The notes beneath the pieces were generated by a model. The model ran no database searches. It was not told where the DNA came from and saw nothing but the letters and a program-made list of their open reading frames with translations. The position numbers and the translations under genes are program-made. Below are positions 1 to 64,000 of a stretch of 64,000 nucleotides of DNA, one piece after another; within the stretch, counting starts at the first letter, position 1, and each line of letters opens with the position of its first letter. This stretch comes from a virus. Where the stretch lies: positions 1 through 64,000 of the IMG/VR virus record IMGVR_UViG_3300032116_000102; one strand, 5' to 3'.

Positions 1-1738
1 TTTGTAAAGCCTCTAGAGTTCGATACAGATATGGAGTTAAATCCAACCTGGGATCGGCAGCCATCGGAAGGTTCGGTGACTGCGGGTGAGGGGTCTGCAT
101 CAGGCCACCCACCAGGCGAGAGAATTGGGCAAAAGCGCCTTGTAGTTCGCTCACCATCCTGAACGGGAACCCAGATAACATCTCGGCCCGTTCCTCATCC
201 GTCTTAGACGGAAAGAGGTATTTCAGTGCTTCAATGCTATCAACACCTAATTCTTGCAAGTTGCGTACCACAATGGAGTTGTTGAGTACGTCTTGCGTGG
301 AGTCCTCATAAACAGGTCCCGTCCACCTCCACAGCATAGTGACATCACCATCTGGGATGAGGCCAGTAACACCTGGAGGTACCGATTGCTCTTGGATAGC
401 AACGTTAATTGCTTCTTGGACTAACGCCTCAAACTGAGTTGCAGCTTCTGTATAAGCATCCTTTTCTTCTTTGGGTGCATCCGCCGCTGGCTCAACAGGA
501 CGCTCAATGCCAGCAGCGGCAGCAAGTGACATGCGGAACAGTTGCTCTTCCTGGTAAATAATTAGTTCAAGACAACGGCAGACACCATAGGTGTAAATTG
601 AATTCGCTTTCTTTTTCGATGTTGCAGATACGCGACCAAAAAGGGACTTGTATTCAGTTGCAGTTACACCAGCGGAAATCGATAGTTCGTCTACACCGCC
701 CAATGCAGTCCGAATTTCTTCACGGTATTGACGTGCAAAATTATTTTGGTCACCGGTAATAGCATCTGGAACAATGTAACCAACACGGTCGTTTGGCTCC
801 AGGTTTGCAATAACGCGTGGCACTCGGATCTGACCGTCGACACCACGGGAGACAGGATCAGACTTAAAAGTCGAACGGCTCAGTGGGCTGGCACCAGCAA
901 AACCTGAGTTGGCAGCAATCGATGGACGCTGCACCACTGATTCGCTACCTGCTTCCATCAGGTCCGTCTTGGGACGAGAGGACAGAAGGGTTGGGTTGCC
1001 AAAGAACTGGACGTTCTTGCGCATGGTGCGAACCAACTCATCATGCGTGACGATGTGATTGGCTAACGCATCAAATTCGCCAACGCCTTCTTTTGAGAAA
1101 CCTTTGGGATTATTAAAAATTTCAACACAGGGAATAAAACCAAGCGAGTTTTTAAAACTCTTGGTGCGGCCTGGCGCCATGGCTGAAGGCATCTCAAACG
1201 TCATCTCAGCGTCTGAGTGAGTTTCTTCGATTTCGTTTGCTTTGATCGATAGGCGGATGTAACGTTTAGCTCCCGGCTCACCAGAGATAGTGGTACCGCT
1301 GATATTGGAGACATTAATGCCGTCCTGCGGTCCACCAGCTCTGCGAACCTTGTAGCTGTAGATGATTACAACTTCCTCAAGTTCACCATCTACGTTGTAA
1401 TAACTACGATATTCGTGTTCGCGGAAATAATAAATTCGGTAATTTTGTTTTGTAGGACGGATGTAAAAAATGCCCTTGCCATCACAAAGGAAATAATCCC
1501 AGATGGAATCAAGGCGGATGTCAATTTGATTGTATTTAACTACGCGATCAACAAAGTCTTTACGTTGGGCACCAAAATTATCTTGCCCCGGAAAAAACTC
1601 AACCCCTTGGCGAATGCCAAAGAGTTTCATTTGCGCTAAGTGCGACGCAACAACGCCGGTATCAACAACCGTACCCGAGTCTTTCTCAAGGTATGACTGA
1701 ACGATTTCGTTAAGTCTGGCCTTAGCGTCTACAGCCAT
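1..1738 (-). CDS. Portal protein (3' end runs off window)
   Basis: Open frame from ATG 1738 (MAVDAKARLNEIVQSYLEKD...) to the left edge, >570 aa, not in the ORF track. Lies downstream of the terminase. Size, FIPCVEIFNNP...GVGEFD and W..PVYED segments are typical of portals. Confidence 0.75.
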   Translation of the reverse strand, partial: MAVDAKARLNEIVQSYLEKDSGTVVDTGVVASHLAQMKLFGIRQGVEFFPGQDNFGAQRKDFVDRVVKYNQIDIRLDSIWDYFLCDGKGIFYIRPTKQNYRIYYFREHEYRSYYNVDGELEEVVIIYSYKVRRAGGPQDGINVSNISGTTISGEPGAKRYIRLSIKANEIEETHSDAEMTFEMPSAMAPGRTKSFKNSLGFIPCVEIFNNPKGFSKEGVGEFDALANHIVTHDELVRTMRKNVQFFGNPTLLSSRPKTDLMEAGSESVVQRPSIAANSGFAGASPLSRSTFKSDPVSRGVDGQIRVPRVIANLEPNDRVGYIVPDAITGDQNNFARQYREEIRTALGGVDELSISAGVTATEYKSLFGRVSATSKKKANSIYTYGVCRCLELIIYQEEQLFRMSLAAAAGIERPVEPAADAPKEEKDAYTEAATQFEALVQEAINVAIQEQSVPPGVTGLIPDGDVTMLWRWTGPVYEDSTQDVLNNSIVVRNLQELGVDSIEALKYLFPSKTDEERAEMLSGFPFRMVSELQGAFAQFSRLVGGLMQTPHPQSPNLPMAADPRLDLTPYLYRTLEALQ

Positions 1739-1881
1739 TAACTATTTTCCTTTTCTTTTTTGATCTTAGCAGCTTTCGCTTGCTTCTTGTAAAAAAGCCA
1801 ACGCTCAAAATAAGCCAATTCAGCTGACGTAAATAAGTCAGGATGTTGAAGAGCTTGTTGAGCGAGCTTTTTCTTTTTCAT
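1738..1881 (-). CDS. Small basic hypothetical protein (47 aa)
   Basis: MKKKKLAQQALQHPDLFTSAELAYFERWLFYKK...; coupled by TAATG overlaps on both sides. Confidence 0.6.
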   Translation of the reverse strand: MKKKKLAQQALQHPDLFTSAELAYFERWLFYKKQAKAAKIKKEKENS

Positions 1882-2141
1882 TAAACACCACGGAAACCCG
1901 TGCCGCCGATACTAGTGCGCTGAAGGATGTCTTGAATTGCCTTATCGATCAACGGGCCAGAGCCCATTTCACCTTTTTGCAACGAGCGTAGAAGGATTTG
2001 ATCTTCTGCACGTTCGCGAGCAGTGTAAGGAGGATCCATGGCAATAGCATCAGCTGCCTGGCCAAACTGAGGACCCTTAAAGAATTGAGCGTTTGCCATA
2101 CCTGCCACATTACCAATGGGTGGCGTGGATTGGTAGTACAT
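1881..2141 (-). CDS. Hypothetical protein
   Basis: ORF track; tight packing in the minus-strand operon. Confidence 0.6.
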   Translation of the reverse strand: MYYQSTPPIGNVAGMANAQFFKGPQFGQAADAIAMDPPYTARERAEDQILLRSLQKGEMGSGPLIDKAIQDILQRTSIGGTGFRGV

Positions 2142-2142
2142 A

Positions 2143-2775
2143 TCAGAAGCGTCCCCCCATATTCATCATGGCTCCATAACCACCGGCACCTGGCATACCA
2201 GGCATCGGCTGAGTGCGCGTAACATTCACATCAAAACCAAAGGTTGGCGTTTGATAACCAAGGCCAAAACGGCCGCTTTGATCTTGAACGTTGTATTGGC
2301 CGCCAAAGTTAACGCTTTGATTTTTATCCAGCTGTGCACGGACATTGCCGCGAAGGTTTTTAACTTTTTCGTTTTCGATATCAACGCCAAAATTAACTGG
2401 AGGCTGACCGCCACCTTGCTGCTCCATTTGCTGCATCTGCTGCATCATTGCTTCGTAGTTTTGGGGGCCAACTCCCATTTGCCCACCAAGTGCTGCAGCA
2501 TTACCAAGTGCCTGCCCACCAGGATAAGCTTGGGCGATTAAAGTGCTTGAGTCAAGACCATAAGCCATGGGGAGTTGTGGACCCGTACGCTTCAAGAAAA
2601 TCTCCCGCTCATTAGGATTATCAGTTCCCATCCCTTTGTTATAAATTTTTTGTTGACGAGAGTCTTTTTTAAACGCCTCTGGATTGATGGCACTACCTTG
2701 ACCACCTAAGAAATTGCCACCGGCAAAAAGATTACCAGGTGCTCCAGGTACGTTTGACTCTCCGCTGTAATACAT
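2143..2775 (-). CDS. Gly/Gln-rich hypothetical (possible virion) protein
   Basis: 210 aa; TAGAAT -10 box about 22 nt upstream. Confidence 0.65.
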   Translation of the reverse strand: MYYSGESNVPGAPGNLFAGGNFLGGQGSAINPEAFKKDSRQQKIYNKGMGTDNPNEREIFLKRTGPQLPMAYGLDSSTLIAQAYPGGQALGNAAALGGQMGVGPQNYEAMMQQMQQMEQQGGGQPPVNFGVDIENEKVKNLRGNVRAQLDKNQSVNFGGQYNVQDQSGRFGLGYQTPTFGFDVNVTRTQPMPGMPGAGGYGAMMNMGGRF

Positions 2776-2799
2776 TTTTAATCCTTCAGTTTTTATATT

Positions 2800-2982
2800 C
2801 TACTCTTCTATAACTTCATAGCCAGATGAGTCGTGGACCTTTGAAAGGACGATGCCTTCACCGCGTACATCCCAATTAAGGATGTCGCCTTCTTGCCAGC
2901 CCAACTCTTCGATTACTTCTTCGGGGAACTCAATGTAAAGTTCTCCATTTTCGTCCTCTTGGACCTCAAGAATGTAACTCAT
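2800..2982 (-). CDS. AbrB/MazE-like swapped-hairpin domain protein
   Basis: LYIEFPEEVIEELGWQEGDILNWDVRGEGIVLSK pattern. Confidence 0.65.
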   Translation of the reverse strand: MSYILEVQEDENGELYIEFPEEVIEELGWQEGDILNWDVRGEGIVLSKVHDSSGYEVIEE

Positions 2983-3275
2983 TTTGCTTCGAGCAGTTTC
3001 TCAACTAGCTTATCAAGCTTCGCATTGATCTGATTAAAGTTATCATGCATCTGCTGGATCTCCCTCAAGAAGTCAACTTTAAGGACGTACTCTAGAGGCA
3101 TACGCTTTAAGTCGTCTTCCAAGATGTCAATCCTTCGTTTTTGAGATCCGATGTAATTAAAGGCTTGCTGGATTTGGTCGTTCTGTCTACCAAGTATTTT
3201 ACCTGCGACCCAACTTCCACCAGTAATAGCTGATACAACGGCCGTCAAGCCGATAGCAATGTATTCGGGACCCAC
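2979..3275 (-). CDS. Membrane-anchored coiled-coil protein
   Basis: N-terminal hydrophobic helix followed by a heptad pattern. Confidence 0.6.
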   Translation of the reverse strand: MGPEYIAIGLTAVVSAITGGSWVAGKILGRQNDQIQQAFNYIGSQKRRIDILEDDLKRMPLEYVLKVDFLREIQQMHDNFNQINAKLDKLVEKLLEAK

Positions 3276-3306
3276 GACCTAAAATGTATTTTTTCTAATT
3301 CTAAGT

Positions 3307-4833
3307 TCAGTAATCAAGCTGAAGCTGTCCTTTCCTTGCCAACCCAGTGACTAACCACACAAGTGCGTCGACCGTGTCATCGTGACTGCTAACGCCAAAA
3401 TTAGTCAGTTCTTCAAACATAGTAGTGAAATTCCTGTAGCGGTTAAAGATAATCTTGCGGTCTTCAAACATGCCCATGATTCCACGAAAGCGAGCAAGTT
3501 TATCGGCACGGAATCCTTTGACTGGATGCCAGATTAAGTTGTAAAGGCTCTCTTGATTTAAACAAACACGTTTGAAGTCGGCCTCCAGGGATGCCTGGTA
3601 CTGGACAGCTTCACTCCAAATGTCACACGTTGAATAGGTAGGGAAGTAATTATCGTTTGCATCCTTGCCAAGAATTGACCAGTCATTGAGAAGTTCTTTG
3701 AGGGCGTCCAGTTTCTCAAGGTTGCCCATGACGCGCAGGCGCCGATAATCAATGATGTGAATGCGATCTCCAATGCGACCACCAAGAACCATGACGGTGT
3801 AATCGTTCTTTTCCTTTGTACCAGCAGAAAGATCAACCCCAACTCCCAAGGTGTCAAACTCTGTAGAGATCTCAGCTTTAACAATCAGCTCAGGCGCAAG
3901 CGATAGCTCGTTCTGTCTGATGATTTGATTCATGTACTGGAATGAAAAAGCAATTGGTGCTTGCCTTTTCTTTTCCTTTAGGTAGTCCAATGACCACATC
4001 TCTGGCCAATAGGAAATTTCATCCCCAGTCTTGGGATCATTGCCAATGGCGGAAAGAACAATTTGCGTCCAGTTGTTTTGTTCGTTGAATGTAGTGGCAT
4101 GAATATCGTCATGTCGGAAGCGAGTGCCAAGGCAGATCGCCCTTGCACCCTCAAACATGGTTGGTGCAATCACAGCATTCCAGTTGTCCTGCATCATCTT
4201 TCGGATGTCAGGGTTAGAAATATCCGCAGCTGATTTAATAGCGTCATCAATCATGACGAGGTGAGAACGCTTGGAGGTCACCGAACCCTTAAGACCTGCG
4301 GCGCAAAGCGTAAATTGTTCGTCACCTGTTACGTCAATACCAGCAAACTTGTGATCAATGGACCAGTACTCATTACTGGTGACATTCTTGAGCAGACGTA
4401 CCTCAGGGAATACTTCTTGATATCGTTTGCTTTCAATGATTCTTTTAATGGTTGCCGACTTAGAGCGAGCAATATCAACCGTATAGGACAAATACAGGAT
4501 TTGAAGCGGACGCTTGGCTTGCGTGTGGATTCCAATAGCCCAAGCTGTCAACAAGCCAAGGACTGTACTTTTGGCTGAACCCCGTGGGGCAAGTAGATCA
4601 ACGTTGGGTCCAGCAATCCGAAGCAGGCAGCTACTGTCCTCTTCTGTTACAAAGTGACGATGCCAGTCTTTATGGTGTTGAGCAGGAGGCTTATCAGCTA
4701 CGTACTCACAAAAGAAACCAAAATCTTCCCGTGCCTTTTTAAGGGAATCAATATCTTTATGTGGCTTGATCGCGTAGTTTTTGGAAGCAGCACGTGCGTT
4801 CCTTCGATAAGCCAGATGAAGATAAGAAGGCAC
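3307..4833 (-). CDS. terL: Terminase large subunit
   Basis: Walker A APRGSAKST, Walker B LVMIDD, GTRF coupling motif, RNase H-like GVDLS and HDDTVDA. Confidence 0.93.
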   Translation of the reverse strand: MPSYLHLAYRRNARAASKNYAIKPHKDIDSLKKAREDFGFFCEYVADKPPAQHHKDWHRHFVTEEDSSCLLRIAGPNVDLLAPRGSAKSTVLGLLTAWAIGIHTQAKRPLQILYLSYTVDIARSKSATIKRIIESKRYQEVFPEVRLLKNVTSNEYWSIDHKFAGIDVTGDEQFTLCAAGLKGSVTSKRSHLVMIDDAIKSAADISNPDIRKMMQDNWNAVIAPTMFEGARAICLGTRFRHDDIHATTFNEQNNWTQIVLSAIGNDPKTGDEISYWPEMWSLDYLKEKKRQAPIAFSFQYMNQIIRQNELSLAPELIVKAEISTEFDTLGVGVDLSAGTKEKNDYTVMVLGGRIGDRIHIIDYRRLRVMGNLEKLDALKELLNDWSILGKDANDNYFPTYSTCDIWSEAVQYQASLEADFKRVCLNQESLYNLIWHPVKGFRADKLARFRGIMGMFEDRKIIFNRYRNFTTMFEELTNFGVSSHDDTVDALVWLVTGLARKGQLQLDY

Positions 4834-4865
4834 GGATAATATTCAATCAGTTACTGAATACTAAC

Positions 4866-5027
4866 TCAATCTTCTTGTTCTTTACGTTTCTTGTTTTGAT
4901 ACTTACGTGCTTTATCAAGAGCAGCGCGACGTTTTTCTTTGTCGTTCATCTCTGTGCCGTCCTCATTTTTTGCTTCTTTTTTCTTGAAGTGTTCAAGAAG
5001 TTGAGGCGGCATTTTTCCTTTGGCCAT
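4866..5027 (-). CDS. Small Lys-rich protein (53 aa)
   Basis: MAKGKMPPQLLEHFKKKEAK...; own TAAAAT box upstream; below ORF-track cutoff. Confidence 0.6.
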   Translation of the reverse strand: MAKGKMPPQLLEHFKKKEAKNEDGTEMNDKEKRRAALDKARKYQNKKRKEQED

Positions 5028-5058
5028 AACAAATGTTTTTCTTTATTTTAATGTCCGT

Positions 5059-5613
5059 TTATTCTTCTAGTTGCATGCGAGCCCAAACGCTCATGCTTGC
5101 TTCATGCAAAGGAGATTCCACAGGGTCATCTTTAAAGATAAACATTAACTCGCGAATGGCGCGATCAGCTCCAGCCATCAACAAGCCTTTGCGATCTTTG
5201 ACTGAAGTGTACTGTTCAACTTGATTGATTGTGCCGCGCAATTCTTTTTCCATTGCGGCAATACGGGCAACACCTGCATCGCGTTTAACAACACAGTTTT
5301 CAATATCATCTCGAAGCTTGCGGATATCCTCCCGCATTTCTTCAATTTCCATAAGAAGCATTTTCCTATGATCAGGCTTTGGATACTGATTCTTAATCCA
5401 TGCTTCGCACGAAATAATATTGCCTACATAGCCAAGGAAACGAGCATAGAGAAAACATTCAATGAATGAATAGTTCTCACAGGAGAAGGCATGAAAAGAT
5501 TCTTGAACAGCAGAAGACTGCTCAAGAAACCACTCTTCAAAAGCGTTCGTATCAAGCGAGTTAACGCCGTCAGTTTTTTTAGTAGGTGTATGCCGCTTTT
5601 GCTGTACGCTCAT
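5059..5613 (-). CDS. Hypothetical helical protein, possible terminase small subunit
   Basis: Size, coiled-coil and position upstream of terL; function inferred from position only. Confidence 0.4.
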   Translation of the reverse strand: MSVQQKRHTPTKKTDGVNSLDTNAFEEWFLEQSSAVQESFHAFSCENYSFIECFLYARFLGYVGNIISCEAWIKNQYPKPDHRKMLLMEIEEMREDIRKLRDDIENCVVKRDAGVARIAAMEKELRGTINQVEQYTSVKDRKGLLMAGADRAIRELMFIFKDDPVESPLHEASMSVWARMQLEE

Positions 5614-6520
5614 TCCACTGCTTTTGGCGGTACTTGGAAGATTCTAACTCGCCCAAGAGGTTTCTAAAGAGATCAGGGTCAAATGCCCCGGTGTCTTTTA
5701 CTTCAGAGAAAGATTGAAGCCAATTATCAAATTCACTTGGACCGGCAGCCACAGGCTCTTGTGTTGGAGTGGTAACCGCTTCAGGTTCTTGACGTTGACT
5801 TAATTGTGTAGTCAAATCACCAAGTTGTGTTTTAAGGCCACCAATTTCTTCTCCATAACTGGATTTTAGCTCTTCCAGGAGTTTATCTAGTTCTTCTTGG
5901 GTGTAGCCACCAGGAGGATTGCCTCCTGGAGGAGGGTTTTCTCCTGGTGGAGGATTGCCTCCTGGAGGAGGTTGTTGAGCTGCTGCATCACGTGCTGCTG
6001 TTACTGCAGTTTTCTTTTGCTCTTGAAGACTTTCAACACGTCCACCTTTGCCAAGATCTTTTAACTTGCCAAGAATGTCTTTAAATTTACCTGGATCTGC
6101 AATGCCTTCACTAGTCGCGCCCGCGATCATACCCTTGGCTTTTTCAGTCAAGGTCTGAACACGATCTTGTTTCTTATCAGTTTGCTTTGCTGGCGTACCT
6201 GTTTTTTGTTGTGCTACGGGCGTAGGCGTTGGCATAGCCGCCTGATACGTCTTTGCGACCTCGACAGCTTTTTGTCCCTTAGGTTTATCATCTTTCTTGT
6301 CATCTTTTTTGCCTCCACCCCCAGTGTCTTTTTTCTGGGCAGGAGATGGCTCTACAGCGCGGGGAGTTGGTGCCGGGGGAGGTGCAGGCCTTGGAGCGGG
6401 AGCAGGTGCGGGCGCTGGTGCAGGGGCAGACCGTGCTCCGCCACCACCACCTCCACCCCCTCCTCCGGAAGGAGCACCGCCACCGCCGCCACCTTTGTTG
6501 CCGCCGCCACCTTTTGCCAT
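5579..6520 (-). CDS. Gly/Pro-rich low-complexity protein
   Basis: Poly-G, (PA)n and 3x G(G/E)NPP repeats; coiled-coil C-terminus. Confidence 0.7.
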   Translation of the reverse strand: MAKGGGGNKGGGGGGAPSGGGGGGGGGGARSAPAPAPAPAPAPRPAPPPAPTPRAVEPSPAQKKDTGGGGKKDDKKDDKPKGQKAVEVAKTYQAAMPTPTPVAQQKTGTPAKQTDKKQDRVQTLTEKAKGMIAGATSEGIADPGKFKDILGKLKDLGKGGRVESLQEQKKTAVTAARDAAAQQPPPGGNPPPGENPPPGGNPPGGYTQEELDKLLEELKSSYGEEIGGLKTQLGDLTTQLSQRQEPEAVTTPTQEPVAAGPSEFDNWLQSFSEVKDTGAFDPDLFRNLLGELESSKYRQKQWNERTAKAAYTY

Positions 6521-6522
6521 AT

Positions 6523-6669
6523 TTATTCCTCTGGGTTGTATACAGGTTTTGCTTTAGTTTCTTGCTGCTCTTTTGATCTTTTTAAGGTGTCAAGCAAGTT
6601 CTTGAAACCTTGCACATCAAAAGGAGAATCTTGAGAAGATTCCTGAGTAGCAGAAGAATTAAAGTCCAT
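6523..6669 (-). CDS. Small hypothetical protein (48 aa)
   Basis: MDFNSSATQ...FDVQGFKNLLDTLKRSKEQQ; shares a motif with the C-terminus of 5579-6520. Confidence 0.55.
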   Translation of the reverse strand: MDFNSSATQESSQDSPFDVQGFKNLLDTLKRSKEQQETKAKPVYNPEE

Positions 6670-6701
6670 CGTATTAACTAAAATTAATTATATCAGCAGC
6701 T

Positions 6702-7445
6702 TTAGAAAGCAGAAGGAATCAAGTTGTACAGATAATTAGCTTGTTGCATGCGTGATTTGGTCAAGTCGGTTGCTTGCTCCATGCGTGCACGGCGCTCTGC
6801 CGATTTAGCTTGAATTTTATAAGGATCAATTTGAGCCATATACTCCATTTCTGCAATGGTTGAGCCTGGCGCGTCATCTGGGTTGATGCCCGCATAAATA
6901 CCGCTAACAGTTCCAGGGGGGACCGTAGTGATCGCGGAAGAAGTGTCAGTACCTGTCACTGTGATTTCTGGCTTTGCAGACCAGCGGCCGGTTGTTGGGT
7001 CAAGCTGATAATTGCCTTGGCCCATAAACTTAGATACTTGTTCGTCTAGTTCACCTTGAGCAAATTTGCCGGCAAGATATGAACGAATATCTTTCTCGCC
7101 AAAACCTGCACCCGTCGCTTTACTTAAAACATCTTGCGTAATATTCCCCGCTTTAGTGTAATACCCATCCTGCTGGGTATACCCTTGTTTTTCAAACTTC
7201 TTGCGGAGATCTTTTGCTAATTGATTGGCAGCATAAGTACGGCCAACGGTAGAAAGATAATCAGTGCCACCTGATTTTTCATAAACTTTTTGACCACCGC
7301 GCACTTCGGCAGCGGTAATAGTCTTCCCTTTGCCTTTTTTGCCGGATTGTTGAATTGCCTTTGTTAGTTCTTTCCTTGGCGCACCACTTAACTGTACACC
7401 TTTGCGACGAGCCTGTTCAATTAAAGACTCAAGAGCGTCTGCCAT
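6702..7445 (-). CDS. Putative internal virion protein
   Basis: 247 aa in the late minus-strand cluster; TATACT box upstream. Confidence 0.55.
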   Translation of the reverse strand: MADALESLIEQARRKGVQLSGAPRKELTKAIQQSGKKGKGKTITAAEVRGGQKVYEKSGGTDYLSTVGRTYAANQLAKDLRKKFEKQGYTQQDGYYTKAGNITQDVLSKATGAGFGEKDIRSYLAGKFAQGELDEQVSKFMGQGNYQLDPTTGRWSAKPEITVTGTDTSSAITTVPPGTVSGIYAGINPDDAPGSTIAEMEYMAQIDPYKIQAKSAERRARMEQATDLTKSRMQQANYLYNLIPSAF

Positions 7446-7483
7446 TTAATATCTATCCGTTATCTATAGTATAAAAGATACAA

Positions 7484-8221
7484 TCAACTGTAATTTACGG
7501 TTGAGCCAGGTTTAAAGCGGTAAGTACCGGTAAATGTACCTCCAGGGGTTTGGTAGCCTACACCGTACTTTCCACCACCAGGCAGGTTAGCTGCAAATGC
7601 CAGGGGGTTCTTGCGGATATATTCCGGAGAAGACAGCATCTTCTGCCCCAGGAATTGAGAAAAGGCCTCTGGCGATGTCTTACCCAGAGCACGCGCTGCT
7701 GCTTCCGTAGACTTGATGTCTTCTTCTGATAAACCAATACCCAAAGAACGGGCTGCAAACTCCTGGAATGGGCGATATTTTTCTACAGTACCTTCAGGGG
7801 CAAGACCTGCTTTTAGGCTTCCAAGTTGCTCAGCAGTCTTAAATGCATCGGGAATGTTGTAGGCCAGGCCAAAGTCTGCATATAAATCAGAAGCTTCAAT
7901 TGCGCTACGCTCTCCACGTCCAATTTGACCGGCAAGAAACTGAGCGTAATCAGCAGCAGACTCTCTGGTTACTTTTTCTGTTTCTTGAATTTCTTTAACA
8001 GGAAGAGCACCAATTTTCTTAATGTCTTTAATGGCTGCTTTATATCCTGTTCGATCTTTCTTTTCAGTGGGTTTTGGTTGGCCACCACCAAAGAAGCTGC
8101 CGAGCGCAGTGACAGGTGCAATGCCTAACTTTTCTTCAATTGCCCCAAGGCGATCCGAAACCTCTGTGGTATCGGTACCGGTGCGCTTGGTAGCATAATC
8201 AAAATAGTTATTGGCTGGCAT
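7484..8221 (-). CDS. Putative internal virion protein
   Basis: 245 aa, Ala/Gly-rich, same cluster. Confidence 0.55.
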   Translation of the reverse strand: MPANNYFDYATKRTGTDTTEVSDRLGAIEEKLGIAPVTALGSFFGGGQPKPTEKKDRTGYKAAIKDIKKIGALPVKEIQETEKVTRESAADYAQFLAGQIGRGERSAIEASDLYADFGLAYNIPDAFKTAEQLGSLKAGLAPEGTVEKYRPFQEFAARSLGIGLSEEDIKSTEAAARALGKTSPEAFSQFLGQKMLSSPEYIRKNPLAFAANLPGGGKYGVGYQTPGGTFTGTYRFKPGSTVNYS

Positions 8222-8251
8222 AGCGCTTCATCGACTTGTATTTATTTTATA

Positions 8252-8767
8252 TCACGCAAACAAAGCGGAAGGAGGCATGAATCCAGGCATTGCATTGCGA
8301 AGACGATCTTCGTAACGCTCAACAGAACGCAACGTATTAAATGCCGGATTATTTGCTTCGATATTTGCTTTTTGAACAAGATCTCGTGCAGCATTTACAC
8401 GGGCAAGTGCGCCACCTGCTCCTCCTTCATAACGAGAAGTCAGATAGTCATAACCAAAGCCTGCTTGCTTGCCCCGCAAAGAAGCAACGGCACCTGTTTG
8501 AGCAGCTTTCTCAGTAGCCGCAGCAGCTGTTTTTGCAGCATCTTCTACTGCTTGAGCTTGTTCTCGTGCAGCTTGTTCTTGTTTGGAAGCACCAAAGATA
8601 CCTGCTCCGATACTTGCAACACTTAAGCCAATTGTAACGGGATCCATACCTGTAGGTTTAGCTGACGATACTGCTGAGCCGGTAAAACCAGTTGATGAAA
8701 CTGGAGAAGAAACATTTGAATAGCTAGTATTTGGAATACTGCTTAGTGGTGTGCCGAATCCAGCCAT
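8252..8767 (-). CDS. Putative ejection/internal virion protein
   Basis: MDPVTIGLSVASIGAGIFGASKQEQAAREQA: hydrophobic Gly helix followed by Q/A-rich helix, as in podovirus ejection proteins. Confidence 0.55.
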   Translation of the reverse strand: MAGFGTPLSSIPNTSYSNVSSPVSSTGFTGSAVSSAKPTGMDPVTIGLSVASIGAGIFGASKQEQAAREQAQAVEDAAKTAAAATEKAAQTGAVASLRGKQAGFGYDYLTSRYEGGAGGALARVNAARDLVQKANIEANNPAFNTLRSVERYEDRLRNAMPGFMPPSALFA

Positions 8768-8787
8768 GACTTAATTATATGCCAGTG

Positions 8788-9243
8788 TTAGCTAAAGGTC
8801 CGGCCACGAGGAATATCAATGGCTGGCATCGAACCGTAGGCAGAACGAATCTGATCTGGAATGCCTGCCAGGATCTGGAGACGTGGGGCGTTGTAGCGCA
8901 TTTGCGCCAAGCTGCTTCCAATTTGAGTAATGGTTTGCGGAATGCTTGCCATCAGGTTGTACTGGAATGAACGCTTGTCACGTTCAGCCTGAATCTTGGC
9001 GGCACCAGCAGCTTCCTCTGCGCGGAACTCCTTCATTACCTTGAGTAATTCACCGAAACGTGAAGGATCGTTGTAAATATCTTCCCGTTTACGGTTTAAA
9101 AGAAGAGCACCAGCAATATCTGGACTCATCTTCTTTAAGATATCCTGCTCCCAAGGATCGTACGCACCTGCTTGCGGAGTCATGGCACTACCCATGCCAG
9201 ACGAAGCAGAAACAAAGCTTCCAAACATAGAGGGGTCTGCCAT
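8788..9243 (-). CDS. Putative virion protein
   Basis: ORF track; operon context. Confidence 0.55.
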   Translation of the reverse strand: MADPSMFGSFVSASSGMGSAMTPQAGAYDPWEQDILKKMSPDIAGALLLNRKREDIYNDPSRFGELLKVMKEFRAEEAAGAAKIQAERDKRSFQYNLMASIPQTITQIGSSLAQMRYNAPRLQILAGIPDQIRSAYGSMPAIDIPRGRTFS

Positions 9244-9254
9244 GAATCTATACC

Positions 9255-10151
9255 TCAGCTAATAGAAATGTTTGGAGCACCAAGTGCAACCACGTAGGGA
9301 TTCGTGGCCAGAGCCTGACGCATTGTTGCACCACGCTCGCGTTGAGCGCCAAGAGCAAGATTGGCTTGTGCGCCAACCATCATCTGTTGGATATAAGCAT
9401 TGTTCTGAGTGTTAACCATTGCTTGTGCACGGGTTAACTGATCGTTTGCAAGTTTCGTGGTGATAGGAAGCATTGACTTTGCCATTGTCACCTCTTGCTC
9501 ATTCTGGAACTGCGTCAGGTCCTTCAGATTGGAGGTGGTCATGCCCATCATGGTGCCGTAATAATCAAGCTGACGCTTTTGATTACGGTTCGTGAAATCT
9601 TCTTGGGCTGCGGCATCATTAAGGTTGATGCGTCCCAGGGGGGTATCAATGAAACGAGGTGGTTGAGCAACTTCGGTCCCCGTCTTGCCGGTGGGTGGTT
9701 TACCGGTGTAAGCAGAGACTGCTGCTTCTGCTGCGCCACCACCCAGGATGCCACCAAGAGCAGAGCCAGCAAGGCCGCCAATCACAGTGCCAACACCTGG
9801 AAGAAGTGCGGTACCAAGAGCGGCTCCAGCTGCACCACCTGCGGCAGAACCTACAAGGCCACCAGCGGCTTCAGCAGGACGGCCTTCCATCAAGGAAGGG
9901 ATAGCCATCAAAGCACCGCCGGCTAAACCGCCACGCAGGCCAGCGCGCATCGGTTTGTTACGAATATATTCCCCAGCGCCTTTAGCTTTTTCTTGTACAG
10001 ACTCAATGGTCCCGCCAAGACCGGCTTGAAGACGTGCAGCTTGTTCGTTCAAGAACTGTTGTGCCTGTTCACGGCGACCAGAAGACTGGGCTGGAGCTGC
10101 CCCGCTTGCTACTGGAGTGACAATGGGCCTGCCGTATTGATCAACTAACAT
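9255..10151 (-). CDS. Glycine-zipper protein, putative ejection protein
   Basis: GGLVGSAAGGAAGAALGTALLPGVGTVIGGLAGSALGG glycine zipper plus Gln-rich tail. Confidence 0.6.
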   Translation of the reverse strand: MLVDQYGRPIVTPVASGAAPAQSSGRREQAQQFLNEQAARLQAGLGGTIESVQEKAKGAGEYIRNKPMRAGLRGGLAGGALMAIPSLMEGRPAEAAGGLVGSAAGGAAGAALGTALLPGVGTVIGGLAGSALGGILGGGAAEAAVSAYTGKPPTGKTGTEVAQPPRFIDTPLGRINLNDAAAQEDFTNRNQKRQLDYYGTMMGMTTSNLKDLTQFQNEQEVTMAKSMLPITTKLANDQLTRAQAMVNTQNNAYIQQMMVGAQANLALGAQRERGATMRQALATNPYVVALGAPNISIS

Positions 10152-10186
10152 TGAATCGACCGCCGTTTGCTTATATTTCTTATATC

Positions 10187-11137
10187 TTAAATTTTATCAG
10201 TAGTCATTTCGTATTCTGCAACTGTTGGTAGTTTTGGTCTATTTCCAGAAGCAATGACTTCGTTGGCAATATTGCCACTGGTTATGCCAAGGAGAGAACC
10301 CGCTGCACCCCCAATGATTCCACGGATGGCACGTTGACGTGATGTCCCAGGAATAGAAGAACCGATTTTTGCACCTGCCGCACCAACAGCAAAACCACCT
10401 GCCATCGGAAGGTTGATTGGGAAGCCAAGCATCCGGGCTTCTGGATAACCTTGGAGATTCTCCATCGTTCCTTTAACGACACCAAGGCCAAGCAGACCCT
10501 TATCTTGGTATAGATAATTCAGATAGTTGCCGTAACGCTCTGGCGTTAAGCTTGGAATTTCTTCTTTGGCAGTGGCATACTTAAGTGGATCACCAGTACG
10601 TCCTAAGAAGAAACGTTCAAATAACTCTTGAACAGGTTGACCTGTTTGACGGCGATCTTCTGCGCCCTTTGGTGAATAGGTTTGAGCATAGCCCTCAGGG
10701 CGGAACTGCTCTTCTGGATTGGTAATGTCATAGGAACCAGCGGCTGCAATTGCCGGCACTGCAATAGCAAGTCCAGTGACTGCCTTAGCGGTTGGGCTTT
10801 CAATTTTGCCAAGACCAGCTTCTACGACACGTTGCGCGATAGCTAGCGGATGGTTCCAACGCCACCAGTAGGTCCGTGTACCGTCATTAGCTGCATCAAC
10901 CAATGCACGAGACGTATAGGCACCTGCAGCTTGCGCAGGAGTCTGCCTGACGCTGACGCCTTGTTTCTTAATATCTTCTTTAAAACGTGGATCCAGGACA
11001 CTCTGTCCGTAACCAAGGCTCCCCTGGCTGAGAATTTCGTCTCTTGCTTTGATCATTTCCCGCTGAACACGGTCGGCAGTTTTAACGCCACTGACGTATT
11101 CACCAGAAAATTCTTTTAAAAATTGAAAAGGATTCAT
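10187..11137 (-). CDS. Putative virion protein with C-terminal glycine-zipper helices
   Basis: AGGFAVGAAGAKIG...GIIGGAAGSLLG. Confidence 0.55.
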   Translation of the reverse strand: MNPFQFLKEFSGEYVSGVKTADRVQREMIKARDEILSQGSLGYGQSVLDPRFKEDIKKQGVSVRQTPAQAAGAYTSRALVDAANDGTRTYWWRWNHPLAIAQRVVEAGLGKIESPTAKAVTGLAIAVPAIAAAGSYDITNPEEQFRPEGYAQTYSPKGAEDRRQTGQPVQELFERFFLGRTGDPLKYATAKEEIPSLTPERYGNYLNYLYQDKGLLGLGVVKGTMENLQGYPEARMLGFPINLPMAGGFAVGAAGAKIGSSIPGTSRQRAIRGIIGGAAGSLLGITSGNIANEVIASGNRPKLPTVAEYEMTTDKI

Positions 11138-11715
11138 TAGCCTGCCCCTCCTGTCATGATCAATTGATCAATGTAACCAGGGGGGAGATTTGGGAGCATC
11201 TTAGTAACTTGAGCGCGATAGTCATCAAGGAAGGTTTGCTCAATCCCTTGTGCTTGAAATTGCGTACCGGGGGCCACAGCCTGCGGTACTTCAAGATTAT
11301 TAACAGCTTGTCGTTGCATCATTTGCTGCATGATCTGCTGTTCTTGCGAGATCTGCGTTGGTGTTGGCTGAGAACCTCCAAGCATACCGCCTGCAACAGT
11401 TTCAGTCAGTAAAGGTGAAATCAAAGAGCCACCAAGATTGGCTGCTGATTCCAGCCTGGACGGTGCAATTTCTGCTTCGAACTTACCAGGGGATACTTCA
11501 ATACGACGACCAGTTGCTTTAGGTGGCCGAAGCTTGCGTGCCCCAAGGGTCAAAGGTAACGCAACCGCCATGTCCCCTAAGCCATAAGCCAGTCCGACGC
11601 CAGGACCACCGGCCATCGCACCAAAGCCTGCGGATAATGCACTGCCTGCTGCAACACTACCAACAACATCTTTATTCTTTGCTGCGTAACCAAGCAGGCG
11701 TGCAAAGGGATTCAT
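11137..11715 (-). CDS. Putative virion protein
   Basis: N-terminal Gly/Ala hydrophobic helices; Gln-rich. Confidence 0.55.
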   Translation of the reverse strand: MNPFARLLGYAAKNKDVVGSVAAGSALSAGFGAMAGGPGVGLAYGLGDMAVALPLTLGARKLRPPKATGRRIEVSPGKFEAEIAPSRLESAANLGGSLISPLLTETVAGGMLGGSQPTPTQISQEQQIMQQMMQRQAVNNLEVPQAVAPGTQFQAQGIEQTFLDDYRAQVTKMLPNLPPGYIDQLIMTGGAG

Positions 11716-11753
11716 ATTGTTTGCCTATATTCTTTTATTTTAAATTGCTTAGC

Positions 11754-12284
11754 TCAGATCGACAGAGAAGCCTGAGGATTCTCATTAATGAGCTCCGGGA
11801 ACTTAGGAATATCAGTATTGGTTCCTTCTGCCAGCATGGCGGAGAGGTAACCGTTTGGATCAATGTTGTCCTGACGTGGGAAAGGATTTTTAATCTTTTC
11901 GCCAGGGGGGATGACCGGGCTTAGTCCATAGGAATTATTCCACTCCGGATCAAAGTCAGGTTGCTGCTCTGGATAATTTGGAGTGGACGGACGACCGATG
12001 GTGAAGTCGTAATCCGTTTCCATGTTGAAACGTCCTCGCCCTGGAAACATTTCATAACCATCTTGAAGCTCACCTTCTGGAACGAAGTTAAGCTCGTTGA
12101 GATTTAACCGTCTGTTAGCAACACGTTTAGTTAGATCTTGCGGACCAAAACGCGACGTGATCCAAGGCGTTTCTTGTACTGCCGCCTTGAGATCGTACTG
12201 ATCTTTGAAGTTTAATTTTTTATCTTTATTGCCGCCAAACTTAATGTAATCACCCGGTGTAGTGCGCGGCCTTTCTATTTTCAT
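11754..12284 (-). CDS. Hypothetical protein
   Basis: ORF track; operon context. Confidence 0.6.
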   Translation of the reverse strand: MKIERPRTTPGDYIKFGGNKDKKLNFKDQYDLKAAVQETPWITSRFGPQDLTKRVANRRLNLNELNFVPEGELQDGYEMFPGRGRFNMETDYDFTIGRPSTPNYPEQQPDFDPEWNNSYGLSPVIPPGEKIKNPFPRQDNIDPNGYLSAMLAEGTNTDIPKFPELINENPQASLSI

Positions 12285-12499
12285 TTAGCTTTCTTTTTCT
12301 TGTGTAAGCCTACCAAGGTTTTACGTAAGTTTGCTTGCTTTACAGTTTTTTCGTCATACTTGTCTGGGCTAGACAGTACATTCTCCTGAAGCTGGGCTGC
12401 GCTGATGCCACGGGATTTGGCCTTGGCCGTAAAAGCGCCTTCCTTGATATCAGCACCCTGGATCCACTTTTTATCTTTTTTCTTTTCAGCCATGATCAA
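12281..12499 (-). CDS. Small basic protein
   Basis: KKWIQGADIKEGAFTAKAK...KQANLRKTL, typical of small basic phage proteins. Confidence 0.6.
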   Translation of the reverse strand: MIMAEKKKDKKWIQGADIKEGAFTAKAKSRGISAAQLQENVLSSPDKYDEKTVKQANLRKTLVGLHKKKKAK

Positions 12500-14481
12500 A
12501 TACCAATACCAAATTGTTTGAGAATTGATTGGGGATCGCGTCCTTCAATTGTAGCTCGACGCAATGCTTCACTTACTTCCAGGGACTTGCGTTTTTGTTC
12601 TGGAGTCGAGGTGATGGTTGTTTTAAATTCAGGGTAACTTCCCTGGCGCAATGTCAGCTTGGTCTCTTCACGTTGAAGAGCTGTGGGCCTTAACTCTGGA
12701 TCGGCAATGGGTTTGTCACGTGGTTCAATTCCATAAATCCCAATAGAACGTCCAGTTTGCGAACGATCTCCTTCAAAGATTTGGGGAAGACCGCCCGTTT
12801 CAATATCAAAGTCACGAACACGTGTTTTTTGTCCGCCTTGAAGAATTTCACGAACAGCTTCAGCGGTTGGATTACCACCACCAGCAACAAACTCAGCAAG
12901 ATTCCTGCCGCCACCACCTCTGGCTTTTGTTTCAATTGAAGGACGACCGCCACGAATCTCAAGAGTTTCAGGAATAATTTCACCAGTTGCTTCGTCCACC
13001 TCAAAGAAGGGGCGCACACCTTCCTCTCTCTTCAGCGGTTTGTATTGAGTGCCAAGGGATTCCAGGGATTCCATCCGCCCACGCACGTAGTCGCGTTCTG
13101 CGAGTGCGTCACCAAGATCGACATTGACAGAGTCTGGATTGAGAGACTGTTTCTCATTCATCATTTTGTTAAGAAGGCGGGTGTAATACCCACCCTGCCC
13201 TGGTTCATCTGCTGCGGCAAACCGGAACTGAGGCTCTAATTGATCGATTTCTTCCAGTCGATTAATAATTGCTTGTTTCTGCTCGCCAAGCTCAGAAATC
13301 CGGTTGGTTAAGTTAATATCTTTTTCAACAAGATTATCAATAAACTCCCCTTGGCCGGTCGGTTTATAAAACTTGCCGGTTGGGATGGTTTCTTCTAATA
13401 ACTCCGTTTGCACACGCGGTTGAATGGTCAAAGGAGAAGACGGTGTTTGTGACAGACGGGAAAGAACGGCTGGATCACCGGTTGAGGCGTAAAGCTCTAT
13501 AGCTTCTGCAATTGCAGGATCGGTACCCATTACACGTTCACGCCGATAACGTCCTGGGATAGTGGCACCTAATTCTTCAAACTTAGATTGAAGGAAAGAT
13601 TGTGCTTGCTCACGAGGACTGGCGGCAGCAGCAGGAAGGAGAGGAATGGTTTGCTGTTGGTTAACAGCGTCGGGAGGAATGGTTGCCTCGCCCCAGGGAT
13701 CAGCAATATTGACTTGTTTAACAATGCGGCCGGTTAGTTGATCTTCTCCGGATTCAACAGCGTTAATGAATTGATCCGCTGTGACAGGAGCTTGAATCTT
13801 TTGTAGGTCGGTTAGGGTTGCAGTATTTGTTTCAAGCCGAGCAGCTGCATTCAATAGATCTTGTTGTGCCGTGGCACGGCGGGCAGCTTGCAGTTCGGGA
13901 GACGGGGGATATTTCTTTTCAAAAGCGGCAAGTGCAGCCGAGCGGTAACCAGGTTCCGCTTGGCGCTCCCGATAACCAACACCATAGAAACGAGAGGTTG
14001 GAGCAGGGAAATTTAATTCTTCTGCCGTAGGTTCTGGCAGTTCAGATTCCAGTTGACGCCTGTATTGCGTAAAGGCCTCTTCCTCCGTAGGCATGACGCT
14101 ACGGCTTGCAATCTTTGATGGTGCTGGCACAGGGGTTGCAGGTGCAGGCTCTGCAGCAACACGACGAACAGCCTGCTCCATGTCCGCAAGATTAACTTGG
14201 CGTACACCAGCGGTTGCAGATTTGGCTGGACCCTTGGGAAGCTGTTGCCTGCGGCCCATCAAAGCCCTGGCACCAAACCCCACACCAGCCAATGCACCCA
14301 AGCCGAGAGCTGCAGTACCCAACGCGGCAAGTGGGTTGAACTCTTGTTGTGGTGCTTTGAGTTGATTACGGCGGAATTCAAGAACTTCTGGGGCCATCTG
14401 CGCCCTTTCCTGCTCATCTTCTGGAATTGGCGCTCCAGTGGCACGACTGTAGGCGTAAAAGTCAGCAGGGGAGATCGCCAT
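12496..14481 (-). CDS. Large putative internal virion protein
   Basis: 661 aa; one N-terminal hydrophobic Gly/Ala segment; first gene of the late cluster. Confidence 0.6.
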   Translation of the reverse strand: MAISPADFYAYSRATGAPIPEDEQERAQMAPEVLEFRRNQLKAPQQEFNPLAALGTAALGLGALAGVGFGARALMGRRQQLPKGPAKSATAGVRQVNLADMEQAVRRVAAEPAPATPVPAPSKIASRSVMPTEEEAFTQYRRQLESELPEPTAEELNFPAPTSRFYGVGYRERQAEPGYRSAALAAFEKKYPPSPELQAARRATAQQDLLNAAARLETNTATLTDLQKIQAPVTADQFINAVESGEDQLTGRIVKQVNIADPWGEATIPPDAVNQQQTIPLLPAAAASPREQAQSFLQSKFEELGATIPGRYRRERVMGTDPAIAEAIELYASTGDPAVLSRLSQTPSSPLTIQPRVQTELLEETIPTGKFYKPTGQGEFIDNLVEKDINLTNRISELGEQKQAIINRLEEIDQLEPQFRFAAADEPGQGGYYTRLLNKMMNEKQSLNPDSVNVDLGDALAERDYVRGRMESLESLGTQYKPLKREEGVRPFFEVDEATGEIIPETLEIRGGRPSIETKARGGGGRNLAEFVAGGGNPTAEAVREILQGGQKTRVRDFDIETGGLPQIFEGDRSQTGRSIGIYGIEPRDKPIADPELRPTALQREETKLTLRQGSYPEFKTTITSTPEQKRKSLEVSEALRRATIEGRDPQSILKQFGIGI

Positions 14482-14602
14482 AACCTTTACAGATGTATTT
14501 ATGTTCTTTTGATGGTTACATTCTAACTTTGGATAATTAAAAAACGTAATTATCCTGTAAACTAAGGAATATAAACCGTTAACGGCGGTAAAGAACGCAA
14601 AA

Positions 14603-14815
14603 ATGGACGAAGCACTTAGGGAAAGGCGCGAAAACGTACGTCAAACAATTGACCAACGCGCCAATGAACTGCGTGAAGGGGGCATGCACCCGTTCGAAGT
14701 CCAGAATCTACGGTCAGCCGCGAACCAGGAACTGGCCATGGCCGTGCCAGATACTGCAAAATACCAACAAGCACTCAACTTGGCCGCACAGCACGTACAA
14801 AAAGGCGCCGTCTAA
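14603..14815 (+). CDS. Hypothetical protein
   Basis: Divergent from the late cluster; followed by a terminator. Confidence 0.6.
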   Translation: MDEALRERRENVRQTIDQRANELREGGMHPFEVQNLRSAANQELAMAVPDTAKYQQALNLAAQHVQKGAV

Positions 14816-14842
14816 AACAACAGTGTAATTTTTAAGTCAAAC

Positions 14843-14866
14843 GCCGGGGTTGCACCCGGCTTTTTT
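14843..14866 (+). terminator. Intrinsic terminator
   Basis: GCCGGG-gttgca-CCCGGC-TTTTTT. Confidence 0.8.
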
Positions 14867-15074
14867 GTGTGAATTTTTGGGGTAAGTAGGGAGTTTACGT
14901 ACAAATTAGGGAAAATAGTACATATTTATACAAAAAGCGGCCCTATACAGTTCTGAAAAGGGTACAAAATTACCTGACGCTTCTCCCACCCCCCAACCGA
15001 GGGAGATGCTGTGTAGAAAAAAAGAACAGCATGAGTTATCTAAGGATGATTCTCATTAATATCACCGGAATTTT

Positions 15075-15090
15075 GATACGAATTCGTATC
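15075..15090. promoter_or_regulatory. Perfect 16-bp palindrome GATACGAATTCGTATC (copy 1), putative operator
   Basis: The 19-mer at 15073-15091 recurs identically at 16690-16708. Confidence 0.55.
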
Positions 15091-15224
15091 GACCGAGGAA
15101 TGTCACGGTTTCCTGACATGTTTGGGGCAAACTTAGCGCCCCGCTCTCCCGCGCTCGAAATAGGACAGTGAGCGGAACGGACTTCAAGCATTCTCTTGTT
15201 TTATCAAGGGAGTTGATTGAGTTC

Positions 15225-15250
15225 ACGTCGAGCTGGACGTTAAACGTAGC
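15225..15250 (+). ncRNA. Degenerate copy of pseudoknot leader (family D)
   Basis: ACGTC-gagctg-GACGT-TAAAC-gtagc, 23 nt before ATG 15274. Confidence 0.35.
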
Positions 15251-15273
15251 GCTACCCCATCGCAACTTCACTC

Positions 15274-15456
15274 ATGTTTGCAGTTACCTACTTCGACTAC
15301 GGCTGCCCCGACTTCGGTGGTCAAGAGTATTACGAGGAGGAGAAGTTGTTCTCCAACTGGCCTGCTGCCGAAAGGTACATTCGTTCCCTCGAGGATTACG
15401 AATTCATCTCGGCGGTATATCACTTCAGCTGCTTCGAAGACGACATTCCGTTCTGA
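15274..15456 (+). CDS. Small acidic early protein ending in an SSB-like tail (FEDDIPF)
   Basis: 60 aa, acidic/aromatic; first gene of the plus-strand early region. Confidence 0.65.
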   Translation: MFAVTYFDYGCPDFGGQEYYEEEKLFSNWPAAERYIRSLEDYEFISAVYHFSCFEDDIPF

Positions 15457-15519
15457 GTACCAGGCGTGACGCCAGGGGATCGAATCCCCTACTCAGTATT
15501 GCCCCCAGCGGAGATGGGC
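15453..15519 (+). ncRNA. Structured leader family A, copy 1 (T-loop-like junction)
   Basis: CTGAGTA/TACTCAG closing stem, GGCG/CGCC hairpin, AGGGG-ATCGAAT-CCCCT, then TATTGCC hairpin. Confidence 0.55.
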
Positions 15520-15528
15520 GCCGCACAC

Positions 15529-15693
15529 ATGGAGAAATCCGTGATGGTCTACGTTGTCACATTGTGTGATCTGTATGCTGATCACCTGATGAATGTCTTT
15601 AGCAGCAAAGAAGCTGCTAATGCATGGATAGCGAAACAGGACAAGGAGGAGGGCGAGTATTGGCTTATCAATGCCATGGTCGTCATCAACTGA
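15529..15693 (+). CDS. Small early hypothetical protein
   Basis: MEKSVMVYVVTL...VFSSKEAANAWI; start reassigned downstream of the RNA element. Confidence 0.55.
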   Translation: MEKSVMVYVVTLCDLYADHLMNVFSSKEAANAWIAKQDKEEGEYWLINAMVVIN

Positions 15694-15754
15694 TCCGTCA
15701 AAGCGGGTTCCAGGGTGCAAACCCCTGGACAGTTATTGCCACAATCCCGTGGCA
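15688..15754 (+). ncRNA. Structured leader family A, copy 2
   Basis: AACTG/CAGTT, ATCCG/CGGGT, TCCAGGG-TGCAAAC-CCCTGGA, then TATTGCCAC...GTGGCA. Confidence 0.55.
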
Positions 15755-15769
15755 TCCACTCAACGCAAC

Positions 15770-15937
15770 ATGATTCGTCAGCGATTGTCCCAGCTTCTTG
15801 CCGTAGCAGCGGTCAAGGTAGCTCAAGATCAAACTCCTGAGCGCATCAAAGCTCAACTCAAAGTGCGGCGTGATGCATTGACTCATGAGGTCAATGATTA
15901 TCGCAACGCACTGTCCAACTTCATCGCAGCTAAGTAA
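15770..15937 (+). CDS. Small early hypothetical protein
   Basis: MIRQRLSQLLAVAAVK...; CA-rich leader. Confidence 0.55.
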   Translation: MIRQRLSQLLAVAAVKVAQDQTPERIKAQLKVRRDALTHEVNDYRNALSNFIAAK

Positions 15938-15939
15938 CC

Positions 15940-16182
15940 ATGAAACCTGTCATGATCTACCAGCCTTCCTGCGAACATAACTTACGTGTCGCATGGTATG
16001 GCGGTGAGAGTACACAACTTCACTTCGAGAAGCTCAACATCCAGGGCGAGTGGTACGACAGAGATGTCCGTACCCTTGGCCATGGTATCCCCACAGGGAT
16101 CAAGGAGATGCTTCTCGAGATGGAGAACTACTATCACGAAGGTATCATCCTTGAACAAGAACGTATTTACCAAATGATGTGA
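15940..16182 (+). CDS. Early hypothetical protein
   Basis: ORF track; tight packing. Confidence 0.6.
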   Translation: MKPVMIYQPSCEHNLRVAWYGGESTQLHFEKLNIQGEWYDRDVRTLGHGIPTGIKEMLLEMENYYHEGIILEQERIYQMM

Positions 16183-16185
16183 ATG

Positions 16186-16235
16186 ATTCCTGCTCTAAGG
16201 GGCTACGGCCCTTTACTGCAGGAATTAACTCCTGC
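16186..16235 (+). ncRNA. Structured leader family B, copy 1
   Basis: TCCTGC-TC-stemloop-CT-GCAGGA-N6-TCCTGC. Confidence 0.55.
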
Positions 16236-16259
16236 TTCATTCAACTCAACTCAAGTCAA

Positions 16260-16661
16260 ATGTCTGACTACAAGAAGCTCCCTGACTTCCAGCAAACCGT
16301 ACTGCACGGACGCATTGCTCACATGGAGGTGGTCGACTACCAGGATCAGAAGTTCCTCTCTGTATCCCTGGTCCACACCATCTCCGAAGCAACGGACGTA
16401 CGTGTACGGTTTACCAACAGCAACGGCCTGCTTACGGCATTCAACAATGGCACTCTTGTCGTAGGACAGGAGCTGACCATCAGCGGTACCATCAAGGGCA
16501 TTCGTTCCTTCTACATGAAGGACGATGTCCTGACACCGCTCAAGATGCCGGAACTTCAATTCCGTTGCATGAGTTATGCCTTTGGTTCCAAGCCTCAGCC
16601 CAAAGCTGAAGCTGTAATCACACCAGTGGCAGAACCTACGCTGGAAGAAATTCCCTTCTGA
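16260..16661 (+). CDS. SSB-like OB-fold protein
   Basis: VLHGRIA...VGQELTISGTI strand pattern; acidic C-terminal EEIPF. Confidence 0.6.
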   Translation: MSDYKKLPDFQQTVLHGRIAHMEVVDYQDQKFLSVSLVHTISEATDVRVRFTNSNGLLTAFNNGTLVVGQELTISGTIKGIRSFYMKDDVLTPLKMPELQFRCMSYAFGSKPQPKAEAVITPVAEPTLEEIPF

Positions 16662-16669
16662 GACAGCAC

Positions 16670-16741
16670 TCCTGCTCTTAACCCTTCCGTTGATACGAAT
16701 TCGTATCGGCGGTGGGTTTACTGCAGGACTGAACATCCTGC
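16670..16741 (+). ncRNA. Structured leader family B, copy 2 (contains palindrome copy 2 at 16692-16707)
   Basis: TCCTGC-TC-stemloop-CT-GCAGGA-N7-TCCTGC. Confidence 0.55.
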
Positions 16742-16760
16742 ATCCACCTCATACAACACT

Positions 16761-17045
16761 ATGCCAATCACCATTGATCATCACGACATCCTCAAAGCAC
16801 TTGGGCTTTACAAACTTGAGGTAACAGACTACTACCTTGAATTTGATAACAACCATGTTTATATGCATTGGGTTTCCTGTCCCAATGACATCGAAGAGTA
16901 CTTGAAGAATGAGAATGATATTTATTTATGCCTTGACTTTCAAGTCAAGGGCAAATGGTTATCTGCTGAGTACTTTGTCAACGACAAAGAGGCGGTAACT
17001 GAACGTCCTTTCATTAACTGCCGTTATCTTTTGGAGATCAACTGA
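16761..17045 (+). CDS. Early hypothetical protein
   Basis: ORF track; follows a family B element. Confidence 0.6.
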   Translation: MPITIDHHDILKALGLYKLEVTDYYLEFDNNHVYMHWVSCPNDIEEYLKNENDIYLCLDFQVKGKWLSAEYFVNDKEAVTERPFINCRYLLEIN

Positions 17046-17046
17046 C

Positions 17047-17250
17047 ATGAAACACACAACCAGGCTCGGACCCAACCGTTACATCAGACTTGATTCTTAC
17101 GGTGAGTCTCGTGAGACACGCCGTTTCAATATCCTTTGCACCCTCTTCGTCATTGCCATCACGGTTATGACGGCTGGTGCAATGGTCGGCGTCGACATCA
17201 CTAACCTCAACCCACAGAACAATGAGAACACACATCGCCCTGGTCGCTGA
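17047..17250 (+). CDS. Small membrane protein
   Basis: One hydrophobic helix ILCTLFVIAITVMTAGAMVGV. Confidence 0.55.
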   Translation: MKHTTRLGPNRYIRLDSYGESRETRRFNILCTLFVIAITVMTAGAMVGVDITNLNPQNNENTHRPGR

Positions 17251-17449
17251 TCGTTCCGGTCGTTATGCCCATGTCTGGGGCACAGCCCAAACCTTTTCTC
17301 TGTTTCATGATCAACTCGAAGACATTGGCTGCGAGGTGATCGAAAACCAATCCGATGATTGGGACGGCTGCACCAGAGATGAAATTGCTGAGGACTGCCT
17401 GTCAGTGCATCAGCTGCTCAACGACTCGGACTTCATCCCACACGACTGA
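17222..17449 (+). CDS. Small acidic hypothetical protein
   Basis: MRTHIALVADRSGRYAHVWG... Confidence 0.55.
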   Translation: MRTHIALVADRSGRYAHVWGTAQTFSLFHDQLEDIGCEVIENQSDDWDGCTRDEIAEDCLSVHQLLNDSDFIPHD

Positions 17450-17556
17450 CTACATCTGGTGTCTCGCAAACACAAGACGCTAAGGCTGGTGCTTGCATCT
17501 TTGTACGTACCAGCTATTCTCTACCTGCATCCACTGCACACAGCTCACCCAAAGCC

Positions 17557-18036
17557 ATGGAAGCCCTTAGCCAACTTGATGTCACAGCACCCGATCACGT
17601 CTCTGTCATTACCAGGGACGGCAAGGTGACCATCTCTGTCCTCAAGGACGGAACCTCTGTCACTCTTGGTTTCCCGATCAAAACACCTTGGATTGATACG
17701 CATCCCCGTCCCCCTTTGCAGCAGTCGCCAGCGGAGGAGATTGGGCGGCGGATTACCAAGGAAGAAGGCCTTGCCTACTTCGAAGAGCTGGCACGGAAAG
17801 ACTCAAAGAACACCACTGTTGTTACCAAGACCAAACGCAGGTCTCCCATTGGTAATTGCAAGTTGACTCCCGAAGCTGTTCGTGAAATCAAGCTGATCCT
17901 GGCTGATAACAAGACGATGAGTCGTTTTGGTTCCAGGCAGCAAGCTTACGAAAAGATTGCCGAAGGCTATTCGGTGAGTCACCATACAATTTCCAACATC
18001 CATAAGGGACTGGCCTGGCGCCAAGTCATCGTGTAA
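17557..18036 (+). CDS. DNA-binding protein with C-terminal HTH of the type appended to HNH endonucleases
   Basis: KLTPEAVREIK...IAEGYSVSHHTISNIHKGLAW; no HNH motif. Confidence 0.55.
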   Translation: MEALSQLDVTAPDHVSVITRDGKVTISVLKDGTSVTLGFPIKTPWIDTHPRPPLQQSPAEEIGRRITKEEGLAYFEELARKDSKNTTVVTKTKRRSPIGNCKLTPEAVREIKLILADNKTMSRFGSRQQAYEKIAEGYSVSHHTISNIHKGLAWRQVIV

Positions 18037-18058
18037 TCAACAGCAACAACACAAACAT

Positions 18059-18108
18059 CTGGGCCTCCACTCTTGAGAATCATTCTCAGTAAGTGGTATA
18101 AGTCCCAG
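18059..18108 (+). ncRNA. Structured leader family C, copy 1
   Basis: CTGGG-CCT-CCACT...AGTGG-TATAAGT-CCCAG. Confidence 0.65.
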
Positions 18109-18132
18109 GACATTCATTCAGTTCACCTCAAC

Positions 18133-18339
18133 ATGACTGAAGACAACAAACGGTATCACCTCATCATCAACGTTGATGAGAAGTATGCCATCGTCAATGC
18201 ACTAGCTTTTTATCATGCTCATCACACGCTTGGTTCTTTGCTTGACGAAGACGAGCGTGAACAATATGAGCTTGCATTCAAAGAAGATGGTCCAACTCTT
18301 GTTGATACATTAGCCACAAGAGTTGCCAATACCTTCTGA
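18133..18339 (+). CDS. Early hypothetical protein
   Basis: MTEDNKRYHLIINVD...; start placed after the RNA element. Confidence 0.6.
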   Translation: MTEDNKRYHLIINVDEKYAIVNALAFYHAHHTLGSLLDEDEREQYELAFKEDGPTLVDTLATRVANTF

Positions 18340-18367
18340 AAACCACACACTTCACTCAATTCAAACC

Positions 18368-18505
18368 ATGACTAACCTTCAAACACTTGACGAAAATTAC
18401 AATGCTGATCTTCTAGATGCAATGGCTGACATTGCAGCTGAACAAGAAGAATCAATGCGTAACTCAGATCCACAAGAATGGGAGGGTTACGATGACGAAT
18501 CGTAA
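18368..18505 (+). CDS. Small acidic protein
   Basis: MTNLQTLDENYNADLLDAMAD...; CA-rich leader. Confidence 0.5.
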   Translation: MTNLQTLDENYNADLLDAMADIAAEQEESMRNSDPQEWEGYDDES

Positions 18506-18580
18506 GCACGAAGATGACATCGTTATTGTCATCATTGCCATCATCTCCATTCTGATCACCACACTCATCGACGCAATCCA

Positions 18581-18949
18581 ATGTCTTACATCTCTGAACT
18601 CCAAAAGTTCTACCCCAGAACCTACAAAGCTCGTCTCGCCATCCAACGATACGAAACCCACAAAGAGTGGGAACACGAAATCCCAACGACTGTCACCGTC
18701 CACGAAACCACGCTCAACTACGGCGGTCCAGAGGAAGGTGGATGGTGGTACCAAGCAGGACTCCCGGTCCTTACCCACTGCATCTTCTCCAAGAAGCAAG
18801 CGGTCCAAACCTTCATCCAATACTTCGACGAATACGAAGTCGCGGACCAGCCAAGCCTCGGGCTTTCAACAACATATCACAACTACGAAGTCAACTTCGC
18901 CAATGGATACGCTACTGTCTACCCCGAATCCAAACCACACTACTGCTGA
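18581..18949 (+). CDS. Phage hypothetical protein
   Basis: YGGPEEGGWWY motif; normal composition, unlike the overlapping frames. Confidence 0.65.
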   Translation: MSYISELQKFYPRTYKARLAIQRYETHKEWEHEIPTTVTVHETTLNYGGPEEGGWWYQAGLPVLTHCIFSKKQAVQTFIQYFDEYEVADQPSLGLSTTYHNYEVNFANGYATVYPESKPHYC

Positions 18950-19197
18950 TGACTCTAACTCAGATCAAACCACCCGTAGGGTTGAGCATCAACCAACGGA
19001 ACCTCTACACATACTTTCTAAACCACAGGAAGAAGTACAAGCACACACCGTGCTACGTACCAAGGTGTCCCGGTCAAAACTCAAGGGTTGAACAATATCT
19101 CAATGCATTAATCAAGCTGGAACAATACGGCTTGATACGCGTTGACAGAAGCAGTGATCACTACACAAGTTGGATCATGCTTCCACCAAAGAACTAA
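18949..19197 (+). CDS. Small winged-helix-like protein
   Basis: LSINQRNLYTYF...YLNALIKLEQYGLIRVDR. Confidence 0.5.
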   Translation: MTLTQIKPPVGLSINQRNLYTYFLNHRKKYKHTPCYVPRCPGQNSRVEQYLNALIKLEQYGLIRVDRSSDHYTSWIMLPPKN

Positions 19198-19276
19198 TCA
19201 CCTACGTCATATAACACTTCCGTTATATTGTTTGCTATTCGCAAATAGCGAATACATGCCAATACTTCAATCCACA

Positions 19277-19317
19277 CCTGGGCATCACCAACGTAAGTAC
19301 GGTGTGTAAGTCCCAGG
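19277..19317 (+). ncRNA. Structured leader family C, copy 2
   Basis: CCTGGG-CAT-CACC...GGTG-TGTAAGT-CCCAGG. Confidence 0.65.
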
Positions 19318-19345
19318 ATTTACTCAAACTTTACCTCACTTCACC

Positions 19346-19549
19346 ATGTCTCAAAGCGAGTACTTCTACCTTGAAGAAGTTCGTTCCATCTTGAAGAATG
19401 TCCTTGCACGTGAGAGCAAGAGACATCAGATGGACCAACATCTCACGCCACATACCGAAGATGTGATCGAAGAGATCCTCAACATGCTTGAAGAGGAGCT
19501 CGACTACGATCCAACGCCTCAATACGATCCAAGCCTTGCTGGCATCTAA
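19346..19549 (+). CDS. Small acidic hypothetical protein
   Basis: ORF track; follows a family C element. Confidence 0.6.
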   Translation: MSQSEYFYLEEVRSILKNVLARESKRHQMDQHLTPHTEDVIEEILNMLEEELDYDPTPQYDPSLAGI

Positions 19550-19682
19550 GTCAGCCCCCTACAACCCCCGAGGAAGTACCAGGGGGGATACCTTTAGTTC
19601 TATAAGAAACTATTATGTATTCCCCCTTATCCACTCCTTGACAACCCTGGTAGACTCAACACACTTACCACACACTCAACTC

Positions 19683-19889
19683 ATGTCTTCCAACAAACCA
19701 ACCATTCCCAACTCTGTAGATCCTCAAAAGCTTCAGTTCATGCAACTGACTGCAAAGATGAAAGAATCTGCAGACAAATATGGCGTCGGCTTCATCGGAG
19801 GCTTTGTTGCCTCCGATGGAGAAGTCTTTTACATGTCAAATATGAATGACGAAGACACCCAAGCATTGATGCCGGACAGTCTCAAATGA
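19683..19889 (+). CDS. Hypothetical protein
   Basis: MSSNKPTIPNSVDP...; CACTCAACTC leader. Confidence 0.55.
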   Translation: MSSNKPTIPNSVDPQKLQFMQLTAKMKESADKYGVGFIGGFVASDGEVFYMSNMNDEDTQALMPDSLK

Positions 19890-20052
19890 AACAAGTTATT
19901 TACAAAGAAATCATTACTATTGATGGACGTGAATACACAGTTGCTAACTGTGATTATTCTGAATCAATCTACGAATTACTTAAAGACAATGTCTTAGAAG
20001 ATGACAACCAAGAGATTGTTAATCACATTGTTGATGACATTGTTAATTCCCA

Positions 20053-20250
20053 ATGACTAAGAAATCAATCATCAGTTTTGATCGCACCATCCATGGTGTA
20101 AACATCACCGAACACGGTATCAAATCTGTATCTAAAGCAATCAAGCTTGGGCCATTTCAACTCACACTCAACGCCAATCCCAATGGTGTCAAAGGATCAC
20201 TCAGTATTCCTGGCACAGGCTTGAGCATCCCAAACATTAAATTAATCTAA
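20053..20250 (+). CDS. DUF4236-like small protein
   Basis: KLGPFQLTLN...SLSIPGTGLS. Confidence 0.55.
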   Translation: MTKKSIISFDRTIHGVNITEHGIKSVSKAIKLGPFQLTLNANPNGVKGSLSIPGTGLSIPNIKLI

Positions 20251-20251
20251 A

Positions 20252-20313
20252 GATCTGGGCGTCTGTACTCGTTGTGCAAACAGCACAGAAAGAGACAGTG
20301 TAAGTCCCAGATC
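20252..20313 (+). ncRNA. Structured leader family C, copy 3
   Basis: GATCTGGG-CGT-CTGT...ACAG-TGTAAGT-CCCAGATC. Confidence 0.65.
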
Positions 20314-20335
20314 CTGTCCACTTACTCAACTCAAC

Positions 20336-20524
20336 ATGTCACTATTCCTCGACGAACTTACGTTGTTTGATCGCATCAATCTTGCTGCCTGCGCTGCACG
20401 CAGGGCACAGGACAACACACTTGATGCTGATCGATTCCACAATGAGTACAAGACTGCACGTCTGTGGCATAACCACAAGTGCGTCATCACCAAAACTTAT
20501 TCCTACGTGGATGACAACTCATGA
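20336..20524 (+). CDS. Hypothetical protein
   Basis: ORF track; follows a family C element. Confidence 0.55.
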   Translation: MSLFLDELTLFDRINLAACAARRAQDNTLDADRFHNEYKTARLWHNHKCVITKTYSYVDDNS

Positions 20525-20769
20525 CAATCCTTGCCATCGAAGACACTCACTTCACTGATACCCATGTCACAGTTACAGCAGTTGTGGAGGACATGCGTCT
20601 GCTCTATCGGGCGACTCGCTTCGACCCTGAAGAGTGGGCTCCTGCATTGTGTACAACAACTGTCGAACTGGATCCAGAGGAACCAATCCCTCTTGATGAA
20701 GATGGGTTCGCTGAGTATCTTGATCACCTCGATCCTCAATGGCAACTCGTTGACATGAGCGAAGAATGA
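20521..20769 (+). CDS. Acidic hypothetical protein
   Basis: ORF track; ATGA overlap. Confidence 0.6.
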   Translation: MTILAIEDTHFTDTHVTVTAVVEDMRLLYRATRFDPEEWAPALCTTTVELDPEEPIPLDEDGFAEYLDHLDPQWQLVDMSEE

Positions 20770-20891
20770 TTGGTTTCTCAATTGAATTCAAACGCTGGTA
20801 CTTTGTACTGCGTGGTCCCAGGGGCAGGATCTACCTAGCCACTGGCTTCATGAAGTGACGTGTTAAAACAACACCGCTTTAGTTAACACAT

Positions 20892-20919
20892 CGTCCTGGA
20901 CATGACGTTAAACTGTCCA
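20892..20919 (+). ncRNA. H-type pseudoknot leader (family D)
   Basis: CGTC-C-TGGACA-T-GACG-TTAAAC-TGTCCA. Confidence 0.7.
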
Positions 20920-20941
20920 TTCCTTTTACCCATTCAATTCA

Positions 20942-22648
20942 ATGCATTTCCAACTTCCCTCCAACCTCCAACAAGAACTCCTGGCTTATGATCCAAAGCT
21001 CAAGGCTTTGGTTAAGCAGGATGACAACAAGAAGCCTGCTAAGAAAGCTAAGTATCCCCTTGGCAACATCCCGCATCTCATCCCTGAAGACATCGTGCGC
21101 TCCAGCTACCAACAGGATGCAATCAACTACATCAACTCACAGCTAGCACCAGGGCGCTTTCGTTTGTTTACCAAGCTTGTGGACGTAGCAAGTTCACAAG
21201 CACGCACTGTACCTATTGCTGTTATTTATCACTTCGAGCAATGCTGGTACGCAGCATGGCTTCCACAGAAAGGCGAAGACTATGTCTATGGCTACGCCTA
21301 CGCATTCAAGAACACCTCAGCTGCTGCTAAGCAAGTTCCAAACAGCATCTGGAACAGCAAAGAACAGTGCACTGAACACACCATCGGTCGTGGTGCACAG
21401 GTCTTTACCTACTCAAGAACAGTAACTAAGCAAGACATTATCAACGGCAAGGACGGTCGCAACTGGCGTGCGATGGGTATAGCTAGCTACTACCAGAAGA
21501 CATGCGATATCAATGAAGCAATCAACTCGTTTGATTCTGCATTGATGGAAACCATTCCTACATGGAGTGACTGTCGTTCTATGTTTGATCGCTTGCGTTG
21601 CAACAACATTGTTGATGCACTTGATATGCCTTCTTTCTTTAGCAAGCCTATTGCCGATAAGACTAAGTATGAACTCACGATTGATAACTTGATTGCAACA
21701 TCTAAGTTACTAAAGAATGACTATGGTTATTCTTCTTACGGTACATGTTTAACCAAGACTGAAGCAATCATTACTACTCCGTATATTAAGAAGCAGCTTC
21801 AAGCAATGCTTGATCGTTCAACTGCTGAGTACAGCAACCCAGAGAATACACAACGGAAGGCTATCAAGTATGGCTTCAAGGAATTTGAGCAGACCTGTAA
21901 TTCTATTGAATTCATTATTCGTATCTGGCCTGATTGCCCTATTGACCACTACCGTACTTACTTCAATGAACTACGTTGCATCAACTTAAACAACCTGAGG
22001 TATGACGAACGTCTTGTCGAATGGCTACGCACCAACATGTCTGTTGCATCGTTCTTCAACATGCTGCGTAAGTTCAATGAGGCAGAACCTACCTCTCATC
22101 GCAGTTCATACAGTGACTATGATTACCACGTCAAATCATTCTTTGAAATGAATGACACTTTCTCCATGATCATGCGCATCCTGGAGAACGACAAACAAAT
22201 CGAGGCACCTAAGCGCTGGCGCATGCCTGACTTCCATGACTACGTGCAAGCCGAAGCATGGAAGGTAACCAACCGCAAGGAATCACTGCACCAGGATTTG
22301 TTCCCTACTCCGATCAAGGTCAACGTAGACGGCAGTGACTGGACATTCTTCCAGCCTGTCGACACACACCAGCTGGCACAGTGGGGACAAGCAGTCCGTA
22401 ACTGTGTGGGTTCTGCAGGACGCTATGCAGATGACATCAAGAAACGCAAGCACTTCATTGTGCTCTGCATGATTGATGGCAAGCCCACCTTCACCATCCA
22501 ACTGGATGTATCCATGGGTGTCATGAACGTCGTACAGATTGCTGGCGTAGCGAACCAGCGCCTGTCTGTTGACCAACATGAGCAGTACTCCACTGCCTTC
22601 AAGCAAGCCTTGCAATCTCGTGAATCTGAGCTAAGCTCTAAGAGCTGA
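20942..22648 (+). CDS. PcfJ-like domain protein
   Basis: C-terminal FHDYV...LAQWGQAVRNCVGS...FTIQL...VQIAGVAN. Confidence 0.7.
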   Translation: MHFQLPSNLQQELLAYDPKLKALVKQDDNKKPAKKAKYPLGNIPHLIPEDIVRSSYQQDAINYINSQLAPGRFRLFTKLVDVASSQARTVPIAVIYHFEQCWYAAWLPQKGEDYVYGYAYAFKNTSAAAKQVPNSIWNSKEQCTEHTIGRGAQVFTYSRTVTKQDIINGKDGRNWRAMGIASYYQKTCDINEAINSFDSALMETIPTWSDCRSMFDRLRCNNIVDALDMPSFFSKPIADKTKYELTIDNLIATSKLLKNDYGYSSYGTCLTKTEAIITTPYIKKQLQAMLDRSTAEYSNPENTQRKAIKYGFKEFEQTCNSIEFIIRIWPDCPIDHYRTYFNELRCINLNNLRYDERLVEWLRTNMSVASFFNMLRKFNEAEPTSHRSSYSDYDYHVKSFFEMNDTFSMIMRILENDKQIEAPKRWRMPDFHDYVQAEAWKVTNRKESLHQDLFPTPIKVNVDGSDWTFFQPVDTHQLAQWGQAVRNCVGSAGRYADDIKKRKHFIVLCMIDGKPTFTIQLDVSMGVMNVVQIAGVANQRLSVDQHEQYSTAFKQALQSRESELSSKS

Positions 22649-22698
22649 AGCCACAGCAGGGGCATCCTATCCTCGTAAATGGGATGCCTCTTTAACTC

Positions 22699-22917
22699 AT
22701 GTCTGATTACACCGACGAACAACTCCTTGCCATGGCCATGGCAAACATTGGTGAGTACATCACAGATAACTCACCTCAATACATCCTGATCGAAGACGAT
22801 CCTCGTAATGAGGATGATTACGACACATGGAGTTACGGTACTGAACCGTTACCTCATGATCACACTTGGCACTCCACATCGATTGATGTAGAGGTAAGCC
22901 CAAGTCAGGCCGACTAG
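22699..22917 (+). CDS. Small acidic protein
   Basis: ORF track. Confidence 0.55.
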   Translation: MSDYTDEQLLAMAMANIGEYITDNSPQYILIEDDPRNEDDYDTWSYGTEPLPHDHTWHSTSIDVEVSPSQAD

Positions 22918-22936
22918 TCCAACGGCAGAGACAAGC
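22908..22936 (+). pseudogene. Orphan 5' fragment of tRNA-Leu (acceptor 5' strand plus D arm)
   Basis: GGCCGACTAGTCCAACGGCAGAGACAAGC parallels the tRNA 5' end at 23306-23336; compensatory D stem GTC/GAC vs GCC/GGC. Confidence 0.7.
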
Positions 22937-23323
22937 ATGAAACTCTATGGTCCATACACTCGCAAAGATGGCAGACAACATGTCATTCTTTACGAGAACG
23001 GCAAACGCAAAACAGTAAGCTATCCCAAGTATTTACTTGAGACAAAGCTTGGTCGATCTCTTTTGCCTCATGAAACCTGCGATCACATTGATGGAGATCC
23101 TTTAAACAATTCTTTAGATAACTTGCAGATGCTATCCAGATCGGATAACGTACGCAAGCACGCAGCTCTTTCACCTGCAGAGCTGGGGACTTTCACTTGT
23201 CCTATTTGTTTGTGTTCATTTACCAAACGAATGCATAGCACTAGGCACAATCGAAAGCAAGGAAAACGTGGACCTTATTGTTCACGTTCATGCGCAGGTA
23301 AAGCTGGCCGACTAGCCCAATAG
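22937..23323 (+). CDS. HNH homing endonuclease
   Basis: CDHIDGDPLNNSLDNLQMLSRSDNVRKH; C-terminal CPIC...YCSRSC Zn finger. Confidence 0.85.
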   Translation: MKLYGPYTRKDGRQHVILYENGKRKTVSYPKYLLETKLGRSLLPHETCDHIDGDPLNNSLDNLQMLSRSDNVRKHAALSPAELGTFTCPICLCSFTKRMHSTRHNRKQGKRGPYCSRSCAGKAGRLAQ

Positions 23324-23383
23324 GAAGCAGGCAAGTGACTTAAAATCACTCCAGTCCCGGTTCGAATCCGGGGTCGGCTACCA
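23306..23383 (+). tRNA. trnL: tRNA-Leu(TAA), CCA encoded, short variable loop
   Basis: Acceptor GGCCGAC/GTCGGCT, anticodon arm AGTGA-CTTAAAA-TCACT, T arm CCCGG-TTCGAAT-CCGGG, ACCA end. Confidence 0.9.
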
Positions 23384-23412
23384 ACTCAACACTCAACACT
23401 CAACACAACATC

Positions 23413-23775
23413 ATGCAACTCTTTGCAGCCTTCAAGCATCTCATCCCTGAATTCCACGCTTACTCTGATGAAGAGCAGCGTTACAACCTTGGAGCAACCT
23501 GGACAGCGGCTGACGGCCTTAAGGACTATTACAACCTCGAACTACGGTACGTTCATAACTCAGAGCGTCTTGCCCTCAACGGCGATCCCCAGCCTGATGG
23601 CAGCTGGAAATATGTGGAACCCTCCGGCCGTGTCCATACCATGTCGGCAGAGCGAGCCAAGATGTTCATGGAACAAACCCATGCCCATGCCACTATCATG
23701 TGCGGCATGCTGGATCGCCTCAAAGAATCAGGATTGATGGACCAGGTGGTAGACACCAACGCCCAACCTGCCTAA
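23413..23775 (+). CDS. Hypothetical protein
   Basis: ORF track; (CTCAACA)x3 leader. Confidence 0.65.
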   Translation: MQLFAAFKHLIPEFHAYSDEEQRYNLGATWTAADGLKDYYNLELRYVHNSERLALNGDPQPDGSWKYVEPSGRVHTMSAERAKMFMEQTHAHATIMCGMLDRLKESGLMDQVVDTNAQPA

Positions 23776-23793
23776 GATCACAGCGGAATGTTC

Positions 23794-23819
23794 GGCCCCT
23801 GCGCAAGCGGGGGTCTTTT
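23794..23819 (+). terminator. Intrinsic terminator
   Basis: GGCCCCTGC-GCAA-GCGGGGGTC-TTTT. Confidence 0.65.
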
Positions 23820-23823
23820 CTTC

Positions 23824-24147
23824 ATGATCTCCAAATCAATTATCTATCACGATGTAACCGAACTCATTGCTGATTGCATACCAGACAAAGCATGGCCTGC
23901 AGTACGTCATGAAATCATTCAGCAAATGCTAGACAACATGCCGTCAGATGTCATGATTCAATTGACTGGAAGACCTGATGCATTTGATACTGCTGAGCAA
24001 TTGCTCCAACAGTTTTATATGAATGAACCAGGTCACAAACTGATACAAGATTCATTTGATCTTGTTGGCAAAGAAGAAACTGCATTCATTCTTGATTCAC
24101 TGAACCTCACATCATCTGATGGCGTTTCAGAAACAGATCCTTCCTGA
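23824..24147 (+). CDS. Hypothetical protein
   Basis: ORF track, start moved past the terminator. Confidence 0.55.
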   Translation: MISKSIIYHDVTELIADCIPDKAWPAVRHEIIQQMLDNMPSDVMIQLTGRPDAFDTAEQLLQQFYMNEPGHKLIQDSFDLVGKEETAFILDSLNLTSSDGVSETDPS

Positions 24148-24469
24148 CTGTCCACAATGTAATCAACCTGGATTACGTGTCATCGAATCCAGGAAGACAC
24201 ACCACAGTACACGCCGCCGCAAGGCATGTGAGTGCTGTGACTACCGCCTCACAACGCATGAAGTATCTGCTGACTTTTACAACGAAGCACAGCAGAACTT
24301 GATCTTGGTCTCTAAGCTTTATGCGCTGCTGGGTACTGGTTCTTTGCCACAAGAAACCATGGCAATCAAATGCAATGACTGCACTCACAACCAAGGGGGT
24401 GCATGTGCATTTGATTTCCCTGAATACGACACTGCTCAATCATTCGACTGCAATCACTATGTCAACTAA
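24119..24469 (+). CDS. NrdR-like zinc-ribbon protein
   Basis: CPQC...RVIESR...RRRKACECCDYRLTTHE matches the NrdR N-terminal ribbon; no ATP cone. Confidence 0.65.
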   Translation: MAFQKQILPDCPQCNQPGLRVIESRKTHHSTRRRKACECCDYRLTTHEVSADFYNEAQQNLILVSKLYALLGTGSLPQETMAIKCNDCTHNQGGACAFDFPEYDTAQSFDCNHYVN

Positions 24470-24758
24470 ACGTCAATTCACTTACACCGTTGGTGATCGC
24501 GTAGCAGAACGCCCCAAGGCTCATGGCATTTTTGCTGTTCGCAATGAAGTCAAAGAACGTATTGCTCAATACCGTACACAAAGGTATGGTCACGTTCTAA
24601 ACATTGTTGAGAAACCAAATAGCCTTGGTCGCAAACAAAAGTTCTTAGTGATCCAGTGGGATCACCTGTCATCACCAACAGAACACGCTACGATGCGTAT
24701 CTGTCCAGCATCAGAACTCCAGCGTCTGATGAAGGAAGTCATTGTTCCAGGGGAATGA
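24459..24758 (+). CDS. Hypothetical protein
   Basis: MSTKRQFTYTVGDRVAERP... Confidence 0.6.
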   Translation: MSTKRQFTYTVGDRVAERPKAHGIFAVRNEVKERIAQYRTQRYGHVLNIVEKPNSLGRKQKFLVIQWDHLSSPTEHATMRICPASELQRLMKEVIVPGE

Positions 24759-24962
24759 CATGGATCATCGCACAGATATGATTATGCGAGCTGTTGTAAC
24801 TTCCATTGCAATCCTTGGATTTCTGCTTCTCACCTATGCAATTGTTGAGAGCAATTCTGAACCTGTAGAAAAGTTTAAAGTTGTAGATAAATACAAGAAT
24901 TGCAACGTAGTCAGATACACTGATCCCAGTAATCAATGGCACTACCTACTGCACTGCGGTCT

Positions 24963-25601
24963 ATGAACGTTCAACTCATTTGGTCTACACCCAATGCAGA
25001 AGAAATGATTACGAGAATGGCGCGTGTTTCAGCACCCAGCAATCAAGACAACATGGATACTGCACCACGCCTACTTAGGTATCTGATCAATAACAAACAT
25101 TGGTCACCGTTTGAGATGGCAAACATGTGCGTTGAGATTGAAACAACACGTGCAATCTCACCTCAAATCTTGCGTCATCGTTCCTTCTCGTTCCAGGAAT
25201 TCAGCCAGCGCTATGCAGATACCACTGAGCTTGGCTCTGCTGTAATACCGCATTTGCGTCGGCAAGATTACAAGAACAGACAGAACAGTATTGATGACCT
25301 ATCAGCAGAAGACATTGCTTCTTATTACAGACGCATCAGTGCGTTGTATGAAGATGCTGAACATCTCTATCGCGAGATGCTAAGCAACGGCGTGGCAAAG
25401 GAATGTGCTCGTTCCATTCTGCCACTTTCGACACAGACACGTCTTTTTATGAATGGCACAATCAGGTCATGGATCCACTACCTTGATCTCAGAACTGACA
25501 ATGGAACTCAACTCGAACACAGACAAATTGCAGGAGAAATCAAACGAATCTTCTGCAAACAATTCCCCATCATCGGAGAAGCAGCCTTCTCCGAAGAATG
25601 A
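24963..25601 (+). CDS. thyX: FAD-dependent thymidylate synthase
   Basis: HWSPFE, QILRHRSFSFQEFSQRY, KECARSILP, TQLEHR. Confidence 0.95.
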   Translation: MNVQLIWSTPNAEEMITRMARVSAPSNQDNMDTAPRLLRYLINNKHWSPFEMANMCVEIETTRAISPQILRHRSFSFQEFSQRYADTTELGSAVIPHLRRQDYKNRQNSIDDLSAEDIASYYRRISALYEDAEHLYREMLSNGVAKECARSILPLSTQTRLFMNGTIRSWIHYLDLRTDNGTQLEHRQIAGEIKRIFCKQFPIIGEAAFSEE

Positions 25602-25730
25602 CACACCATGGCTTGATTGTATGGATGGGTTTAAATACAGTGAACCCTCTGATTCAGTTAAAGAACCAGAGGATGACGTAGACAACTGGCGATCAGAAGG
25701 TCGCGGTTGTTTGTTTTTCTAATTGTTTGA

Positions 25731-25776
25731 CGGCATGCTTGGATTCCACATCCTTGCGTGCCGCTTTCTTTTTTTT
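25731..25776 (+). terminator. Intrinsic terminator between convergent genes
   Basis: CGGCATGC...GCGTGCCG followed by a T-tract. Confidence 0.6.
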
Positions 25777-25805
25777 ATCTACCAGGTAAATGATTAATGC
25801 TTTGT

Positions 25806-25958
25806 TCATTTGATTTGACCTCCGGTGACATATGGAAAGTAGCAGATGTTACGGTACGTCAGGCAGAGCCAGGGGCGGTGGGCTAAGTTCCACCAGGCCC
25901 TGTCTGCCTTGGCCTGATCCTCCTGTTCGTACTTGACACCACGGTATGTAAGCGTCAT
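25806..25958 (-). CDS. DUF4278-like small protein (50 aa)
   Basis: MTLTYRGVKY start with a second LTYR repeat. Confidence 0.7.
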   Translation of the reverse strand: MTLTYRGVKYEQEDQAKADRAWWNLAHRPWLCLTYRNICYFPYVTGGQIK

Positions 25959-25964
25959 TATTCT

Positions 25965-25978
25965 GTAGCGGTTTATAC
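25965..25978. promoter_or_regulatory. Candidate NtcA box
   Basis: tGTA-gcggttta-TAC, 7-20 nt upstream of the DUF4278 start. Confidence 0.4.
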
Positions 25979-26380
25979 GGAAAGTATATGACCGTTGCTG
26001 TATATGATGTCGTTCACCACGTAACACAACCATGATTTCAATTTCTAAAACTTGCACAGAATTCCGTAAAGCCTTGGGCTTTAAGGGAAGACTCATGTTA
26101 TTTGTCCTTGGTTTTGTAGGTCTTCTCTTCCCTGGTTGGGTAGCCTATGTTGTCATCGCTGGTCTAGCCAAGTGCACCAAGGATCAAGACATGTTTAAGT
26201 TCTTAGTACAATTTGCTGATTGAACCATGACTGAAGAACAGCTTGATGCTTTACGTCATCTAATCCAACAAGAGATTAACTGTGCCCAAATTGATGGCAT
26301 GGAACATGGTGTCTGGGGCTGGGCAGAAAAACAACTAGATGAAGGATGGCAAGACTTGAAAGATAGTTTTAAATCCACCT

Positions 26381-26395
26381 AAGTTCTACACACTA
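26381..26395. repeat. Putative recombination core site AAGT-tctacac-ACTA
   Basis: Overlaps a TAA stop (26380-82); left border of the cassette block. Confidence 0.55.
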
Positions 26396-26407
26396 CGAGG
26401 TTCACCA

Positions 26408-26767
26408 ATGACTCAACGACACCCAATCACTCCGCCGCCTGAGCTTGTACAGCAGTGGCTTGGCACCTACTTCGGTGCCACCGTTACTGGTGAAGTAAGC
26501 GATGTTGAGCTTGCTCTTGCCACCCAATCCGCCCGCTGGGGCGCTGATCAGGAGCTGGAGGCGTGCTGTGAGTTGCTGAACTGTGAACTTGGCACTGGCT
26601 GGGGGCATGGAACCAAACTCCGCGCCGCCCGCCGCCCCAAGCCGCCGAGCTTGAAGGAGCAGGCGCTAGGTGCCCTCTATGCCATAGCCACAGGCGCTGA
26701 TGACACTAGAGAGTTTCACCAAGACCTTGAAACCATTAAGCAAGCTCTTGAATCCCTGCCCGATTAG
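26408..26767 (+). CDS. Hypothetical protein (cassette 1)
   Basis: HPITPPPELVQQW...WGADQELEACC...RPKPPSLKEQAL; GC-rich. Confidence 0.7.
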   Translation: MTQRHPITPPPELVQQWLGTYFGATVTGEVSDVELALATQSARWGADQELEACCELLNCELGTGWGHGTKLRAARRPKPPSLKEQALGALYAIATGADDTREFHQDLETIKQALESLPD

Positions 26768-26779
26768 TCAACATCACTA
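26765..26779. repeat. Putative recombination core site TAGT-caacatc-ACTA
   Basis: TAG is the stop of 26408-26767. Confidence 0.6.
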
Positions 26780-26791
26780 CAAGGTTCAACA

Positions 26792-27178
26792 ATGACTCAA
26801 AAACAATCACCTACACAGGCAGAGCCAACAGACAAAGAGCTGGCAGAGCTGTACCGCAAATCCTATTACGAATGCGAAGACAGACAAGGTGATGCGGCGC
26901 AAGTATTTGCGCTACGTGCTGTTCTCGCCCGCTGGGGCAACCATCCGGAATCTCCAGGTAGTTCAACGCCGCAGCCCATCCCAGTGAGTGAGCGCCTGCC
27001 AAGACCGGAGGATTGGGATGAAGAAGGGAGGTGTTGGGGTTTTCACCAGTACAACCCGGAAGACGACGACATTTGGGAATCTTGGTATTTAGTACCAACT
27101 CAACACCTGTTGCCTTCTGTCCAATGGCTGGGCTTTTCCCACTGGCTCCCCGCCAACGCTTTGCCCCAGCCCTCTTAG
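26792..27178 (+). CDS. Hypothetical protein (cassette 2), DUF551-like C-terminus
   Basis: PIPVSERLP...SHWLPANALP. Confidence 0.65.
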   Translation: MTQKQSPTQAEPTDKELAELYRKSYYECEDRQGDAAQVFALRAVLARWGNHPESPGSSTPQPIPVSERLPRPEDWDEEGRCWGFHQYNPEDDDIWESWYLVPTQHLLPSVQWLGFSHWLPANALPQPS

Positions 27179-27190
27179 TCCGATCAACTA
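27176..27190. repeat. Putative recombination core site TAGT-ccgatca-ACTA
   Basis: TAG is the stop; next ATG follows immediately at 27191. Confidence 0.6.
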
Positions 27191-27472
27191 ATGAAACTTG
27201 AAATCAAGCTCACCGATGAGCGCTACAAGCATACAAGCATTGATGAGCCCGCTGAAATGACCACCACTTGGGAAGCCGAGATGGATGACTGCTCAGTTCA
27301 CGCTTGGTTCAAAGTGTTTGAGAGCGTGCTCGGTGCTGCTGGCATGACCGAAAAGCTGATCATGCGCGGCGCTTGCCAGCTCGCCTTTAACGAGTGCCGC
27401 GACTTTGAGGAGATGAAGAAGCTGAGCAGCGACTACGACCTTGACTTCAGCGACAACGCTGCTCCCCAGTAG
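27191..27472 (+). CDS. Hypothetical protein (cassette 3)
   Basis: ORF track; GC-rich codons. Confidence 0.65.
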   Translation: MKLEIKLTDERYKHTSIDEPAEMTTTWEAEMDDCSVHAWFKVFESVLGAAGMTEKLIMRGACQLAFNECRDFEEMKKLSSDYDLDFSDNAAPQ

Positions 27473-27484
27473 TCAGACCCACTA
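27470..27484. repeat. Putative recombination core site TAGT-cagaccc-ACTA
   Basis: TAG is the stop; right border of the cassette block. Confidence 0.6.
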
Positions 27485-27487
27485 CTT

Positions 27488-27784
27488 ATGAAAGGATTTA
27501 GTTCAACACAAAAACACACACGTTCATCTAGTTATTGGGTGGCAGCGTATGTTAAAGATAATGACGATGAACCAATCAACATTCACAAAAAGATCTTGAT
27601 CTATAAACAAGGTCAAGACAAAGAAGCATTGATGACAAACTATTGTAACTCCATCATGAAGATCAACAGAAACATATGGGAGATCCTGGTGCACCAGGGA
27701 CCATCTGAGATCCCAGACTCGGGTGATCAGATTGTGATTCGTTTATCCCGTGAACCATTCAAGGGCTCTCACATCCTGAAGTAA
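27488..27784 (+). CDS. Hypothetical protein
   Basis: ORF track. Confidence 0.6.
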   Translation: MKGFSSTQKHTRSSSYWVAAYVKDNDDEPINIHKKILIYKQGQDKEALMTNYCNSIMKINRNIWEILVHQGPSEIPDSGDQIVIRLSREPFKGSHILK

Positions 27785-27803
27785 TAGTCCCGAACGGGAA
27801 GAT

Positions 27804-27831
27804 GGACCTGAGCACGTCCTTAAACTACTCA
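27804..27831 (+). ncRNA. H-type pseudoknot leader (family D)
   Basis: GGAC-C-TGAGCA-C-GTCC-TTAAAC-TACTCA; stem 1 compensated relative to the other copies. Confidence 0.65.
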
Positions 27832-27864
27832 TTAGTTTTATTTATCATTCAATTCATCACAATC

Positions 27865-28632
27865 ATGAAACTCCTCAAGTTCTCCAGTGGTAATGCCAAG
27901 CTGCGTAATCGTTTGATCTTCAGCCTGCCAGCTGGTTATTCGTGTCCACATGCTGGTGTCTGCAAGACCATGGCTGATCGGGTCACTGGTGAGATCCGTG
28001 ACCTGCCTCAGCTTACAGGCACACAAGCAGATGACTACCGCTGCTTTGCTGCTATGGCAGAGACCAGGCCCAACGTACGTGATGCTCGTTGGCACAACTG
28101 GGATCTGCTGCGTGAAACTATCCACATGAACGGCAATCAAGTCACACTTCTCCGTGACCTGATCGATATGTCCCTCTTGATGCACGCACCAAAACCTTTG
28201 GTACGCATCCATGAGTCAGGTGACTTTTGGACTGAGAACTACATGAGGGCTTGGATGATGGTTGCCAGGGAACGGCCCAACCAAAAGTTCTACGCATTTA
28301 CAAAATCATTAGGCATGTGGATTAATCTGCGTGAGCAGATCCCATCCAACTTCTATCTCACCGCATCCTTCGGTGGGACACTTGATTACCTCATTCCAAA
28401 GTATCCACACGTTTTTCAACGAGTTGCTTATGTGGTTTACACAGAAGCTGAGGCAGCAGAGCGTGGGCTGGAGATCGACCATGACGACAGCCATTGCTTA
28501 GGTGACAAACCGTTTGCACTCCTGGTCCATGGGTCCCAGAGGGCTGGGTCCGACGCAAGCAAAGCCATCTCTCAACGCAAGAAGGAAGGTGGCTTTGTGG
28601 GATACAGCACATCAAAACAAAAGACAACTTGA
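27865..28632 (+). CDS. Gp88-like phage protein
   Basis: GNAKL, FSLPAGYSCP..C..C, RIHESGDF, FYAFTKS. Confidence 0.7.
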   Translation: MKLLKFSSGNAKLRNRLIFSLPAGYSCPHAGVCKTMADRVTGEIRDLPQLTGTQADDYRCFAAMAETRPNVRDARWHNWDLLRETIHMNGNQVTLLRDLIDMSLLMHAPKPLVRIHESGDFWTENYMRAWMMVARERPNQKFYAFTKSLGMWINLREQIPSNFYLTASFGGTLDYLIPKYPHVFQRVAYVVYTEAEAAERGLEIDHDDSHCLGDKPFALLVHGSQRAGSDASKAISQRKKEGGFVGYSTSKQKTT

Positions 28633-28687
28633 AGGACCTTGACGGGAATGAAAGATCGGATAGTATCTGTCCGTCTTTCATTCCTTT

Positions 28688-28921
28688 ATGTCTTACGTCA
28701 TTGCTGCCTGGAAGGATGGTCGTCCATTCGCCATCACTGCCTGTCAAACTTCTAATCAATTCCATTTAATTCCGTTAGATTCAGAAGTAGCTCTGAACAA
28801 GATCTTCTCCCACCCATACCGGGCTGGTGCTCAGCAGATCTTGACGTGGATTAACAAAAATGACAGCAGCCTTGCCAGTGAAAACCTCCAGGTTCGAGAT
28901 GAAGCCCAGTTCAGAAAATGA
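28688..28921 (+). CDS. Hypothetical protein
   Basis: ORF track. Confidence 0.55.
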   Translation: MSYVIAAWKDGRPFAITACQTSNQFHLIPLDSEVALNKIFSHPYRAGAQQILTWINKNDSSLASENLQVRDEAQFRK

Positions 28922-30725
28922 AAGGTGGTACGTTTTCGATTTGGAAACGAATGGGTTGTATGACCAAGCCACCGTGGTTCACTGTGCTGTCCTCTATGAC
29001 ATCAACAGCAACAGCATTTTGTCTTTTGGTCCTGACGACATTGACTCTGCTCTTGAGCATTTGCGTAACGCTGATGTTCTTATTGGCCACAACATCTGCT
29101 TTTACGATGTACCCGTCCTAAAGAAACTGTATCCAACATTTGAAACAAAAGCTCGCATCGTTGACACGCTCATCTGTTCACGTTTGATCTGGCCCAAGGA
29201 GGTTCTCTATGAGCTTGACATTGAACAATATCCGCAGGTTCCAAAGGCAAACCGTGGATCCCCATCGCTTAAGGCCTGGGGATGGCGCTTGGCCAGCCAC
29301 AAGCTTGACTTCAAGGACTTCACGGAATACTCGCAAGAGATGCTTGACTACTGCATCCAAGACGTGGTGGTTACCTTCAATCTCTGGCAACTTATTGTTG
29401 CGCAAAACTATGCAGAGTCCTCCCTTCTGCTGGAGCACAACTTTGCTTTGGCGATTAACAAACAAATTCGATCAGGTGTTCCTTTCGATTTGGATGCTGC
29501 TCTTGATCTGGTGGATAGCCTCCGAGCAAAGGAAACACAACTTGAATCACATCTAAAACAAATCTTTCCACCTATCAAACATGAATCAACATTTGTTCCT
29601 AAGGTAAATAACAAGAACCGTGGTTATGTCAAAGGACAACCTTTCACTAAGGTCAGCTACGAAGAGTTCAATCCTGGATCTCGTCAGCAGATTGCTGATC
29701 GACTCCGCAAAAAATACGGATGGATTTCAGAGAAAACAACTGAGAAAGGAAATCCAGTTCTTGATGACGAAGTATTAGAGAAGCTTCCGTATCCAGAAGC
29801 CAAAGCATTAGCAGAATATATGTTGGTCAAGAAACGCCTTGGTCAAATTGCTGATGGTAACAATGCTTGGATCAAGCTCTTCAACAATGACACTGGTCGT
29901 ATCCACGGCGACCTTATTACTAACGGTTGCATTACTGGGCGCTGTGCACACCGCAATCCAAATATGGGTCAAGTGCCAGCGGGTTACTCCCCTTATGGAA
30001 AGGAATGTCGAAGTCTGTTCATTCCTCCTGACGGCTGGGATCTCATTGGTATTGACGCTAAAGCACTTGAGTTACGTTGCCTTGCTGGATACCTTGCCGT
30101 CTGGGATGGTGGTGAATACGCAAAGCTGGTAACGGATGAATCCGTTGACATCCATACCTACAACCAAAAACAATTTGGGGTAGAGACCAGGGACATTTCT
30201 AAGCGTCTGCTATACGGAATGTTATACGGGTGTGGATCTGTAAAAGCTGGTTCGATCATTGATCCAAACCTTAAGGATGAAGATGAACTACGTATGCTTG
30301 GTCGTAATGCCATCGATGGTTTTATGCGTGGTGTCCCAGCATTGAAAGCTCTTAAGTTAGAGATCGATAAGACCATTGGCCTGCGTGGTTACTTGATTGG
30401 TCTGGATCGTCGTCAGTTGTATTGCCGTTCTGCATTCAAAGGATTAAATGTATTGTTGCAATCAGCTGGTGCAATCTTAATGAAGCAAGTTGTTATCAAC
30501 ATCCAGAACAATATCAAAACAAACCTTGGCCTGGAATACGATCACGACTGGCAGCAACTGTTGATGGTGCATGATGAAGTCCAACTAGCATGCAAGCCTC
30601 AACACACAGAAGCCATCAGGGAGCAGGCCATGCTTGCCTTCCCGCAGGCACAGGAATTCTTTGGTTTCCGCTGCAGTATTGAAGGTGATTCCAGGGTAGG
30701 ATCTGACTGGTCGCAGACCCATTAA
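28899..30725 (+). CDS. polA: Family A DNA polymerase, T7-type, with 3'-5' exonuclease
   Basis: Exo motifs FDLETNG, GHNICFYD, YCIQD; Pol motifs GIDAKALELR, KRLLYGMLYG (Tyr at the 762-equivalent position), MVHDEVQ. Confidence 0.95.
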   Translation: MKPSSENERWYVFDLETNGLYDQATVVHCAVLYDINSNSILSFGPDDIDSALEHLRNADVLIGHNICFYDVPVLKKLYPTFETKARIVDTLICSRLIWPKEVLYELDIEQYPQVPKANRGSPSLKAWGWRLASHKLDFKDFTEYSQEMLDYCIQDVVVTFNLWQLIVAQNYAESSLLLEHNFALAINKQIRSGVPFDLDAALDLVDSLRAKETQLESHLKQIFPPIKHESTFVPKVNNKNRGYVKGQPFTKVSYEEFNPGSRQQIADRLRKKYGWISEKTTEKGNPVLDDEVLEKLPYPEAKALAEYMLVKKRLGQIADGNNAWIKLFNNDTGRIHGDLITNGCITGRCAHRNPNMGQVPAGYSPYGKECRSLFIPPDGWDLIGIDAKALELRCLAGYLAVWDGGEYAKLVTDESVDIHTYNQKQFGVETRDISKRLLYGMLYGCGSVKAGSIIDPNLKDEDELRMLGRNAIDGFMRGVPALKALKLEIDKTIGLRGYLIGLDRRQLYCRSAFKGLNVLLQSAGAILMKQVVINIQNNIKTNLGLEYDHDWQQLLMVHDEVQLACKPQHTEAIREQAMLAFPQAQEFFGFRCSIEGDSRVGSDWSQTH

Positions 30726-30727
30726 TC

Positions 30728-30976
30728 ATGGTATCCAAACGTAAGCCAACTCTTAAACAACTATTTAAAGAATGGATTTGCTATGAAAAAAAGAAAAGTG
30801 AGCTTACAAAACTTAAATGGAACTTAGATGCCCTTGGTAATCAGGTTGCGTCAGGTACTGAATTAATTGTTTATGAGGATGATGTGTATCGAATTACTAA
30901 GACAAATTATTCAAGATACGGAATGAACTATAGCGTTGAACGTATTGCTAGCGCTGAAGAACTTCCTGAGAAATAA
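30728..30976 (+). CDS. Hypothetical protein
   Basis: ORF track. Confidence 0.55.
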   Translation: MVSKRKPTLKQLFKEWICYEKKKSELTKLKWNLDALGNQVASGTELIVYEDDVYRITKTNYSRYGMNYSVERIASAEELPEK

Positions 30977-31240
30977 ATGGATTACCTTGACATCACCAAA
31001 ATAGAGCAGTGCCCAGTCTGCGAAGTCAGCTGGATTCATTCCTATATTCCTCAAGAATCTATTGACAAAGGTTATTATTCACCAGAGTCAAAATTCTTTA
31101 GCCGTGTTATTGGTGTGGAGTATCTGGGCACTGACCGTATTAATCATTATCAGTGTCCTGATTGTGGTCAATGTTGGAATAGAAAAGGTGAGATGATTGA
31201 AGTTAAACATAAACCAGTTGATCTCTCGTCCTTGAGGTAA
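30977..31240 (+). CDS. Small zinc-ribbon protein
   Basis: CPVC...CPDC. Confidence 0.6.
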   Translation: MDYLDITKIEQCPVCEVSWIHSYIPQESIDKGYYSPESKFFSRVIGVEYLGTDRINHYQCPDCGQCWNRKGEMIEVKHKPVDLSSLR

Positions 31241-31256
31241 GACGTTAAACTGCCTC
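31227..31256 (+). ncRNA. H-type pseudoknot leader (family D)
   Basis: CGTC-ctt-GAGGTA-a-GACG-TTAAAC-TGCCTC. Confidence 0.65.
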
Positions 31257-31278
31257 TCACACAACCTTCTGGCATCAC

Positions 31279-32094
31279 ATGAACCAAGCTTTTGTCTGTG
31301 CTCAAACCACAGAAGAACCCCGTGAGGTTTCTATCTCTGCAACCTCGTACGCCCTGCGTTGCAACATCCTTCTACCACCTGTTGGTAATAAGGCACCTAC
31401 TCCAATTGAACTCAACGTCTACGGCAAGAACTCTGAGCGATTTGCACGCACTGCAAAGAACTCATTGATCTATATCCATGGCGCCAAGTTGCGTTATGAC
31501 TTGGAGTCACGCACCCATTCACTTCATGGTGGTGTGATTACCACGGTCACAGAATCCTTTCCGATTTTGAACACAATCATCCTCAGTGGTCGTTGTGTTA
31601 AAGACATTCAACAGGATGATACGCGTGCCTTTAAGACAACAGCAGAAGGCCTGATGATTTGCAATCAGACGCTCTCTGTTAATACAGGGCGTAACCAAGC
31701 AGATCTCTTTAACTTTTACGCAATCAACTCCCATCAAGACAAGCTGAATAATGCTCAGCTTTTGGTAGACTTCACTCGCAAGGGCACAGGCCTGACGATC
31801 AATGGTCGTCTGGTTACTGATGCCTGGCAAGATAAGGAAACCAATCAGCGCCGCAGCATCACCAAGATTCAACTGGTTTCCATGACCTTGGCACCAAAAG
31901 CATCGGGTGATACAGCAGCTCAGCCGATCAAGGCACAGACTGTGGTCGCTAATGCAGATAACGTCACTCCACTCTGGGGTGGACGCACCGCTGAAGAACC
32001 AACAGATCCCTGGAACGCAGCATCGGGTGGTGGACTGCCAGATCTGCCTGGGCAATACGGCAATGCACCTGACCTTGAAGAGGTTCCTTTCTGA
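31279..32094 (+). CDS. ssb: Single-stranded DNA-binding protein (tandem OB folds)
   Basis: NTIILSGRCVKD...RKGTGLTINGRLVTDAWQDKETNQRRS; C-terminal DLEEVPF. Confidence 0.75.
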   Translation: MNQAFVCAQTTEEPREVSISATSYALRCNILLPPVGNKAPTPIELNVYGKNSERFARTAKNSLIYIHGAKLRYDLESRTHSLHGGVITTVTESFPILNTIILSGRCVKDIQQDDTRAFKTTAEGLMICNQTLSVNTGRNQADLFNFYAINSHQDKLNNAQLLVDFTRKGTGLTINGRLVTDAWQDKETNQRRSITKIQLVSMTLAPKASGDTAAQPIKAQTVVANADNVTPLWGGRTAEEPTDPWNAASGGGLPDLPGQYGNAPDLEEVPF

Positions 32095-32336
32095 TGTCAA
32101 CACCAACTCACGATCAATTCACTTTTCTTTACGAAGACGAAGGCAAAAAAGTTTTGTGCGAATTCCAGGCGGTCTTCACTGAAGAAGTCGTCCGGGAATT
32201 TGCAGACTTTGTACGGGGCTGTGGGCATCATGACGACAATGTTTTTGGTGCCATGGCTCAGTTAGCTGCAGACTACTTTGAGTGTAAAGAGAATCCTGTC
32301 CTTCCAATTGCTAAGGACAATGAGGATCTAGACTGA
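32094..32336 (+). CDS. Hypothetical protein
   Basis: ORF track; TGATG overlap. Confidence 0.6.
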   Translation: MSTPTHDQFTFLYEDEGKKVLCEFQAVFTEEVVREFADFVRGCGHHDDNVFGAMAQLAADYFECKENPVLPIAKDNEDLD

Positions 32337-32341
32337 GCCTC

Positions 32342-32369
32342 CGTCCTGGGATGACGTTAAACTCATCCA
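32342..32369 (+). ncRNA. Pseudoknot leader (family D), variant
   Basis: CGTC-CTGGGAT-GACG-TTAAAC-TCATCCA. Confidence 0.55.
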
Positions 32370-32389
32370 CTCCTGACTACGAACAAACC

Positions 32390-33406
32390 ATGACTACCTC
32401 CATGACCACCAAGAAAACTGCTGCGCTTGCAACACGTGGACTCGACTCCTTCCGGATGTTTCAGTCCAAAGAATTTGTATCTGGCTACCAGAACCTCGTC
32501 ACAATTCAACCTCTCAACAAATCAAAAGTACGCGGATGGTTCATCCGTAAATCCGATCTTGATACCTGCGGTTGGCTTGCAACTGAAGATCAGTTTGCTA
32601 AAGGCTCAGTCATCTGGGATTACAAGCAAACGTTTGGCATGGCACCCAACACCTCCGTTGAAGAGGGCTTGAACTTTACTGAGCCACGCATTCAAATCCT
32701 GTTGCGTTCTCCTCTGATGGTTGAAGAAACCACAGGAATGCGTCAAACGATTGGTACCTTTGAGCACCCAGAGGTTAAGGAATTGTTTGATGCCGACAAG
32801 ATTGCAGCCGACCTTGCCAACAGCAAGGGCGAGATGTACAAGCGTAAGTACAGCGTACGCACCAAATACCTCATCTACATTGTGACTGAGGACAACAAGC
32901 GTGCCCATAAGATCCCAATGGTCCTTACCCTCAAGGGTCTAAACGGTACCGATGTATCCGATAAGGTCAAGCTGTACGAGAAAGAAATGTCCAAGTGCCT
33001 GAGCAAGGCGCTGGATTCTGAAGTGCCCCTTGCCTTTAATGAAAAGTTCTACGCCACTACCGTATTTGCTCCGGTACTTGCCAATGAGATGCGTGGAGCC
33101 AACAACGTTGAGATCTGCGCAATTGAATCTTTTGACATCCCTGATTACAGCGATCAAGACGCCGCCGTCGAATCGCTGAGCCGCATGTCAATTCCTGATG
33201 AAGATCGTGAATCAACCTGGAAGTTCCAGGAGATGTTTGGTGATTACATCAATCAACATGCACGTCAAGATGCAGAGAAGTTGGGTGGTGCCTATGGCAT
33301 CAAGCAAGGTGTCGAGATTCTGCCTGTGTCCCGTACCACGGATACAGTTGATGTGAAGGCTCTGCCCTCTCGTGATCCAATGACTGGAGAAGACAGCTCA
33401 CTTTGA
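32390..33406 (+). CDS. Hypothetical protein of the replication/recombination module
   Basis: 338 aa next to ssb; family not recognised with confidence. Confidence 0.65.
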   Translation: MTTSMTTKKTAALATRGLDSFRMFQSKEFVSGYQNLVTIQPLNKSKVRGWFIRKSDLDTCGWLATEDQFAKGSVIWDYKQTFGMAPNTSVEEGLNFTEPRIQILLRSPLMVEETTGMRQTIGTFEHPEVKELFDADKIAADLANSKGEMYKRKYSVRTKYLIYIVTEDNKRAHKIPMVLTLKGLNGTDVSDKVKLYEKEMSKCLSKALDSEVPLAFNEKFYATTVFAPVLANEMRGANNVEICAIESFDIPDYSDQDAAVESLSRMSIPDEDRESTWKFQEMFGDYINQHARQDAEKLGGAYGIKQGVEILPVSRTTDTVDVKALPSRDPMTGEDSSL

Positions 33407-33658
33407 GTTGACATCTGGGTTAGCCAATCCGTCAGGTTCAACTGAAACATTGTTGAAAATGAACATGTCTTGGACTAACCCACGAATTACACCTTGACGT
33501 TGCGTAGCGATCCTTGCTAAAAGGGTCGCTATTTCCTTTAACGTATTAACCGAATCACAATCTTGAATTGATCGTTTGACTTTTTCTTCCCAGAACTTGT
33601 CATCAAGCGTTGGTTCGATTTGAAATTTGGTTAAAGGTACGTATTTAATTTCGTCCAT
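33398..33658 (-). CDS. NblA-like phycobilisome degradation adaptor (putative)
   Basis: PTLDDKFWEEKVKRSIQDCDSVNTLKEIATLLARIATQRQGVIRGLVQ fits the NblA helix-loop-helix pattern; own TAGAAT box. Confidence 0.5.
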   Translation of the reverse strand: MDEIKYVPLTKFQIEPTLDDKFWEEKVKRSIQDCDSVNTLKEIATLLARIATQRQGVIRGLVQDMFIFNNVSVEPDGLANPDVNSK

Positions 33659-33739
33659 TTTGTATTAATTTGTTGCAACAATTCTACTTACCTAATCAAC
33701 TACCACGCAAACTTTCCATTTGTGTTAAGGATTCCTAAC

Positions 33740-33949
33740 ATGAAACCTGAAGAAACGTCAGCGATTAAAACAGCTGGTGCAACATTTGCAGCTAGTGCAG
33801 TAGTTGCTTCTATCATTGGAAACCCCGTGTGCTGGGCCGCTGTTCTCTACGGCACCTACCGCATGGGCAAGGCTGCGTACAAACACGCCAAAGCCAATGC
33901 TAAGATCAAACCGAATCAGGAAGAAGACACGTCGTTTTGGCACGTCTGA
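33740..33949 (+). CDS. Small membrane protein
   Basis: MKPEETSAIKTAGATFAASAVVASIIG... Confidence 0.5.
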   Translation: MKPEETSAIKTAGATFAASAVVASIIGNPVCWAAVLYGTYRMGKAAYKHAKANAKIKPNQEEDTSFWHV

Positions 33950-33979
33950 TTTCCGTTCCACTCAACCCAACTCAAACTC

Positions 33980-34924
33980 ATGTCGATCCAGGCGCAGACC
34001 GAACTCCATTCGGCGCAAGCTCTTATTTATTCTCGCTCCAACATCCGGAGGGCGTATCCGGAATTTGATGACACCGCAATTGCTGGGATTTATTTGCGAG
34101 GCGACAATTGCATTGTGGTGCGTCATGATGGTAGCGAGCAAAGCTACGACCGGACACTAATCAAAGCTCGGTTCCAGACTTACACCAATCGTCTCAAAGA
34201 TTTCTTTTCTTACCTTGGTCCCAATTACCGTGGCCCTAGTGTATGGCATAACAATGCTTACATTCTTTTTAAGGGCTGGCACTACACGCACGCACTCGGA
34301 CATCTGACCTCCAATGCAAAACTACAAGCTCACTGGGCAGACAAATTTATACACGTATCAGACCCCGCTAAAATCACAGCGCTCCTTCAGTCTGACCAAA
34401 CGGACCTGGGCCATCTGGTGGCGCCAGACGGACTTCGGCTTCCGAATCGGCCGCTTGATATGGACACTGAGCTGGACGACAGCCAAGAACAACAGCCGTT
34501 GTTTGGCAAACCTAGCTGCTCGTGTGGGTCGTTTCAACGTCAGCTCAACAACCTATCTGCTTTCCAAGAAGAGATCGAGGGATTTAAACCCTGGTGCATC
34601 CATCTGACTTGGTTCAACAAGTACAGGGAACTATTGTGTAAGCGCACGGATGTCCGGAATGCCAGTCCTAGTGGTACCCCAGATAAGTGTGTGGCCTGGT
34701 GGTATGCACCGACCGCTGATCACGTCAGTGACGGACGCTTTGTTTTATTGCATACTAAGTCAGGGGCACAGGCTCCACTGACGCACTGGCGTACTTACAA
34801 ACCCAAAGAAGTGTTCACACAGCATGATGCTTGGGATTTATTTTTCAATATGATGGAGGCGGGTTACACACCATTCCCTGGTACATCACTGCCACAACTC
34901 AAAGCTGCTATCAAAAAACAATGA
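33980..34924 (+). CDS. SWIM zinc-finger domain protein
   Basis: CSCGSF...WCIH. Confidence 0.6.
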   Translation: MSIQAQTELHSAQALIYSRSNIRRAYPEFDDTAIAGIYLRGDNCIVVRHDGSEQSYDRTLIKARFQTYTNRLKDFFSYLGPNYRGPSVWHNNAYILFKGWHYTHALGHLTSNAKLQAHWADKFIHVSDPAKITALLQSDQTDLGHLVAPDGLRLPNRPLDMDTELDDSQEQQPLFGKPSCSCGSFQRQLNNLSAFQEEIEGFKPWCIHLTWFNKYRELLCKRTDVRNASPSGTPDKCVAWWYAPTADHVSDGRFVLLHTKSGAQAPLTHWRTYKPKEVFTQHDAWDLFFNMMEAGYTPFPGTSLPQLKAAIKKQ

Positions 34925-35178
34925 CACCTGACACAAAAGAACTGGTTGACAAAGCACTTGAGTTGCTTGATAAACCAGTTGAAGCTAAAGCAACCACTGA
35001 ATTTCACACCTATCACCTTGAAATCCCTGATGATATCCACTGGATTTTGGTGGCATTGGGGGCAGGATCCAAACAACATCAAGAAGATTATGCAGAAAAA
35101 GTATTGATTGATTACGCTGTCTTGTGTTATGACCGCATGGCAGCTATGGATTCAGACAAAACTAAACAAGAAAAATGA
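34921..35178 (+). CDS. Hypothetical protein
   Basis: MTPDTKELV...; paralogous to the next ORF. Confidence 0.55.
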   Translation: MTPDTKELVDKALELLDKPVEAKATTEFHTYHLEIPDDIHWILVALGAGSKQHQEDYAEKVLIDYAVLCYDRMAAMDSDKTKQEK

Positions 35179-35342
35179 TGTTATCTAACGGCAAATACTC
35201 TTTGCACCTTGAGGTTGATGAAGACACCTACTGGGGTCTTGTTAAACTTGGTGCCGAGATTAGAACCGATTGTGAAACCTATGCAGAAAACCTACTTGGA
35301 GGACATGTTGAATCTGAACTCGATCGAAAAGCTGCAGATTGA
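35175..35342 (+). CDS. Small hypothetical protein (55 aa)
   Basis: MMLSNGKYSLHLEVDEDTYWGLVKLGA...; not in the ORF track. Confidence 0.5.
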   Translation: MMLSNGKYSLHLEVDEDTYWGLVKLGAEIRTDCETYAENLLGGHVESELDRKAAD

Positions 35343-35485
35343 ATACATTGATGAAGAGGATGGTACCGGTACCATTCATATTGAATGGGATGACACAGAT
35401 CCTGATCTTCAATGGTGGACCGACTTGGGTCCAGAAGGTCAAGAAACCTTTATAATTGATGCACTCTATGCTGCCCTTGAGTGCT

Positions 35486-35878
35486 ATGTCGATTGACACC
35501 TACGGACTCCCGTCCGAGCAATACGAAGAGTTCTTTGAAGACAACCTACAATTTTCTGCAAAGCTCTACGTCAAGGCCTGTCAGATCCTTAGGGATAACG
35601 GTGCTGGTGCCATTGATTTCAAGACGACTCTTGATCTGTATCAAGAAGCTATCTATGGAACCAATGATGACTGTCGCAAGTACCAGAAGGTCAACAACCC
35701 TGAAGCCGTCAAGGACAACGATTTGTTTGGCCTGACCCCATCCAGGGAAGAGCTGATGGAAGAGATCCAGGCTGTCAACGTCAAGGTTGAAGCGCTGGTC
35801 GACTACATCGCACGGCTAGTCGAGACCACAACCGATGGTCTCGATCGACTAGCTGAAGCCATGGATAAAGACGCTTGA
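35486..35878 (+). CDS. Hypothetical protein
   Basis: MSIDTYGLPSEQY... Confidence 0.6.
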   Translation: MSIDTYGLPSEQYEEFFEDNLQFSAKLYVKACQILRDNGAGAIDFKTTLDLYQEAIYGTNDDCRKYQKVNNPEAVKDNDLFGLTPSREELMEEIQAVNVKVEALVDYIARLVETTTDGLDRLAEAMDKDA

Positions 35879-35914
35879 CTGGCCTGGTAGACTAATATCC
35901 CACGGGGGTGTGGG

Positions 35915-35942
35915 CGTCCTGGTCATGACGGTAAACTGACCA
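35915..35942 (+). ncRNA. H-type pseudoknot leader (family D)
   Basis: CGTC-C-TGGTCA-T-GACG-GTAAAC-TGACCA. Confidence 0.7.
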
Positions 35943-35961
35943 CTCCACTTCATCTCAACTC

Positions 35962-36081
35962 ATGTTTGAATCCTTGTTTGCTGCTGTACTTCCAGTTGTT
36001 AAAGATCTTCTTTGGGCCGCCGCAGGCATGGCCCTTACCTACTTGCTCAACAAAATCCAAACTCAATTCAACACCATTTGA
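35962..36081 (+). CDS. Small hydrophobic peptide (39 aa)
   Basis: MFESLFAAVLPVVKDLLWAAAGMALTYLLNKIQTQFNTI, after the pseudoknot and a CA-rich leader. Confidence 0.55.
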   Translation: MFESLFAAVLPVVKDLLWAAAGMALTYLLNKIQTQFNTI

Positions 36082-36083
36082 TC

Positions 36084-36797
36084 ATGGCTCACATCACTCA
36101 GACTAAACTTGAAGATCTAAATATCATCAAGCTATACGAGCACTATGGTGCCCTGGAACGCTCTCTTCCTCTCCTTACTCCTGAGTCCCAGGAACTGGCA
36201 AAGGCCGAGCTGGAATGTTGCGCCAACCTACGGTCTGAAAAGATTGATCGTGTCCATTACGCGATGGCTGCCCATGAAGATGCTCTGGAGCGAATTAAGA
36301 AAGAAGGAGATCTGATCGCCCAGGCCAAGCGTCACCATGAGTCGCAACTAAATCAACTCAAGAACTTGCTAGGTTGGCTACGGCGTGCATTGCCGCTGGA
36401 CTGCAACAGAATTCAAGGCAGGAACTATGAGTTTGTCCTTTCCAAGAAGAAGGACCTCACGGTCGAGATCACATCGGATCCGGAGTTTTGGCACACTGAC
36501 GAAAGAAAAAAGTACTGCATCCAGCAGGAAGTCACCACAACCAAAAGAATCGTGGTACGTTCAATGTCAGGAGAAGTTCTATCCGATAGAACAGAACCCA
36601 AAACAAAAACAGAAACCCTCCCAAACCTTGATGCAATCCGCAACGCTTACCAAAACGGTGAACACCTACCGACTGGAGTCAAAGTCGAGCAACAATATGC
36701 AATCCGAAAAAATCGCCTCTTCTCTACCAAGTGGATGGAAGCACAAGCACCCGAATATTTCGGAGAGCTTCTACCGGAACCTGACTCCGCCGACTGA
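36084..36797 (+). CDS. Siphovirus Gp157-like protein
   Basis: EKIDRVHY...IKKEGDLIAQAKR coiled coil; PNLDAIRNAYQNGEHLPTGVKVEQ. Confidence 0.65.
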   Translation: MAHITQTKLEDLNIIKLYEHYGALERSLPLLTPESQELAKAELECCANLRSEKIDRVHYAMAAHEDALERIKKEGDLIAQAKRHHESQLNQLKNLLGWLRRALPLDCNRIQGRNYEFVLSKKKDLTVEITSDPEFWHTDERKKYCIQQEVTTTKRIVVRSMSGEVLSDRTEPKTKTETLPNLDAIRNAYQNGEHLPTGVKVEQQYAIRKNRLFSTKWMEAQAPEYFGELLPEPDSAD

Positions 36798-37047
36798 CTT
36801 GGAAGATGCACACATCATGATGTGCTGCCATCAACAATCCGTTGATGACTTCCAGATGCAGATCGATATGCTGGATATTGAAATCAGCATGCTCTGTGAA
36901 GAGGGGCGTGAAGTTCCCGCCTATCAAGAAGCCAAGCTTGATGAGCTAGAAGAACGTAAACTCAAACTGCTTTCGGGTAAACGGTTTCATCAGAATGCAC
37001 GCCATGCCTATTGGTATGTCACTGCACGTGGTGATAAAAACAACTGA
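36697..37047 (+). CDS. Hypothetical protein
   Basis: 3' part of ORF-track 36385-37047. Confidence 0.5.
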   Translation: MQSEKIASSLPSGWKHKHPNISESFYRNLTPPTDLEDAHIMMCCHQQSVDDFQMQIDMLDIEISMLCEEGREVPAYQEAKLDELEERKLKLLSGKRFHQNARHAYWYVTARGDKNN

Positions 37048-37080
37048 AGTAAAATAACCTAACAGTGCAGTTGGGGTTCC

Positions 37081-37344
37081 ATGGCAAATGAAGAGCTGAT
37101 CAGTAAATTACTGCAGAGCTTCACGGCAGATGGGACCCCACTTCCTGCGTTAATCGGTAATAAGTTGGAATGGTCGGTCACAATCTTGACCGCTGCCATG
37201 CTTTCCAATGAAAACCTGGCATCATCAATGGATGCAGAAGAGATGGTTGATGCTGCAATCAACTACTCCAATCTGATCCAAGAACGTCTTGGTTATTACG
37301 AAAGCGTCAAGGTCCATTCTTTAGAACGACTTCTCGGTACTTGA
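37081..37344 (+). CDS. Hypothetical protein
   Basis: ORF track. Confidence 0.6.
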   Translation: MANEELISKLLQSFTADGTPLPALIGNKLEWSVTILTAAMLSNENLASSMDAEEMVDAAINYSNLIQERLGYYESVKVHSLERLLGT

Positions 37345-37385
37345 TAAAAGTTACTGCTACAGTATTTGAGTCTTCTTTGGATTAA

Positions 37386-37583
37386 ATGGAACCTGTTGTT
37401 GTGCCAAGGTTGACCGTATCCTTTGCGGTTGACATTGACGTTGAATATAATTCCTTCGGTGGTAAAACTGCCGATGAAATTGCAGACGCTCTACAAGATG
37501 ATCTTGATGATCTGTTATTTGAGTTGAGCCCTTACGTCAAAGGCGTCTATACTTCTACAACAGCCGTTAACTTCAATGACTGA
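37386..37583 (+). CDS. Small acidic protein
   Basis: ORF track. Confidence 0.55.
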   Translation: MEPVVVPRLTVSFAVDIDVEYNSFGGKTADEIADALQDDLDDLLFELSPYVKGVYTSTTAVNFND

Positions 37584-37866
37584 CAACCTCGAAAAGAAGC
37601 TCCGCACTGCCGGTGCCTTTGATACGCCTTGGCTGAAAGAGCAGCTCCGTAATTGGAACACCAAAGCCGAGCAAAAGAAAGCAGACTTTATGGAGCACAT
37701 GTATCAGTGCTCTGGTCGTAGCAACGGTTTGTACACCGGCCTGTGGCAAGACTTCTGCCTGACAGAAGCTGGTCCTTACTGCCGTGATGAATACTTCCGT
37801 CGCGTTGAATTTGTCAAAGATTTAGAAGCCGGTAAGTTTGCAGGACAAGAAGTTATTCTTTCTTGA
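37576..37866 (+). CDS. Hypothetical protein
   Basis: KADFMEHMYQCSGRSNGLYTGLWQ. Confidence 0.6.
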   Translation: MTDNLEKKLRTAGAFDTPWLKEQLRNWNTKAEQKKADFMEHMYQCSGRSNGLYTGLWQDFCLTEAGPYCRDEYFRRVEFVKDLEAGKFAGQEVILS

Positions 37867-38072
37867 CAACGTAACTGAAGCTACAACTTAGAATAGGGGA
37901 GTGCTTCATTATTAAAGCATTCCCTTTTTTATGGATGAGCGATCTCCTATCGCTGCTCTTAGGCAGCTTGATATCAATTACATCCTTTATGTAACAGAAA
38001 GAAATAACCCCAAATGTAAACAACCGGTGTCAGATGATTGGTTGCAGGGCTATCATCAAGCTGTAAAGGATC

Positions 38073-38498
38073 TTGCTTCTTACCTTGGCACAAACCACGC
38101 AACCTGATACGCTTAACCAGGTTTATTCAGAAGCCTTTGAAGAGTTCAATAAAAAATTACGTGCACCTGATGGGCTAACGGCTAAAGACCGTAGAGAATC
38201 CACCAAAGAAAAATCAGACTACATCAAACAAAACTTCAAACCAGAGGCTGATGTGCTTAAAGCCCCAGACAACAAATGGTCGGACTTTTTTCAGGAGTCC
38301 AAGAGCAAAGCAAAAGAACGCCTGCGTGAACACCTAGGCGATACCGTTAGCGAATTTGTTGACACCAACGTCTTGACTGGCAATGAATTTTTTGAGGTAT
38401 TGCTTGAAGTGGTCTATGACAACTGGCAATACTACCAAAAAAATGCAAACGAAAATCAAGCTTTACTCAAGCTTTTGCAGAATGTAAATAACGATTAA
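38073..38498 (+). CDS. Hypothetical protein
   Basis: ORF track; start uncertain. Confidence 0.5.
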   Translation: MLLTLAQTTQPDTLNQVYSEAFEEFNKKLRAPDGLTAKDRRESTKEKSDYIKQNFKPEADVLKAPDNKWSDFFQESKSKAKERLREHLGDTVSEFVDTNVLTGNEFFEVLLEVVYDNWQYYQKNANENQALLKLLQNVNND

Positions 38499-38517
38499 TT
38501 ACATTTGATGCGTATTT

Positions 38518-38545
38518 GCAGTGGCCGTAAGGTCACTGCTTTTTT
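38518..38545 (+). terminator. Intrinsic terminator ending the early/middle region
   Basis: GCAGTGGCC-GTAA-GGTCACTGC-TTTTTT. Confidence 0.8.
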
Positions 38546-38592
38546 ATGTCAAACATACTGAACCTAAAATAAAATCACGTAGCTAAAGACTA

Positions 38593-39912
38593 ATGCCTAA
38601 CTATAGAGATCCAACGGACGAGAACTTATACCCCGTACATAAAGTTCAGACTTGTAGTGGGCGTCCATTAGAAGTAATTACTGCAAGTGGAAATAATGTT
38701 TACGTCCAGCCAGCTGGCATGGCAGGCGATGCTTTTGGACGTACTCGCGTATCAGCGCCTTTAACTTTATTTGATTCAAGCCATCGTTATAACGACAATG
38801 GTTTGTGGTCGACATCCAGTGGCACAGGGGCAACTTATGCATTTAATGCAAACGAAGGCCTTGTTGATCTCAATGTAACCACTGCATCTGGATCTGAAAT
38901 CATCCGGGAAACAACTAAGGTTTGTTCATATCAACCAGGGAAATCCCTGTTGTTTATGTCAACCTTTGTCATGAATCCTGCAAAGGCAAACCTACGACAG
39001 CGAGTTGGTTACTACGGTGCTGCCAATGGCATGTACCTGGAAGTCAGTGGTACTACAGGACCAGCCCTGGTCGAACGTAGCTCAGTAAGCGGAAGCGTTA
39101 ATGAGACACGGGTGCTACAAGCCAACTGGAATATTGACAAACTGGATGGCAACGGACCATCTGATTTTACCCTTGATATCAGCAAGGCGCAAATCCTTTG
39201 GTTTGATATTGAATGGCTTGGTCTTGGTACTGTGCGTGCAGGGTTTGTAATCAATGGTTCATTTATTCACTGCCATTCATTCCATCACGCCAACTTAATT
39301 ACATCCACCTATATAACAACGGCATCGTTGCCGTTGCGTTATGAAATTACCAATGTAGGTACTACGGCAAGCAGTAGTACCTTAAAGCAAGTCTGCTCAA
39401 CCGTACTGTCGGAAGGCGGCTATGAACTGCGTGGTGCACAGTCTGCAATCGGAACTCCAGTTGCCTCTCCGCGTGATTTGACAAACGCTTCTACTGAGTA
39501 TCCTGTCATCTCTATCCGCCTTAAATCAACCCGTCTTGACGCAATTGTCATCTTGACTGCGTTGTCAATTATGGGTATCACCAATAACGCAAACTACAAC
39601 TGGAAAGTGATTGTTGGTGGTACAACCTCAGCTGGTTCATGGGATACCACGGGAACTAATTCATCCGTTGAATACAACATCACTGGTACATCCTTTACGA
39701 TTGGTACAGGACGCATCCTGGCCAGTGGTTTTGCCACCGGTTCCAACCAAGGGTCGACTGTTATTGACATCTTGAAAGAAGCATTGTTTTCATTCCAGCT
39801 AGAGCGTAATGGTCTGACTGGTACGCCCATAGAATTAACTTTGGCGTGCAGTACTGCACAAGCTGGTTCTGACATCCTTGCCTCTATGGACTGGGAAGAG
39901 ATCAGTCGTTAG
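38593..39912 (+). CDS. Virion structural protein (beta-rich)
   Basis: DAFGRTRVSAPLTLFDS, YQPGKS, WLGLGTVR motifs; S/T/G-rich. Confidence 0.65.
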   Translation: MPNYRDPTDENLYPVHKVQTCSGRPLEVITASGNNVYVQPAGMAGDAFGRTRVSAPLTLFDSSHRYNDNGLWSTSSGTGATYAFNANEGLVDLNVTTASGSEIIRETTKVCSYQPGKSLLFMSTFVMNPAKANLRQRVGYYGAANGMYLEVSGTTGPALVERSSVSGSVNETRVLQANWNIDKLDGNGPSDFTLDISKAQILWFDIEWLGLGTVRAGFVINGSFIHCHSFHHANLITSTYITTASLPLRYEITNVGTTASSSTLKQVCSTVLSEGGYELRGAQSAIGTPVASPRDLTNASTEYPVISIRLKSTRLDAIVILTALSIMGITNNANYNWKVIVGGTTSAGSWDTTGTNSSVEYNITGTSFTIGTGRILASGFATGSNQGSTVIDILKEALFSFQLERNGLTGTPIELTLACSTAQAGSDILASMDWEEISR

Positions 39913-39964
39913 CATGAAATTGTGTAATTAGTTCCCGTTACAATAGAATTACTGCTAAAAAATT

Positions 39965-40516
39965 ATGTATACTCCTGGTCCTCAAACGGTTCCTATCCCA
40001 CAAACCCCTGGACCTGAAGCGTTGCCTGAACCCCAGGCTAAGCCAAAAGGTCCGGCGCGTTCAAAGAATGGTGATGTTGGGGCCTTCATCCAGCAGTGCA
40101 TCTCCCTCTGCTCCTACCTCAAGGAACTTCAGACACAATCCCATCTGATTCACTTGAACTACGAGGGGCCGAACTTCCTCGGGGTGCATGCCTTCCTTGG
40201 AGATCAGTACGAAGCTCATCTGACTCAATTCGATACGTTGGCTGAATTCATCAGGTCGATGGATTACCTGATGCCAATGTGCGCCAGGGGTTTGGCTGAT
40301 GCCGGCCCTGGTATCCAACACGTTACCAGCTACAAGGGAACCGATCAACTCACCACGTACTACAAGAACCTGGAGGAGCTGGGCATGAAGACCAAAAAGC
40401 TGGAGCCCATTGCCGCCAAGGTGGGTGCCATTGATATCCAGAACTACATGGCTGACCTCTGTGGTCAAGCCTTTAAGGCCGCTTGGTTCGTTAAGGCTAC
40501 GTTGCGGAATGGTTGA
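39965..40516 (+). CDS. dps: Dps/ferritin-like protein
   Basis: HLIHLNYEGPNFLGVHAFLGDQYE...DTLAEFIR ferroxidase-centre pattern. Confidence 0.8.
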   Translation: MYTPGPQTVPIPQTPGPEALPEPQAKPKGPARSKNGDVGAFIQQCISLCSYLKELQTQSHLIHLNYEGPNFLGVHAFLGDQYEAHLTQFDTLAEFIRSMDYLMPMCARGLADAGPGIQHVTSYKGTDQLTTYYKNLEELGMKTKKLEPIAAKVGAIDIQNYMADLCGQAFKAAWFVKATLRNG

Positions 40517-41097
40517 TGGAATTTTTTAATGAAGAATCACTAGCCAATCTTCCTGTTGATTACGGTGATATTGCAATGACGCGTGGACAAGCGCGTCAAA
40601 TCATTGATCGGTTTGCCCAGGAAGCTGTTAAGAAAAACATCACGCCAGATGCTTTGTATGATGGTCTTTATTACTTAGGACAAGTTGGACAAAGTCCTGA
40701 CTTTTCTCGTAGCATGATTCGCAACACGTTAAAGAGTCCTATGGGATCTTTAGTTGTGGAAAATCCTGGGCTTGCATCTCAAGTTGTTGGTCAATTTGGG
40801 GGGATGCTTCAAGCCGGTGGTGTTAATCCAGCCTTAGCTGGTAAACATATGGGATTAATTGGAAGCCTTTTACAAGAAGCAAAAAAAGATAATCTACTCC
40901 GTTCAAACGTAACAACTGAAGAGGTTCGTAAAGAAATTCAACAACCTATGCACGGTGCCTTGCAAGACTGGTTAAAAGCAAATCAAAAAAACTCTGCAGT
41001 TGCTGATGTTTTATTAAAGTCTCGTTTCGGTGCTGCAAACATCGGTGCAGCAGCAGCAACTAAGTTTGACCTACCACGTCTTGCTGTTGATTTTTAA
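40513..41097 (+). CDS. Hypothetical protein
   Basis: ORF track. Confidence 0.6.
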   Translation: MMEFFNEESLANLPVDYGDIAMTRGQARQIIDRFAQEAVKKNITPDALYDGLYYLGQVGQSPDFSRSMIRNTLKSPMGSLVVENPGLASQVVGQFGGMLQAGGVNPALAGKHMGLIGSLLQEAKKDNLLRSNVTTEEVRKEIQQPMHGALQDWLKANQKNSAVADVLLKSRFGAANIGAAAATKFDLPRLAVDF

Positions 41098-41112
41098 TTA
41101 AGGAGTAAATAA

Positions 41113-43107
41113 ATGGCTGGCTTTGAAACACGTGCAATTTGGGGTTCTGATCCGGGACTCGTATCAGATCGTTTCCGCTACACAGGTGTAAGTGTTCCGC
41201 TTCTTGATGAAGAAGCAATTAAACGTATCCAAGAAGGTGCCAAGGAGTTGGAAAAAACACCTTTTGCGCCTGCGGAAGATTACCCTGCAATTTCGGAACT
41301 CCAGTCACGCGGTCAAGTAGGACTGCCTAGCCCTTCTGAAATTATTGCAATACAAGATATTAACCGTCTCAAAGCGTTTGAAGATGTAATAAACCAACGA
41401 CAACAACCTGTAGTTCCTTCTTCTCTTAATACAAACCAGCTAAACCTCGAGGGAACTAATCCATTTGAACCTGGGCGTCAGGCAGCGGAGAAAGAATGGA
41501 AACGGCGCATTGATGCAGGTGAACCAGAAGGATCTGTTTTTGATCGCTTAATGAGCGTTCGCGATAAAGCCATAGAGTGGGACGCAATGAAACAAGGCGC
41601 TCTTCAACCAGGGCGTATTGCAGGAATTAAACCAGAACCCAGAAACCTAAATGTTTATAGCGGTTCGCAGCCAGGGAGTCCCTTTGATAACATGCGGACT
41701 TCTCAAGTAGAAGCCGCGCTTAATCAACAAAAAGCAATCTCTGCTGCAGAAAATAATCCCAATGTTTTCCAGCAACTACTAAATGAAGTCGGCAAAGAAC
41801 TAAAAGGTGCTGGTTCTGGTATTAAAGAACTTGGGCGCATGGCAGCTGACGTTGTTGTGCCAAATAGAAATAAAGTTCCTGACTACATGCTCGATGTAGT
41901 AGAAACACCTGAATTTATAGAAGCAAAAAAACAACTTAAATTCTTTGGTTCGCTTCCAGGGGAATCAATTGCTCCTGGTGTTCTTTCTGAAAAACAAAGT
42001 CGCTGGCTTGTTGATAACAGACGTACTCCTGTTGTTGGTGGTGGTGCTTTTGGCGCTGTAATGGTGCCTGAACGCAGCGGAAAGGCATTTAAAGTACAAG
42101 AAGGTCAAAGCAAACGATTCCTAGAAAATGAAATTGAAATGGCTTTGCGGACGGCGGAGCTTGGCCTTGGCCCTCAGGTTCATGCCGCTACTCTTCAGCC
42201 AACAGGTAAACCACTTTCTCACTTAGGCAGTTCTGATCCCGAAGGAGAGGCTTATCGTGCAATCGTGCGGACAGAAGCTGTACCTCATCGCAAATTCAAA
42301 GATCTATCTCCCGAAGAACAGCAGTTTTTAGAGCTGGAAAAATTTAAATTAAACGAAGGTTTATATCGAGGTGGTGTTGAAAATAGGGACAGTCACTTTG
42401 AAAACATTTTATTAAATGATGCAACTAAAAAAGCAGTACAAGTAGACTCGGGCTTGGCTCGTGAGTATGACGCATTTAATGAAGAGCATCTGCAAAATCG
42501 TCTTAGAAATATTGTCTACGGTTTAGAAACCGTAGGTCTTAAAGAAGTTGCACGTGATACCAGTGAACTTGGTAATGCTTTAATTGATGAAGCCTGGAAA
42601 ACAAAAACTCCTGAGTTATACGCTGAAGTAGAAAACTTCTTCAACAGAAGTGGAAATATCTTAATGAGTCAATCCAGGCCTCTTGCAAAAGCTGTGCCTC
42701 CCGCAATTAAAGGAACCAATAAAATCCCTATGTTAAAAACAGGAACAGCTGCTATTGGTGTAGATGCTCTTCTTGGTTATGCTCTTGGGCAACCCAAAGA
42801 ACAGGCGGTAGTTGATGCTGTTACCGCACCAATTAGCGCTGATGCAATTGGCGGAATACCATTAGCTTCCATTGAACGCCTTGGTCCCAGGGGGGAATTT
42901 GTTGATACGCGCACAAATACAGTCCTCAATCCACAAGGTCGTTACACCAACACTGGTATTGCAATTAAAGGCGGTAAACCAATCATTGTTCCCCGTGGTT
43001 CCGTTGCAGGTGAAGGCAATATCCTGACGCAAGGCGCTGGGGTTCTTCGTAATGCAGCCAATGTCTGGAAGCAACGTTTAGGTGCATTGGGTATCTTTGG
43101 ACGTTAA
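41113..43107 (+). CDS. Large protein with a central protein-kinase-like domain
   Basis: VGGGAFGAV (Gly loop), AFK, ENE (helix C), NRDSHFENILL (catalytic loop), VDSGLA (DFG-like). Confidence 0.7.
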   Translation: MAGFETRAIWGSDPGLVSDRFRYTGVSVPLLDEEAIKRIQEGAKELEKTPFAPAEDYPAISELQSRGQVGLPSPSEIIAIQDINRLKAFEDVINQRQQPVVPSSLNTNQLNLEGTNPFEPGRQAAEKEWKRRIDAGEPEGSVFDRLMSVRDKAIEWDAMKQGALQPGRIAGIKPEPRNLNVYSGSQPGSPFDNMRTSQVEAALNQQKAISAAENNPNVFQQLLNEVGKELKGAGSGIKELGRMAADVVVPNRNKVPDYMLDVVETPEFIEAKKQLKFFGSLPGESIAPGVLSEKQSRWLVDNRRTPVVGGGAFGAVMVPERSGKAFKVQEGQSKRFLENEIEMALRTAELGLGPQVHAATLQPTGKPLSHLGSSDPEGEAYRAIVRTEAVPHRKFKDLSPEEQQFLELEKFKLNEGLYRGGVENRDSHFENILLNDATKKAVQVDSGLAREYDAFNEEHLQNRLRNIVYGLETVGLKEVARDTSELGNALIDEAWKTKTPELYAEVENFFNRSGNILMSQSRPLAKAVPPAIKGTNKIPMLKTGTAAIGVDALLGYALGQPKEQAVVDAVTAPISADAIGGIPLASIERLGPRGEFVDTRTNTVLNPQGRYTNTGIAIKGGKPIIVPRGSVAGEGNILTQGAGVLRNAANVWKQRLGALGIFGR

Positions 43108-43358
43108 CTAACCCAGTGCTCAAGCCTGTGGCAGTTGCAGCAAAGCGGGATGCATTTCTCGATCTCTTGCTCGACCCTGCTCCAGGCGTAGCCATGATTC
43201 ACCATGCTTGAGATGTTGTTATCCTTATCACCTACGTGGTGGAACTCAAGGACACGGTGATCATCCAACCCACACTGCTTGCACTCCAAAGTCTTCTTGT
43301 ACTCCAGAAGCTTTTGTCGGTTTTTATCGATACGTTTTTTGGCATCAACCCAAGCCAC
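43104..43358 (-). CDS. Small HNH endonuclease
   Basis: CKQCG...LEFHH...KCIPLCCNCHRLEH. Confidence 0.75.
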   Translation of the reverse strand: MAWVDAKKRIDKNRQKLLEYKKTLECKQCGLDDHRVLEFHHVGDKDNNISSMVNHGYAWSRVEQEIEKCIPLCCNCHRLEHWVS

Positions 43359-43433
43359 GTATAGTTTTTTGTCAGACGTACATATAATTTATCAGTATTC
43401 TTGATAAACGCAATTTATTAGGATTCTCGATAA

Positions 43434-43507
43434 TCGGAGATGCAGGATTTGAACCTGCGACCCATTGCTCCCAAAGCAATTGCGCTACCAAGCTGCGCTA
43501 ATCCCCG
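43434..43507 (-). tRNA. trnP: tRNA-Pro(TGG), no encoded CCA
   Basis: CGGGGAT/ATCTCCG acceptor, ATTGC-TTTGGGA-GCAAT anticodon arm, GCAGG-TTCAAAT-CCTGC T arm. Confidence 0.92.
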
Positions 43508-43771
43508 TTAAAGGGCAAGGATGTCCGCCTACGATGAGCGACTTGGCAGCTTATGCTGAAGCTAGTTTCGCCATTTTACGATGCGGCCGAGGGGATCCTT
43601 CGTTTAATGCAACGTTCCTTGTTGCACCCTTGATAATAGATGGAGCAAGTGTGATACACCTCAAGGATGTAACAGGGACTTGCCCTCTATCTCAACCAGG
43701 GAAGGTGACCCGCAACCAACGACGGACCTCAGAACTGGCTGACTGCCCCATCGAAAAGAGAGGGGGAACGC
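43508..43771 (-). ncRNA. Putative structured RNA(s) upstream of tRNA-Pro
   Basis: Several hairpins (43608-43626, 43636-43690) between a TAGAAT box and the tRNA; no credible ORF. Confidence 0.45.
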
Positions 43772-43773
43772 AA

Positions 43774-44403
43774 TTATTCTACATGCTTCACTTCGTACAT
43801 GTAATGGTCTGAGGTCTCCAGCTTCCTTTTGTTTTCAACGGAGTACACTGTCATGTCAATCTCATATCCTGGGTTCTCCTTGATTCGATTGAAGGTCCAG
43901 GCATTGTCGTACCAGATGATTCGGTTATTGGGATACGCGTAGTAATTACCGCTCTCCATCTTGAAGAGGTGCGCACATTTATGCTCAGGCGTCTCTGAGA
44001 AACTAAAGTCGGTGGTACCCTTATTCTCCCATGACCAGTCAAGGGTAAACATGTAAGCCCCAAGAGCTTTCTCGCCGTTGGGTTTGATCAACTCCGCCTG
44101 CAAGCCAGCGAGGCGAGCCCGTTTCTGCACATCAATATAAGGGGAGAAACAATCCCAATACATCACATCTTCCAGCGGTTCGATGGGTGCATCAGGCTTC
44201 CAGCAGAAGGCATGCAGTGGGCGCCGTGTCCAATTCACACCGTTCTCAAGGAATGCTTCAAAGAGGGGCACACGCTTTTCAATGCTGGCAACAGAGTGCA
44301 CGTCACATTTTGTTACTTCGCCGTGACCCTGCTTGTGGTTGTAGAGAAACTCATTACGGATGTAGCAAGACCAATCGGGAAGATTGTGATTCAAATACGC
44401 CAC
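43774..44403 (-). CDS. Phage hypothetical protein
   Basis: MAYLNHNLP...WDCFS...EHKCAH...YPNNRIIW; GTG start. Confidence 0.7.
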   Translation of the reverse strand: MAYLNHNLPDWSCYIRNEFLYNHKQGHGEVTKCDVHSVASIEKRVPLFEAFLENGVNWTRRPLHAFCWKPDAPIEPLEDVMYWDCFSPYIDVQKRARLAGLQAELIKPNGEKALGAYMFTLDWSWENKGTTDFSFSETPEHKCAHLFKMESGNYYAYPNNRIIWYDNAWTFNRIKENPGYEIDMTVYSVENKRKLETSDHYMYEVKHVE

Positions 44404-44407
44404 GCAC

Positions 44408-44533
44408 AAAAAATCCCGGTTGTTATACCGGGATCATAACTTCCTTCTCGCTCAACCGCTGTAAGCACCACGTTCGTAACGTGGAAGGGGTTTCGACTAT
44501 TACCCCTAGAGCGGTATTGCTCCGCTGTCAGGA
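44408..44533 (-). ncRNA. Putative small structured RNA ending in an intrinsic terminator
   Basis: 3-way junction ACCGCT/AGCGGT, AGGGGT/ACCCCT, CCACG/CGTGG; terminator ATCCCGG...CCGGGAT-TTTTT. Confidence 0.5.
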
Positions 44534-44535
44534 TA

Positions 44536-44736
44536 TCATGACTTTGATTGTTTGTAACGCCGGGCTGCACGACCAGCTAATTTTGCTTTCTGGGTGTTCG
44601 GTACAAATTGCTTGCCCTCGCGACTAGCGGCGCGTTTCTTTTGGTCTGTCTCCGCACGTTCTTCTGGGGATAAGGAGGCCCAGGCGCTCTCTGGTAGGTA
44701 TCGCTTGGTGTATCCCTTTTGAATTGCTTTATCCAT
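44536..44736 (-). CDS. Small basic protein (DUF5872-like C-half)
   Basis: RYLPESAWASLSPEERAETDQKKRAASREGKQFVPNT. Confidence 0.6.
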   Translation of the reverse strand: MDKAIQKGYTKRYLPESAWASLSPEERAETDQKKRAASREGKQFVPNTQKAKLAGRAARRYKQSKS

Positions 44737-45017
44737 TACTTTGAATCTTTGTATTTCTGCGCAGCAGACTTAGCTTGTTTCCTTTTTTCATACTCATCTT
44801 TCGTCATCCAAGATTCACGGCCCCACTTCTCTAAAGACTTTTGCTTCTCTCCTTTGCCGCCTTTGTATCCGCCACCAGCTTTTTTATACTCCTGAGCTAC
44901 AAGCTGAGCCTTACGCCCGGACCATTGACCTGGTTTCCCTCCACGAGAGCCAGACATTACGCGATCTTTGATGCGTTCGCGCAACTCTGGTTTGGTATAT
45001 TTATTCTCCTGAGACAT
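44736..45017 (-). CDS. Small basic protein (DUF5872-like N-half)
   Basis: YTKPELRERIK...GGKPGQWSGRKAQLVAQEYKKAGGGYKG. Confidence 0.65.
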   Translation of the reverse strand: MSQENKYTKPELRERIKDRVMSGSRGGKPGQWSGRKAQLVAQEYKKAGGGYKGGKGEKQKSLEKWGRESWMTKDEYEKRKQAKSAAQKYKDSK

Positions 45018-45582
45018 CAGGATTATCTTTACGTTCTTTTAGTATTTTAGCCCACTTGCACTCCTTAGCATTTACCGCCCAGTTCGCAGGCGGATTAGGG
45101 ATTAATTTTTCTAAATCCCAAAAATATTTTTGGAGGCGATCAGCCTCCGTTAAACGATGACGCTCTGGCTTAGCCAAGATCTTGGGGTGAAGGTAAGTTA
45201 CCTGTCTTTGATTTAGAGCCAAAGCGCTGCATAATCTCATCCATTGATTCAATACTTTCGCAACGAACCAAAAGATCGGAGAGTGTTGCGATGGTCATCG
45301 AATGTTCCGACCGCGATGCAAACGCCAGTGCATCACGCAGATGGTGAATTGCTTGCTCCACTGATTCCTTGACTTGAGTCGAGAGAGACATCTGAGCTTC
45401 CGTTGGTTGTTTGGTCAGTATAAACGTTGTTGTCATTGGCTTGCCTCGATAGCAATAAACTTTCCAAAAGCTTGTTGTGGTTTGCGACCAGGGTTTTGCC
45501 CTCTTCTATCGCTTGGATATAGTCTGGCAGTTTTTCCATTTAGATCAAATACGGAGAACTCGAATGAACAGTGCGGTTTACT

Positions 45583-46320
45583 TTAATTCCCTAGGTGGGT
45601 CAAGAGAATATTGTAGAGTCCGATGCGATCATACCCACGCATGCTGAACTCATAACAGATGTTTGTGGTGTCGCAGTCCCAGGAATCTGTCCATGGGTTA
45701 ATGCCTGAGAAGCGGGCGCCTTCTGCAAAAGGTTTCCCTCGATAAATACAAAAACAATTAAATGTTGCCACTACATCCAGGCGGGGTGGCATCTCATAAA
45801 TTCTGGGGCCTTTGAAGATATCATCCTCAACGGAAAGGCGGGTGGCCCAGCTGTCATAAATCCAACGATGACTTTGGATGTTCATGGGATGCACGCTGTA
45901 AGGCGATGCAATGTCGTCATCGGTAAAGAAAAGCTGACTAATTTCCTCCGGATCAAAGTCAATGTCAGGTTCAATGAATAAAACTTTGTCGTACTGCTTG
46001 AGTCCAACTTCTTGTTCAGCTTTTTCCAGGCATTCATTCCGTGCCTCAGCTAAATACTTGACGCGATCCTCGGCACGCACTGAGCCAAAGTAAGGCCAGT
46101 CCTTTTTGACACACTGGATCCAGACCTTGTTAAGTTCAGCCTTTAGTTCGGGTTCGATCATCTGCAGATAATCAACACTGCCGTCGTCTGAATCGTTTTC
46201 AAAAACGGAAAGATCAAATGTGATGCCAGGGTTTTCGTCCTTGAGGCAAAGGATTTGATCCTTCCATCCAAACAGGAATGGTTCCCTGTTGCGAATAATG
46301 CTGCAAATCAGTATCCGCAT
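45583..46320 (-). CDS. GT-A fold glycosyltransferase
   Basis: FENDSDD, LAEARN, FIEPDIDF (DxD-like), YDSWATR. Confidence 0.75.
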   Translation of the reverse strand: MRILICSIIRNREPFLFGWKDQILCLKDENPGITFDLSVFENDSDDGSVDYLQMIEPELKAELNKVWIQCVKKDWPYFGSVRAEDRVKYLAEARNECLEKAEQEVGLKQYDKVLFIEPDIDFDPEEISQLFFTDDDIASPYSVHPMNIQSHRWIYDSWATRLSVEDDIFKGPRIYEMPPRLDVVATFNCFCIYRGKPFAEGARFSGINPWTDSWDCDTTNICYEFSMRGYDRIGLYNILLTHLGN

Positions 46321-47510
46321 CGGTCCATTACTTTCGAGAGTTCTTTGATGTCGGCTTCTTTAATGAAGTGGTTATTGCCGATGTAAAACGAATGGGTATG
46401 CATCCGCTCGCTATTGGGCAGAGGAATCAACGATTCGTAGTCCTCCATGAAGGGCTGACGTAGGAGGTTGCCCACCAGGAACGGACGGGTCTCAATGCCA
46501 ATCAATTGGAGAAACTTCTTGATTTCAAACGCAATGTCGGGATCTGTGCAATGGAATGGAAGGGTCATGGCACTGTTACCGGTCGGCTCGGGCAGCGTGT
46601 CGAACCAAGGGCGACCCATCATTTCTTTTCGGAACGTCACATAGTTTTTGCTGCGTTGTTCATTCCAGCTGTCTAGCTTTTTAAGTTGGACGCGCCCCAG
46701 GACTGCCCCGGTTTCAACGTTACGGAAGTTGTATCCCTTGGTGGGAAACAGGAACGTAGGGTCAATGTCCGGATATTTCTCTTGGATTTCGGTTCGATAG
46801 GCAGGCAGCATTTCACGCGACAAACCATGAGAACGCTTGGCACGCAAGAGGTTATATAGTTTTTCGTTTTGTACGCAAATCATGCCACCTTCAATGGTGG
46901 TCATGTGATGCCCAAAGTAAAACGAGAAGGTTGAGCCGATGCCTGTATTGCCAACCTTGACACCGGTTTTGGCATCACGGGCACCATGTGATTCACAGCA
47001 GTCTTCAATAATGGCGGCATGGGGCCACAGTTCCTTAATCCTCTCCATGTCGTTGGAGATGCCAAGGACGTGTGTCAGGTAGATAACATCAGGCTGGAGT
47101 CCTTTCAGAGATAACTGATGGACTGACTCAGGCGTTGGACTATAAGTCTCGTAATCAATGTCATAAAAATACACATTGTGGTTCTGTTGGCAGAACGTCG
47201 AGATGTTTGTGGCCCAGTTAATGGCTGGGGCAAAGATAGTCAGCTGTTTTTTGGTTGGGAAATAATACTCATGTATTGCATCAAGCAGTAGGAAGTTGGC
47301 GACAGAACCGTTGGCTACATACAAGGAATACGGTGCACCCTGCCATTCACTCCACTCGTTCTCAAATTGCCGACACTCCGGGCCATTAGTAAAACGGTCG
47401 GAAGTCAAAATAAATTTTGTCAGCGCCAGGCGCTCTTTCCAACCGATGGTGTTTTTCTGGAGGGGCCAATCAAACACCGAGTAAGCCGTCATAACCAAAC
47501 GTCGTTTCAA
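46308..47510 (-). CDS. DegT/DnrJ-family PLP enzyme, ColD-type sugar 3-dehydratase
   Basis: ANGSVAN, EDCCESHGA, FSFYFGHHMTTIEGG (His at the usual Schiff-base Lys), GYNFR. Confidence 0.8.
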   Translation of the reverse strand: MKRRLVMTAYSVFDWPLQKNTIGWKERLALTKFILTSDRFTNGPECRQFENEWSEWQGAPYSLYVANGSVANFLLLDAIHEYYFPTKKQLTIFAPAINWATNISTFCQQNHNVYFYDIDYETYSPTPESVHQLSLKGLQPDVIYLTHVLGISNDMERIKELWPHAAIIEDCCESHGARDAKTGVKVGNTGIGSTFSFYFGHHMTTIEGGMICVQNEKLYNLLRAKRSHGLSREMLPAYRTEIQEKYPDIDPTFLFPTKGYNFRNVETGAVLGRVQLKKLDSWNEQRSKNYVTFRKEMMGRPWFDTLPEPTGNSAMTLPFHCTDPDIAFEIKKFLQLIGIETRPFLVGNLLRQPFMEDYESLIPLPNSERMHTHSFYIGNNHFIKEADIKELSKVMDRCGY

Positions 47511-47541
47511 TGGTTATACTTTAACCACGCAGATATGGCAA

Positions 47542-48564
47542 ATGAAACGCGCATTAATTACCGGAATTACCGGCCAAGATGGTGCCTATTTGGCACGAAA
47601 CCTGATCGATAATGGCTACAAAGTCTGCGGTGTTGTTAGAAACCACACGCAACCAAACCATCTCAACAAGCTGAAATGGGTTTTTGGTGGTGACATCCCA
47701 GGGGATGTTCAGCTGGAATACTCTGATCTGACTGATGCGCCATCTTTGACCAGGGTTGTCCAGGACTTTGTGCCTGATGAGGTCTATAACTTGGCTGCCC
47801 AAAGCCATGTTGGCGTCAGCTTTAAGTCTCCCGTCAGCACTGCTTCTGCAAATGCCATCGGTGTCATGAATGTCCTGGAGGCATGCCGGGCCGGGTCTTC
47901 TAATCCACGGTTCTACCAGGCATCAACCTCCGAGATGTTTGGGAAAGTCCAGTCGTTCCCGCAAAATGAAGAGACCGGCTTCTATCCCAGGAGTCCCTAT
48001 GGTGTCGCCAAGCTCTTTGGCTACTGGCTGACGGTGAATTACCGTGAGAGCTACGACATGTTTGGTGCAAACGGAATCCTCTTCAATCATGAGAGCCCAA
48101 TCCGTGGTGATAACTTTGTCACTAAGAAAATTACTAAAGGATTAGTTTCTGTTATCAGAGGTAAACTTCCTGTTCTTGAGCTGGGAAACCTGGAGGCAAA
48201 ACGTGACTGGGGCCATGCCAAAGACTATGTCGATGCCATGCGTCTGATCTTGCAACAATCACAGCCCAAAGACTATGTCATTGCAAGTGGCATCCAGCAC
48301 AGCGTTCGGCAATTCTGTGAAATTGCCGCTGACTACTTGGATCTTGGCTTGGAATGGCGGGGGGAAGGCGTCAATGAAACTGGGTACAGCACCAAGCTGG
48401 ATAAGACGATCATCACCATCAACCCTCAGTTCTATCGTCCGGCTGAAGTTGATACTCTCCTGGGTGACTGCACCAAGGCGCATCGGGAACTTGGTTGGGA
48501 GCCTCGAATCTCCTTTGAAGACATGGTAAAAGAGATGATCACCTACGATCTAGCAACCGTCTAA
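47542..48564 (+). CDS. gmd: GDP-mannose 4,6-dehydratase
   Basis: GITGQDGAYL, NLAAQSHV, YQASTSE, PRSPYGVAK, LFNHESP, RDWGHAKDY. Confidence 0.95.
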   Translation: MKRALITGITGQDGAYLARNLIDNGYKVCGVVRNHTQPNHLNKLKWVFGGDIPGDVQLEYSDLTDAPSLTRVVQDFVPDEVYNLAAQSHVGVSFKSPVSTASANAIGVMNVLEACRAGSSNPRFYQASTSEMFGKVQSFPQNEETGFYPRSPYGVAKLFGYWLTVNYRESYDMFGANGILFNHESPIRGDNFVTKKITKGLVSVIRGKLPVLELGNLEAKRDWGHAKDYVDAMRLILQQSQPKDYVIASGIQHSVRQFCEIAADYLDLGLEWRGEGVNETGYSTKLDKTIITINPQFYRPAEVDTLLGDCTKAHRELGWEPRISFEDMVKEMITYDLATV

Positions 48565-48981
48565 AGGTCAATGCGTAGATACAGCTCGCCTTCTTGGATC
48601 AACTTTTCCTCGAAGGCAGCTGCTTCTTGCGTTTCAATATCGTTAAAGGCCACACCATTGCGGCTTCGGTGTTCAAGCCTTATAAACGACTTGAGATCAA
48701 GGCTTGGATCACAGTAATAGAAACGAGTAATGTTGCAAGACATACAGTCAAAGCTTCCCAGTTCAATTTGATGGCAATCCAAACGATTTGCAGGAGGACC
48801 CCCAGGCAGCCCCACCACCCCTCAATCGAAAGCCTAATGCGCGTCAATGGATCCAATGGGGGACTAGCTCAACGACGACTGTAATGAGCATAGACAATAA
48901 AATAGTCAAAACGATGAGCTTGAATTCCTGCATTCTTAGTTTTATATCTGCTACATTGTAACCAATATACAAAACCTGTTA

Positions 48982-49836
48982 ATGGTTGCTAAACTGAATA
49001 CATCAGATCCTTGGATTCAAGCCAAAGAAGAGCAACCGGAAGTAATGCGGTCGATTAATCGGACCGCAGCCAGGATAACACTTAACGGAAAACGTCACTA
49101 CACAACTCCGTTACCCACTGGACCTGCACCGTCCGTAACCACTATCATCAGCGAGACAGCTTCCGAAGCAAACAAACGGAAGCTTGAAATGTGGTCGAAA
49201 GCAAATCCAGGTGTCAAAGAACAAGCAGCCGAGCGGGGCACTGCCATTCACTATGGTATGGAGCAGTACCTCAAAGGGAATAAAACGCCGGAAATCAAAG
49301 ATGAATATGCGGACTTTTGGGCTGGCATGCCGGCGATTCTGGATCAATTCCAGGAAATCCTTTGGGCCGAGTCTCCAGTTCTGGATAAGTTTGACTTTAC
49401 TATTGGTGCTGATGACGTTGCTCGCGTCTGGGGTTGTGACGGAGAAGGACGCGCTTGGGCTGGTGCTCCTGATATTATTGCTGTGGCTAACAATAAGCTG
49501 ACGCTTGCTGACTTAAAAACCAGCGTCAAACCCTATAGCCGCAAGTGGCCTAAAGACCTGGAAAAAGGTTCGCCTGAATGGCGTGATCTCCTCGGGGGTC
49601 ATCTTAAATTCAAAAAGACTTGCAAACAACTCGCTGCGTATGATATAGCTATTACCCAGACATTGGGAATAAAAGTTCAACAAGCAGCAATCCTAGTTTC
49701 TACACCAGTAAGAACTCAGGTTTTTAAAATATCACGCAGGTTCTTAGACTCTTTGCATGAAGATTGGTACAAAATTGTTGAAGAGTATTATGCGCAAATA
49801 GAAAATTGCAATGCGTATGACCCTGATCTAATTTAA
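48982..49836 (+). CDS. PD-(D/E)XK exonuclease
   Basis: PSVTTII, RGTAIH, AGAPD, LADLKTS, QLAAY. Confidence 0.85.
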   Translation: MVAKLNTSDPWIQAKEEQPEVMRSINRTAARITLNGKRHYTTPLPTGPAPSVTTIISETASEANKRKLEMWSKANPGVKEQAAERGTAIHYGMEQYLKGNKTPEIKDEYADFWAGMPAILDQFQEILWAESPVLDKFDFTIGADDVARVWGCDGEGRAWAGAPDIIAVANNKLTLADLKTSVKPYSRKWPKDLEKGSPEWRDLLGGHLKFKKTCKQLAAYDIAITQTLGIKVQQAAILVSTPVRTQVFKISRRFLDSLHEDWYKIVEEYYAQIENCNAYDPDLI

Positions 49837-49839
49837 AAA

Positions 49840-50334
49840 ATGCAAAACAAAGTCTGTACAATTTGCAAAGAATTAAAAGATTTGTCTTGCTTTAGCAAAG
49901 CGGGCAGAAAAGACGCTTTACGTAGTAATTGTAAAACTTGTGACGCTAAAAAGTATAAAGAATGGAAAAATAAAAATAGAACAAAATATCTACGTAGTTC
50001 TAGTAATTCTGGATTAAAAATACGATATGGAATCGGGCTTGAAGAATATGAAAAACTTTTAGCGCAGCAAAACCATAGCTGTAAAATTTGTGGAACAAAA
50101 AAACCTGGCAGAAAAGATGTTAAAAGATTTGCTGTAGATCATTGCCATAAGACAAACAAAATCAGAGGCTTGCTTTGCATGGCATGCAATACTGCAATAG
50201 GACTGTTAAACGAAGACCCAAAACTTTTTGATGCTGCTCAAAACTATTTGAGAGAGCATCGAGCAGACCCTTGGTATGAAAGTACAACAGGCGGCAATCT
50301 TGGTATCGACGCCTGTTCGTACTCAAGTCTTTAA
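49840..50334 (+). CDS. Endonuclease VII-family homing endonuclease
   Basis: YGIGLEEYEKLLAQQNHSCKIC...VDHCHKTNKIRGLLCMACNTAIG; AT-rich. Confidence 0.88.
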   Translation: MQNKVCTICKELKDLSCFSKAGRKDALRSNCKTCDAKKYKEWKNKNRTKYLRSSSNSGLKIRYGIGLEEYEKLLAQQNHSCKICGTKKPGRKDVKRFAVDHCHKTNKIRGLLCMACNTAIGLLNEDPKLFDAAQNYLREHRADPWYESTTGGNLGIDACSYSSL

Positions 50335-50443
50335 GATCTCCAGGCGATTCCTGGATTCCTTACGGGATGATTGGCTCAAGATCGTTGCCGAGTACTACAC
50401 CCAAATTGAAAATTGTGGTGTTTATGACCCTGATCTCATTTGA
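50258..50443 (+). pseudogene. Displaced duplicate of the exonuclease 3' end (61 codons plus stop)
   Basis: Translates IEQTLGMKVQQAAILVSTPVRTQVFKISRRFLDSL...YDPDLI*, 52/61 aa identical to 49651-49836. Confidence 0.9.
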
Positions 50444-50941
50444 TCACTGGAAGCCGTAGTTCATGTTGCTGCCCAGTCCAATATTTGGAGTGGTGCCGAG
50501 TCCAATATTGGGTTTGGTGCCAAGGGCGGAACCGGTTTGTGCAGCAACCGACTGCGAACGCATCTGGTCCAGCATGTTCATGTAGCTGGACTGAGTACCA
50601 GTGCTGCCGCCAAGCTGAGTTGGTTTCGCTGCGCCACTGGGAGTTGGCTTGGTAGGAGCAGGACGCTTGGGCGCTGCAGTTGCACCGGTCGTTGGACGTG
50701 CTCCTGCTTTACCTTTGTTTTCTACTGCGCGACGCACTGGTTTTTCAGCCGGGCGAGCCGCTGGTTTTGGAGTACGTGCAGTAGGTGCCGCAGCTTGGCG
50801 TGGAGCTGGGGTGCCGGCTTTGGCAGTTGGGCGCTTGGCTTCTTGTTTTTTCGTAGGTGCTGGCATTGCTTTCTTGCCTGCTTTATCAACAGCACCCTTG
50901 ACAGGTTCTTTGCGTGCTGCGCCGGTACGCTTCTCTTTCAT
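50444..50941 (-). CDS. Lys/Ala/Pro-rich basic (histone H1-like) protein
   Basis: Composition; C-terminal LGT.PNIG repeats; TATAAT box upstream. Confidence 0.6.
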   Translation of the reverse strand: MKEKRTGAARKEPVKGAVDKAGKKAMPAPTKKQEAKRPTAKAGTPAPRQAAAPTARTPKPAARPAEKPVRRAVENKGKAGARPTTGATAAPKRPAPTKPTPSGAAKPTQLGGSTGTQSSYMNMLDQMRSQSVAAQTGSALGTKPNIGLGTTPNIGLGSNMNYGFQ

Positions 50942-50981
50942 GGTTATAAAACTTATAAACTAATTATATCGAAACAACGTT

Positions 50982-51266
50982 ATGTTCAAACTTCTATTCA
51001 AAGACATCATCGATGCCGTAATCAAATGGTGGAAACGCACCTGGTTTGAAGCCAAAATTAAAGCTAAATTGGATATGATCGAGCTTGAAAACCGTATTGA
51101 ATCCGAATTAGAACGAGAAGAACAAAACAAGCCAATCTACAGAGAGCATCCGATTGATCCTGTACTCCAAGCCGGTGAATCCCAAAAGCTGGGTGGAGCC
51201 ATGCAATTGACAGCGCCTTGGTATAAAGATGAACAGCAACAAGATCAGCAAACTGGAGAGTCGTAA
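50982..51266 (+). CDS. Hypothetical protein
   Basis: ORF track. Confidence 0.6.
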   Translation: MFKLLFKDIIDAVIKWWKRTWFEAKIKAKLDMIELENRIESELEREEQNKPIYREHPIDPVLQAGESQKLGGAMQLTAPWYKDEQQQDQQTGES

Positions 51267-51376
51267 ACGTCACGCTTGGGATGTGGCGTGCCAGACCGTG
51301 GTGGTCACGAGAGAAGATGTGCTGCAGGTTTATGACCGGTTAATGAAACAATTTGACACCATTGATCCGATTAATG

Positions 51377-51965
51377 AGTCTCATAAGACTCGCTAATTCC
51401 GGTAAAATTTAAGGACAGCGGTGCGTCAACACCCTGCCCACGGCAACCACTACCACTGGTTACATGCATAAACTAACTGATTTTAAGGTCTGTCGCAAAG
51501 GCTTGCATCAATACCCTTTAAACCTAAGGCAATGCCCTGAGTGTAGAAAAATAGCTAAAGAAAAATGGTACAAAAATAATAAAGAACTTTGTAAAACATT
51601 TAGAAAAACTTGGAACGAAAAAAATAAACAACAAAGAAACAAATTAAATCAAAAATGGAAGCAAAATAATAAAAATAAAATAAACGCAATAAATTCTAAA
51701 CGTCGAGCAAACAAAAGAAAGGCTGTCCCTGCTTGGGCTGATTTAAAAGAAATATTTAAAATTTATCAAGAGGCTGTAGAGCTCACCAAAAAAACGGGTG
51801 TTAAGCATGAAGTTGATCACATATATCCGCTTCAAAATAAATATATGTGCGGTTTGCACGTACAAGAGAACTTGCAAATTTTAACAAAGAAAGAAAATCT
51901 TGCAAAAGGTAATCGAACTTGGCCTGGGCAGCTTGATTGCCAAAGAGAATAGTCTCATAAGACTC
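51377..51965 (+). mobile_element. HNH insertion bounded by 15-bp direct repeats AGTCTCATAAGACTC
   Basis: Repeats at 51377-51391 and 51951-51965 flank an AT-rich HNH gene. Confidence 0.65.
51464..51952 (+). CDS. HNH endonuclease
   Basis: HEVDHIYPLQNKYMCGLHVQENLQILTKKENLAKGN. Confidence 0.85.
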   Translation: MHKLTDFKVCRKGLHQYPLNLRQCPECRKIAKEKWYKNNKELCKTFRKTWNEKNKQQRNKLNQKWKQNNKNKINAINSKRRANKRKAVPAWADLKEIFKIYQEAVELTKKTGVKHEVDHIYPLQNKYMCGLHVQENLQILTKKENLAKGNRTWPGQLDCQRE

Positions 51966-52037
51966 ATAACTTAAGGATTGTTTTGAGAGTGCTTTGGTTT
52001 AGGCCGTCTAGGATAAGAAAACAGCGCAAAAACCACC

Positions 52038-52226
52038 ATGAGCACCTACGTCATTGGCGTAGGCGAATGGATGCAGACCCTCTCAAGCCGCATGGAAACT
52101 GCGGTTGATGGGGATCTCTTTGTCCTTCCGTCTGCAATGCACCTTCACGCATACAACATATTGAAAGAAAGCCTTTTTTCAACTCAAGACTTTAAAGTAG
52201 AAGTTCGAATCGACAACCAGGCATGA
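52038..52226 (+). CDS. Hypothetical protein
   Basis: ORF track; ATGA overlap with the primase gene. Confidence 0.55.
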   Translation: MSTYVIGVGEWMQTLSSRMETAVDGDLFVLPSAMHLHAYNILKESLFSTQDFKVEVRIDNQA

Positions 52227-54850
52227 CCAATACCAACCAGCAAGCCCTCAAGCCTGGCGAAATTAAGCTTGATTACATCCCGGTTGACTGGCCCTTGACT
52301 CCCTTGGGTCCAAATAAAGATCCGTATATTGCAGGCTGGCAAAACAAACCACTTAGCCCAAAAGAAATAGAAGATGAGATTCTGAGCGGACGTTGCAAGG
52401 CAATTGGTCTGCTCGGTGGTCCCGTCTACAACCATCCCTACGGTTTTGTCTGGGTTGATGTTGACGGCCCTACCGTCTATCAACTCATCGAAGATCTCTC
52501 GGAACTTCCGTTTGAGCAGGCACTCCCCCCAACACTGACAATCCTCAGTGGAAAAGAGGGGCGTGAGCGTAAATTATACAAATTGTCACGAGATCAACAC
52601 AAACAATTCGTACGAAATAAGTACACCTGGCACTCGGAGGGGCCAAAAGAAAAACTTGAGATCCTCTGGAAGCGGCACCAGGGTGTTCTCATGGGTCTGC
52701 ACCCTGAAACCGAAGGGTATTTCACCGCTCCAGATCAAGGGTTTGAGTGGATCCAGCAGTTGCCTGAGTTTCCGGACTGGCTACTGAATGCCATCGTCCA
52801 GAAAAATGTCAAGCAGGGTGTTCCCGCCAAGGAAACGACACGCATCATCGGTCCTTCCTTTGCCATTAATGCTGAGATTTCCCTTGAGCGGGACATGCAG
52901 CTGGCCTTGGAAGCAATGTGGGGCATGCCACCAGAAGCAACTGATGATTACGACATCTGGATCACGGTTGGTCAGTCGCTTCATTCATTGGATGAATCAC
53001 TGCTCGATCACTGGGATGAATGGTCCCGGCAATCGGATAAATATCAGGATGGTGAATGCCAACGGCGTTGGCTTTCCTTCTCAAAAGGTGGCGGTCGGGG
53101 TGTTGGATCTTTGGTGCACGTCGCCAAGGAGAACGGATGGAAGCCGTCTGAAAATCACAAGGCAATGAATGTGGACGATTCAATGCTTGATCATGTGTCC
53201 AAACTGTTAAACGAATTAGAAAAAGATTTGGGTATGACAAATACTGCAACCGTTCCCGAAGTAGACAGTGCACCCGTTAATCGGTGGGCTGCAACAAGTG
53301 CATACAAAGAAAAAGAAGGGAAAAAACAAAAGACTCGCAATCCATCGTCTGATGTCATTGCTGGAATCCTGCTTCAGGATTACAAAGGGAACCTGCGCTA
53401 CAGCCAAGCTCATGACGCATTCTTCATGTATGAGTACCAGCGGAAGGGTCTTTGGTCTCAGCTGTCTGACTATGAGGTGAAGGGTGACATCAAAGGTCGG
53501 TTGGATGCCATCAAAGAAGGTCTTCTGCACAGCGGCTACTCCATGAATCTGATCTCTGATTTGATGGAGCAATTGAGGATTTCAACTATTTTTGATGATT
53601 GGTATGAAAGCAATGATTATCTGCTCTTTACCAACGGAATCCTGAAAGTTGATACGCGAGAGTTGCTTCCTTTTGACAGGGAAATGCACATCACGCAACA
53701 GCTGCCTTACGAATACGATCCCTACGCCACATGTGAACCCATCATTAAATGGCTCAAGAGTACACAACATGACAGCTGGGGTCGGGTCCAGGTGCTGCGG
53801 GCTTGGTTGCGGGCAGTGCTGTTAAGTCACTCCGACATTCAAAAGTTTGTTGAGATTGTTGGTCCAGGTAAATCAGGGAAGTCCACCTACAGCAACCTTG
53901 CTCACGCACTGGTCGGTGATGACAACGCAATGATCTCCTCGCTAGAGCACCTGGAAAAGAACAGATTTGAAACATCAAACCTCTATAAGAAAAAGCTTCT
54001 GCTCTTTAATGATGTGGAGCGTTATGGCGGCTCGGTTTCAGTCCTTAAAGCGATCACCGGTCGTGACCTGATTCGTAATGAGCGTAAGTTCCAGGCCGGC
54101 AGCCAGAAACCATTCAAGTTCAATGGTCTGGTCATGATCACCGCCAACGAACCAATCCAAACAACTGACCCAACATCTGGTTTAGCGCGTCGTCGCCTCA
54201 CCATTCCTTTTGACAAACCATTCACTGGTAGTTCTGCTGAGCAGCGCACGTTGATTGATATGGATGATCGTGGTCATCCCTTCGGTGAATTTGCTGCTTT
54301 GCTGCCAGGTCTTGTCAACTGGGTCTTGGATATGACTGAGGCAGAGATGCGGGAATACTTGATGGAGACCAATGACAAAGTTGACTTCTTCGCCAAGCAT
54401 CACCGTGAACAGATCCTTAAATCCAACCAGATCCTTGATTGGATGCAGCATTGTGTTGTGTTTGATCCAGGTATTGCCACTCCTGTGGGCCTTGCAAAAC
54501 ACGCGCCAGGTGGTGTCTCCAACCTGTACATCAACTGGGACAAGTGGTTGTATGCCAGCTACTGCGAATTCTCACGTGGTTCAAACAGCAACATCCTTGG
54601 TCGCAGCCGGTTTGAATCCCTCTTGATGGACGTATGTGTGCATCAGCTCAAGCTGAATGTCTATCAATTTAAGAACAGTCGTGGCATGCGGGTTGTCAAC
54701 ATCGCATTGCGAGCATCCGGCCCTAAGTACGAGCAATATCCTTCCCTTGTGGAAGTGGGTCTGAACAAGGAAGAGTGGCGTGCGTTCTATGGGGACATCA
54801 TTGACAAAGCATCTAATGCGACAATGGAAGAGGCTGCTGAAGAACTGTGA
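52223..54850 (+). CDS. Primase-polymerase / PriCT-2 / D5-type SF3 helicase
   Basis: WVDVDG prim-pol; DYDIWITVGQSLH...WDEWS PriCT-2; GPGKSGKST Walker A; ITANE; RRRLTIPF. Confidence 0.9.
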   Translation: MTNTNQQALKPGEIKLDYIPVDWPLTPLGPNKDPYIAGWQNKPLSPKEIEDEILSGRCKAIGLLGGPVYNHPYGFVWVDVDGPTVYQLIEDLSELPFEQALPPTLTILSGKEGRERKLYKLSRDQHKQFVRNKYTWHSEGPKEKLEILWKRHQGVLMGLHPETEGYFTAPDQGFEWIQQLPEFPDWLLNAIVQKNVKQGVPAKETTRIIGPSFAINAEISLERDMQLALEAMWGMPPEATDDYDIWITVGQSLHSLDESLLDHWDEWSRQSDKYQDGECQRRWLSFSKGGGRGVGSLVHVAKENGWKPSENHKAMNVDDSMLDHVSKLLNELEKDLGMTNTATVPEVDSAPVNRWAATSAYKEKEGKKQKTRNPSSDVIAGILLQDYKGNLRYSQAHDAFFMYEYQRKGLWSQLSDYEVKGDIKGRLDAIKEGLLHSGYSMNLISDLMEQLRISTIFDDWYESNDYLLFTNGILKVDTRELLPFDREMHITQQLPYEYDPYATCEPIIKWLKSTQHDSWGRVQVLRAWLRAVLLSHSDIQKFVEIVGPGKSGKSTYSNLAHALVGDDNAMISSLEHLEKNRFETSNLYKKKLLLFNDVERYGGSVSVLKAITGRDLIRNERKFQAGSQKPFKFNGLVMITANEPIQTTDPTSGLARRRLTIPFDKPFTGSSAEQRTLIDMDDRGHPFGEFAALLPGLVNWVLDMTEAEMREYLMETNDKVDFFAKHHREQILKSNQILDWMQHCVVFDPGIATPVGLAKHAPGGVSNLYINWDKWLYASYCEFSRGSNSNILGRSRFESLLMDVCVHQLKLNVYQFKNSRGMRVVNIALRASGPKYEQYPSLVEVGLNKEEWRAFYGDIIDKASNATMEEAAEEL

Positions 54851-55197
54851 GCAATGGGCGTCACCTGATCCTCGATCTCTACGATTGCGATAAGGATCTA
54901 CTGGATAATTACGAAGAGCTAGAGCGGTTGCTCCAGGTGGCGCTCAACATGGCGGGTGCAAAGATTCTGCGGGTCTTTGGTGAGAAGTTTCAGCCGCAAG
55001 GCGTGACACTCTTGGCATTACTGGCGGAATCACATGCATCCATCCACACATGGCCCTGTGAAGGTTATTGTGCCATTGACCTTTATACCTGTGGTGATAC
55101 AACCCATACCCATCGGGCTGCCGAATTCTTGAAGACGAAACTAAAAGCGAAGCAATCAGAGGAAAAAGAACTAGTGCGGTCTATAACTCCTCAATAA
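54847..55197 (+). CDS. speD: S-adenosylmethionine decarboxylase proenzyme family
   Basis: GRHLILDLYDC, FQPQGVT, LAESHASIHTWP, DLYTCG. Confidence 0.92.
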   Translation: MSNGRHLILDLYDCDKDLLDNYEELERLLQVALNMAGAKILRVFGEKFQPQGVTLLALLAESHASIHTWPCEGYCAIDLYTCGDTTHTHRAAEFLKTKLKAKQSEEKELVRSITPQ

Positions 55198-55230
55198 TTC
55201 GTATACTGTTTTCAGTCAATAAACAATTAA

Positions 55231-56502
55231 ATGACTGAAAATAAACCCAAGCTCCTATGGGTGGGTGACATTGTTGCCACCACTGGTTTTGCGCGTGTCA
55301 CTGAAAACGTACTGAGCCGCTTGAAGGATCGGTATGAAATTCATGTATTGGGTTGCAACTGGCACGGTGATTACACTCCGCTGCAGCAGGAGTACTTCAT
55401 GTATCCAGCTGCAAACATGTACCAGAACCAACCGTTTGGTGAGGCACGGATTCGTGAAATCACTGAACGAGTGCGGCCTGATGTGATCTTCACGATCAAT
55501 GACTGCTGGATCATCAACAATCAGTGGAATCAAATTAAAGACCTAAAAGAAGATATTGGCTTTAAGTTTGTCGGCTACTACCCCATGGACTCCTATGGCT
55601 GGTATGGGTGTCTGACGGAGACCATGCATGAATGGGACGCAGCTGTTTGCTACACCAAATTCGGTGCAGAAGAAACGTTGAGTTCTGGAGTGGACCGCCC
55701 CATCTGGGTCATTCCCCATGGCGTTACCGCTGGTCAGTTCTATCCCAAGGACAAGGCTGAGTGCCGGAAGGAACTGAACCTGGACCCCGATGATTTCATT
55801 GTGTTCAATGGGAACAGGAATCAATTCCGCAAACGCATCGATTTAACAATTTCCGCGTTTGCCAAATTTGCAGTTGATAAGCCTGACGCAAAGCTCTACC
55901 TGCATATGGGTCAAAAGGACCAGGGATGGGACATCATGCCTCTCTTCCACCGGGAGATGACCCGTCAAGGGTTGGATCCCAATGGCCGCATCATCATGAC
56001 GACGCCCACTCCGCACGGCCCATCGGTGCCAGTGGAACTGCTCAATACCATCTATAACGTTGCTGACGTTGGTATCAATACCTGCAAAGGTGAGGGCTGG
56101 GGTCTGGTCAACTTCGAGCATGCAGCCTGCCGCGTTGCTCAGGTGGTACCCGATCACACCTCCTGTAAAGAAATCTTTGATGGCTGCGGTCCCCTCATTC
56201 GCAACATCCATGCCGATGTGGATACGAACTTCGGTCGGATCATGCCGTGTCCCGACGACAACCATCTGGCCAGCATCCTGACAGATCTTTACGAAAACCG
56301 GGACAAGCTCGATGACGTGGCACAGAAGTGCTACGACCGCGTCACTGATTCTTGCTTCAACTGGGACACCGTCGCATCTGACTTCAACGATGTGTTCCAA
56401 GAGGTGCTAACCCAGAAGGAGGAACCGCAGATCAAGACGAGCAAGCGGAAGAAGCCGCGCAAAGAAGCTGAGAATAAGGAGTTGGCTGAGGTGACTGCAT
56501 GA
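55231..56502 (+). CDS. GT-B (GT4-like) glycosyltransferase
   Basis: TGFARV, IPHGV, NRNQFRKRID, GEGWGLVNFE. Confidence 0.85.
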   Translation: MTENKPKLLWVGDIVATTGFARVTENVLSRLKDRYEIHVLGCNWHGDYTPLQQEYFMYPAANMYQNQPFGEARIREITERVRPDVIFTINDCWIINNQWNQIKDLKEDIGFKFVGYYPMDSYGWYGCLTETMHEWDAAVCYTKFGAEETLSSGVDRPIWVIPHGVTAGQFYPKDKAECRKELNLDPDDFIVFNGNRNQFRKRIDLTISAFAKFAVDKPDAKLYLHMGQKDQGWDIMPLFHREMTRQGLDPNGRIIMTTPTPHGPSVPVELLNTIYNVADVGINTCKGEGWGLVNFEHAACRVAQVVPDHTSCKEIFDGCGPLIRNIHADVDTNFGRIMPCPDDNHLASILTDLYENRDKLDDVAQKCYDRVTDSCFNWDTVASDFNDVFQEVLTQKEEPQIKTSKRKKPRKEAENKELAEVTA

Positions 56503-56840
56503 CCTATGCGGAAGAGCGGCCTTGGGGGACGTTTGAAACGATCTCTTCGGGGCCGACGTACAAAGTCAAACGAATCTCAGTTAAGCCTCAATCGAGACTG
56601 AGTCTTCAGAGGCACGAACATCGCTCGGAACACTGGGTGGTGGTAACAGGTACGGGTGTGATCACCGTGGAGGACGCGGAAATCCTCGCTTCCCCTGGTA
56701 CGACTGCCTTTATCCCCGTTGGTGCCGTCCATCGTCTAGAGGCTGGGGACATAGAACTCGTGCTGATTGAGGTCCAGAGGGGTACCAAGCTGTACGAGGA
56801 GGACATCACCCGCCTTAGTGACGACTACGGCCGCAAATAG
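56499..56840 (+). CDS. Cupin, type II mannose-6-phosphate isomerase C-terminal domain
   Basis: RPWG, LSLQRHEHRSEHWVV, LIEVQ.G..L.E.DI.RL.DDYGR. Confidence 0.88.
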   Translation: MTYAEERPWGTFETISSGPTYKVKRISVKPQSRLSLQRHEHRSEHWVVVTGTGVITVEDAEILASPGTTAFIPVGAVHRLEAGDIELVLIEVQRGTKLYEEDITRLSDDYGRK

Positions 56841-56872
56841 GGGCTAAGGTGCCCCAGGAGACGATCCGGGTA

Positions 56873-56901
56873 GGGAGCTGTTGGACGCGGCTCCCTTTTT
56901 T
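56873..56901 (+). terminator. Intrinsic terminator
   Basis: GGGAGCTG...CGGCTCCC-TTTTTT. Confidence 0.7.
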
Positions 56902-57147
56902 ATGCATTGGACACCCCTTTTTTTACGCATTGAATCTCATGTTGAGACTAGTGTGAGGTGCATGAGAACAGAGAATAGGACCCCGCCTACTCCCCCCCTA
57001 AGGCAAATGACACTATGGCAAACGGTGTAATGTTCAAAAGTTCGGAAAGAAAGCAAAGAGAAATAAAACACGTACACTTTGGTCAAGCGGCGTCATTTAA
57101 CTGTATATAAAGAGTAAATTCCCCCATTCTTAGTTTTCTCTGCACAC

Positions 57148-57176
57148 TTGACCTCCCTTGGCACTCCCATTACTAT
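57148..57176 (+). promoter_or_regulatory. Sigma70-type promoter
   Basis: TTGACC-N17-TACTAT upstream of ATG 57201. Confidence 0.5.
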
Positions 57177-57200
57177 GTTTTTCAACCCCAACGCATCCAA

Positions 57201-57557
57201 ATGTCCCGCAACCACAAGGAAATGCCGCCCCTCTGGCGTGTCCAAGAGTTGCTCCGACTTTCGGATCAGTACCCCAGTGGCTTGGAGTGGCGCATCAAGA
57301 AGGCATGTAACCCCGCTGGGAGCCAGGCAGGCCGCCTCAACAAGGTCAGCGGCTATTACATGGTCTGTATTGATAACGTCGTCTACCTTGCGCACCGGGT
57401 GGTGTACTACTTACGTACTGGCACCGACCCAATCAACATGGACGTACTGCACGAAGAATCCAATAAGTCCAAAGACAACCGAAAGTCCCTGGTCACCACC
57501 AACAAATACTCAAAAAAGAAACAACCTCACCCTGAGACTCAATTGATACAGCTGTAA
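57201..57557 (+). CDS. HNH-family endonuclease (degenerate)
   Basis: GYYMVCIDNVVYLAHRVVYYLRTG...DVLH...DN. Confidence 0.65.
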   Translation: MSRNHKEMPPLWRVQELLRLSDQYPSGLEWRIKKACNPAGSQAGRLNKVSGYYMVCIDNVVYLAHRVVYYLRTGTDPINMDVLHEESNKSKDNRKSLVTTNKYSKKKQPHPETQLIQL

Positions 57558-57562
57558 CTGCT

Positions 57563-58225
57563 ATGGCAAACCTCCATCGGTCCGAACGGAAGCTGTTTGA
57601 ATCCGTTGCTTTCCGCTTCGTACCTGATATTGATAGTCTCAATGATGACGCACTTGAGACGCACGGGTACTACCGAGGTTTCGTGTGTCCTCACAACCAT
57701 GTGATCAGGGATATTGCTGAAAACTGGTGTTATCACTGCGTTCACAAGATCCAATCCAACATCTGTGGCTTTGATATCAACTACCTCCATGTTGAATACA
57801 AGGCCAAATATCAGAAATTGTGGCAAAAAATCACGGTTGGCGGTCCAGATGACTGCTGGCCTATCGATGCACCTGGCCCCTACACACCCAAGCGTGTATG
57901 CATGCCCTCCTATCGCTCTGCCTACAGTCACCAAAAGTCTGAAAACCTAAGCTTCCATAAGGCGATCTACAACTGTGCCTGGGGGGATGTGGGGGGAATG
58001 GTGGTGACACGTCTGTGTGGGAATCCAAGATGTGGCAATCCTCTCCACATGGTCTCCAGTTGGAATAAACTCTTCCCGCCATCGGTCGTCCATCCCTTTG
58101 AGCTTGAGTTTCAAGCAGAAAAACTCATGGCATACGGCCATAACAAAGAACAACCTTTAGTCTTTAACCAGTCCTTTCGTAACACCATTACTTTCCCAGA
58201 GGGTATAGAAATACCAGACGAGTAG
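57563..58225 (+). CDS. His-Me finger/Zn-binding protein
   Basis: DDCW...FHKAIY...VVTRLCGNPRCGNPLHM. Confidence 0.6.
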   Translation: MANLHRSERKLFESVAFRFVPDIDSLNDDALETHGYYRGFVCPHNHVIRDIAENWCYHCVHKIQSNICGFDINYLHVEYKAKYQKLWQKITVGGPDDCWPIDAPGPYTPKRVCMPSYRSAYSHQKSENLSFHKAIYNCAWGDVGGMVVTRLCGNPRCGNPLHMVSSWNKLFPPSVVHPFELEFQAEKLMAYGHNKEQPLVFNQSFRNTITFPEGIEIPDE

Positions 58226-58253
58226 AATACATACAAAGGTTTACAAAATATAA

Positions 58254-58994
58254 ATGGCACGTAATCAGGATGTTCAACGTCAAAGGACGCAGGACAATCC
58301 TTTAAGTATGGGTCAGTTCTCCCAACTTTCCCTGCGCAATTTAAAAGGAAGTCTTGGGCCTAAAAGCCAGGTTGTTGGTCGTAGGGATACAAACCAAAAT
58401 TCCAATGGTGGTTATGGTGGCGGTGCGTACAATCACTGGTTTAGCTTTACGATCACATCAAAGGCTTGGATTATTGTTGCCAAGGGTGGTCCAAGGCCTA
58501 AGTACATCAACACATCAGTGTACGACCTGAACCTAACACCCATTGAAGGCAGGGGAATTTTTCAGGACGATAGTATTACGGTCGATATTAACGGCGAGGT
58601 TTACAACCCGTATGTCGGCCATGTCATGAACGCTCAATCAGATCTGTACAACCTGTTCAATCCCAATCGTTTAGACAAGGGAGATGAACGGTACTATCCT
58701 TTGAACTCTGGGACGTATCTTTTGTGCGTCTCAACGACACGCAATGAACCACTTGATTATGAGGTGGGGGTTGTCATTGAGTTTCCATCCGGTGACTTTG
58801 AGTTGCTACTGGAGGATTTTGCTTATATTCTGCTTGAGAACAATGATTTTATTGAGAACGACCATACAGAATTCTACGAAGGCCAAGATGCCCACGACCA
58901 CTCCTTAAGTGAATGGGAAGAAGCATGGCAACGTGAGCACCAGGCCGATGATCGGTTTCCAGCGTTTCTTGTACCCCTTGCCACTGTACCGTGA
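58254..58994 (+). CDS. Hypothetical (possible virion) protein
   Basis: 246 aa; TAGAAT box upstream. Confidence 0.6.
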   Translation: MARNQDVQRQRTQDNPLSMGQFSQLSLRNLKGSLGPKSQVVGRRDTNQNSNGGYGGGAYNHWFSFTITSKAWIIVAKGGPRPKYINTSVYDLNLTPIEGRGIFQDDSITVDINGEVYNPYVGHVMNAQSDLYNLFNPNRLDKGDERYYPLNSGTYLLCVSTTRNEPLDYEVGVVIEFPSGDFELLLEDFAYILLENNDFIENDHTEFYEGQDAHDHSLSEWEEAWQREHQADDRFPAFLVPLATVP

Positions 58995-59128
58995 TCAAGT
59001 TCTACAACTGGTTTATCTGTAAGTTGTCCAGGCGTTTTCACCTTGGCACGCCAAGTCCAGCAAAAGCATTTGAGACATATTGCGATCGCAACCCTTGGGA
59101 ACGTGCCTGCCGCATTTATGAAGATTAA
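58991..59128 (+). CDS. Mini CP12-like protein (45 aa)
   Basis: ...AFETYCDRNPWERACRIYED*: the C-x8-C-R-x-Y-[DE] CP12 C-terminal motif; GTGA overlap. Confidence 0.65.
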   Translation: MIKFYNWFICKLSRRFHLGTPSPAKAFETYCDRNPWERACRIYED

Positions 59129-59180
59129 ATAAAATCTTTAGTACGCAGTCATAGAATATAAACAGATCCGGAGATCAACC

Positions 59181-59345
59181 ATGCATGATTTTAATCGTTA
59201 TCTAGAAGTAGCACTGGCTATTCATGCCGCATGTTCTGCTATTTGTGCTCTCACCCCAACCCCCAAAGATGATGCTGCAGTTCGTAAGCTGTATCGTCTC
59301 ATTGAAATCTGTGGCCTTGTGATTGGCCGCGCCAAGCAGCGTTAA
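59181..59345 (+). CDS. Small membrane protein, possible holin
   Basis: Hydrophobic helix plus LTPTPKDD motif; near the endolysin. Confidence 0.5.
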   Translation: MHDFNRYLEVALAIHAACSAICALTPTPKDDAAVRKLYRLIEICGLVIGRAKQR

Positions 59346-59503
59346 TCAGGTAACGCCTGAAACCAGAAACAAACACCATTGTTTCGTTCAACCCAATCCC
59401 TTGTTGCGTACGCTTGCTCTTTGGGCAGTGTTACGCATTTTTTTTCAGTGCCAACTTCATAACATACGTTGACGCGTATGTATGGCTCCTTGTATTTCTT
59501 CAT
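59342..59503 (-). CDS. Small hypothetical protein (53 aa)
   Basis: MKKYKEPYIRVNVCYEVG...; abuts the endolysin stop. Confidence 0.5.
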   Translation of the reverse strand: MKKYKEPYIRVNVCYEVGTEKKCVTLPKEQAYATRDWVERNNGVCFWFQALPD

Positions 59504-60526
59504 TTAATAATCCCATCTGACTCGAGGCTTTCCTTCTCTCATTCCCAAATGCAAGAACCCCTTTGGAGCGCCGTATCCAACTGAGTACGGCCAATTTTTA
59601 TCGCACCAGGCTTGCACCTTATAGATATCGACTCCCTCAATGTAAAAATCTATCGCTCCTTTGGAGGGCGCATTGTAAGTGTGCTCGCTATTTTTTGCTC
59701 CTCCAACTTGTGTATTGATGGGTTCTGGACGTGATGCACTTGTAATGATTAACGGTTTATTTCCAAATGCAGTTCTAACTTTCTCAAGAAATCGACAAAG
59801 CTCCAAGGCTGTATCGCATTGATACTGTTTACTGAAACGACGCGCCTCCTGGTTGAGTGTTAATTCTCCGTAAGTAATGTGAGGGGTGATCTTATATGTA
59901 AAAGGGCTCCAAGGATTAAACTTTGGTTTCTCAACTGGTTTAGGTGCTGGTTCAGCTGGTTTGTTTCCGGCAGTACCAAGCTGCCGATCCATGATCTGAA
60001 TTAATTTTGTGCTGTATTCAGGATCGGTGGCGTATTTTTCCTTTACTAAAAACTGCGCACACTCATTCCTTGTCTTTGCTCTATTAACACCTTGATATGT
60101 ACTGAAGTCTTTATACCAACGATCTACAAGGTAGTAAATGCAGGTCTTGAGATCAGGAAAGTCAATGAACCCAGCTTTGATTGTGACCCATTGACCGTTA
60201 AGGAATTCCTGCGTATTGACGCTTGTGCCAGATCCTTTTAAACCAAATGCGTTCCAGGTACCTGAGAAATGCTGACCCCAGCCTGATTCAAGTGCCCATT
60301 GTGCTGCAACAACTTCAGGGAATTTGGCTCCTGCTTCTTTTGCTGCTGCTTGAACACCGGCCCAATTATTTTCAATTTTAGGTTGCGGTTTAAGAGAAGC
60401 TCGGTATTTAGTAGCAAAAGACTCCAAAACCTCAGAAGAAATCTGAGACTGGAGCCAGTTCCAAGCATCAATCTGATGGTTTTCTTTTTTAAAAAATTCA
60501 GCAGCGTCTGTTAGTTTAATTGACAT
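59504..60526 (-). CDS. Endolysin: glucosaminidase (GH73-like) plus peptidase M15A
   Basis: AAQWALESGWG, NAFGLKG, YATDPEY; ITSASR...N..VGGAKNSEH...AIDF...FLHLG. Confidence 0.88.
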   Translation of the reverse strand: MSIKLTDAAEFFKKENHQIDAWNWLQSQISSEVLESFATKYRASLKPQPKIENNWAGVQAAAKEAGAKFPEVVAAQWALESGWGQHFSGTWNAFGLKGSGTSVNTQEFLNGQWVTIKAGFIDFPDLKTCIYYLVDRWYKDFSTYQGVNRAKTRNECAQFLVKEKYATDPEYSTKLIQIMDRQLGTAGNKPAEPAPKPVEKPKFNPWSPFTYKITPHITYGELTLNQEARRFSKQYQCDTALELCRFLEKVRTAFGNKPLIITSASRPEPINTQVGGAKNSEHTYNAPSKGAIDFYIEGVDIYKVQAWCDKNWPYSVGYGAPKGFLHLGMREGKPRVRWDY

Positions 60527-60569
60527 ATCGCCCCAGGGTCTTTTATTGACTCTAGGTCAACTTAATAGA

Positions 60570-60764
60570 TTAAACAGAGGCACTACCTGCGTCTTCTTCT
60601 TGTGCTTGTTTCACTTCTGGGGGCTCTTCTGGATCAAACTCAAGTGTTTCAATAAGCTGACCAATAAGATTGCCAGAAAAAACAATTAAATTTCGATCAC
60701 TAGTAGAAGAAGCGGCACCAAAAGAATTGATGGCGCTAATCAACTCAGACTTTTTGCAAGCCAT
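60570..60764 (-). CDS. Small hypothetical protein
   Basis: MACKKSELISAINSFG... Confidence 0.55.
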   Translation of the reverse strand: MACKKSELISAINSFGAASSTSDRNLIVFSGNLIGQLIETLEFDPEEPPEVKQAQEEDAGSASV

Positions 60765-60798
60765 AGGGAACAAATAACTTCAAAAAGTATAACAAAAA

Positions 60799-61122
60799 TT
60801 ACCAAGGTACGCCAGCTTCGGAAGTAGGGTTGATTTTTTGTTGGATCTGTTGGTACAAAGATTCCTGAATAGAAGTCACTTGATCAACACCTAAAACTTC
60901 AAATACCCAATTCAGTACCTCTTCTTTGGTCAGTTCACTAAAAGGGACAAATGTTGACGGATCAGGATCACCAAATCCCACGGAGCCATAAGCACTAGCA
61001 GACTCACCATCTTCTTCCAAAGATACGGTCCAATGTGCAGTATAGACAGCACCATCGGGACAGGTGTCACCATCGGGAAGATGGCGCTCAAGTTGAGCAA
61101 TATCCCAAGTTGCGTTAGCCAT
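60799..61122 (-). CDS. Tail-fibre-associated small protein
   Basis: W.IAQLER...VYTAHW...FVPFSELTKEEVLNWV...GVPW. Confidence 0.6.
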   Translation of the reverse strand: MANATWDIAQLERHLPDGDTCPDGAVYTAHWTVSLEEDGESASAYGSVGFGDPDPSTFVPFSELTKEEVLNWVFEVLGVDQVTSIQESLYQQIQQKINPTSEAGVPW

Positions 61123-61149
61123 AACAAATGTTTTTTCTTATTCTAACAA

Positions 61150-62004
61150 TCAAAGCTCAGGTATTTCATATTCTTTTGTGCTGTTGCAATAGTGTTTGAA
61201 AATAATTTCACTTGTGTTTCCGGCCCAAGATGCTACCTGAGGCACGGGAATACCAGCCTCAATCCAGCGGCTAATTGCAGTGTGTCGACAGTCATAAGGA
61301 CGATATAAATGCGTAATCAGTTCAGCTTGATAAAAAGGTTGCAACTTTTTGCGAAAGTAACTTTGAAAAGCAAGCCTATCCCATGGAAAAACAAAACGAT
61401 CACTCTGTGGTAATTGCTTTAAAATTTCTTGGCATTTACCGTTTAATGGAACCCAGCGACGTTTGTTGGTTTTGGTGCTGTCTTTTAAACCATGTGTCAA
61501 GGTGTAGTTTTGATGCACCAGGATTTTATTGTCTTTAATGTCGTCCCAGAGTAATGCGCGTACTTCTCCGGTACGCATTGCAGTTTGAAGCATAAACTCT
61601 GTGTACCAAGCCCAGTTAACATTCTTGTAAGTTAATTTTGCTTCCAAAGCTGCAAGTACTAAACCTACTTCGTTGCGTGGAATAACCACGACTTCCTCAT
61701 CCCGTTGAGGAGCTTTTGGCATTTTAAAACTTGCCAAAGGATTTCTGTTGATGTAAGCGACATCTTCTTGTGCTGCCCATTTGTACATTGTTTTTGTGTA
61801 CATGGCAACGCGCCTAGAAGTAAGCACGGGTTTTTCTCCCAAAATCCAAATCATGATTTTGCGTGCCTCTTCAAAATCTTGTATGGGGCAGCGTCCCAGC
61901 CATTTGGTTACCTGTCTGTAATCTGACGTAAGGCTGGTCGGGCACAAAGAAATTGAACGCTCTTCGACGAAGGCGTTCCAAAGTTCAGAGAGCGTGGTTG
62001 GCAT
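61150..62004 (-). CDS. Tyrosine recombinase lacking an N-terminal arm-binding domain
   Basis: AMRTGE (R), TKT (K), PYDCRHT, WAGN, KHY (Tyr); 284 aa from ATG 62004. Confidence 0.92.
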   Translation of the reverse strand: MPTTLSELWNAFVEERSISLCPTSLTSDYRQVTKWLGRCPIQDFEEARKIMIWILGEKPVLTSRRVAMYTKTMYKWAAQEDVAYINRNPLASFKMPKAPQRDEEVVVIPRNEVGLVLAALEAKLTYKNVNWAWYTEFMLQTAMRTGEVRALLWDDIKDNKILVHQNYTLTHGLKDSTKTNKRRWVPLNGKCQEILKQLPQSDRFVFPWDRLAFQSYFRKKLQPFYQAELITHLYRPYDCRHTAISRWIEAGIPVPQVASWAGNTSEIIFKHYCNSTKEYEIPEL

Positions 62005-62017
62005 GATATGAGTTGAG

Positions 62018-62055
62018 AAGAGCGATACACTAAGACACCACTCTCCTTTTGTCAA
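62018..62055 (-). promoter_or_regulatory. Recombinase promoter TTGACA-N17-TAGTGT overlapped by the core-like site TAGT-gtatcgc-TCTT
   Basis: -35 at 62050-62055, -10 at 62027-62032, site at 62018-62032. Confidence 0.6.
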
Positions 62056-62193
62056 CCACGCACACTGGGGTCAAAGGTCGCTAGCTTTCAACAAATTATA
62101 GATGTCCGCAAGTTGATTAGCGACAACTGATGCCCATAGTAGAAAGCAAACAAACCACCAGTGGATAAGGCTGATTTTGTTCATGGTAAAACT

Positions 62194-62358
62194 TTAAGTG
62201 TCAGCAAGACGTTTCATGCCTTCGTCATTATCAACGTAAAGACGATAGAGTGCGGCCAGGGCGTCAGTCTCTTTAGTATCTTTCTTAATTGTTTTCGTCT
62301 CATGCCGCACCTTTTCAATGCAATAATCAAACGGTTCTAACCAGGTGTCGTCATTCAT
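62194..62358 (-). CDS. Small hypothetical protein (54 aa)
   Basis: MNDDTWLEPFDYCIEKVRHE...; starts 2 nt after a core-like site. Confidence 0.5.
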   Translation of the reverse strand: MNDDTWLEPFDYCIEKVRHETKTIKKDTKETDALAALYRLYVDNDEGMKRLADT

Positions 62359-62360
62359 AG

Positions 62361-62375
62361 AAGTGCAAGTGTCTA
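62361..62375. repeat. Putative recombination core site TAGA-cacttgc-ACTT (minus strand)
   Basis: TAG is the stop of 62373-62690. Confidence 0.55.
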
Positions 62376-62690
62376 GGAGTTTTGTTCGACCTTCATCTGG
62401 CCCAGCACTTCCTTCAACAAACGATGCACTTCGCCAGCGTCGTCGATGAACTCGCCTTTGTAGTAGAAACCTTCTTCGGTGAAGCGGGCAATTTCCTTAA
62501 GGGGTTCGCCGATGCTGAAGGCGATGGTAGAGGGATCCGTGTTTTCACCAACCCCAAGACCTTTGCTGGGCGCAACTACAAGCTTGTTTGAGGGGGTCAC
62601 GGATTTCCACGGTCCATTCCCGTCAACACGGGCGTACTCCTCACCGCTTGAACGGAAGACGAGATCGTTGTCGTAATCTTGTTGGGTCAT
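62373..62690 (-). CDS. Small protein made of tail-fibre-like repeats
   Basis: LVFRSSGEEYARVD and IAFSIG...EIARFTEEG. Confidence 0.6.
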   Translation of the reverse strand: MTQQDYDNDLVFRSSGEEYARVDGNGPWKSVTPSNKLVVAPSKGLGVGENTDPSTIAFSIGEPLKEIARFTEEGFYYKGEFIDDAGEVHRLLKEVLGQMKVEQNS

Positions 62691-62783
62691 GGTTTCTAGG
62701 GAATCGTGGCCAGGGGCAGGAGGTGAGAACTCGCTGCCCCACAACTATATGCGAGCTAGGGCCAGAGGAGAAGGGGACTACTC

Positions 62784-62817
62784 ACCGAGCAAGTTACCGA
62801 GCAAGTACCGAGCAAGT
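62784..62817. repeat. Tandem repeat 3x ACCGAGCAAGT
   Basis: accgagcaagt-t-accgagcaagt-accgagcaagt. Confidence 0.85.
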
Positions 62818-62831
62818 AGTGAGTAGGTCTA
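62817..62831. repeat. Putative recombination core site TAGA-cctactc-ACTA (minus strand)
   Basis: TAG is the tail fibre stop. Confidence 0.55.
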
Positions 62832-64000
62832 GGCGGCCTCAAGGGCTGCAACACGAGCGCGAAGCTGCTGAATCTCAGCGATCAGAAGAGGCACCAACAC
62901 CTGATGGTCCATTTGCTGGTAGATCGGATTGCCGTCATCATCAACGGCATCTTTTTCGCCCGTGACACAATAAGGCGCAACCTCCTGCGCCTCGTGTGCA
63001 ATCAGCATTGGGCGCTCAACGGTCGCGCCATTCATGACGCCTCTGTAAACTTTGAAGGCATCAATAGTGGCTCCGGCGTTCTCTAAATCGCCCAAGATGG
63101 TCTTAGAGCGATAATCCGAAGTAGTGTTGTATGCAACAACGCCGCCCCCACGGTTGTAAGTAATGCTGCCTCGTGGGGCATTTAAGTCTGTGGCAAACCT
63201 AGAAAAGATCTGATCCCCAGAGGTTTCGTTGCCCCAGATATTGAGAATAGCCGCTGATGTCGAAGCGTCTGACCTGAGCGCACACGTATTTACGCCTGTC
63301 TGGGAAAGCACAGAAAAGGTTGCACTAAGGACGGGGTCAGTAGAGTTAATAACCGTTTTGCCTGAACTCGTAATTCGCGCCCGCTCAGTCGGGCTGCTCG
63401 CTCCGTCGGCGGTAGTGGAGAACACTAATCTCGATCTATGGTTAGATCCAGAAGTCCAGCTACCGTCTGCGATGCCTTCAATAGATGCGCCAAGATTAGA
63501 TGAGTTGTCTGTAAAGTAAATTGCGCCAATTCCTGAAGTGCTCGCACTCGGCAAACTGTCTCGTGAAAGCTGGATGGTGCCATCAACACCGGAAGCAGCG
63601 GGGTTTCCTCTAATCACCACCCTTGCATTACTGAGAGTGTTACTAGACGTGCCAACTAACAACCTGCCGGAGCTGTCGATGCGGGCGCGTTCTGTTCCTT
63701 GTATTCCAAATAGAAGTGGAAATGCCCCACGAGTTTCTAATGTCCCCGTGCCTGCGTCTGAACGAAGCTCTACGCCCTGCGTATTGCTACTGACACGGAT
63801 AGTAGAAACACCGGAACGAGCTACCTCTAAGCCATCACCAACACCAAACGCAGGACTAGTAGTGCCAATCCCTACACGGCCTCCCGTTGTGATGTTTAGA
63901 ACTTCAGTGTTAGATACTCCTTCATAAAGGCGAAGATTACTAGAACCTGTTCCTCCGTTCGTGGGAATTAAGCGCCACTGGTTTCCGCCATCTGCCCTGC
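62829..64000 (-). CDS. Tail fibre with C-terminal intramolecular chaperone (peptidase S74); 5' end outside window
   Basis: Repeats VGIGTTSP, ERARIDSSGRLLVGTSS, RLVFSTT...ERARITSSG; YNTTSDYRSK...LIAHE...LIAEIQQL; frame open to the right edge. Confidence 0.9.
   Translation of the reverse strand, partial: RADGGNQWRLIPTNGGTGSSNLRLYEGVSNTEVLNITTGGRVGIGTTSPAFGVGDGLEVARSGVSTIRVSSNTQGVELRSDAGTGTLETRGAFPLLFGIQGTERARIDSSGRLLVGTSSNTLSNARVVIRGNPAASGVDGTIQLSRDSLPSASTSGIGAIYFTDNSSNLGASIEGIADGSWTSGSNHRSRLVFSTTADGASSPTERARITSSGKTVINSTDPVLSATFSVLSQTGVNTCALRSDASTSAAILNIWGNETSGDQIFSRFATDLNAPRGSITYNRGGGVVAYNTTSDYRSKTILGDLENAGATIDAFKVYRGVMNGATVERPMLIAHEAQEVAPYCVTGEKDAVDDDGNPIYQQMDHQVLVPLLIAEIQQLRARVAALEAA
63413..63427. 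repeat. Putative recombination core site TAGT-ggagaac-ACTA inside the tail fibre gene
   Basis: Perfect arms; encodes LVFSTT. Confidence 0.55.
63644..63658. repeat. Putative recombination core site TAGA-cgtgcca-ACTA inside the tail fibre gene
   Basis: Encodes LVGTSS; same codon phase as 63413. Confidence 0.55.
63860..63874. repeat. Putative recombination core site TAGT-gccaatc-CCTA inside the tail fibre gene
   Basis: Encodes VGIGTT; same codon phase; one arm mismatch. Confidence 0.45.

Follow-up and report, generated by a model that had tools for sequence, protein, structure and literature searches.

Three small genes in an uncultured lake cyanophage are separated by short, similar sequences built on their stop codons. 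Do these sequences mark the points at which single genes are exchanged between phages, and if so, by what means? We addressed this question in positions 1 to 64,000 of the IMG/VR record IMGVR_UViG_3300032116_000102 (64,000 nucleotides, hereafter the window), which belongs to a genome of 85.6 kb with a GC content of 47.0%. A preliminary description had read the region as an integron-like array of GC-richer single-gene cassettes, bounded by the inverted repeat TAGT-N7-ACTA and inserted by site-specific recombination.

Junction sites of the array

The four junction sequences are present as claimed, all of them overlapping a stop codon with the following ATG 0-12 nt away (Table 1). At J1, the TAA stop of orf51 (26380-26382) stands in for the T of the linker TAGT. 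The 64-kb window contains four exact copies of TAGT-N7-ACTA, whereas 0.53 are expected; none of 100 shuffles gave four copies. The whole genome holds no extra copies. Three of the four exact copies are consecutive gene junctions inside 720 bp. The fourth, at position 63413, is internal to a tail-fibre ORF, and its spacer recurs in long ORFs of relatives; we treated this copy as conserved coding sequence rather than as a junction linker.

Table 1. Features of the array and its surroundings (positions in the window)
Feature	Position	Strand	Description
ThyX	24936..25601	+	Conserved core gene, left border of the variable island; found by tblastn in most syntenic loci
orf51	26227..26382	+	Small gene 5' of J1
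J1	26381-26395	+	AAGTTCTACACACTA; degenerate (decayed) linker, class TCTACAC; next ATG at 26408
g1	26408..26767	+	119 aa; phrog_32006 (function unknown); anchor gene of arrays
J2	26765-26779	+	TAGTCAACATCACTA; class CAACATC; TAG is the g1 stop; next ATG at 26792
Recombinant 5' end of g2	26780..26914	+	g2 body preceded by a leader and initial codons of g1 type (CAAGGTTCAACAATGACTCAA...)
g2	26792..27178	+	128 aa; N-terminal ARWG-type module and C-terminal domain (26968-27166)
J3	27176-27190	+	TAGTCCGATCAACTA; class CCGATCA; TAG is the g2 stop; ATG of g3 (27191) immediately 3' of the site
g3	27191..27472	+	93 aa; weak phrog_6458 match; GC3 0.70
J4	27470-27484	+	TAGTCAGACCCACTA; class CAGACCC; TAG is the g3 stop; next ATG at 27488
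orf98	27488..27784	+	Small low-GC gene; right side without linker
GP88 leader	27785..27864	+	Conserved non-coding sequence (TCCCGAACGGGAAGATGGACCTGAGCACGTCC...); right border of the island
GP88-family gene	27865..28632	+	PF17338 (E 4e-41); conserved core gene
Integrase	61153-62055	-	PF00589, the only one in the window; 34 kb from the array

J1 is a decayed copy of a linker; relatives carry TAGTTCTACACACTA at the J1 position. In three loci (L081, L090 and L094), TAGTTCTACACACTA and a J1-type leader precede genes of the g1 family. In our genome, the leader after J1 is the GAGG-containing CGAGGTTCACCA. The stretch C(G/A)AGGTTCA(C/A)CAATGACTCAA, previously noticed at two junctions, was confirmed 3' of both J1 and J2. 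J2 combines a CAACATC spacer with the leader that usually follows TCTACAC, the switch point being at CACTA. Since J1 and J2 have this leader in common, part of their local similarity comes from duplication or recombination.

A variable island between ThyX and GP88

Across some 80 syntenic relatives, the interval between ThyX and GP88 varies in length, with extremes of about 130 nt and 2.2 kb. An empty site in relatives had been proposed as a check on the cassette reading, and their islands indeed proved to be empty or otherwise filled between these two genes. The left border gene is annotated as thymidylate synthase in the relatives S-H1 and S-EIVl. At the right border, the GP88 leader is kept in seven loci (L112, L123, L124, L125, L131, L143 and L153), directly after different linkers or with none. 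The true start of the GP88-family gene is likely MKLLKFS at 27865, as in relatives.

The cassette genes are GC-richer than their flanks, as had been suspected. Sliding-window GC is 0.51-0.57 over 26350-27550 and 0.40-0.46 in the flanks, and GC3 agrees with this (g1 0.58, g2 0.53, g3 0.70; mean of long ORFs in the window 0.46, sd 0.08). None of g1 to g3 has a Pfam match, and the PHROG matches of cassette genes are to unknown-function families only. The g1 gene belongs to a family with more than 585 relatives in viral contigs and occupies the slot between TCTACAC and CAACATC. This family is internally mosaic: variable segments reassort across conserved blocks, in which codons are 90-97% identical though the proteins are about 55% identical overall. 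The structure model of g1 is all-alpha (pLDDT 77) and has no PDB fold match at E <= 0.001.

At the 5' end of g2, the leader at 26780 resembles that of J1, g2 homologues align from residue 12-13 onward only, and metagenome contigs show joints of 26779 to 26915 and of 26779 to 26918. The C-terminal domain of g2 is missing in frame from other phages. One contig skips it by joining 26967 to 27167 with 1 nt between, and short g2 forms end in ...SSTQPS (L081 and L093). To the left of the array, orf51 and small ORFs of the cyanomyoviruses S-H9-2, S-SZBM1 and S-RIM32 are about 80% identical in nucleotide sequence. To the right, orf98 varies among relatives in presence and position; it precedes g1 in L119, L121, L124 and L156 and follows the array in our genome.

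A linker family in related viruses

In 77 related viral loci (377 kb, non-redundant), we observed 52 linkers versus 1.3 expected, a 39-fold enrichment. The 7-nt spacing alone is enriched, other spacings having 1-8 matches in these loci. The motif TAGT-N7-ACTA is real, but its characterization as an inverted repeat covers only a part of it: the core is TAG(T)C-N5-CACT(A/T), the palindrome is not maintained and J1 has decayed. Linkers measure about 15 nt, or up to about 21 nt counting the preceding CCCAG, and their spacers fall into roughly ten recurring classes. In most cases the TAG is an in-frame stop, with an ATG 0-13 nt downstream. Linkers are G-poor, and their orientation always matches the gene direction. 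They are also retained where their TAG is not the stop in use (tagTAGT and TGActagCCATTACCACTA). In a scan independent of g1, the exact 15-mer TAGTCCGATCAACTA was found in about 43 true junctions, which involve at least 10 different upstream genes and at least 12 different downstream genes.

Homologous genes elsewhere have ATGA or ATGACTGA overlaps at their junctions. Homologues lacking the sites, an outcome that the preliminary description had named as evidence against it, were found in part: the g1 homologues in about 60% of cases, and the g3 homologues for the most part, are without sites and have ATGA-type overlaps instead. The isolates S-EIVl, S-CBS2 and S-H1 have no sites and use ATGA-type overlaps, with linker matches at chance level. 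In four complete relatives (G006-G009), g1 genes are present and linkers absent. The linkers are dispensable, because these four genomes have g1 without them and homologues elsewhere use ATGA or ATGACTGA overlaps. In one population of uncultured freshwater cyanophages, linkers appear to stand where small accessory genes would otherwise be joined by the usual ATGA overlap. We found no linker-bearing isolates, and linker-context queries were unmatched in 50,697 deposited phage genomes. The linker together with the g1 leader had no match in 185,579 cellular species genomes, where a looser linker pattern gave four matches, under the chance level. One of these four, L271, looks like a mis-binned phage contig. 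A description of the motif was not found in a literature search.

Linker classes follow a fixed order

Along the arrays, the classes are ordered TCTACAC > CAACATC > (CCACCTC) > CCGATCA > CAGACCC or CAAACCC. In 44 non-redundant arrays, 80 pairs were concordant with this order and 1 was discordant, a count that includes arrays related by descent and an order derived from the same data. Because the class order is fixed, each pair of neighbouring linkers defines one slot. The slot between CAACATC and CCGATCA holds at least eight unrelated protein clusters, and the slot between CCGATCA and CAGACCC or CAAACCC holds five. Unrelated genes thus share one slot across phages, and a single gene family may occupy several slots. 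The genes between sites have different neighbours in other phages, which bears out their description as single-gene cassettes. A further proposed check was whether the sites recur in different orders or loci; cassettes are found across genomes and in more than one slot, but the class order stays fixed (80:1), unlike in integrons.

Boundaries of recent transfer fall on linkers

The g3 gene and both of its linkers (27176-27485) have 99.03% nucleotide identity to locus L094 of genome G001, which is 38.4 kb long with a GC content of 59.3%. Beyond this block, G001 and our genome share g1 (81%) and a few short stretches only. To judge from these alignments, g3 is a recently transferred cassette with breakpoints exactly at the sites. 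Elsewhere, L025 and L023 have g1 genes that are 100% identical from linker to linker, and L025 and L220 share a linker-to-linker block at 96.6% identity. Among 289 ends of short shared segments (>=95% identity), 44 are no more than 3 nt away from a linker, where 2.4 are expected. Homology to L009 (96%) stops at 26778. Population contigs from the metagenome (Logan assemblies of public runs, interpreted in their covered parts only) diverge after 26779 and also break at 27484, and one of them joins 27484 to 27788, skipping orf98. In the related loci, identical 15-mers carry different genes on either side. The boundaries of recent sharing between otherwise unlike phages fall on linkers. Recombination also takes place at conserved blocks that are not sites, within g1.

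Structure, expression signals and candidate enzymes

Hairpins at the junctions have predicted energies of -1.9 to -4.2 kcal/mol (z about 0), no better than shuffled sequences. TAGC, TAGG, TAGA and ACTT variants occur without a compensating change, which leaves the palindrome unmaintained, and ACTT is the right arm in 31 cases, nearly as frequent as ACTA. The inner bases of the linker are C and C, so that it is asymmetric, with 4-5 conserved bases per side. We rejected a hairpin or cruciform reading, given the absence of compensating changes and folding at the level of shuffled sequences. The integron analogy fails on similar grounds, the sites being 15 nt long and weakly folding, with no compensating changes. 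The cyanobacterial LexA box is AGT-N8-ACT; it was also rejected, since its spacing does not fit (5 matches with N8 versus 52 with N7). No promoter-like sites were found at the four junctions, the region having 3 versus 2.9 expected, all elsewhere. Terminator-like sites were likewise absent from the junctions.

No PF00589 proteins were found in G001 (38 kb, 100% complete) or G004 (78 kb, 97% complete), which bear 4-6 sites each, and no serine recombinase was found in six site-bearing genomes. The link to a recombinase that had been drawn from the array has to be abandoned on this evidence. The linkers appear to travel without a recombinase, and the genome comparison suggests that the integrase of the window is not tied to the array. 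An HNH endonuclease is the only enzyme common to G000 and G001. As a candidate linker enzyme it is unsupported, since it is also present in four complete linker-free relatives. Two Pfam batches of window ORFs yielded SSB, primase-helicase, polymerase A, a Gp157-like protein and DUF5895; these batches contained no recognisable single-strand annealing protein and no recombinase of the RecA type.

How are the cassettes exchanged?

We consider it probable that the sites are junction linkers at which co-infecting phages recombine through short homology, with no dedicated enzyme. The whole array would be transcribed into a single polycistronic mRNA, on which translation would stop and restart at every linker. 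Co-infecting phages would recombine through the short identical linkers and so exchange cassettes, and the nucleotide-conserved g1 blocks would serve exchange likewise. The process would be general or relaxed homologous recombination, in which a double crossover in two unlike linkers exchanges a single slot and leaves the order intact. Linkers would stay identical because they are repeatedly copied by exchange and because cassettes with common linkers spread further. A dedicated recombinase would be unnecessary, and the integrase of the window would be uninvolved. Against this model, 15 identical bases make a short substrate if homologous recombination is to be efficient, and a recombination protein was not identified in the genome (two Pfam batches of window ORFs). 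Homogenisation by exchange, itself inferred, also gives no obvious reason for all classes to have TAGTC and CACTA in common while the spacers are discrete. Common arms with discrete spacers would be the pattern expected from a protein that recognises arms around a core.

Such a protein is the basis of a different explanation, in which the linkers are true site-specific sites and a phage or host recombinase, or a nicking or homing nuclease, recognises the TAGTC and CACTA arms. Exchange would require partners with matching 5-7-nt cores and would be ordered and slot-wise, like that of heterospecific lox/FRT sites. The arms common to all classes, the discrete and highly conserved spacers, the strictly kept class order, breakpoints exact to the cassette and at most 1 nt from linker ends, the enrichment at 7-nt spacing only and the J2 switch from spacer to leader at CACTA all fit this explanation. 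We nevertheless regard it as rather unlikely, since G001 and G004 lack a tyrosine recombinase and the six genomes a serine recombinase, the HNH endonuclease also occurs in linker-free relatives, the 4-5-bp arms are asymmetric with uncompensated ACTT, TAGC, TAGG and TAGA variants, and similar mosaic boundaries lie at conserved coding blocks in g1. That the linkers constitute a natural, enzyme-driven system of phage cassette exchange, with recognised arms and with cores as heterospecific addresses for slot-by-slot swaps of single genes among unrelated cyanophages in co-infection, is a little less likely still. We give about the same low credence to the linker being a selected expression signal, that is, a stop with unstructured G-poor spacing that serves termination and re-initiation, or an RNA-processing or protein-binding site. 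Mosaic boundaries would then fall there because illegitimate recombinants that preserve genes must break between them. The in-frame TAG stop with a nearby ATG, the G-poor and weakly folding sequence, the placement at junctions that in other phages are ATGA coupling overlaps and the constant orientation along genes are as such a signal would have them. Random intergenic breakage, however, would not keep recreating the same few classes of exact 15-mers in one set order, nor does a signal of this kind agree with a 99% identical block that spans both complete linkers. Linkers kept where the TAG is unused as a stop (tagTAGT and TGActagCCATTACCACTA), linker-free homologous genes in complete relatives and junctions without a promoter or terminator also speak against it.

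Two further explanations have far less to recommend them. An integron-like array with cassettes inserted by the tyrosine recombinase of the phage is very improbable. A PF00589 integrase is present in the window, and the cassettes are promoterless and co-oriented, each with similar bounding sites; yet the integrase is distant, no attI/Pc arrangement is nearby, complete site-bearing genomes have no PF00589 protein, complete close relatives carry no linkers at all, the sites are unlike attC in length, boxes and structure, and the cassettes are ordered according to linker class and not according to when they were inserted. Chance, or the shared ancestry of one inherited block, can be practically dismissed. 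The leader common to J1 and J2 would agree with ancestry, but not the excess of copies in the window (4 against 0.53 expected), the 39-fold enrichment in related loci or the different flanks around identical 15-mers.

Comparison with known systems

Integron attC sites are imperfect inverted repeats of about 57-141 nt with R''/L''-L'/R' boxes, the pairing of which is conserved. As in integrons, the array consists of promoterless co-oriented single-gene cassettes, each bounded by a short recurring site, and the same cassette stands beside different neighbours in different genomes. Unlike integrons, it has no adjacent IntI, attI or Pc, its 15-nt linkers have no R/L boxes and no compensated structure, the order of linkers is fixed by class, and site-bearing genomes without a tyrosine recombinase exist. 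Core sites of tyrosine recombinases have inverted arms of about 11-13 bp around an overlap region of 6-8 bp, and heterospecific lox/FRT sites, with arms of 13 bp, are used in engineered recombinase-mediated cassette exchange. The likeness of the linkers to lox/FRT sites is one of working only: arms are common and spacers differ, and only like sites appear to exchange, so that a cassette between unlike sites is replaced with the order undisturbed. The linker arms differ in being 4-5 bp long and asymmetric, and no cognate recombinase was found in the genomes examined. Compared with the linkers, ATGA or ATGACTGA overlaps join the same families (g1, g3 and ...LAIA.ELE.Q) in the same orientation and dense packing; they differ in having a TGA rather than a TAG stop, no separate linker and no recurring 15-mer.

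By analogy, the nearest known counterpart of the linkers would be the PeSLs (promoter-early stem-loops) of T4-type phages. These are mobile regulatory cassettes, each of which combines a strong sigma70-type promoter with a terminator stem-loop (Arbiol et al. 2010, PMC2839356; Comeau et al. 2014, PMC4122927). As portrayed there, PeSLs are like the linkers in being short, conserved and intergenic, with small non-essential ORFs beside them, and in lying in a hyperplastic region that has core genes at its borders. In both systems, recombination between copies accounts for insertions, deletions, replacements and horizontal transfer. Set against the same accounts, the linkers differ in being 15 nt long, in overlapping the stop codon and in having no promoter, terminator or stable hairpin. 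They also form about ten classes in a fixed order that define slots, and the cyanophages that carry them are not of the T4 type and represent at least two unrelated types of genome. A further trait of PeSLs is the formation of mini-circles through exchange between adjacent motifs.

Implications

Accessory-gene islands are where phages turn over their host-takeover and counter-defence genes, and the movement of small single genes between unrelated phages is poorly understood. The ordered 15-nt linkers would provide a visible grammar of such single-gene exchange. They could serve as a marker for mobile accessory genes in viromes, and they offer a model, amenable to testing, in which recombination is channelled by very short conserved sequences. 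If an enzyme were involved, the linkers would make a compact natural tool for cassette exchange. An enzyme-driven system, if true, would give recombinase-mediated cassette exchange a counterpart in nature and would differ from both integrons and PeSLs.

Small genes in the window are separated by short linkers

The IMG/VR record holding the window is 85,559 bp long and complete according to CheckV, the window being its first 64 kb. Among cultured phages, its nearest relative is S-EIVl, a Synechococcus phage of polar fresh water; this relative is distant, the GP88 genes being ~71% identical in nucleotide sequence. Small genes form a run between the core genes ThyX and GP88, where the accessory genes g1, g2 and g3 and the downstream orf98 are bordered by four 15-nt elements, J1-J4, which we call linkers and class by their 7-nt spacer. 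The four junction sequences in the preliminary description are all present exactly as given there. It also held that the three genes between them are GC-richer than their flanks, which was borne out by sliding-window GC (0.51-0.57 across g1-g3 versus 0.40-0.46 in both flanks) and by GC3 (0.58 for g1, 0.53 for g2 and 0.70 for g3 versus 0.46 ± 0.08 in the long ORFs of the window).

Features of the small-gene array and enzymes considered (window coordinates unless prefixed)
Feature	Position	Strand	Linker sequence	Remark
ThyX	24936-25601			core gene, one flank of the small-gene run
orf63, orf51		+		small genes of the run, ahead of g1
J1	26381-26395		AAGTTCTACACACTA	next ATG 26408
g1	26408-26767	+
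g1 conserved blocks	26408-26445, 26519-26667, 26744-26779			within g1 region
J2	26765-26779		TAGTCAACATCACTA	next ATG 26792
g2	26792-27178	+
J3	27176-27190		TAGTCCGATCAACTA	next ATG 27191
g3	27191-27472	+
J4	27470-27484		TAGTCAGACCCACTA	next ATG 27488
orf98	27488-27784	+
GP88 (PF17338)	27865-28632			core gene, other flank of the small-gene run
PF00589 integrase	61153-62055	-		34 kb from the array
HNH endonuclease	G000 74028-74453	-		outside the window; among the few proteins common to the unrelated 38-kb G001

The palindromic form TAGT-N7-ACTA occurs four times in the window compared to 0.53 expected, a count reached in 0 of 100 shuffles, and three of these four exact copies sit at consecutive gene junctions. 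J1 is a decayed linker of the TCTACAC class; its counterpart in relatives is TAGTTCTACACACTA, and the leader that comes next, ahead of g1, is CGAGGTTCAACA as in the window. The array is of the standard type A: (TCTACAC)-g1-CAACATC-g2-CCGATCA-g3-CAGACCC.

The fourth exact copy (63413-63427, TAGTGGAGAACACTA) lies within an 829-aa tail-fibre ORF (minus strand, 62829-65318). Long ORFs of the relatives L038, L086 and G005 contain this 15-mer as well, and it appears to be conserved coding sequence and not a linker between genes.

The linkers are recurring 15-mers in ordered classes

Across viral contigs encoding g1, g2 or g3 relatives (77 non-redundant loci, 377 kb), TAGT-N7-ACTA was observed 52 times versus 1.3 expected. 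It was by far the most enriched of all 256 four-base arms, and 7 nt was the sole enriched spacing. The copies are a few exact 15-mers repeated between contigs, with the recurring spacers CATTACC, CCGATCA, CAACATC, CACCTTC, CAGACCC, CCACCTC, TCTACAC and CGCTTCC and close variants. In most cases the linker TAG is the in-frame stop of the preceding ORF (at least 50 codons), and the next ORF mostly opens with an ATG 0-13 nt past the linker. The broader consensus, TAGTC-N5-CACTA preceded by cCCAG and followed by A, is G-poor.

We tabulated the neighbouring genes of 122 non-redundant sites, a table biased to g1 because the loci were retrieved via g1. Here, the CAACATC class was mostly 3' of g1-family genes, and the CATTACC and TCTACAC classes mostly preceded them. 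The CCGATCA and CAGACCC classes were promiscuous on both sides, with 11 upstream and 9 downstream families for the former and 8 and 8 for the latter. To remove the g1 bias, IMG/VR was scanned for the exact 15-mer TAGTCCGATCAACTA; roughly 43 of the 55 non-redundant contexts were true junctions, with many different neighbours.

The classes are also ordered along the arrays. Type A runs TCTACAC > CAACATC > (CCACCTC) > CCGATCA > CAGACCC or CAAACCC, and type B runs CATTACC > (CGCTTCC or CATTCCC) > CACCTTC > TCTACAA. In 44 non-redundant arrays, 80 ordered pairs agree with the type A order and one is against it, a count drawn from arrays that are kin by descent and from the same data as the order itself. 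The slot between CAACATC and CCGATCA holds at least eight unrelated protein clusters, that between CCGATCA and CAGACCC or CAAACCC holds five, and the ...LAIA.ELEAQ protein family is found in several different slots. A gene 3' end of the ...ELEAQ family, followed by a linker-like TAGTCATCTTCACTA, is also seen on contig L271 (4033-4055), which is filed as a Gammaproteobacteria MAG but is probably of phage origin and was mis-binned.

Shared segments with ends at linkers

The complete genome G001 (38,361 bp, 59.3% GC; the window's genome has 47.0% GC) has almost nothing in common with the window's genome by blastn, except g1 at 81% and one block of 99.03% identity. This block covers 27176-27485, opening with J3 and ending a single base beyond J4, and is therefore g3 together with both its linkers; beyond the two flanking 15-mers the sequences are unrelated. 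Contig L009 matches 26223-26778 at 96% identity up to the end of J2, and L023 matches 26915-27194 at 94.6% up to just past J3. Linker-to-linker blocks were also found in L025/L023 (100%) and L025/L220 (96.6%). Over all loci, short segments with ≥95% identity that are common to otherwise unlike contigs have 289 ends, of which 44 fell within 3 nt of a linker, compared to 2.4 expected.

Public metagenome contigs mapped to the window joined 26779 to 26915 or 26918, and 27484 to 27788, so that orf98 is missing. Others joined 26967 to 27167 with 1 nt between, by which the g2 C-terminal domain (26968-27166, 66 codons) is lost in frame. Relatives likewise vary in this in-frame domain: in L081 and L093 the encoded g2 lacks it and ends ...SSTQPS ahead of the same CCGATCA linker.

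Relatives with empty or differently filled sites, which the preliminary description had proposed to look for, do exist. In ~80 syntenic relatives found via GP88, the ThyX-GP88 interval ranged from ~130 nt, without cassettes or sites, to 2.2 kb in the window. Both orders of orf98 and g1 were seen, and the final linker ahead of the conserved GP88 leader was CCGATCA, CAGACCC, CACCTTC or none. In L177 (3242-3344), a slot is nearly empty, its CCGATCA and CAGACCC linkers lying just 73 nt apart; by its sequence this stretch looks like the leftover 3' end of a lost gene.

The GP88 leader (27785-27864), common to many relatives, bounds the variable island on its right. It is conserved and non-coding and contains two inverted repeats, both small (TCCCGAACGGGA and GGACCTGAGCACGTCC); GP88 probably starts at ATG 27865 (MKLLKFS) rather than at 27802. 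Between ThyX and the array, a 96-aa ORF in the opposite orientation (25806-26096, minus strand) is kept at 70-90% in many syntenic relatives; its match to DUF4278 is weak, with an E of 4e-4 that misses the cut-off.

Candidate enzymes and the nearest known system

The array had been taken for an integron-like one, with single-gene cassettes inserted by site-specific recombination 35 kb from the recombinase. This reading was not upheld: the PF00589 integrase, the only one in the window, is 34 kb from the array, and no PF00589 protein was found in the site-bearing genomes G001 (100% complete, four sites) and G004 (97% complete, six sites). Nor was a serine recombinase found in any of the six site-bearing genomes examined. 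The only enzyme common to G001 and the window's own genome (G000) is a small HNH endonuclease. We rejected it as the linker enzyme since it is equally present in G006-G009, four complete relatives with g1 genes in which no linkers were found.

In the cultured phages S-EIVl, S-CBS2 and S-H1, which have g1 homologues or the same island, pattern matches were at chance level only. The g3 homologues of GC-rich phages have ATGA or ATGACTGA overlaps at their junctions, and a recognisable linker is found 3' of only ~20 of the 57 g1-family genes. The linkers are therefore dispensable, patchy within a lineage and shared between lineages, and they move together with the array.

A hairpin was rejected as well. 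TAGT-N7-ACTT is nearly as frequent as the palindromic form (31 versus 1.7 expected) and the left arms TAGC, TAGG, TAGA and TAAC occur without a compensating right-arm change, so the palindrome is not maintained. Predicted RNA folding of the four junctions (-1.9 to -4.2 kcal/mol) was no better than that of shuffled sequences, and no sigma70-like promoter or intrinsic terminator was found at any of them.

The nearest described system is PeSL of T4-type phages (PMC2839356, PMC4122927), a conserved intergenic promoter-terminator motif whose copies recombine and thereby shuffle the small ORFs of hyperplastic regions. The effect is the same. Compared to PeSL, however, the linker measures 15 nt, shares bases with the stop codon and has neither promoter nor terminator. 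Its several classes follow an order and thereby delimit slots, and the cyanophages in which it is found are not T4-like and have two genome types unrelated to each other. No published description of the linker motif was found in the literature searched.

Recombination at linkers and within g1

Genes of the g1 family are themselves mosaics, in which variable segments reassort independently among homologues across four conserved blocks. Conservation of the blocks extends to their codons: the run of 12 codons in RRPKPPSLKEQA shows 83-97% identity among proteins with an overall identity of ~55%. At 26616-26667, one block matches the marine podovirus S-RIP1 at 93% identity and coincides with a spike in contig depth (up to ~1900) and many loose ends in lake metagenome contigs. 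In Synechococcus phage S-H1 (L002), two adjacent genes open with ~39 nearly identical nt (1251-1290 and 1502-1541, MTEQHPITPPPEL) and diverge completely thereafter, a pattern that points to recombination in the conserved block at the 5' end of g1-family genes.

Since the same mosaicism occurs at the g1 blocks, which are clearly not sites, our preferred mechanism is general recombination through short homologies, between phages that co-infect a cell. It accounts poorly for the finding that TAGTC and CACTA are common to all classes, yet the spacers are discrete. A protein that binds the arms and requires the core to match between partners would give this pattern, and we consider such a protein improbable, though worth weighing. 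A purely expression-based element, which would supply the stop and set up re-initiation, accounts for the position of the linker but leaves the identical 15-mers, their order and their absence from close relatives unexplained. Under short-homology recombination, the linkers would be the shortest among several conserved anchors, and a double crossover, with one exchange in each of two different linkers, would replace one slot while preserving the order.

Follow-up and report, generated by a model that had tools for sequence, protein, structure and literature searches.

We identified, in the exonuclease gene of a cyanophage genome, a composite that is very probably a terminus-replacement homing element, in which a nuclease gene with an Endo VII motif is accompanied on its upstream side by a variant copy of the last 60 codons of the gene it occupies. 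The DNA analyzed (IMGVR_UViG_3300032116_000102:1-64000; the whole stretch of 64,000 nucleotides is called “the window” here) is part of a metagenome-assembled viral record of 85.6 kb. Among cultured phages, the freshwater Synechococcus phage S-EIVl is nearest to it; the two share their gene neighbourhood up to the primase, and the source is an S-EIVl-like freshwater cyanophage. Our analyses confirmed the anatomy of the locus, the foreign character of the gene end in use, the native character of the end that lies displaced behind the nuclease gene (termed the “orphan”), the reality of the junctions, and the presence of the composite in three diverged backgrounds. Relatives for comparison came from IMG/VR (80 listed), with more from two further scans; each scan listed 80 of about 440 related loci.

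Anatomy of the exonuclease locus

The exonuclease gene (48982..49836, + strand) is a complete ORF of 284 amino acids and a chimera of a host-derived 5′ part and an imported 3′ end. It matches phrog_298 (“exonuclease”) over residues 18-270 with an E-value of 6e-30, and shares 64% amino acid identity with its homologue in S-EIVl. Pfam returned no family for this protein and a sequence search of solved structures returned no match; its identification as an exonuclease depends on phrog_298 and the names of the tblastn hits. As the original prediction had reported, the last 62 codons of the gene, stop codon included (49651-49836), recur ungapped and in the same frame at 50258-50443. The two copies are identical at 52 of 61 amino acids (85%), and over codons 225-284 they differ at 54 of 180 nucleotides and 9 of 60 amino acids. 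The compositional difference that had been noted between them was also recovered. The in-use end is AT-rich (GC 0.35, GC3 0.27), like the endonuclease gene (GC about 0.29-0.37), and the orphan (GC 0.46, GC3 0.48) resembles the 5′ part of the exonuclease gene (GC 0.48, GC3 0.44).

The 5′ part, codons 1-224 (48982..49653, +), is 88-91% identical at the nucleotide level to that of five relatives that have no endonuclease gene (L005, L006, L007, L010, and L017), and all but 2 of its 672 bases occur in the 13 closest relatives. The imported 3′ end, consisting of codons 225-284 and the stop codon TAA (49654..49836, +), is a low-GC allele with T225 and I230 (“type B”). It shares 66-74% nucleotide identity with the ends of the closest relatives, from which 14 of its 180 bases are absent, so that private bases are strongly concentrated downstream of the breakpoint (p = 2e-8). 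The maximum-likelihood breakpoint falls after gene position 672, equivalent to window position 49653, which is the boundary of codons 224 and 225. Dot alignment places the left junction (49651..49656, +) at the same boundary, the putative position of the homing site. The imported end is nearest to the in-use ends of L163 (84%) and L166 (81%) and to other ends associated with an endonuclease; we found no donor closer than 84% for the in-use end or 85% for the endonuclease gene. An origin of the imported end from a foreign donor would fit its low GC content.

The orphan (50258..50443, +) comprises native codons 224-284 and the stop codon TGA, detached from the gene and recognized by its match to the functional ends of relatives. 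It is 89% identical in nucleotide sequence to the ends of L005, L007, and L017. The proposal that the orphan should correspond to the true 3′ end of endonuclease-free relatives was borne out: the ends of the five relatives named above agree with the orphan at 84-89% of positions and with the in-use end at 68-71%. The orphan is free of internal stop codons, with one stop located two codons before it and its own at 50441-50443. None of its bases is absent from the functional ends of relatives, and thus the event looks recent, as had been suggested. The breakpoint at 49653 and the resumption of native homology at 50258 together describe a native gene with an insertion of about 604 bases at a single point. 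The inserted segment (49654-50257) consists of foreign codons 225-284 followed by the endonuclease gene.

Given that the record was assembled from a metagenome and that an endonuclease-free strain occurs in the same samples, the layout could in principle be a chimera of two co-occurring strains, or else a tandem duplication that diverged in place. Logan contigs from runs X1 (2019) and X6 (2024) cover 49527-50800 with 0 differences, and in run X3 (2017) two Logan contigs together bridge both junctions. Error-free contigs from independent runs and years thus span both junctions, which indicates that the layout is not an assembly artefact, and the composite also occurs in other assemblies. Divergence in place conflicts with the grouping of the two copies with different relatives and with the 0 private bases of the orphan. 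We rejected both possibilities as scarcely credible. The same runs contain, at similar depth to the element allele, a contig with an uninterrupted exonuclease allele, which continues leftwards from 50261 into the codons preceding codon 225, with orphan-like sequence directly after. Thus, possible recipients coexist with this phage.

A splice-free homing cassette that invaded the exonuclease gene had been proposed, and this description is supported: the ends of relatives match the orphan, the breakpoint is at 49653, and no Rfam intron was detected (no family match across 49300-50800 at E-values up to 1). A TAA stop codon separates the exonuclease gene from the endonuclease ORF. We rejected introns of groups I and II given the lack of an Rfam match, and an intein because the stop between the genes precludes an in-frame insertion. 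A promoter and terminator scan between the exonuclease gene, the endonuclease gene and the orphan gave nothing above background.

Directly after the orphan stop codon is an opposite-strand ORF (50444-50941, -) of 165 amino acids that is rich in Lys, Ala, and Pro and lies in DNA of high GC content (0.55-0.60). It has no Pfam or PHROG family and is poorly conserved or absent in relatives.

The Endo VII-motif nuclease

The endonuclease ORF (49840..50334, +) encodes 164 amino acids and its ATG is located 3 nt past the TAA of the exonuclease gene. Its earlier assignment to the EndoVII group was upheld by matches to Pfam Endonuclease_7 (PF02945; E-value 2e-22, residues 59-138) and to phrog_2633, “endonuclease VII” (E-value 4e-37, residues 2-141). 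Residues 1-140 (49840-50259) are homologous to the proteins of relatives, which end at about residue 141-146, and residues 141-164 (50260-50334) are a read-through into the orphan in another frame.

The DHHRN family is defined by an N-terminal CX2-4C, a central DHxH, a conserved Arg, and a CX2C followed by Asn; these motifs lie in the C-terminal half of the protein in the endonuclease clade and in the N-terminal half in the resolvase clade (PMC6083498). In the window protein, CKIC, DHCH, IRG, and CMACN align with C23/C26, D40 H41 H43, R54, and N62 of T4 Endo VII (1e7d) and with Hpy99I. The motif set is complete and is located in the C-terminal half, behind a zinc-finger-like N-terminus. By these motifs the ORF is a predicted F-CphI/DHHRN-type homing endonuclease.

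The Pfam and PHROG names speak of “recombination endonuclease VII,” and the protein might accordingly be read as a Holliday-junction resolvase of the phage, not mobile and unrelated to the duplication. We consider this highly improbable. The gene is found beside the exonuclease gene in 8 of 81 viral-contig relatives and is absent from the other 73, among the matches listed, and it always adjoins a replaced gene end. The placement of its motif behind a zinc-finger-like N-terminus is that of the endonuclease clade (PMC6083498).

With catalytic and zinc residues complete, a dN/dS of 0.04-0.06 and a sporadic presence, the endonuclease looks active. The loss of its stop codon and the 24-amino-acid out-of-frame tail might impair the version in the window. 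In L165 (704-1126), the second zinc-ligand motif reads CMAYN instead of CMACN, a change from Cys to Tyr, and the nuclease may have been inactivated in that population.

Association of the imported end with the nuclease

A tree of 3′ ends puts the in-use end into a clade of 11 members that includes 7 of the 9 endonuclease-bearing genomes (Fisher p = 3e-6), and the orphan among the ends of the closest backbone relatives. Four changes (E225T/S, M230I, a silent change in codon 250, and R259H) are common to all three genomes that carry this endonuclease lineage and are seldom seen in others. Those at codons 225 and 230 are within 18 bases of the junction. The in-use end had been described as recoded. 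It does carry many silent changes, but the difference is more than synonymous, as E225T/S and M230I are linked to the endonuclease. The linkage of end and nuclease is not strict, as the endonuclease-free L009 and L039 also have type-B ends.

All endonuclease-bearing genomes show a drop in 3′ identity relative to their nearest 5′ neighbour, for example from 97% (5′) to 75% (3′) for L072 and L060, from 95 to 79% for L016 and L037, and from 91 to 66% for the window and L006. The left boundaries of the replaced ends vary, as expected of co-conversion tracts. Repeated replacement of this kind would explain why diversity and mosaicism in the exonuclease gene are greatest at its 3′ end. We had expected unusual synonymous conservation around the insertion site and found none; nowhere in the gene do third positions vary more than here.

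Among 56 unique endonuclease-free relatives (codons 221-265), the pairwise 5′ and 3′ identities are weakly correlated (r = 0.38), which resembles the pattern at FBA1 under repeated homing of WHO elements (see below).

Recurrence of the composite

The layout described for the window is present there but not unique to it. Diverged copies of the composite occur in L163-L165 (three samples, probably of one study) and in L166 (another data set), all with the same order (5′ part, type-B end, endonuclease gene, 61-codon orphan) and the same junction positions. These composites were found via a protein-based metagenome scan only; scans of IMG/VR for exact matches to the right junction (24 nt) and to the start of the imported end (23 nt) gave no match. 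Nucleotide identities of L163-L165 and of L166 to the window are, respectively, 85 and 78% for the endonuclease gene, 84 and 81% for the in-use end, and 83 and 86% for the orphan.

At the right junction (50255..50262, +), the last homologous codon of the endonuclease gene, CAT, overlaps orphan codon 224 (ATC) by 2-3 nt, and the position is identical in L163-L165 and L166. The orphan of L163-L165 begins with ATT GAG and supplies the TGA stop codon of the endonuclease gene. In the window and in L166 it begins with ATC GAG, and the endonuclease frame continues for 24 codons.

The nearest sequence to each orphan is the functional end of an endonuclease-free relative, and these relatives are also among those closest to the 5′ part of the same genome. 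Constraining the three orphans to form a single clade lowers the log-likelihood by 41 units (AU p = 0.049, which is borderline with 180 columns). Orphan-to-orphan dN/dS is 0.04-0.06 at a dS of about 1, like that of the working parts of the gene, with no stop or indel. As this substitution pattern is of the coding type, the simplest interpretation is that each orphan functioned as a gene end until the arrival of the element in its backbone. This late function suggests repeated homing, and homing into more than one backbone is likely from these comparisons. Among the relatives collected, we saw no cassette that recurred nearly unchanged in a second, different backbone, nor a near-isogenic partner with an empty site, the best endonuclease-free relative being 91% identical in the 5′ part.

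It is also conceivable, although unlikely, that a single illegitimate repair accident in an ancestor produced the composite, which has since been inherited vertically and was lost from the endonuclease-free relatives. The identical junction position in all composites does imply a single origin of the junction, and both the 2-3 nt of microhomology on its right side and the loss of the endonuclease's own stop codon would be natural products of such an accident. Moreover, the window and L163 differ by about the same dS (1.1-1.3) in the 5′ part, the in-use end, the endonuclease gene and the orphan, and plain vertical co-descent would equally give equal dS across segments. However, orphans with so low a dN/dS and without stops or indels at a dS of about 1 are unlike neutral pseudogenes, and both the orphan and the 5′ part are nearer to endonuclease-free relatives (dS 0.4-0.6) than to the other composites. 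Vertical inheritance would also need many precise losses, each restoring a pure native end, and the endonuclease itself is under purifying selection.

The low orphan-to-orphan dN/dS might instead reflect selection in place, if the orphan is kept for a function of its own, either as a 55-amino-acid fragment starting at the ATG of Met230 (50276) or as an element with a role in regulation or recombination. All three orphans retain the Met230 codon, and in L163-L165 the endonuclease stop codon lies about a dozen nt before this ATG. In the window and in L166, however, the endonuclease frame crosses the Met230 ATG. The shorter orphans of L019 and L028, described below, comprise 21 codons without a start codon, and the L028 copy has amino acid changes. 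L083 and L027 have the endonuclease and no orphan, and a 55-amino-acid tail of a nuclease fold seems unlikely to act alone. We consider a function of this kind very doubtful.

A second Endo VII lineage, with 33-36% amino acid identity to the window protein, occurs at the same place in L016, L019/L021, L028, and L072. In L019 (4818-4883) and in L021 and L028 (5227-5292) the last 21 codons form the orphan, within which the endonuclease frame again terminates. Amino acid changes were detected in the 21-codon orphan of L028. These short orphans represent an independent terminus replacement at another position of the exonuclease gene.

Further Endo VII-like genes, 31-36% identical in amino acid sequence to that of the window, occur in some relatives on the opposite strand, roughly 2 kb upstream from the exonuclease gene (L027/L030 1652-2080, L072 1907-2335, and L037 1178-1588, all -). 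This phage group carries many Endo VII-like nucleases.

Proposed mechanism of terminus replacement

We propose that the nuclease cuts endonuclease-free alleles at or near the boundary of codons 224 and 225, just past the conserved ..KQLAAYD.. block, and that, in a co-infected cell, an element-bearing phage supplies the template for repair of the break. Homology arms would be provided by the gene's 5′ part on one side and its native 3′ end on the other, with the mobile unit copied in between. The imported end would then complete the gene of the recipient, whose own end would be displaced downstream as an untranslated orphan. The imported end is presumed to be uncleavable by virtue of E225T, M230I and the many silent changes. 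What we infer beyond the anatomy of the locus is where the nuclease cuts, that the imported end is immune, and that the element is still mobile.

More distant relatives with the same endonuclease lineage (L083, L027/L030, and L168-L173) have a type-B end and the endonuclease gene, and no orphan. In L083 and L027, whose neighbourhoods were mapped, the DNA located behind the window's orphan is missing as well. One-sided illegitimate repair with a microhomology join has been described in T4 intron homing where exon homology is limited (PMC2988022). The 2-3 nt shared at the right junction and donors without the downstream DNA fit such a one-sided repair. The first composite junction probably arose in this way, from a donor endonuclease that was free-standing behind a resistant end, as in L083 and L027. 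The composite would have been created once; afterwards both of its flanks would be native, and the unit could home like an intron.

Our confidence is evenly divided on a broader reading, according to which the composite is a self-contained, intron-like unit that is still spreading among co-occurring lake cyanophages. Under this reading, repeated homing by at least two Endo VII lineages at two positions of the exonuclease gene, together with an HNH gene at tRNA-Leu, would make gene ends evolve rapidly as mosaics, and terminus replacement would be a general third way for phage homing endonucleases to reside inside genes, beside introns and inteins. If so, the orphan would be the right-hand homology arm, with codons 224-225 of the target even supplying the nuclease stop codon in L163-L165.

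Comparison with known homing elements

An analogy with gene-end replacement in fungal mitochondria (Allomyces atp6) had been drawn, and it holds. Equally close analogues are the yeast WHO elements, and the mORF hybrids of Glomus belong here too. WHO elements at FBA1 in Torulaspora and Lachancea combine a nuclease gene with a resistant 3′ end, and the mechanism was shown experimentally (Coughlan et al., 2020, PMC7282813). The phage composite resembles them in having a nuclease gene with a 3′ target-gene end upstream of it, and in the persistence of the old end as a downstream fragment and homology arm. Both also show a sharp drop in identity at a fixed position and discordant histories of the 5′ and 3′ parts. 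The WHO nuclease, however, is an intein-like LAGLIDADG/zinc-finger protein, whereas that of the phage has an Endo VII motif. The host here is a lytic-type cyanophage, in which exchange would occur by co-infection and not by meiosis. There is one element per locus rather than a tandem cluster, and the orphans remain intact. For WHO, cleavage was shown to be allele-specific; the phage element is known from sequence alone.

Gene hybrids involving mORFs have been reported for atp6 of Allomyces macrogynus and for atp6, atp9, cox2, and nad3 of Glomus (PMC3630166). As in the phage, a foreign C-terminus and an endonuclease ORF are inserted and are followed by the native C-terminus. The native copy is 91-98% identical to close relatives in mORF hybrids and 84-89% in the phage, and the inserted copy 64-81 and 66-74%, respectively. 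The mORFs differ in that they reside in organelle genomes and belong to other endonuclease families. Several of them are in phase with the host gene, whereas in the phage a stop codon and 3 nt precede the endonuclease ORF.

Among phage nucleases, F-CphI of cyanophage S-PM2 (PMC6083498) is likewise the product of a small free-standing gene and has CxxC, DHxH, R, and CxxC-N in its C-terminal half, a likeness in the motif. F-CphI targets psbA beside a group I intron (collaborative homing), and, unlike for the composite, no gene-end replacement has been described for it. The seg and mob genes of T4-type phages (PMC2988022) share with the composite a free-standing nuclease gene, and their intronless homing or marker exclusion, the co-conversion of variable flanks and the microhomology junctions offer further parallels. 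The T4 nuclease genes, in contrast, are intergenic, and no stranded duplicate of a target end is mentioned for them (PMC2988022).

We found no published phage case of gene-end replacement in the literature searched; subscription journals were mostly outside its coverage, and absence is thus unproven. Two candidate precedents were rejected, one from a Xanthomonas phage (PMC2248197), which concerns duplications of tail-fibre domains, and one (PMC10448857) that concerns duplications inside nuclease genes and not target gene ends. The logic of the homing element is known from yeast and fungal mitochondria; the phage host and the Endo VII-type nuclease set this case apart.

The composite indicates how a homing endonuclease with a free-standing gene can take up a site within a conserved phage gene with no need of an intron or intein, and it may explain stray gene-end fragments found beside nuclease genes in phage annotation. 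The first base of an orphan would mark the likely homing site from the sequence itself, which provides a candidate target for a DHHRN nuclease; F-CphI is the sole DHHRN nuclease characterised in the literature covered. Over several years, alleles with and without the element were present side by side in the same lake samples, a natural setting in which gene-drive dynamics could be followed.

Other nuclease genes in the window

In the region 22908-23383 of the window, an HNH_3 gene (22937-23323, +) runs into the start of tRNA-Leu(taa) (23306-23383). The original prediction had seen the same strategy at this insertion as in the exonuclease gene. A fragment resembling the first ~30 nt of the tRNA is indeed present at 22908-22940, where it overlaps the ATG of the HNH gene. 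The local alignment score of the fragment was reached by 2 of 500 shuffles. It would fit a 5′-end replacement at the tRNA gene.

We also noted a second free-standing HNH/Endo VII-like gene (51464-51952, +) of 162 amino acids, with matches to phrog_26577 and phrog_1035. It lies in an island of low GC content (0.24-0.36), flanked by two small ORFs, on the upstream side of the primase gene, and is absent from this site in L005 and most relatives. At the same site, L039 has a homologue with 64% amino acid identity, and L017 has an Endo VII-type gene. This region looks like a second endonuclease hot spot.

Follow-up and report, generated by a model that had tools for sequence, protein, structure and literature searches.

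In T4-type phages, composite elements made of a sigma-70 promoter and a stem-loop, the promoter-early stem-loops (PeSLs), have been described (Arbiol et al., 2010, PMC2839356; Comeau et al., 2014, PMC4122927). In integrons, the integrase IntI is divergent from attI, the array is read from Pc and the attC site, located 3' in each cassette, is an imperfect palindrome of 57-141 bp (R''-L''/L'-R' boxes). A locus similar to the one studied here is found in the Synechococcus siphovirus S-LBS1, in which tail fibre, TAGTCCCCTTC, integrase and DUF7936 gene follow one another in the same order and whose integrase is 77% identical in protein sequence to the present one, although S-LBS1 differs by its size (34.6 kb) and its GC content (60%) (Zhong et al., 2018, PMC6157547). 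Lysogeny was proposed by its authors, who found neither integration nor induction, and the proposed att motif is located elsewhere in the S-LBS1 genome (Zhong et al., 2018, PMC6157547). T7-like marine cyanophages likewise carry a tyrosine integrase while lysogens are not found in their group, and integration without lysogeny is stated in the title of the report (Shitrit et al., 2021, PMC8776855); these integrases belong to another clade and another phage type than the present one.

The present locus is located in a 64,000-nt stretch of an 85.6-kb viral genome, hereafter the window. A first-pass annotation had recognized an arm-less tyrosine recombinase together with ten dispersed sites of an inverted 4-7-4 design (WAGW-N7-WCTW), which were thought to delimit gene cassettes and tail-fibre modules exchanged by this enzyme. 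The integrase gene (61150..62004, minus strand, ATG at 62004) encodes 284 residues comprising core-binding and catalytic domains, a 301-residue ORF with a TTG start having been discarded as an over-extension. The protein matches Pfam PF00589 with 47.7 bits (cut-off 27.1) over residues 132-294. Its homologues number more than 1340; of the 120 listed, nearly all have a length of 284 residues, with 83-93% identity. In 11 sequences going down to 62% identity, R144, R240, W260 and Y272 are invariant, as are K174 and K178 of the beta-hairpin and a tyrosine (Y237) replacing the first histidine, catalytic roles being assigned by pattern. The AlphaFold model (pLDDT 76.7) opens with four N-terminal helices, after which comes the catalytic fold, and Foldseek retrieved Tn1549 Int (82-397) and lambda Int (75-356) as best matches, as well as XerA/XerH, Cre and IntI, at E-values of 1e-8 to 3e-4. 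A lambda-type integrase with an arm-binding domain was rejected, the extra N-terminal domain of about 60-80 residues being absent. The arm-less description is thus borne out by the length of the protein, by a model opening with core-binding helices and by best structural matches that leave out the arm domain.

Upstream of the integrase, a promoter-like site, TTGACA-17 nt-TAGTGT, can be read at 62027..62055 (minus strand). About 30 distinct relatives carry at the same place a perfect TTGACA, 17 nt and TAnnnT, with a variable -10 hexamer. A simple consensus scan did not list this site because TAGTGT fits only 3 of the 6 -10 positions. The site at 62018, formerly taken for a recombinase site, overlaps this promoter and contains its -10 hexamer. 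The integrase is a two-domain (arm-less) tyrosine recombinase that looks active and has a putative sigma-70-type promoter of its own. Directly downstream lies a DUF7936 gene (60799..61122, minus strand; Pfam PF25590, 97 bits), which in 70 of 78 relatives is found immediately 3' of the integrase. In one relative (L068), the order is fibre, DUF7936, integrase, and in an integrase-less variant the DUF7936 gene directly follows the fibre gene. Usually adjacent to the integrase, it is nevertheless a more probable partner of the fibre gene.

Between the fibre stop codon and the integrase, three copies of a short element are present, and further copies are found at 26379-27484. The layout is oriented and asymmetric: a TAG stop, TC, a pyrimidine-rich stretch and CACT(T/A), the whole being 11-20 nt long, G-poor and unstructured. 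The first copy, TAGACCTACTCACTAC (62816..62831, minus strand), is built on the stop codon of the fibre gene, and more than 20 distinct relatives have the form TAGTCCTACTC(A/T/G)C after their fibre gene. The second, the 11-mer TAGTCCCCTTC (62770..62780, minus strand), recurs 3' of the fibre gene in S-LBS1, L007, L008, L067 and L078, and in genome G003 it lies 465 nt upstream of the integrase. These two copies are separated by three tandem 11-bp repeats (ACCGAGCAAGT on the plus strand; 62784..62818; 3.1 copies, 95% match in Tandem Repeats Finder), repeats being also present in relative L029. The third copy, TAGACACTTGCACTTCTATG (62356..62375, minus strand), combines the stop codon of one small ORF, a G-poor leader and the start of the next ORF, a format shared with TAGTCATTCCCACTTCTATG and TAGTCGCTTCCACTTCTATG in relatives. 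A degenerate element, TAGCGACCTTTGAC (62070..62083, minus strand), precedes the integrase promoter, its position being occupied by TAGTCTTTGAC in relatives L007 and L023. None of the elements coincides with a promoter-like or terminator-like site, and they contain neither a -35/-10 pair nor a stem-loop.

The genes bounded by these elements are small accessory ORFs of the minus strand. One of about 105 residues (MTQQDYDNDL...; 62373..62690, ATG at 62690) is directly preceded by a conserved leader (62691-62745), also located 5' of its homologues in L120, L140 and L168; over the interval 62673-62745, at least 15 related loci with otherwise unrelated flanks show 81-89% identity. The other, of 54 residues (MNDDTWLEP...KRLADT; 62194..62358, from the ORF list), has no Pfam or NCBIfam match, and its homologues in L057 and L062 (MSEHNWLEP...KRLADS) also precede the integrase. 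On the plus strand, three GC-richer small genes alternate with four elements, TAAGTTCTACACACTAC, TAGTCAACATCACTAC, TAGTCCGATCAACTA and TAGTCAGACCCACTAC, in an array at 26379..27484. The GC content (52-59%, flanks 41-47%) suggests that these cassettes may be of foreign origin. The same array is found in genome G003 (12064-13047). Among 80 loci with the 26408-family cassette, 20 end in TAG+TC, at least 14 carry the leader TAGTCATTACCACTAATCACCC-ATG and only one has this integrase within 4 kb.

Every site of the first-pass annotation carries the sequence given for it, with one mismatch at 63860 (TAGT-N7-CCTA). Those at 26381, 26765, 27176 and 27470 are indeed four gene junctions in succession, the site at 62361 overlaps the stop codon of the small ORF, and the site at 62817 that of the fibre gene. 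The perfect form TAGT-N7-ACTA occurs 4 times in the window versus 0.53 expected, 3 of the 4 forming a single local run of junctions. The degenerate WAGW-N7-WCTW gives 23 matches in the 64-kb window versus 14.5 +/- 3.6 in shuffled sequences (1 of 100 shuffles reached 23); across the whole genome it has 28 copies, whereas spacers N0-N15 yield 12-41, so that the 7-bp spacing is not special. Nevertheless, 8 of these 28 sites touch a stop codon, versus 0-2 for most other spacings and 6 for N10, which points to a genuine signal at gene ends. The match at 22902 falls at a putative tRNA-like fragment of the first-pass annotation. The inverted-repeat core did not survive comparison with relatives, which keep the left part alone (TAGTC and a pyrimidine-rich run, often with CACT), the right arm being free in TAGTCACCTTC, their commonest form. 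The palindromic 4-7-4 description is a partial view of the asymmetric, oriented element, and the pooled ten-site list is a mixture of at least three unrelated things.

Across 80 related viral contigs, the element clusters in the kilobase preceding the integrase. The density of the TAGTC pentamer is 2.72 per kb over the 500 nt 5' of this gene, versus a background of about 0.4 per kb, a local enrichment of about 6-fold seen on the sense strand only, and all junction elements are in direct orientation. Of the 146 genes on the strand of the integrase whose ends lie in the 1.5 kb preceding it, 75 end in TAG and 44 in TAG+TC (30%), versus at most 3.7% with TAG+TC elsewhere in the same loci. The element occurs in 126 distinct contexts, which fall into a small number of sub-families, and an identical 11-mer is found 3' of many unrelated sequences and 5' of many others. 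The supposed co-occurrence of site and recombinase stands as regards this enrichment just upstream of the integrase, but the elements are also present in near-complete genomes, G001 (97% complete), G007 (94%) and G027 (100%), with no PF00589 match. Likewise, the exact 16-mer CCCAGTAGTCACCTTC, in large part the 3'-terminal sequence of an abundant family of small genes (...ELEAQ*), is followed by this integrase at a distance of up to 2.5 kb in only 4 of 63 loci. The postulated dependence of the sites on a recombinase is not upheld by these genomes. Among the complete genomes examined, arrays of at least three elements are restricted to the integrase-bearing G000 and G003; two integrase-free genomes have single copies, numbers far too small to decide. 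The association of element and integrase in relatives is strong, and the preference for this spot is left unexplained by general recombination alone.

Homology breakpoints coincide with the element, as had been anticipated: 32 of 236 fall within -5 to +25 nt of TAGTC versus 8.8 expected (52 non-redundant loci), which amounts to 0.27 per element versus 0.10 per other ORF stop (2.6 times); 86% lie away from elements. Gene ends are the only breakpoints that selection tolerates, and some coincidence with the elements is expected in any case. In the array, L091 is 96% identical over 26223-26778 and unrelated past 26778, the match to L092 spans exactly 26379-26778, and homology stops at 26778 for L096 and at 27194 for L105. 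An island at 26744-26780 has 92-100% identity in four loci (97-100% in three) while the gene bodies have 70-74%. There is no fixed crossover point, breakpoints being located to the left or to the right of the element. Among the variants, which are assembled contigs of public runs, those from two studies join 61134 to 62820, with loss of the integrase and two ORFs and with the right edge (62820) inside the element TAGACCTACTCACTAC. A contig of run X18, from another study, has 62058-62198 replaced by 29 nt bearing TAGTAGTCTTTGAC. Contig ends are clustered upstream of the integrase, with 12 of 58 at 0-250 nt from it, versus 0 of 45 within 250 nt downstream. The idea of the recombinase as the driver of diversification fits poorly with the integrase block being itself present or absent among near-identical phages.

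The cassette-delimiting role assigned to the sites is thus retained for the stop-codon sites, which bound small accessory genes and at which homology ends, and not for the fibre modules. The C-terminal part of the 829-residue fibre gene occupies 62829..64000 (minus strand) and continues to 65318 of the genome. The internal sites (63413-63427, 63644-63658 and, with one mismatch, near 63860) had been read as module boundaries; the two exact ones are accounted for by coding, both specifying the repeated peptide L-V-x-S/T-S/T-S/T (LVFSTT and LVGTSS), and two matches versus 0.48 expected in codon-order or synonymous shuffles correspond to P of about 0.08. In a variant joining 63427 to 63644, both sites are retained. 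An island at 63358-63434 encodes the conserved peptide VFSTTADGASSPTER and for this reason is 86-89% identical in 7 loci; in 2 further loci, a longer stretch has 77-78% identity. The homology edges of this island suggest that exchange may occur at this place. No inverted repeat of note was found in 58-78 kb, including around and within the fibre genes; a shufflon or invertible fibre segment was rejected on this ground and on the direct orientation of all junction elements.

On balance, we lean toward the element being a promoter-free, PeSL-like stop-and-join linker used by ordinary recombination, with the integrase as cargo. Each element (about 11-20 nt, strand-oriented, G-poor) would start with or just after the stop codon of an accessory gene (TAG, TC), continue as a pyrimidine-rich run, usually with a CACT(T/A) box, and end at a start codon, a promoter or the next module. 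The elements would represent the seams of a hyperplastic accessory-gene region extending from the fibre gene to the DUF7936 gene in the present group of freshwater picocyanophages, the 26.4-27.5 kb block being a second such region in the present genome. As the sole sequence common to otherwise unrelated cassettes, they could act as micro-homology, allowing general (phage or host) homologous recombination to add, remove and re-sort genes, and they would probably also serve as a non-Shine-Dalgarno leader coupling translation of successive small genes. As part of this explanation, the integrase is, somewhat more probably than otherwise, a passenger of the accessory region and not the mover of cassettes. 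That the elements are purely expression signals, either a termination and re-initiation leader for genes devoid of Shine-Dalgarno (SD) motif or a docking site for an RNA-binding regulator or RNase of the phage, with breakpoints coinciding via gene ends, is a rather doubtful but serious alternative. It would account for the strict sense-strand orientation and for the usual format of a stop, 8-20 G-poor nt and ATG. It also agrees with the 15-43 kb block, where SD-like motifs precede only 5 of 49 genes and leaders have 17% G versus 22%, CACT being twice as frequent as in coding sequence, a modest enrichment in this genome (10 of 49 leaders versus 11% of body 30-mers). However, many copies are not next to a start codon, being located after the fibre gene, before promoters, into which some copies lead, or before structured non-coding sequence, and one copy follows a tRNA gene. 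Moreover, identity islands centred on the element and exceeding the adjoining gene point to recent exchange or conversion there, and breakpoints are more frequent per element than per other ORF stop.

We consider it improbable that there is no element and that chance and shared descent suffice, homologous junctions being inherited with homologous genes. The ordinary count of the degenerate motif relative to other spacings, the P-value of the fibre matches, the non-independence of related loci and the restriction of CCCAGTAGTCACCTTC mostly to one gene family would fit this explanation, while the identical 11-mer between many unrelated sequences, the one-strand local enrichment, the frequency of TAG+TC in upstream genes and the count of perfect sites in the window speak against it. 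Even less probable, in our view, is an integron- or shufflon-like system in which the arm-less integrase takes up and exchanges cassettes site-specifically at TAGTC elements, the nearest one being comparable to attI, and distant or integrase-free copies being relics or served in trans during co-infection. The integrase would then, very improbably, be the engine of a phage-borne integron-like platform inserting small genes and also a tRNA gene into a TAGTC-type site immediately 5' of its own gene, on the downstream side of the fibre, and elements elsewhere would be footprints of its activity. Such a system would explain the dozens of distinct contexts within 1 kb upstream of the integrase, the tRNA-Arg gene lying as a cassette between TAGTCCTACTC and TAGTCACCTTC in relative L037, and the arrays of the integrase-bearing genomes. 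Sub-families of the variable middle part would suit "address" spacers, an unrelated tyrosine recombinase is encoded about 4 kb away from the elements of G016, and neither prophage nor attP was found for this very abundant integrase. Against it stand the conservation of one side only, breakpoints on either side of the element, the three near-complete genomes without PF00589 match, the scarcity of integrases at element-anchored loci and the behaviour of the integrase block as an indel itself. Furthermore, the integrase is no IntI, since integron-integrase models were not matched and XerC/D gave only weak matches, it is co-oriented with the array under its own promoter, and the fibre variant keeps both sites, unlike a site-specific deletion.

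The integrase most likely serves host integration, like other cyanophage integrases. Picocyanobacterial lysogens are rare. No prophage copy of the integrase was found across one genome each of 185,579 species in a scan by exact peptide words, which weak relatives escape; the only three close matches lie on contigs of 2.5-20 kb from non-cyanobacterial MAGs and are probably mis-binned phage contigs. With regard to attP, no tRNA-like match was found in 58000-64000, and a tRNA lies near the integrase in 1 of 60 related loci, namely L037, between the phage fibre gene and the integrase. The T7-like marine cyanophages mentioned above reportedly have an attP matching a host tRNA gene, a feature for which no counterpart was found here.

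Among known systems, T4-type tail-fibre adhesins, for which modular exchange at conserved motifs is reported (Trojet et al., 2011, PMC3157838), resemble the peptide-coding island in the otherwise mosaic fibre gene, where fibres lacking homology in other parts are alike. A 15-nt element of a marine cyanophage, ACTAAGTAACACTCA, has a similar look (TAAGT...CACTCA) in a different genome and sequence, a likeness to be taken as a lead only. The locus recalls integrons by an arm-less tyrosine recombinase beside small, mostly promoterless genes ending in a recurrent site that overlaps the stop codon. It differs by an integrase without IntI signature (NCBIfam: weak XerD/XerC only, E 1e-4 to 1e-3; IntI, 2a3v, at rank 37 in the fold search), located downstream of the array and co-oriented with it, by the lack of attC-like palindromes, and by elements that are asymmetric, left-conserved and also found without any recombinase. 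Unlike PeSLs, the present elements have neither promoter nor stem-loop, are built on a stop codon within 11-20 nt and belong to siphovirus-like freshwater cyanophages. Common to both are short conserved sequences placed where small variable ORFs of hyperplastic regions meet, close relatives differing by indels and replacements that end at the element, and a proposed role as exchange point between otherwise unrelated sequences.

The record, of which the window is the first 64 kb, is 85,559 bp long and 100% complete according to CheckV. The window belongs to a cyanophage, its genes matching those of Synechococcus phages. Among named relatives of its recombinase, the nearest is the S-LBS1 integrase (77% identity), from a cultured freshwater siphovirus in which fibre gene, junction element and integrase follow in the same order. 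On the minus strand, the tail fibre gene (65318-62829, 829 aa) comes first and is followed by an 84-nt spacer, two small ORFs (62690-62373, ~105 aa, and 62358-62194, 54 aa), a 138-nt non-coding stretch holding TTGACA-17-TAGTGT, the recombinase (hereafter the integrase; 62004-61150, ATG at 62004, 284 aa), a DUF7936 gene (61122-60799) and, beyond it, a bifunctional lysin gene. The GC content of three junction-bounded small genes at 26.4-27.5 kb is 52-59%, versus 41-47% on both flanks, while the C-terminal half of the fibre gene and the 105-aa ORF (62.4-64.4 kb) reach 51-55%, versus 42-45% for the integrase. A tandem duplication relating the small genes at 26408 and 26792 was considered and found no support (BLASTP E = 0.22). 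In published S-LBS1 (L001, MG271909), a ~110-bp direct duplication at 5140-5370 comprises the 3' end of the DUF7936 gene and the sequence beyond.

The first-pass annotation had proposed ten copies of a 15-bp inverted repeat, WAGW-N7-WCTW, as sites of this recombinase. Every one is a real sequence, and six of them (26381, 26765, 27176, 27470, 62361 and 62817) are gene junctions, but the ten pooled sites are a mixture and the pooled palindrome is not a coherent entity. The motif so defined is weak, with 23 matches in the window versus 14.5 +/- 3.6 in shuffles and, over the whole genome, 28 matches at the N7 spacing versus 12-41 for spacings of 0-15 nt. The perfect TAGT-N7-ACTA is found four times for 0.53 expected, three of the four forming a single run of consecutive junctions, and 8 of the 28 N7 sites touch a stop codon, versus 0-2 at most other spacings (N10 gives 6). 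As for the remaining sites, the one at 62018 coincides in part with the integrase promoter's -10 hexamer, and those at 63413 and 63644, within the fibre gene, lie at codon offset 1 of TTA-GTG-TTC-TCC-ACT-ACC and TTA-GTT-GGC-ACG-TCT-AGT and encode a repeated fibre peptide, L-V-x-S/T-S/T-S/T. With two fibre sites observed for 0.48 expected (P ~0.08 under codon-order or synonymous shuffling), the claim that they are recombination sites could not be upheld. Another of the 23 window matches, at 22902, was absent from the list of ten; it lies where the first-pass annotation places a putative tRNA-like fragment.

At the junctions themselves, the six sequences read, in gene direction, TAAGTTCTACACACTAC; TAGTCAACATCACTAC; TAGTCCGATCAACTA-ATG; TAGTCAGACCCACTAC-tt-ATG; TAGACACTTGCACTTCT-ATG; and TAGACCTACTCACTAC. 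Positions 62780-62770 of the minus strand hold a seventh copy, TAGTCCCCTTC, and TAGTCCTACTCAC is a further form. All share one asymmetric layout, in which a stop codon and TC (or AC) precede a G-poor stretch rich in pyrimidines and a CACT(T/A) box, often followed by the next ATG. Among 80 IMG/VR loci with integrase homologues (62-95% amino acid identity, +/-10 kb), the element is always on the sense strand and falls into sub-families, namely TAGTCACCTTC; TAGTCCTACTC(A/T/G)C; TAGTCATTCCCACTTCT-ATG; TAGTCGCTTCCACT..ATG; TAGTCAACGCCCCTAACGGG-TTGACA; and TAGTCTTTGAC. In the commonest of these forms only the 11-mer TAGTCACCTTC is constant. Since the sequence 3' of it is free, the 4-7-4 inverted-repeat reading does not generalise to the relatives. 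Over the 500 nt that precede the integrase, TAGTC pentamers number 2.72 per kb versus ~0.4 per kb elsewhere, with no such peak on the antisense strand of the same loci; 44 of the 146 genes ending less than 1.5 kb upstream of the integrase end in TAG+TC, versus 0.6-3.7% elsewhere.

The element is more than a ribosome-loading leader, since the copy after the fibre gene leads to ~80-120 nt of non-coding sequence or to a promoter and since, in the related locus L037, two copies flank a tRNA-Arg gene. This tRNA-Arg(ACG), at 9867-9992 between the fibre stop (TAGTCCTACTC...) and TAGTCACCTTCACAAATG ahead of the integrase, is the sole tRNA near the integrase among 60 loci; it may represent a cassette or a tRNA-carrying attP. 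In the window, three tandem 11-bp repeats (ACCGAGCAAGT) lie at 62784-62818 between two junction elements past the fibre stop, and the repeats occur in L029 too. Two other readings of the element were dropped. TAGTCCTACTCACTAC resembles a class III promoter of T7; the product of the 875-aa ORF is a primase-helicase rather than an RNA polymerase. A PF00940 profile search of the genome gave no match but is uninformative, as the control likewise matched nowhere, and no sigma-70 region 2 gene was found in the genome. An anti-Shine-Dalgarno mimic, or pairing with helix 45 of 16S rRNA, was abandoned, as that 16S segment would presumably be base-paired.

The junction elements are seams more often than chance would have it. 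Over 52 non-redundant loci, 32 of 236 homology breakpoints fall within -5 to +25 nt of TAGTC, for 8.8 expected, which corresponds to 0.27 per element versus 0.10 per other ORF stop. Individual loci show how such edges are placed: L091 is 96% identical to 26223-26778 and then unrelated, L092 matches exactly 26379-26778, a stretch that opens with one element and closes with the following one, and homology ends at 26778 in L096 and at 27194 in L105. The segment 26744-26780, comprising the last 21 nt of a gene and the element, is 92-100% identical in four loci (97-100% in three), whose gene bodies are merely 70-74% identical. Small-gene families also change place; the family of the 26408 gene (MTQ.HPITPP...LE.LPD*), found at 26 kb here, lies beside the integrase in L019, L021 and L057. 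Collectively, these data bear out the proposal that the junction sites delimit cassettes and mark points of exchange.

Variation is also visible around the integrase. Freshwater metagenome contigs from two studies join 61134 to 62820 with 27 other letters in between and an edge within TAGACCTACTCA, and thus carry neither the integrase nor the two small ORFs. This variant (3134-4820 of L002, the fetched window region) occurs at depth 17.8 in run X13 and 3.8 in run X3, in a near-identical phage with DUF7936 directly behind the fibre gene. In a contig of a third study, 29 nt with TAGTAGTCTTTGAC stand in place of 62058-62198. Contig ends accumulate in the first 250 nt ahead of the integrase, more so than at any other place (12 of 58, ~1.5 expected), and are absent within 250 nt downstream (0 of 45; L007-L088), as would arise where a conserved gene abuts a hypervariable stretch; the contigs L008 and L053 start exactly at TAGTC. 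Contigs of three runs also link 63427 with 63644, positions that lie exactly at the outer edges of two listed fibre sites, and so leave out 216 nt (72 codons). This joint and others within the fibre gene were rejected as evidence, their short side being 18-22 nt, with likeness set at 90% and both sites kept, and they most likely stem from aligning divergent mosaic fibres, not from a deletion.

Is the integrase responsible for this exchange? The recombinase had been proposed as the mechanism, and the strong positional association of the elements with the integrase speaks for it, as does the restriction of arrays of at least three elements to the integrase-bearing G000 and G003 among the fully examined complete genomes, a sample much too small to be decisive. 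Elements are also present in the genomes G001, G007, G016 and G027, which lack this integrase family. Whole-record searches found no integrase of this family in G001 (97% complete), G006 (100%), G007 (94%), G009, G016 (100%), G027 (100%) and others, and G001, G007 and G027 contain no PF00589 match anywhere. G016, the complete 48.7-kb record of L099, encodes a tyrosine recombinase unrelated to the family (6229-6726, 376-aa frame), ~4 kb downstream of a cassette that has TAGTCATTACCACTAATCACCC and TAGTCACCTTCACTT on its two sides.

Searches anchored away from the integrase point in the same direction. With the 26408 cassette gene as anchor (80 loci encoding a homologue), 20 of these genes end in TAG+TC, at least 14 have the leader TAGTCATTACCACTAATCACCC-ATG, and the integrase family occurs within 4 kb in only one. 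Exact CCCAGTAGTCACCTTC gave more than 120 matches, most of which form the 3' terminus of genes in an abundant small-gene family (...ELEAQ*). For 63 of the loci, 2.5 kb or more of sequence is available downstream, and the integrase lies within 2.5 kb in four of them. Breakpoints occur on both sides of the element, with no single crossover point, and the integrase block is itself an insertion or deletion among metagenome contigs. DUF7936 directly follows the integrase in 70 of 78 relatives (L007-L086); in L068 it lies ahead of the integrase and behind the fibre gene, and in the integrase-less form directly after the fibre gene. Judging from this gene order, the integrase block looks like an interruption of a fibre-DUF7936 pair, and DUF7936 may be a fibre accessory protein rather than an integrase partner. 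The integrase is therefore probably not the agent of cassette exchange.

This environmental integrase family, characterised here as very abundant and strongly conserved, counts more than 1340 proteins, the best 120 of which share 83-93% identity and are almost all exactly 284 aa long. Among the catalytic residues, R, R, W and Y do not vary, and a Tyr, itself invariant, stands in place of the first His. The predicted structure consists of a four-helix core-binding domain and a catalytic domain, with Tn1549 Int (82-397), lambda Int (75-356), XerA, XerH and Cre as top fold matches, and the description of the enzyme as arm-less is correct on these grounds. IntI ranks 37th, a profile search did not assign the protein to the integron integrases, and an integron-like function retains a small residual chance. 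A sequence search of the PDB gave no match. In the promoter-like site of the integrase gene, TTGACA and the 17-nt spacing are conserved among relatives and the TAnnnT hexamer is variable, a pattern as for a functional promoter. Lineage-specific inverted repeats (e.g., GGAGGCA-12 nt-TGCCTCC, GCGGCA-8 nt-TGCCGC) surround the -10 box (TAGTGT) in L008, L018, L062, L072, L074 and at 62020-62050 of the window. A covarying hairpin was rejected, as RNAalifold returned no consensus pair, the repeats being in differing registers; they may instead be operators co-varying with a repressor.

By its family membership, the integrase may serve host integration. No attP-like tRNA match was found near it (58-64 kb), no tRNA lies beside it among the 60 loci apart from the cassette-like one, and no integrated copy was found in one genome per species for 185,579 species, a result that bears on the long-standing question of the role of integrases in picocyanobacterial phages. 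The authors of the S-LBS1 study were likewise unable to show integration (PMC6157547), and one report mentions integration without lysogeny for T7-like cyanophages (PMC8776855).

Other structured sequences were noted in the window and in relatives; Rfam gave no match in 58-64 kb. Just past TAGTCACCTTC(ACTA), ~12 nt after the TAG stop, a recurrent structured sequence is found in L191, L195, L196, L205, L213, L230 and others, with apparently compensatory changes (GCAGCC...GGCTGC vs GCAACC...GGTTGC) and AAGGGT...ACCCTT, with which it may form a pseudoknot; eight such loci gave no Rfam match. A near-perfect palindrome, GAACTATCYGGAA-T-TTCCRGATAGTTC, with a stem often of ~17 bp, is present in 29 of 307 fetched loci (e.g., L070 855-879, L196 2587-2611), in the interval from fibre gene to integrase as well as at other places in related phages, with a degenerate copy at 26939-26963 of the window; a terminator, an operator and a recombination site are all conceivable roles. 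The 105-aa ORF has a conserved leader (62673-62769, minus strand), in which a TATAGT resembling a -10 box and a GGGGCAG/CTGCCCC hairpin precede the ATG. Over 62673-62745 this leader shows 81-89% identity in 15 or more loci that are otherwise unrelated, and relatives keep the same layout with other sequences (TGGTATAAGAT...GGTAG..CTACC).

The original interpretation is thus partly supported: it holds for cassette boundaries and exchange points, and not for the recombinase mechanism, the address spacers or the fibre-internal sites. Accessory genes would be shuffled at a portable stop-and-join linker, with neither a promoter nor a dedicated enzyme. If so, freshwater and estuarine picocyanophages would re-sort accessory genes, including those directly behind the host-range-determining tail fibre, and the breaks just ahead of the integrase in metagenomic assemblies of these abundant phages would be accounted for. 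The defining features of integrons and shufflons that were tested were found neither in the junction elements nor in the integrase. The closest described system is that of the PeSLs (promoter-early stem-loops) of T4-type phages. These are regulatory motifs, conserved within hyperplastic regions, at which exchange by homologous, or possibly site-specific, recombination is proposed to take place (PMC2839356, PMC4122927). The junction elements share with PeSLs their location and their role as seams, but have no promoter and no stem-loop, are built on a stop codon and occur in another phage type; the PeSL idea would thereby extend, in a simpler form, from T4-type myoviruses to siphovirus-like cyanophages.
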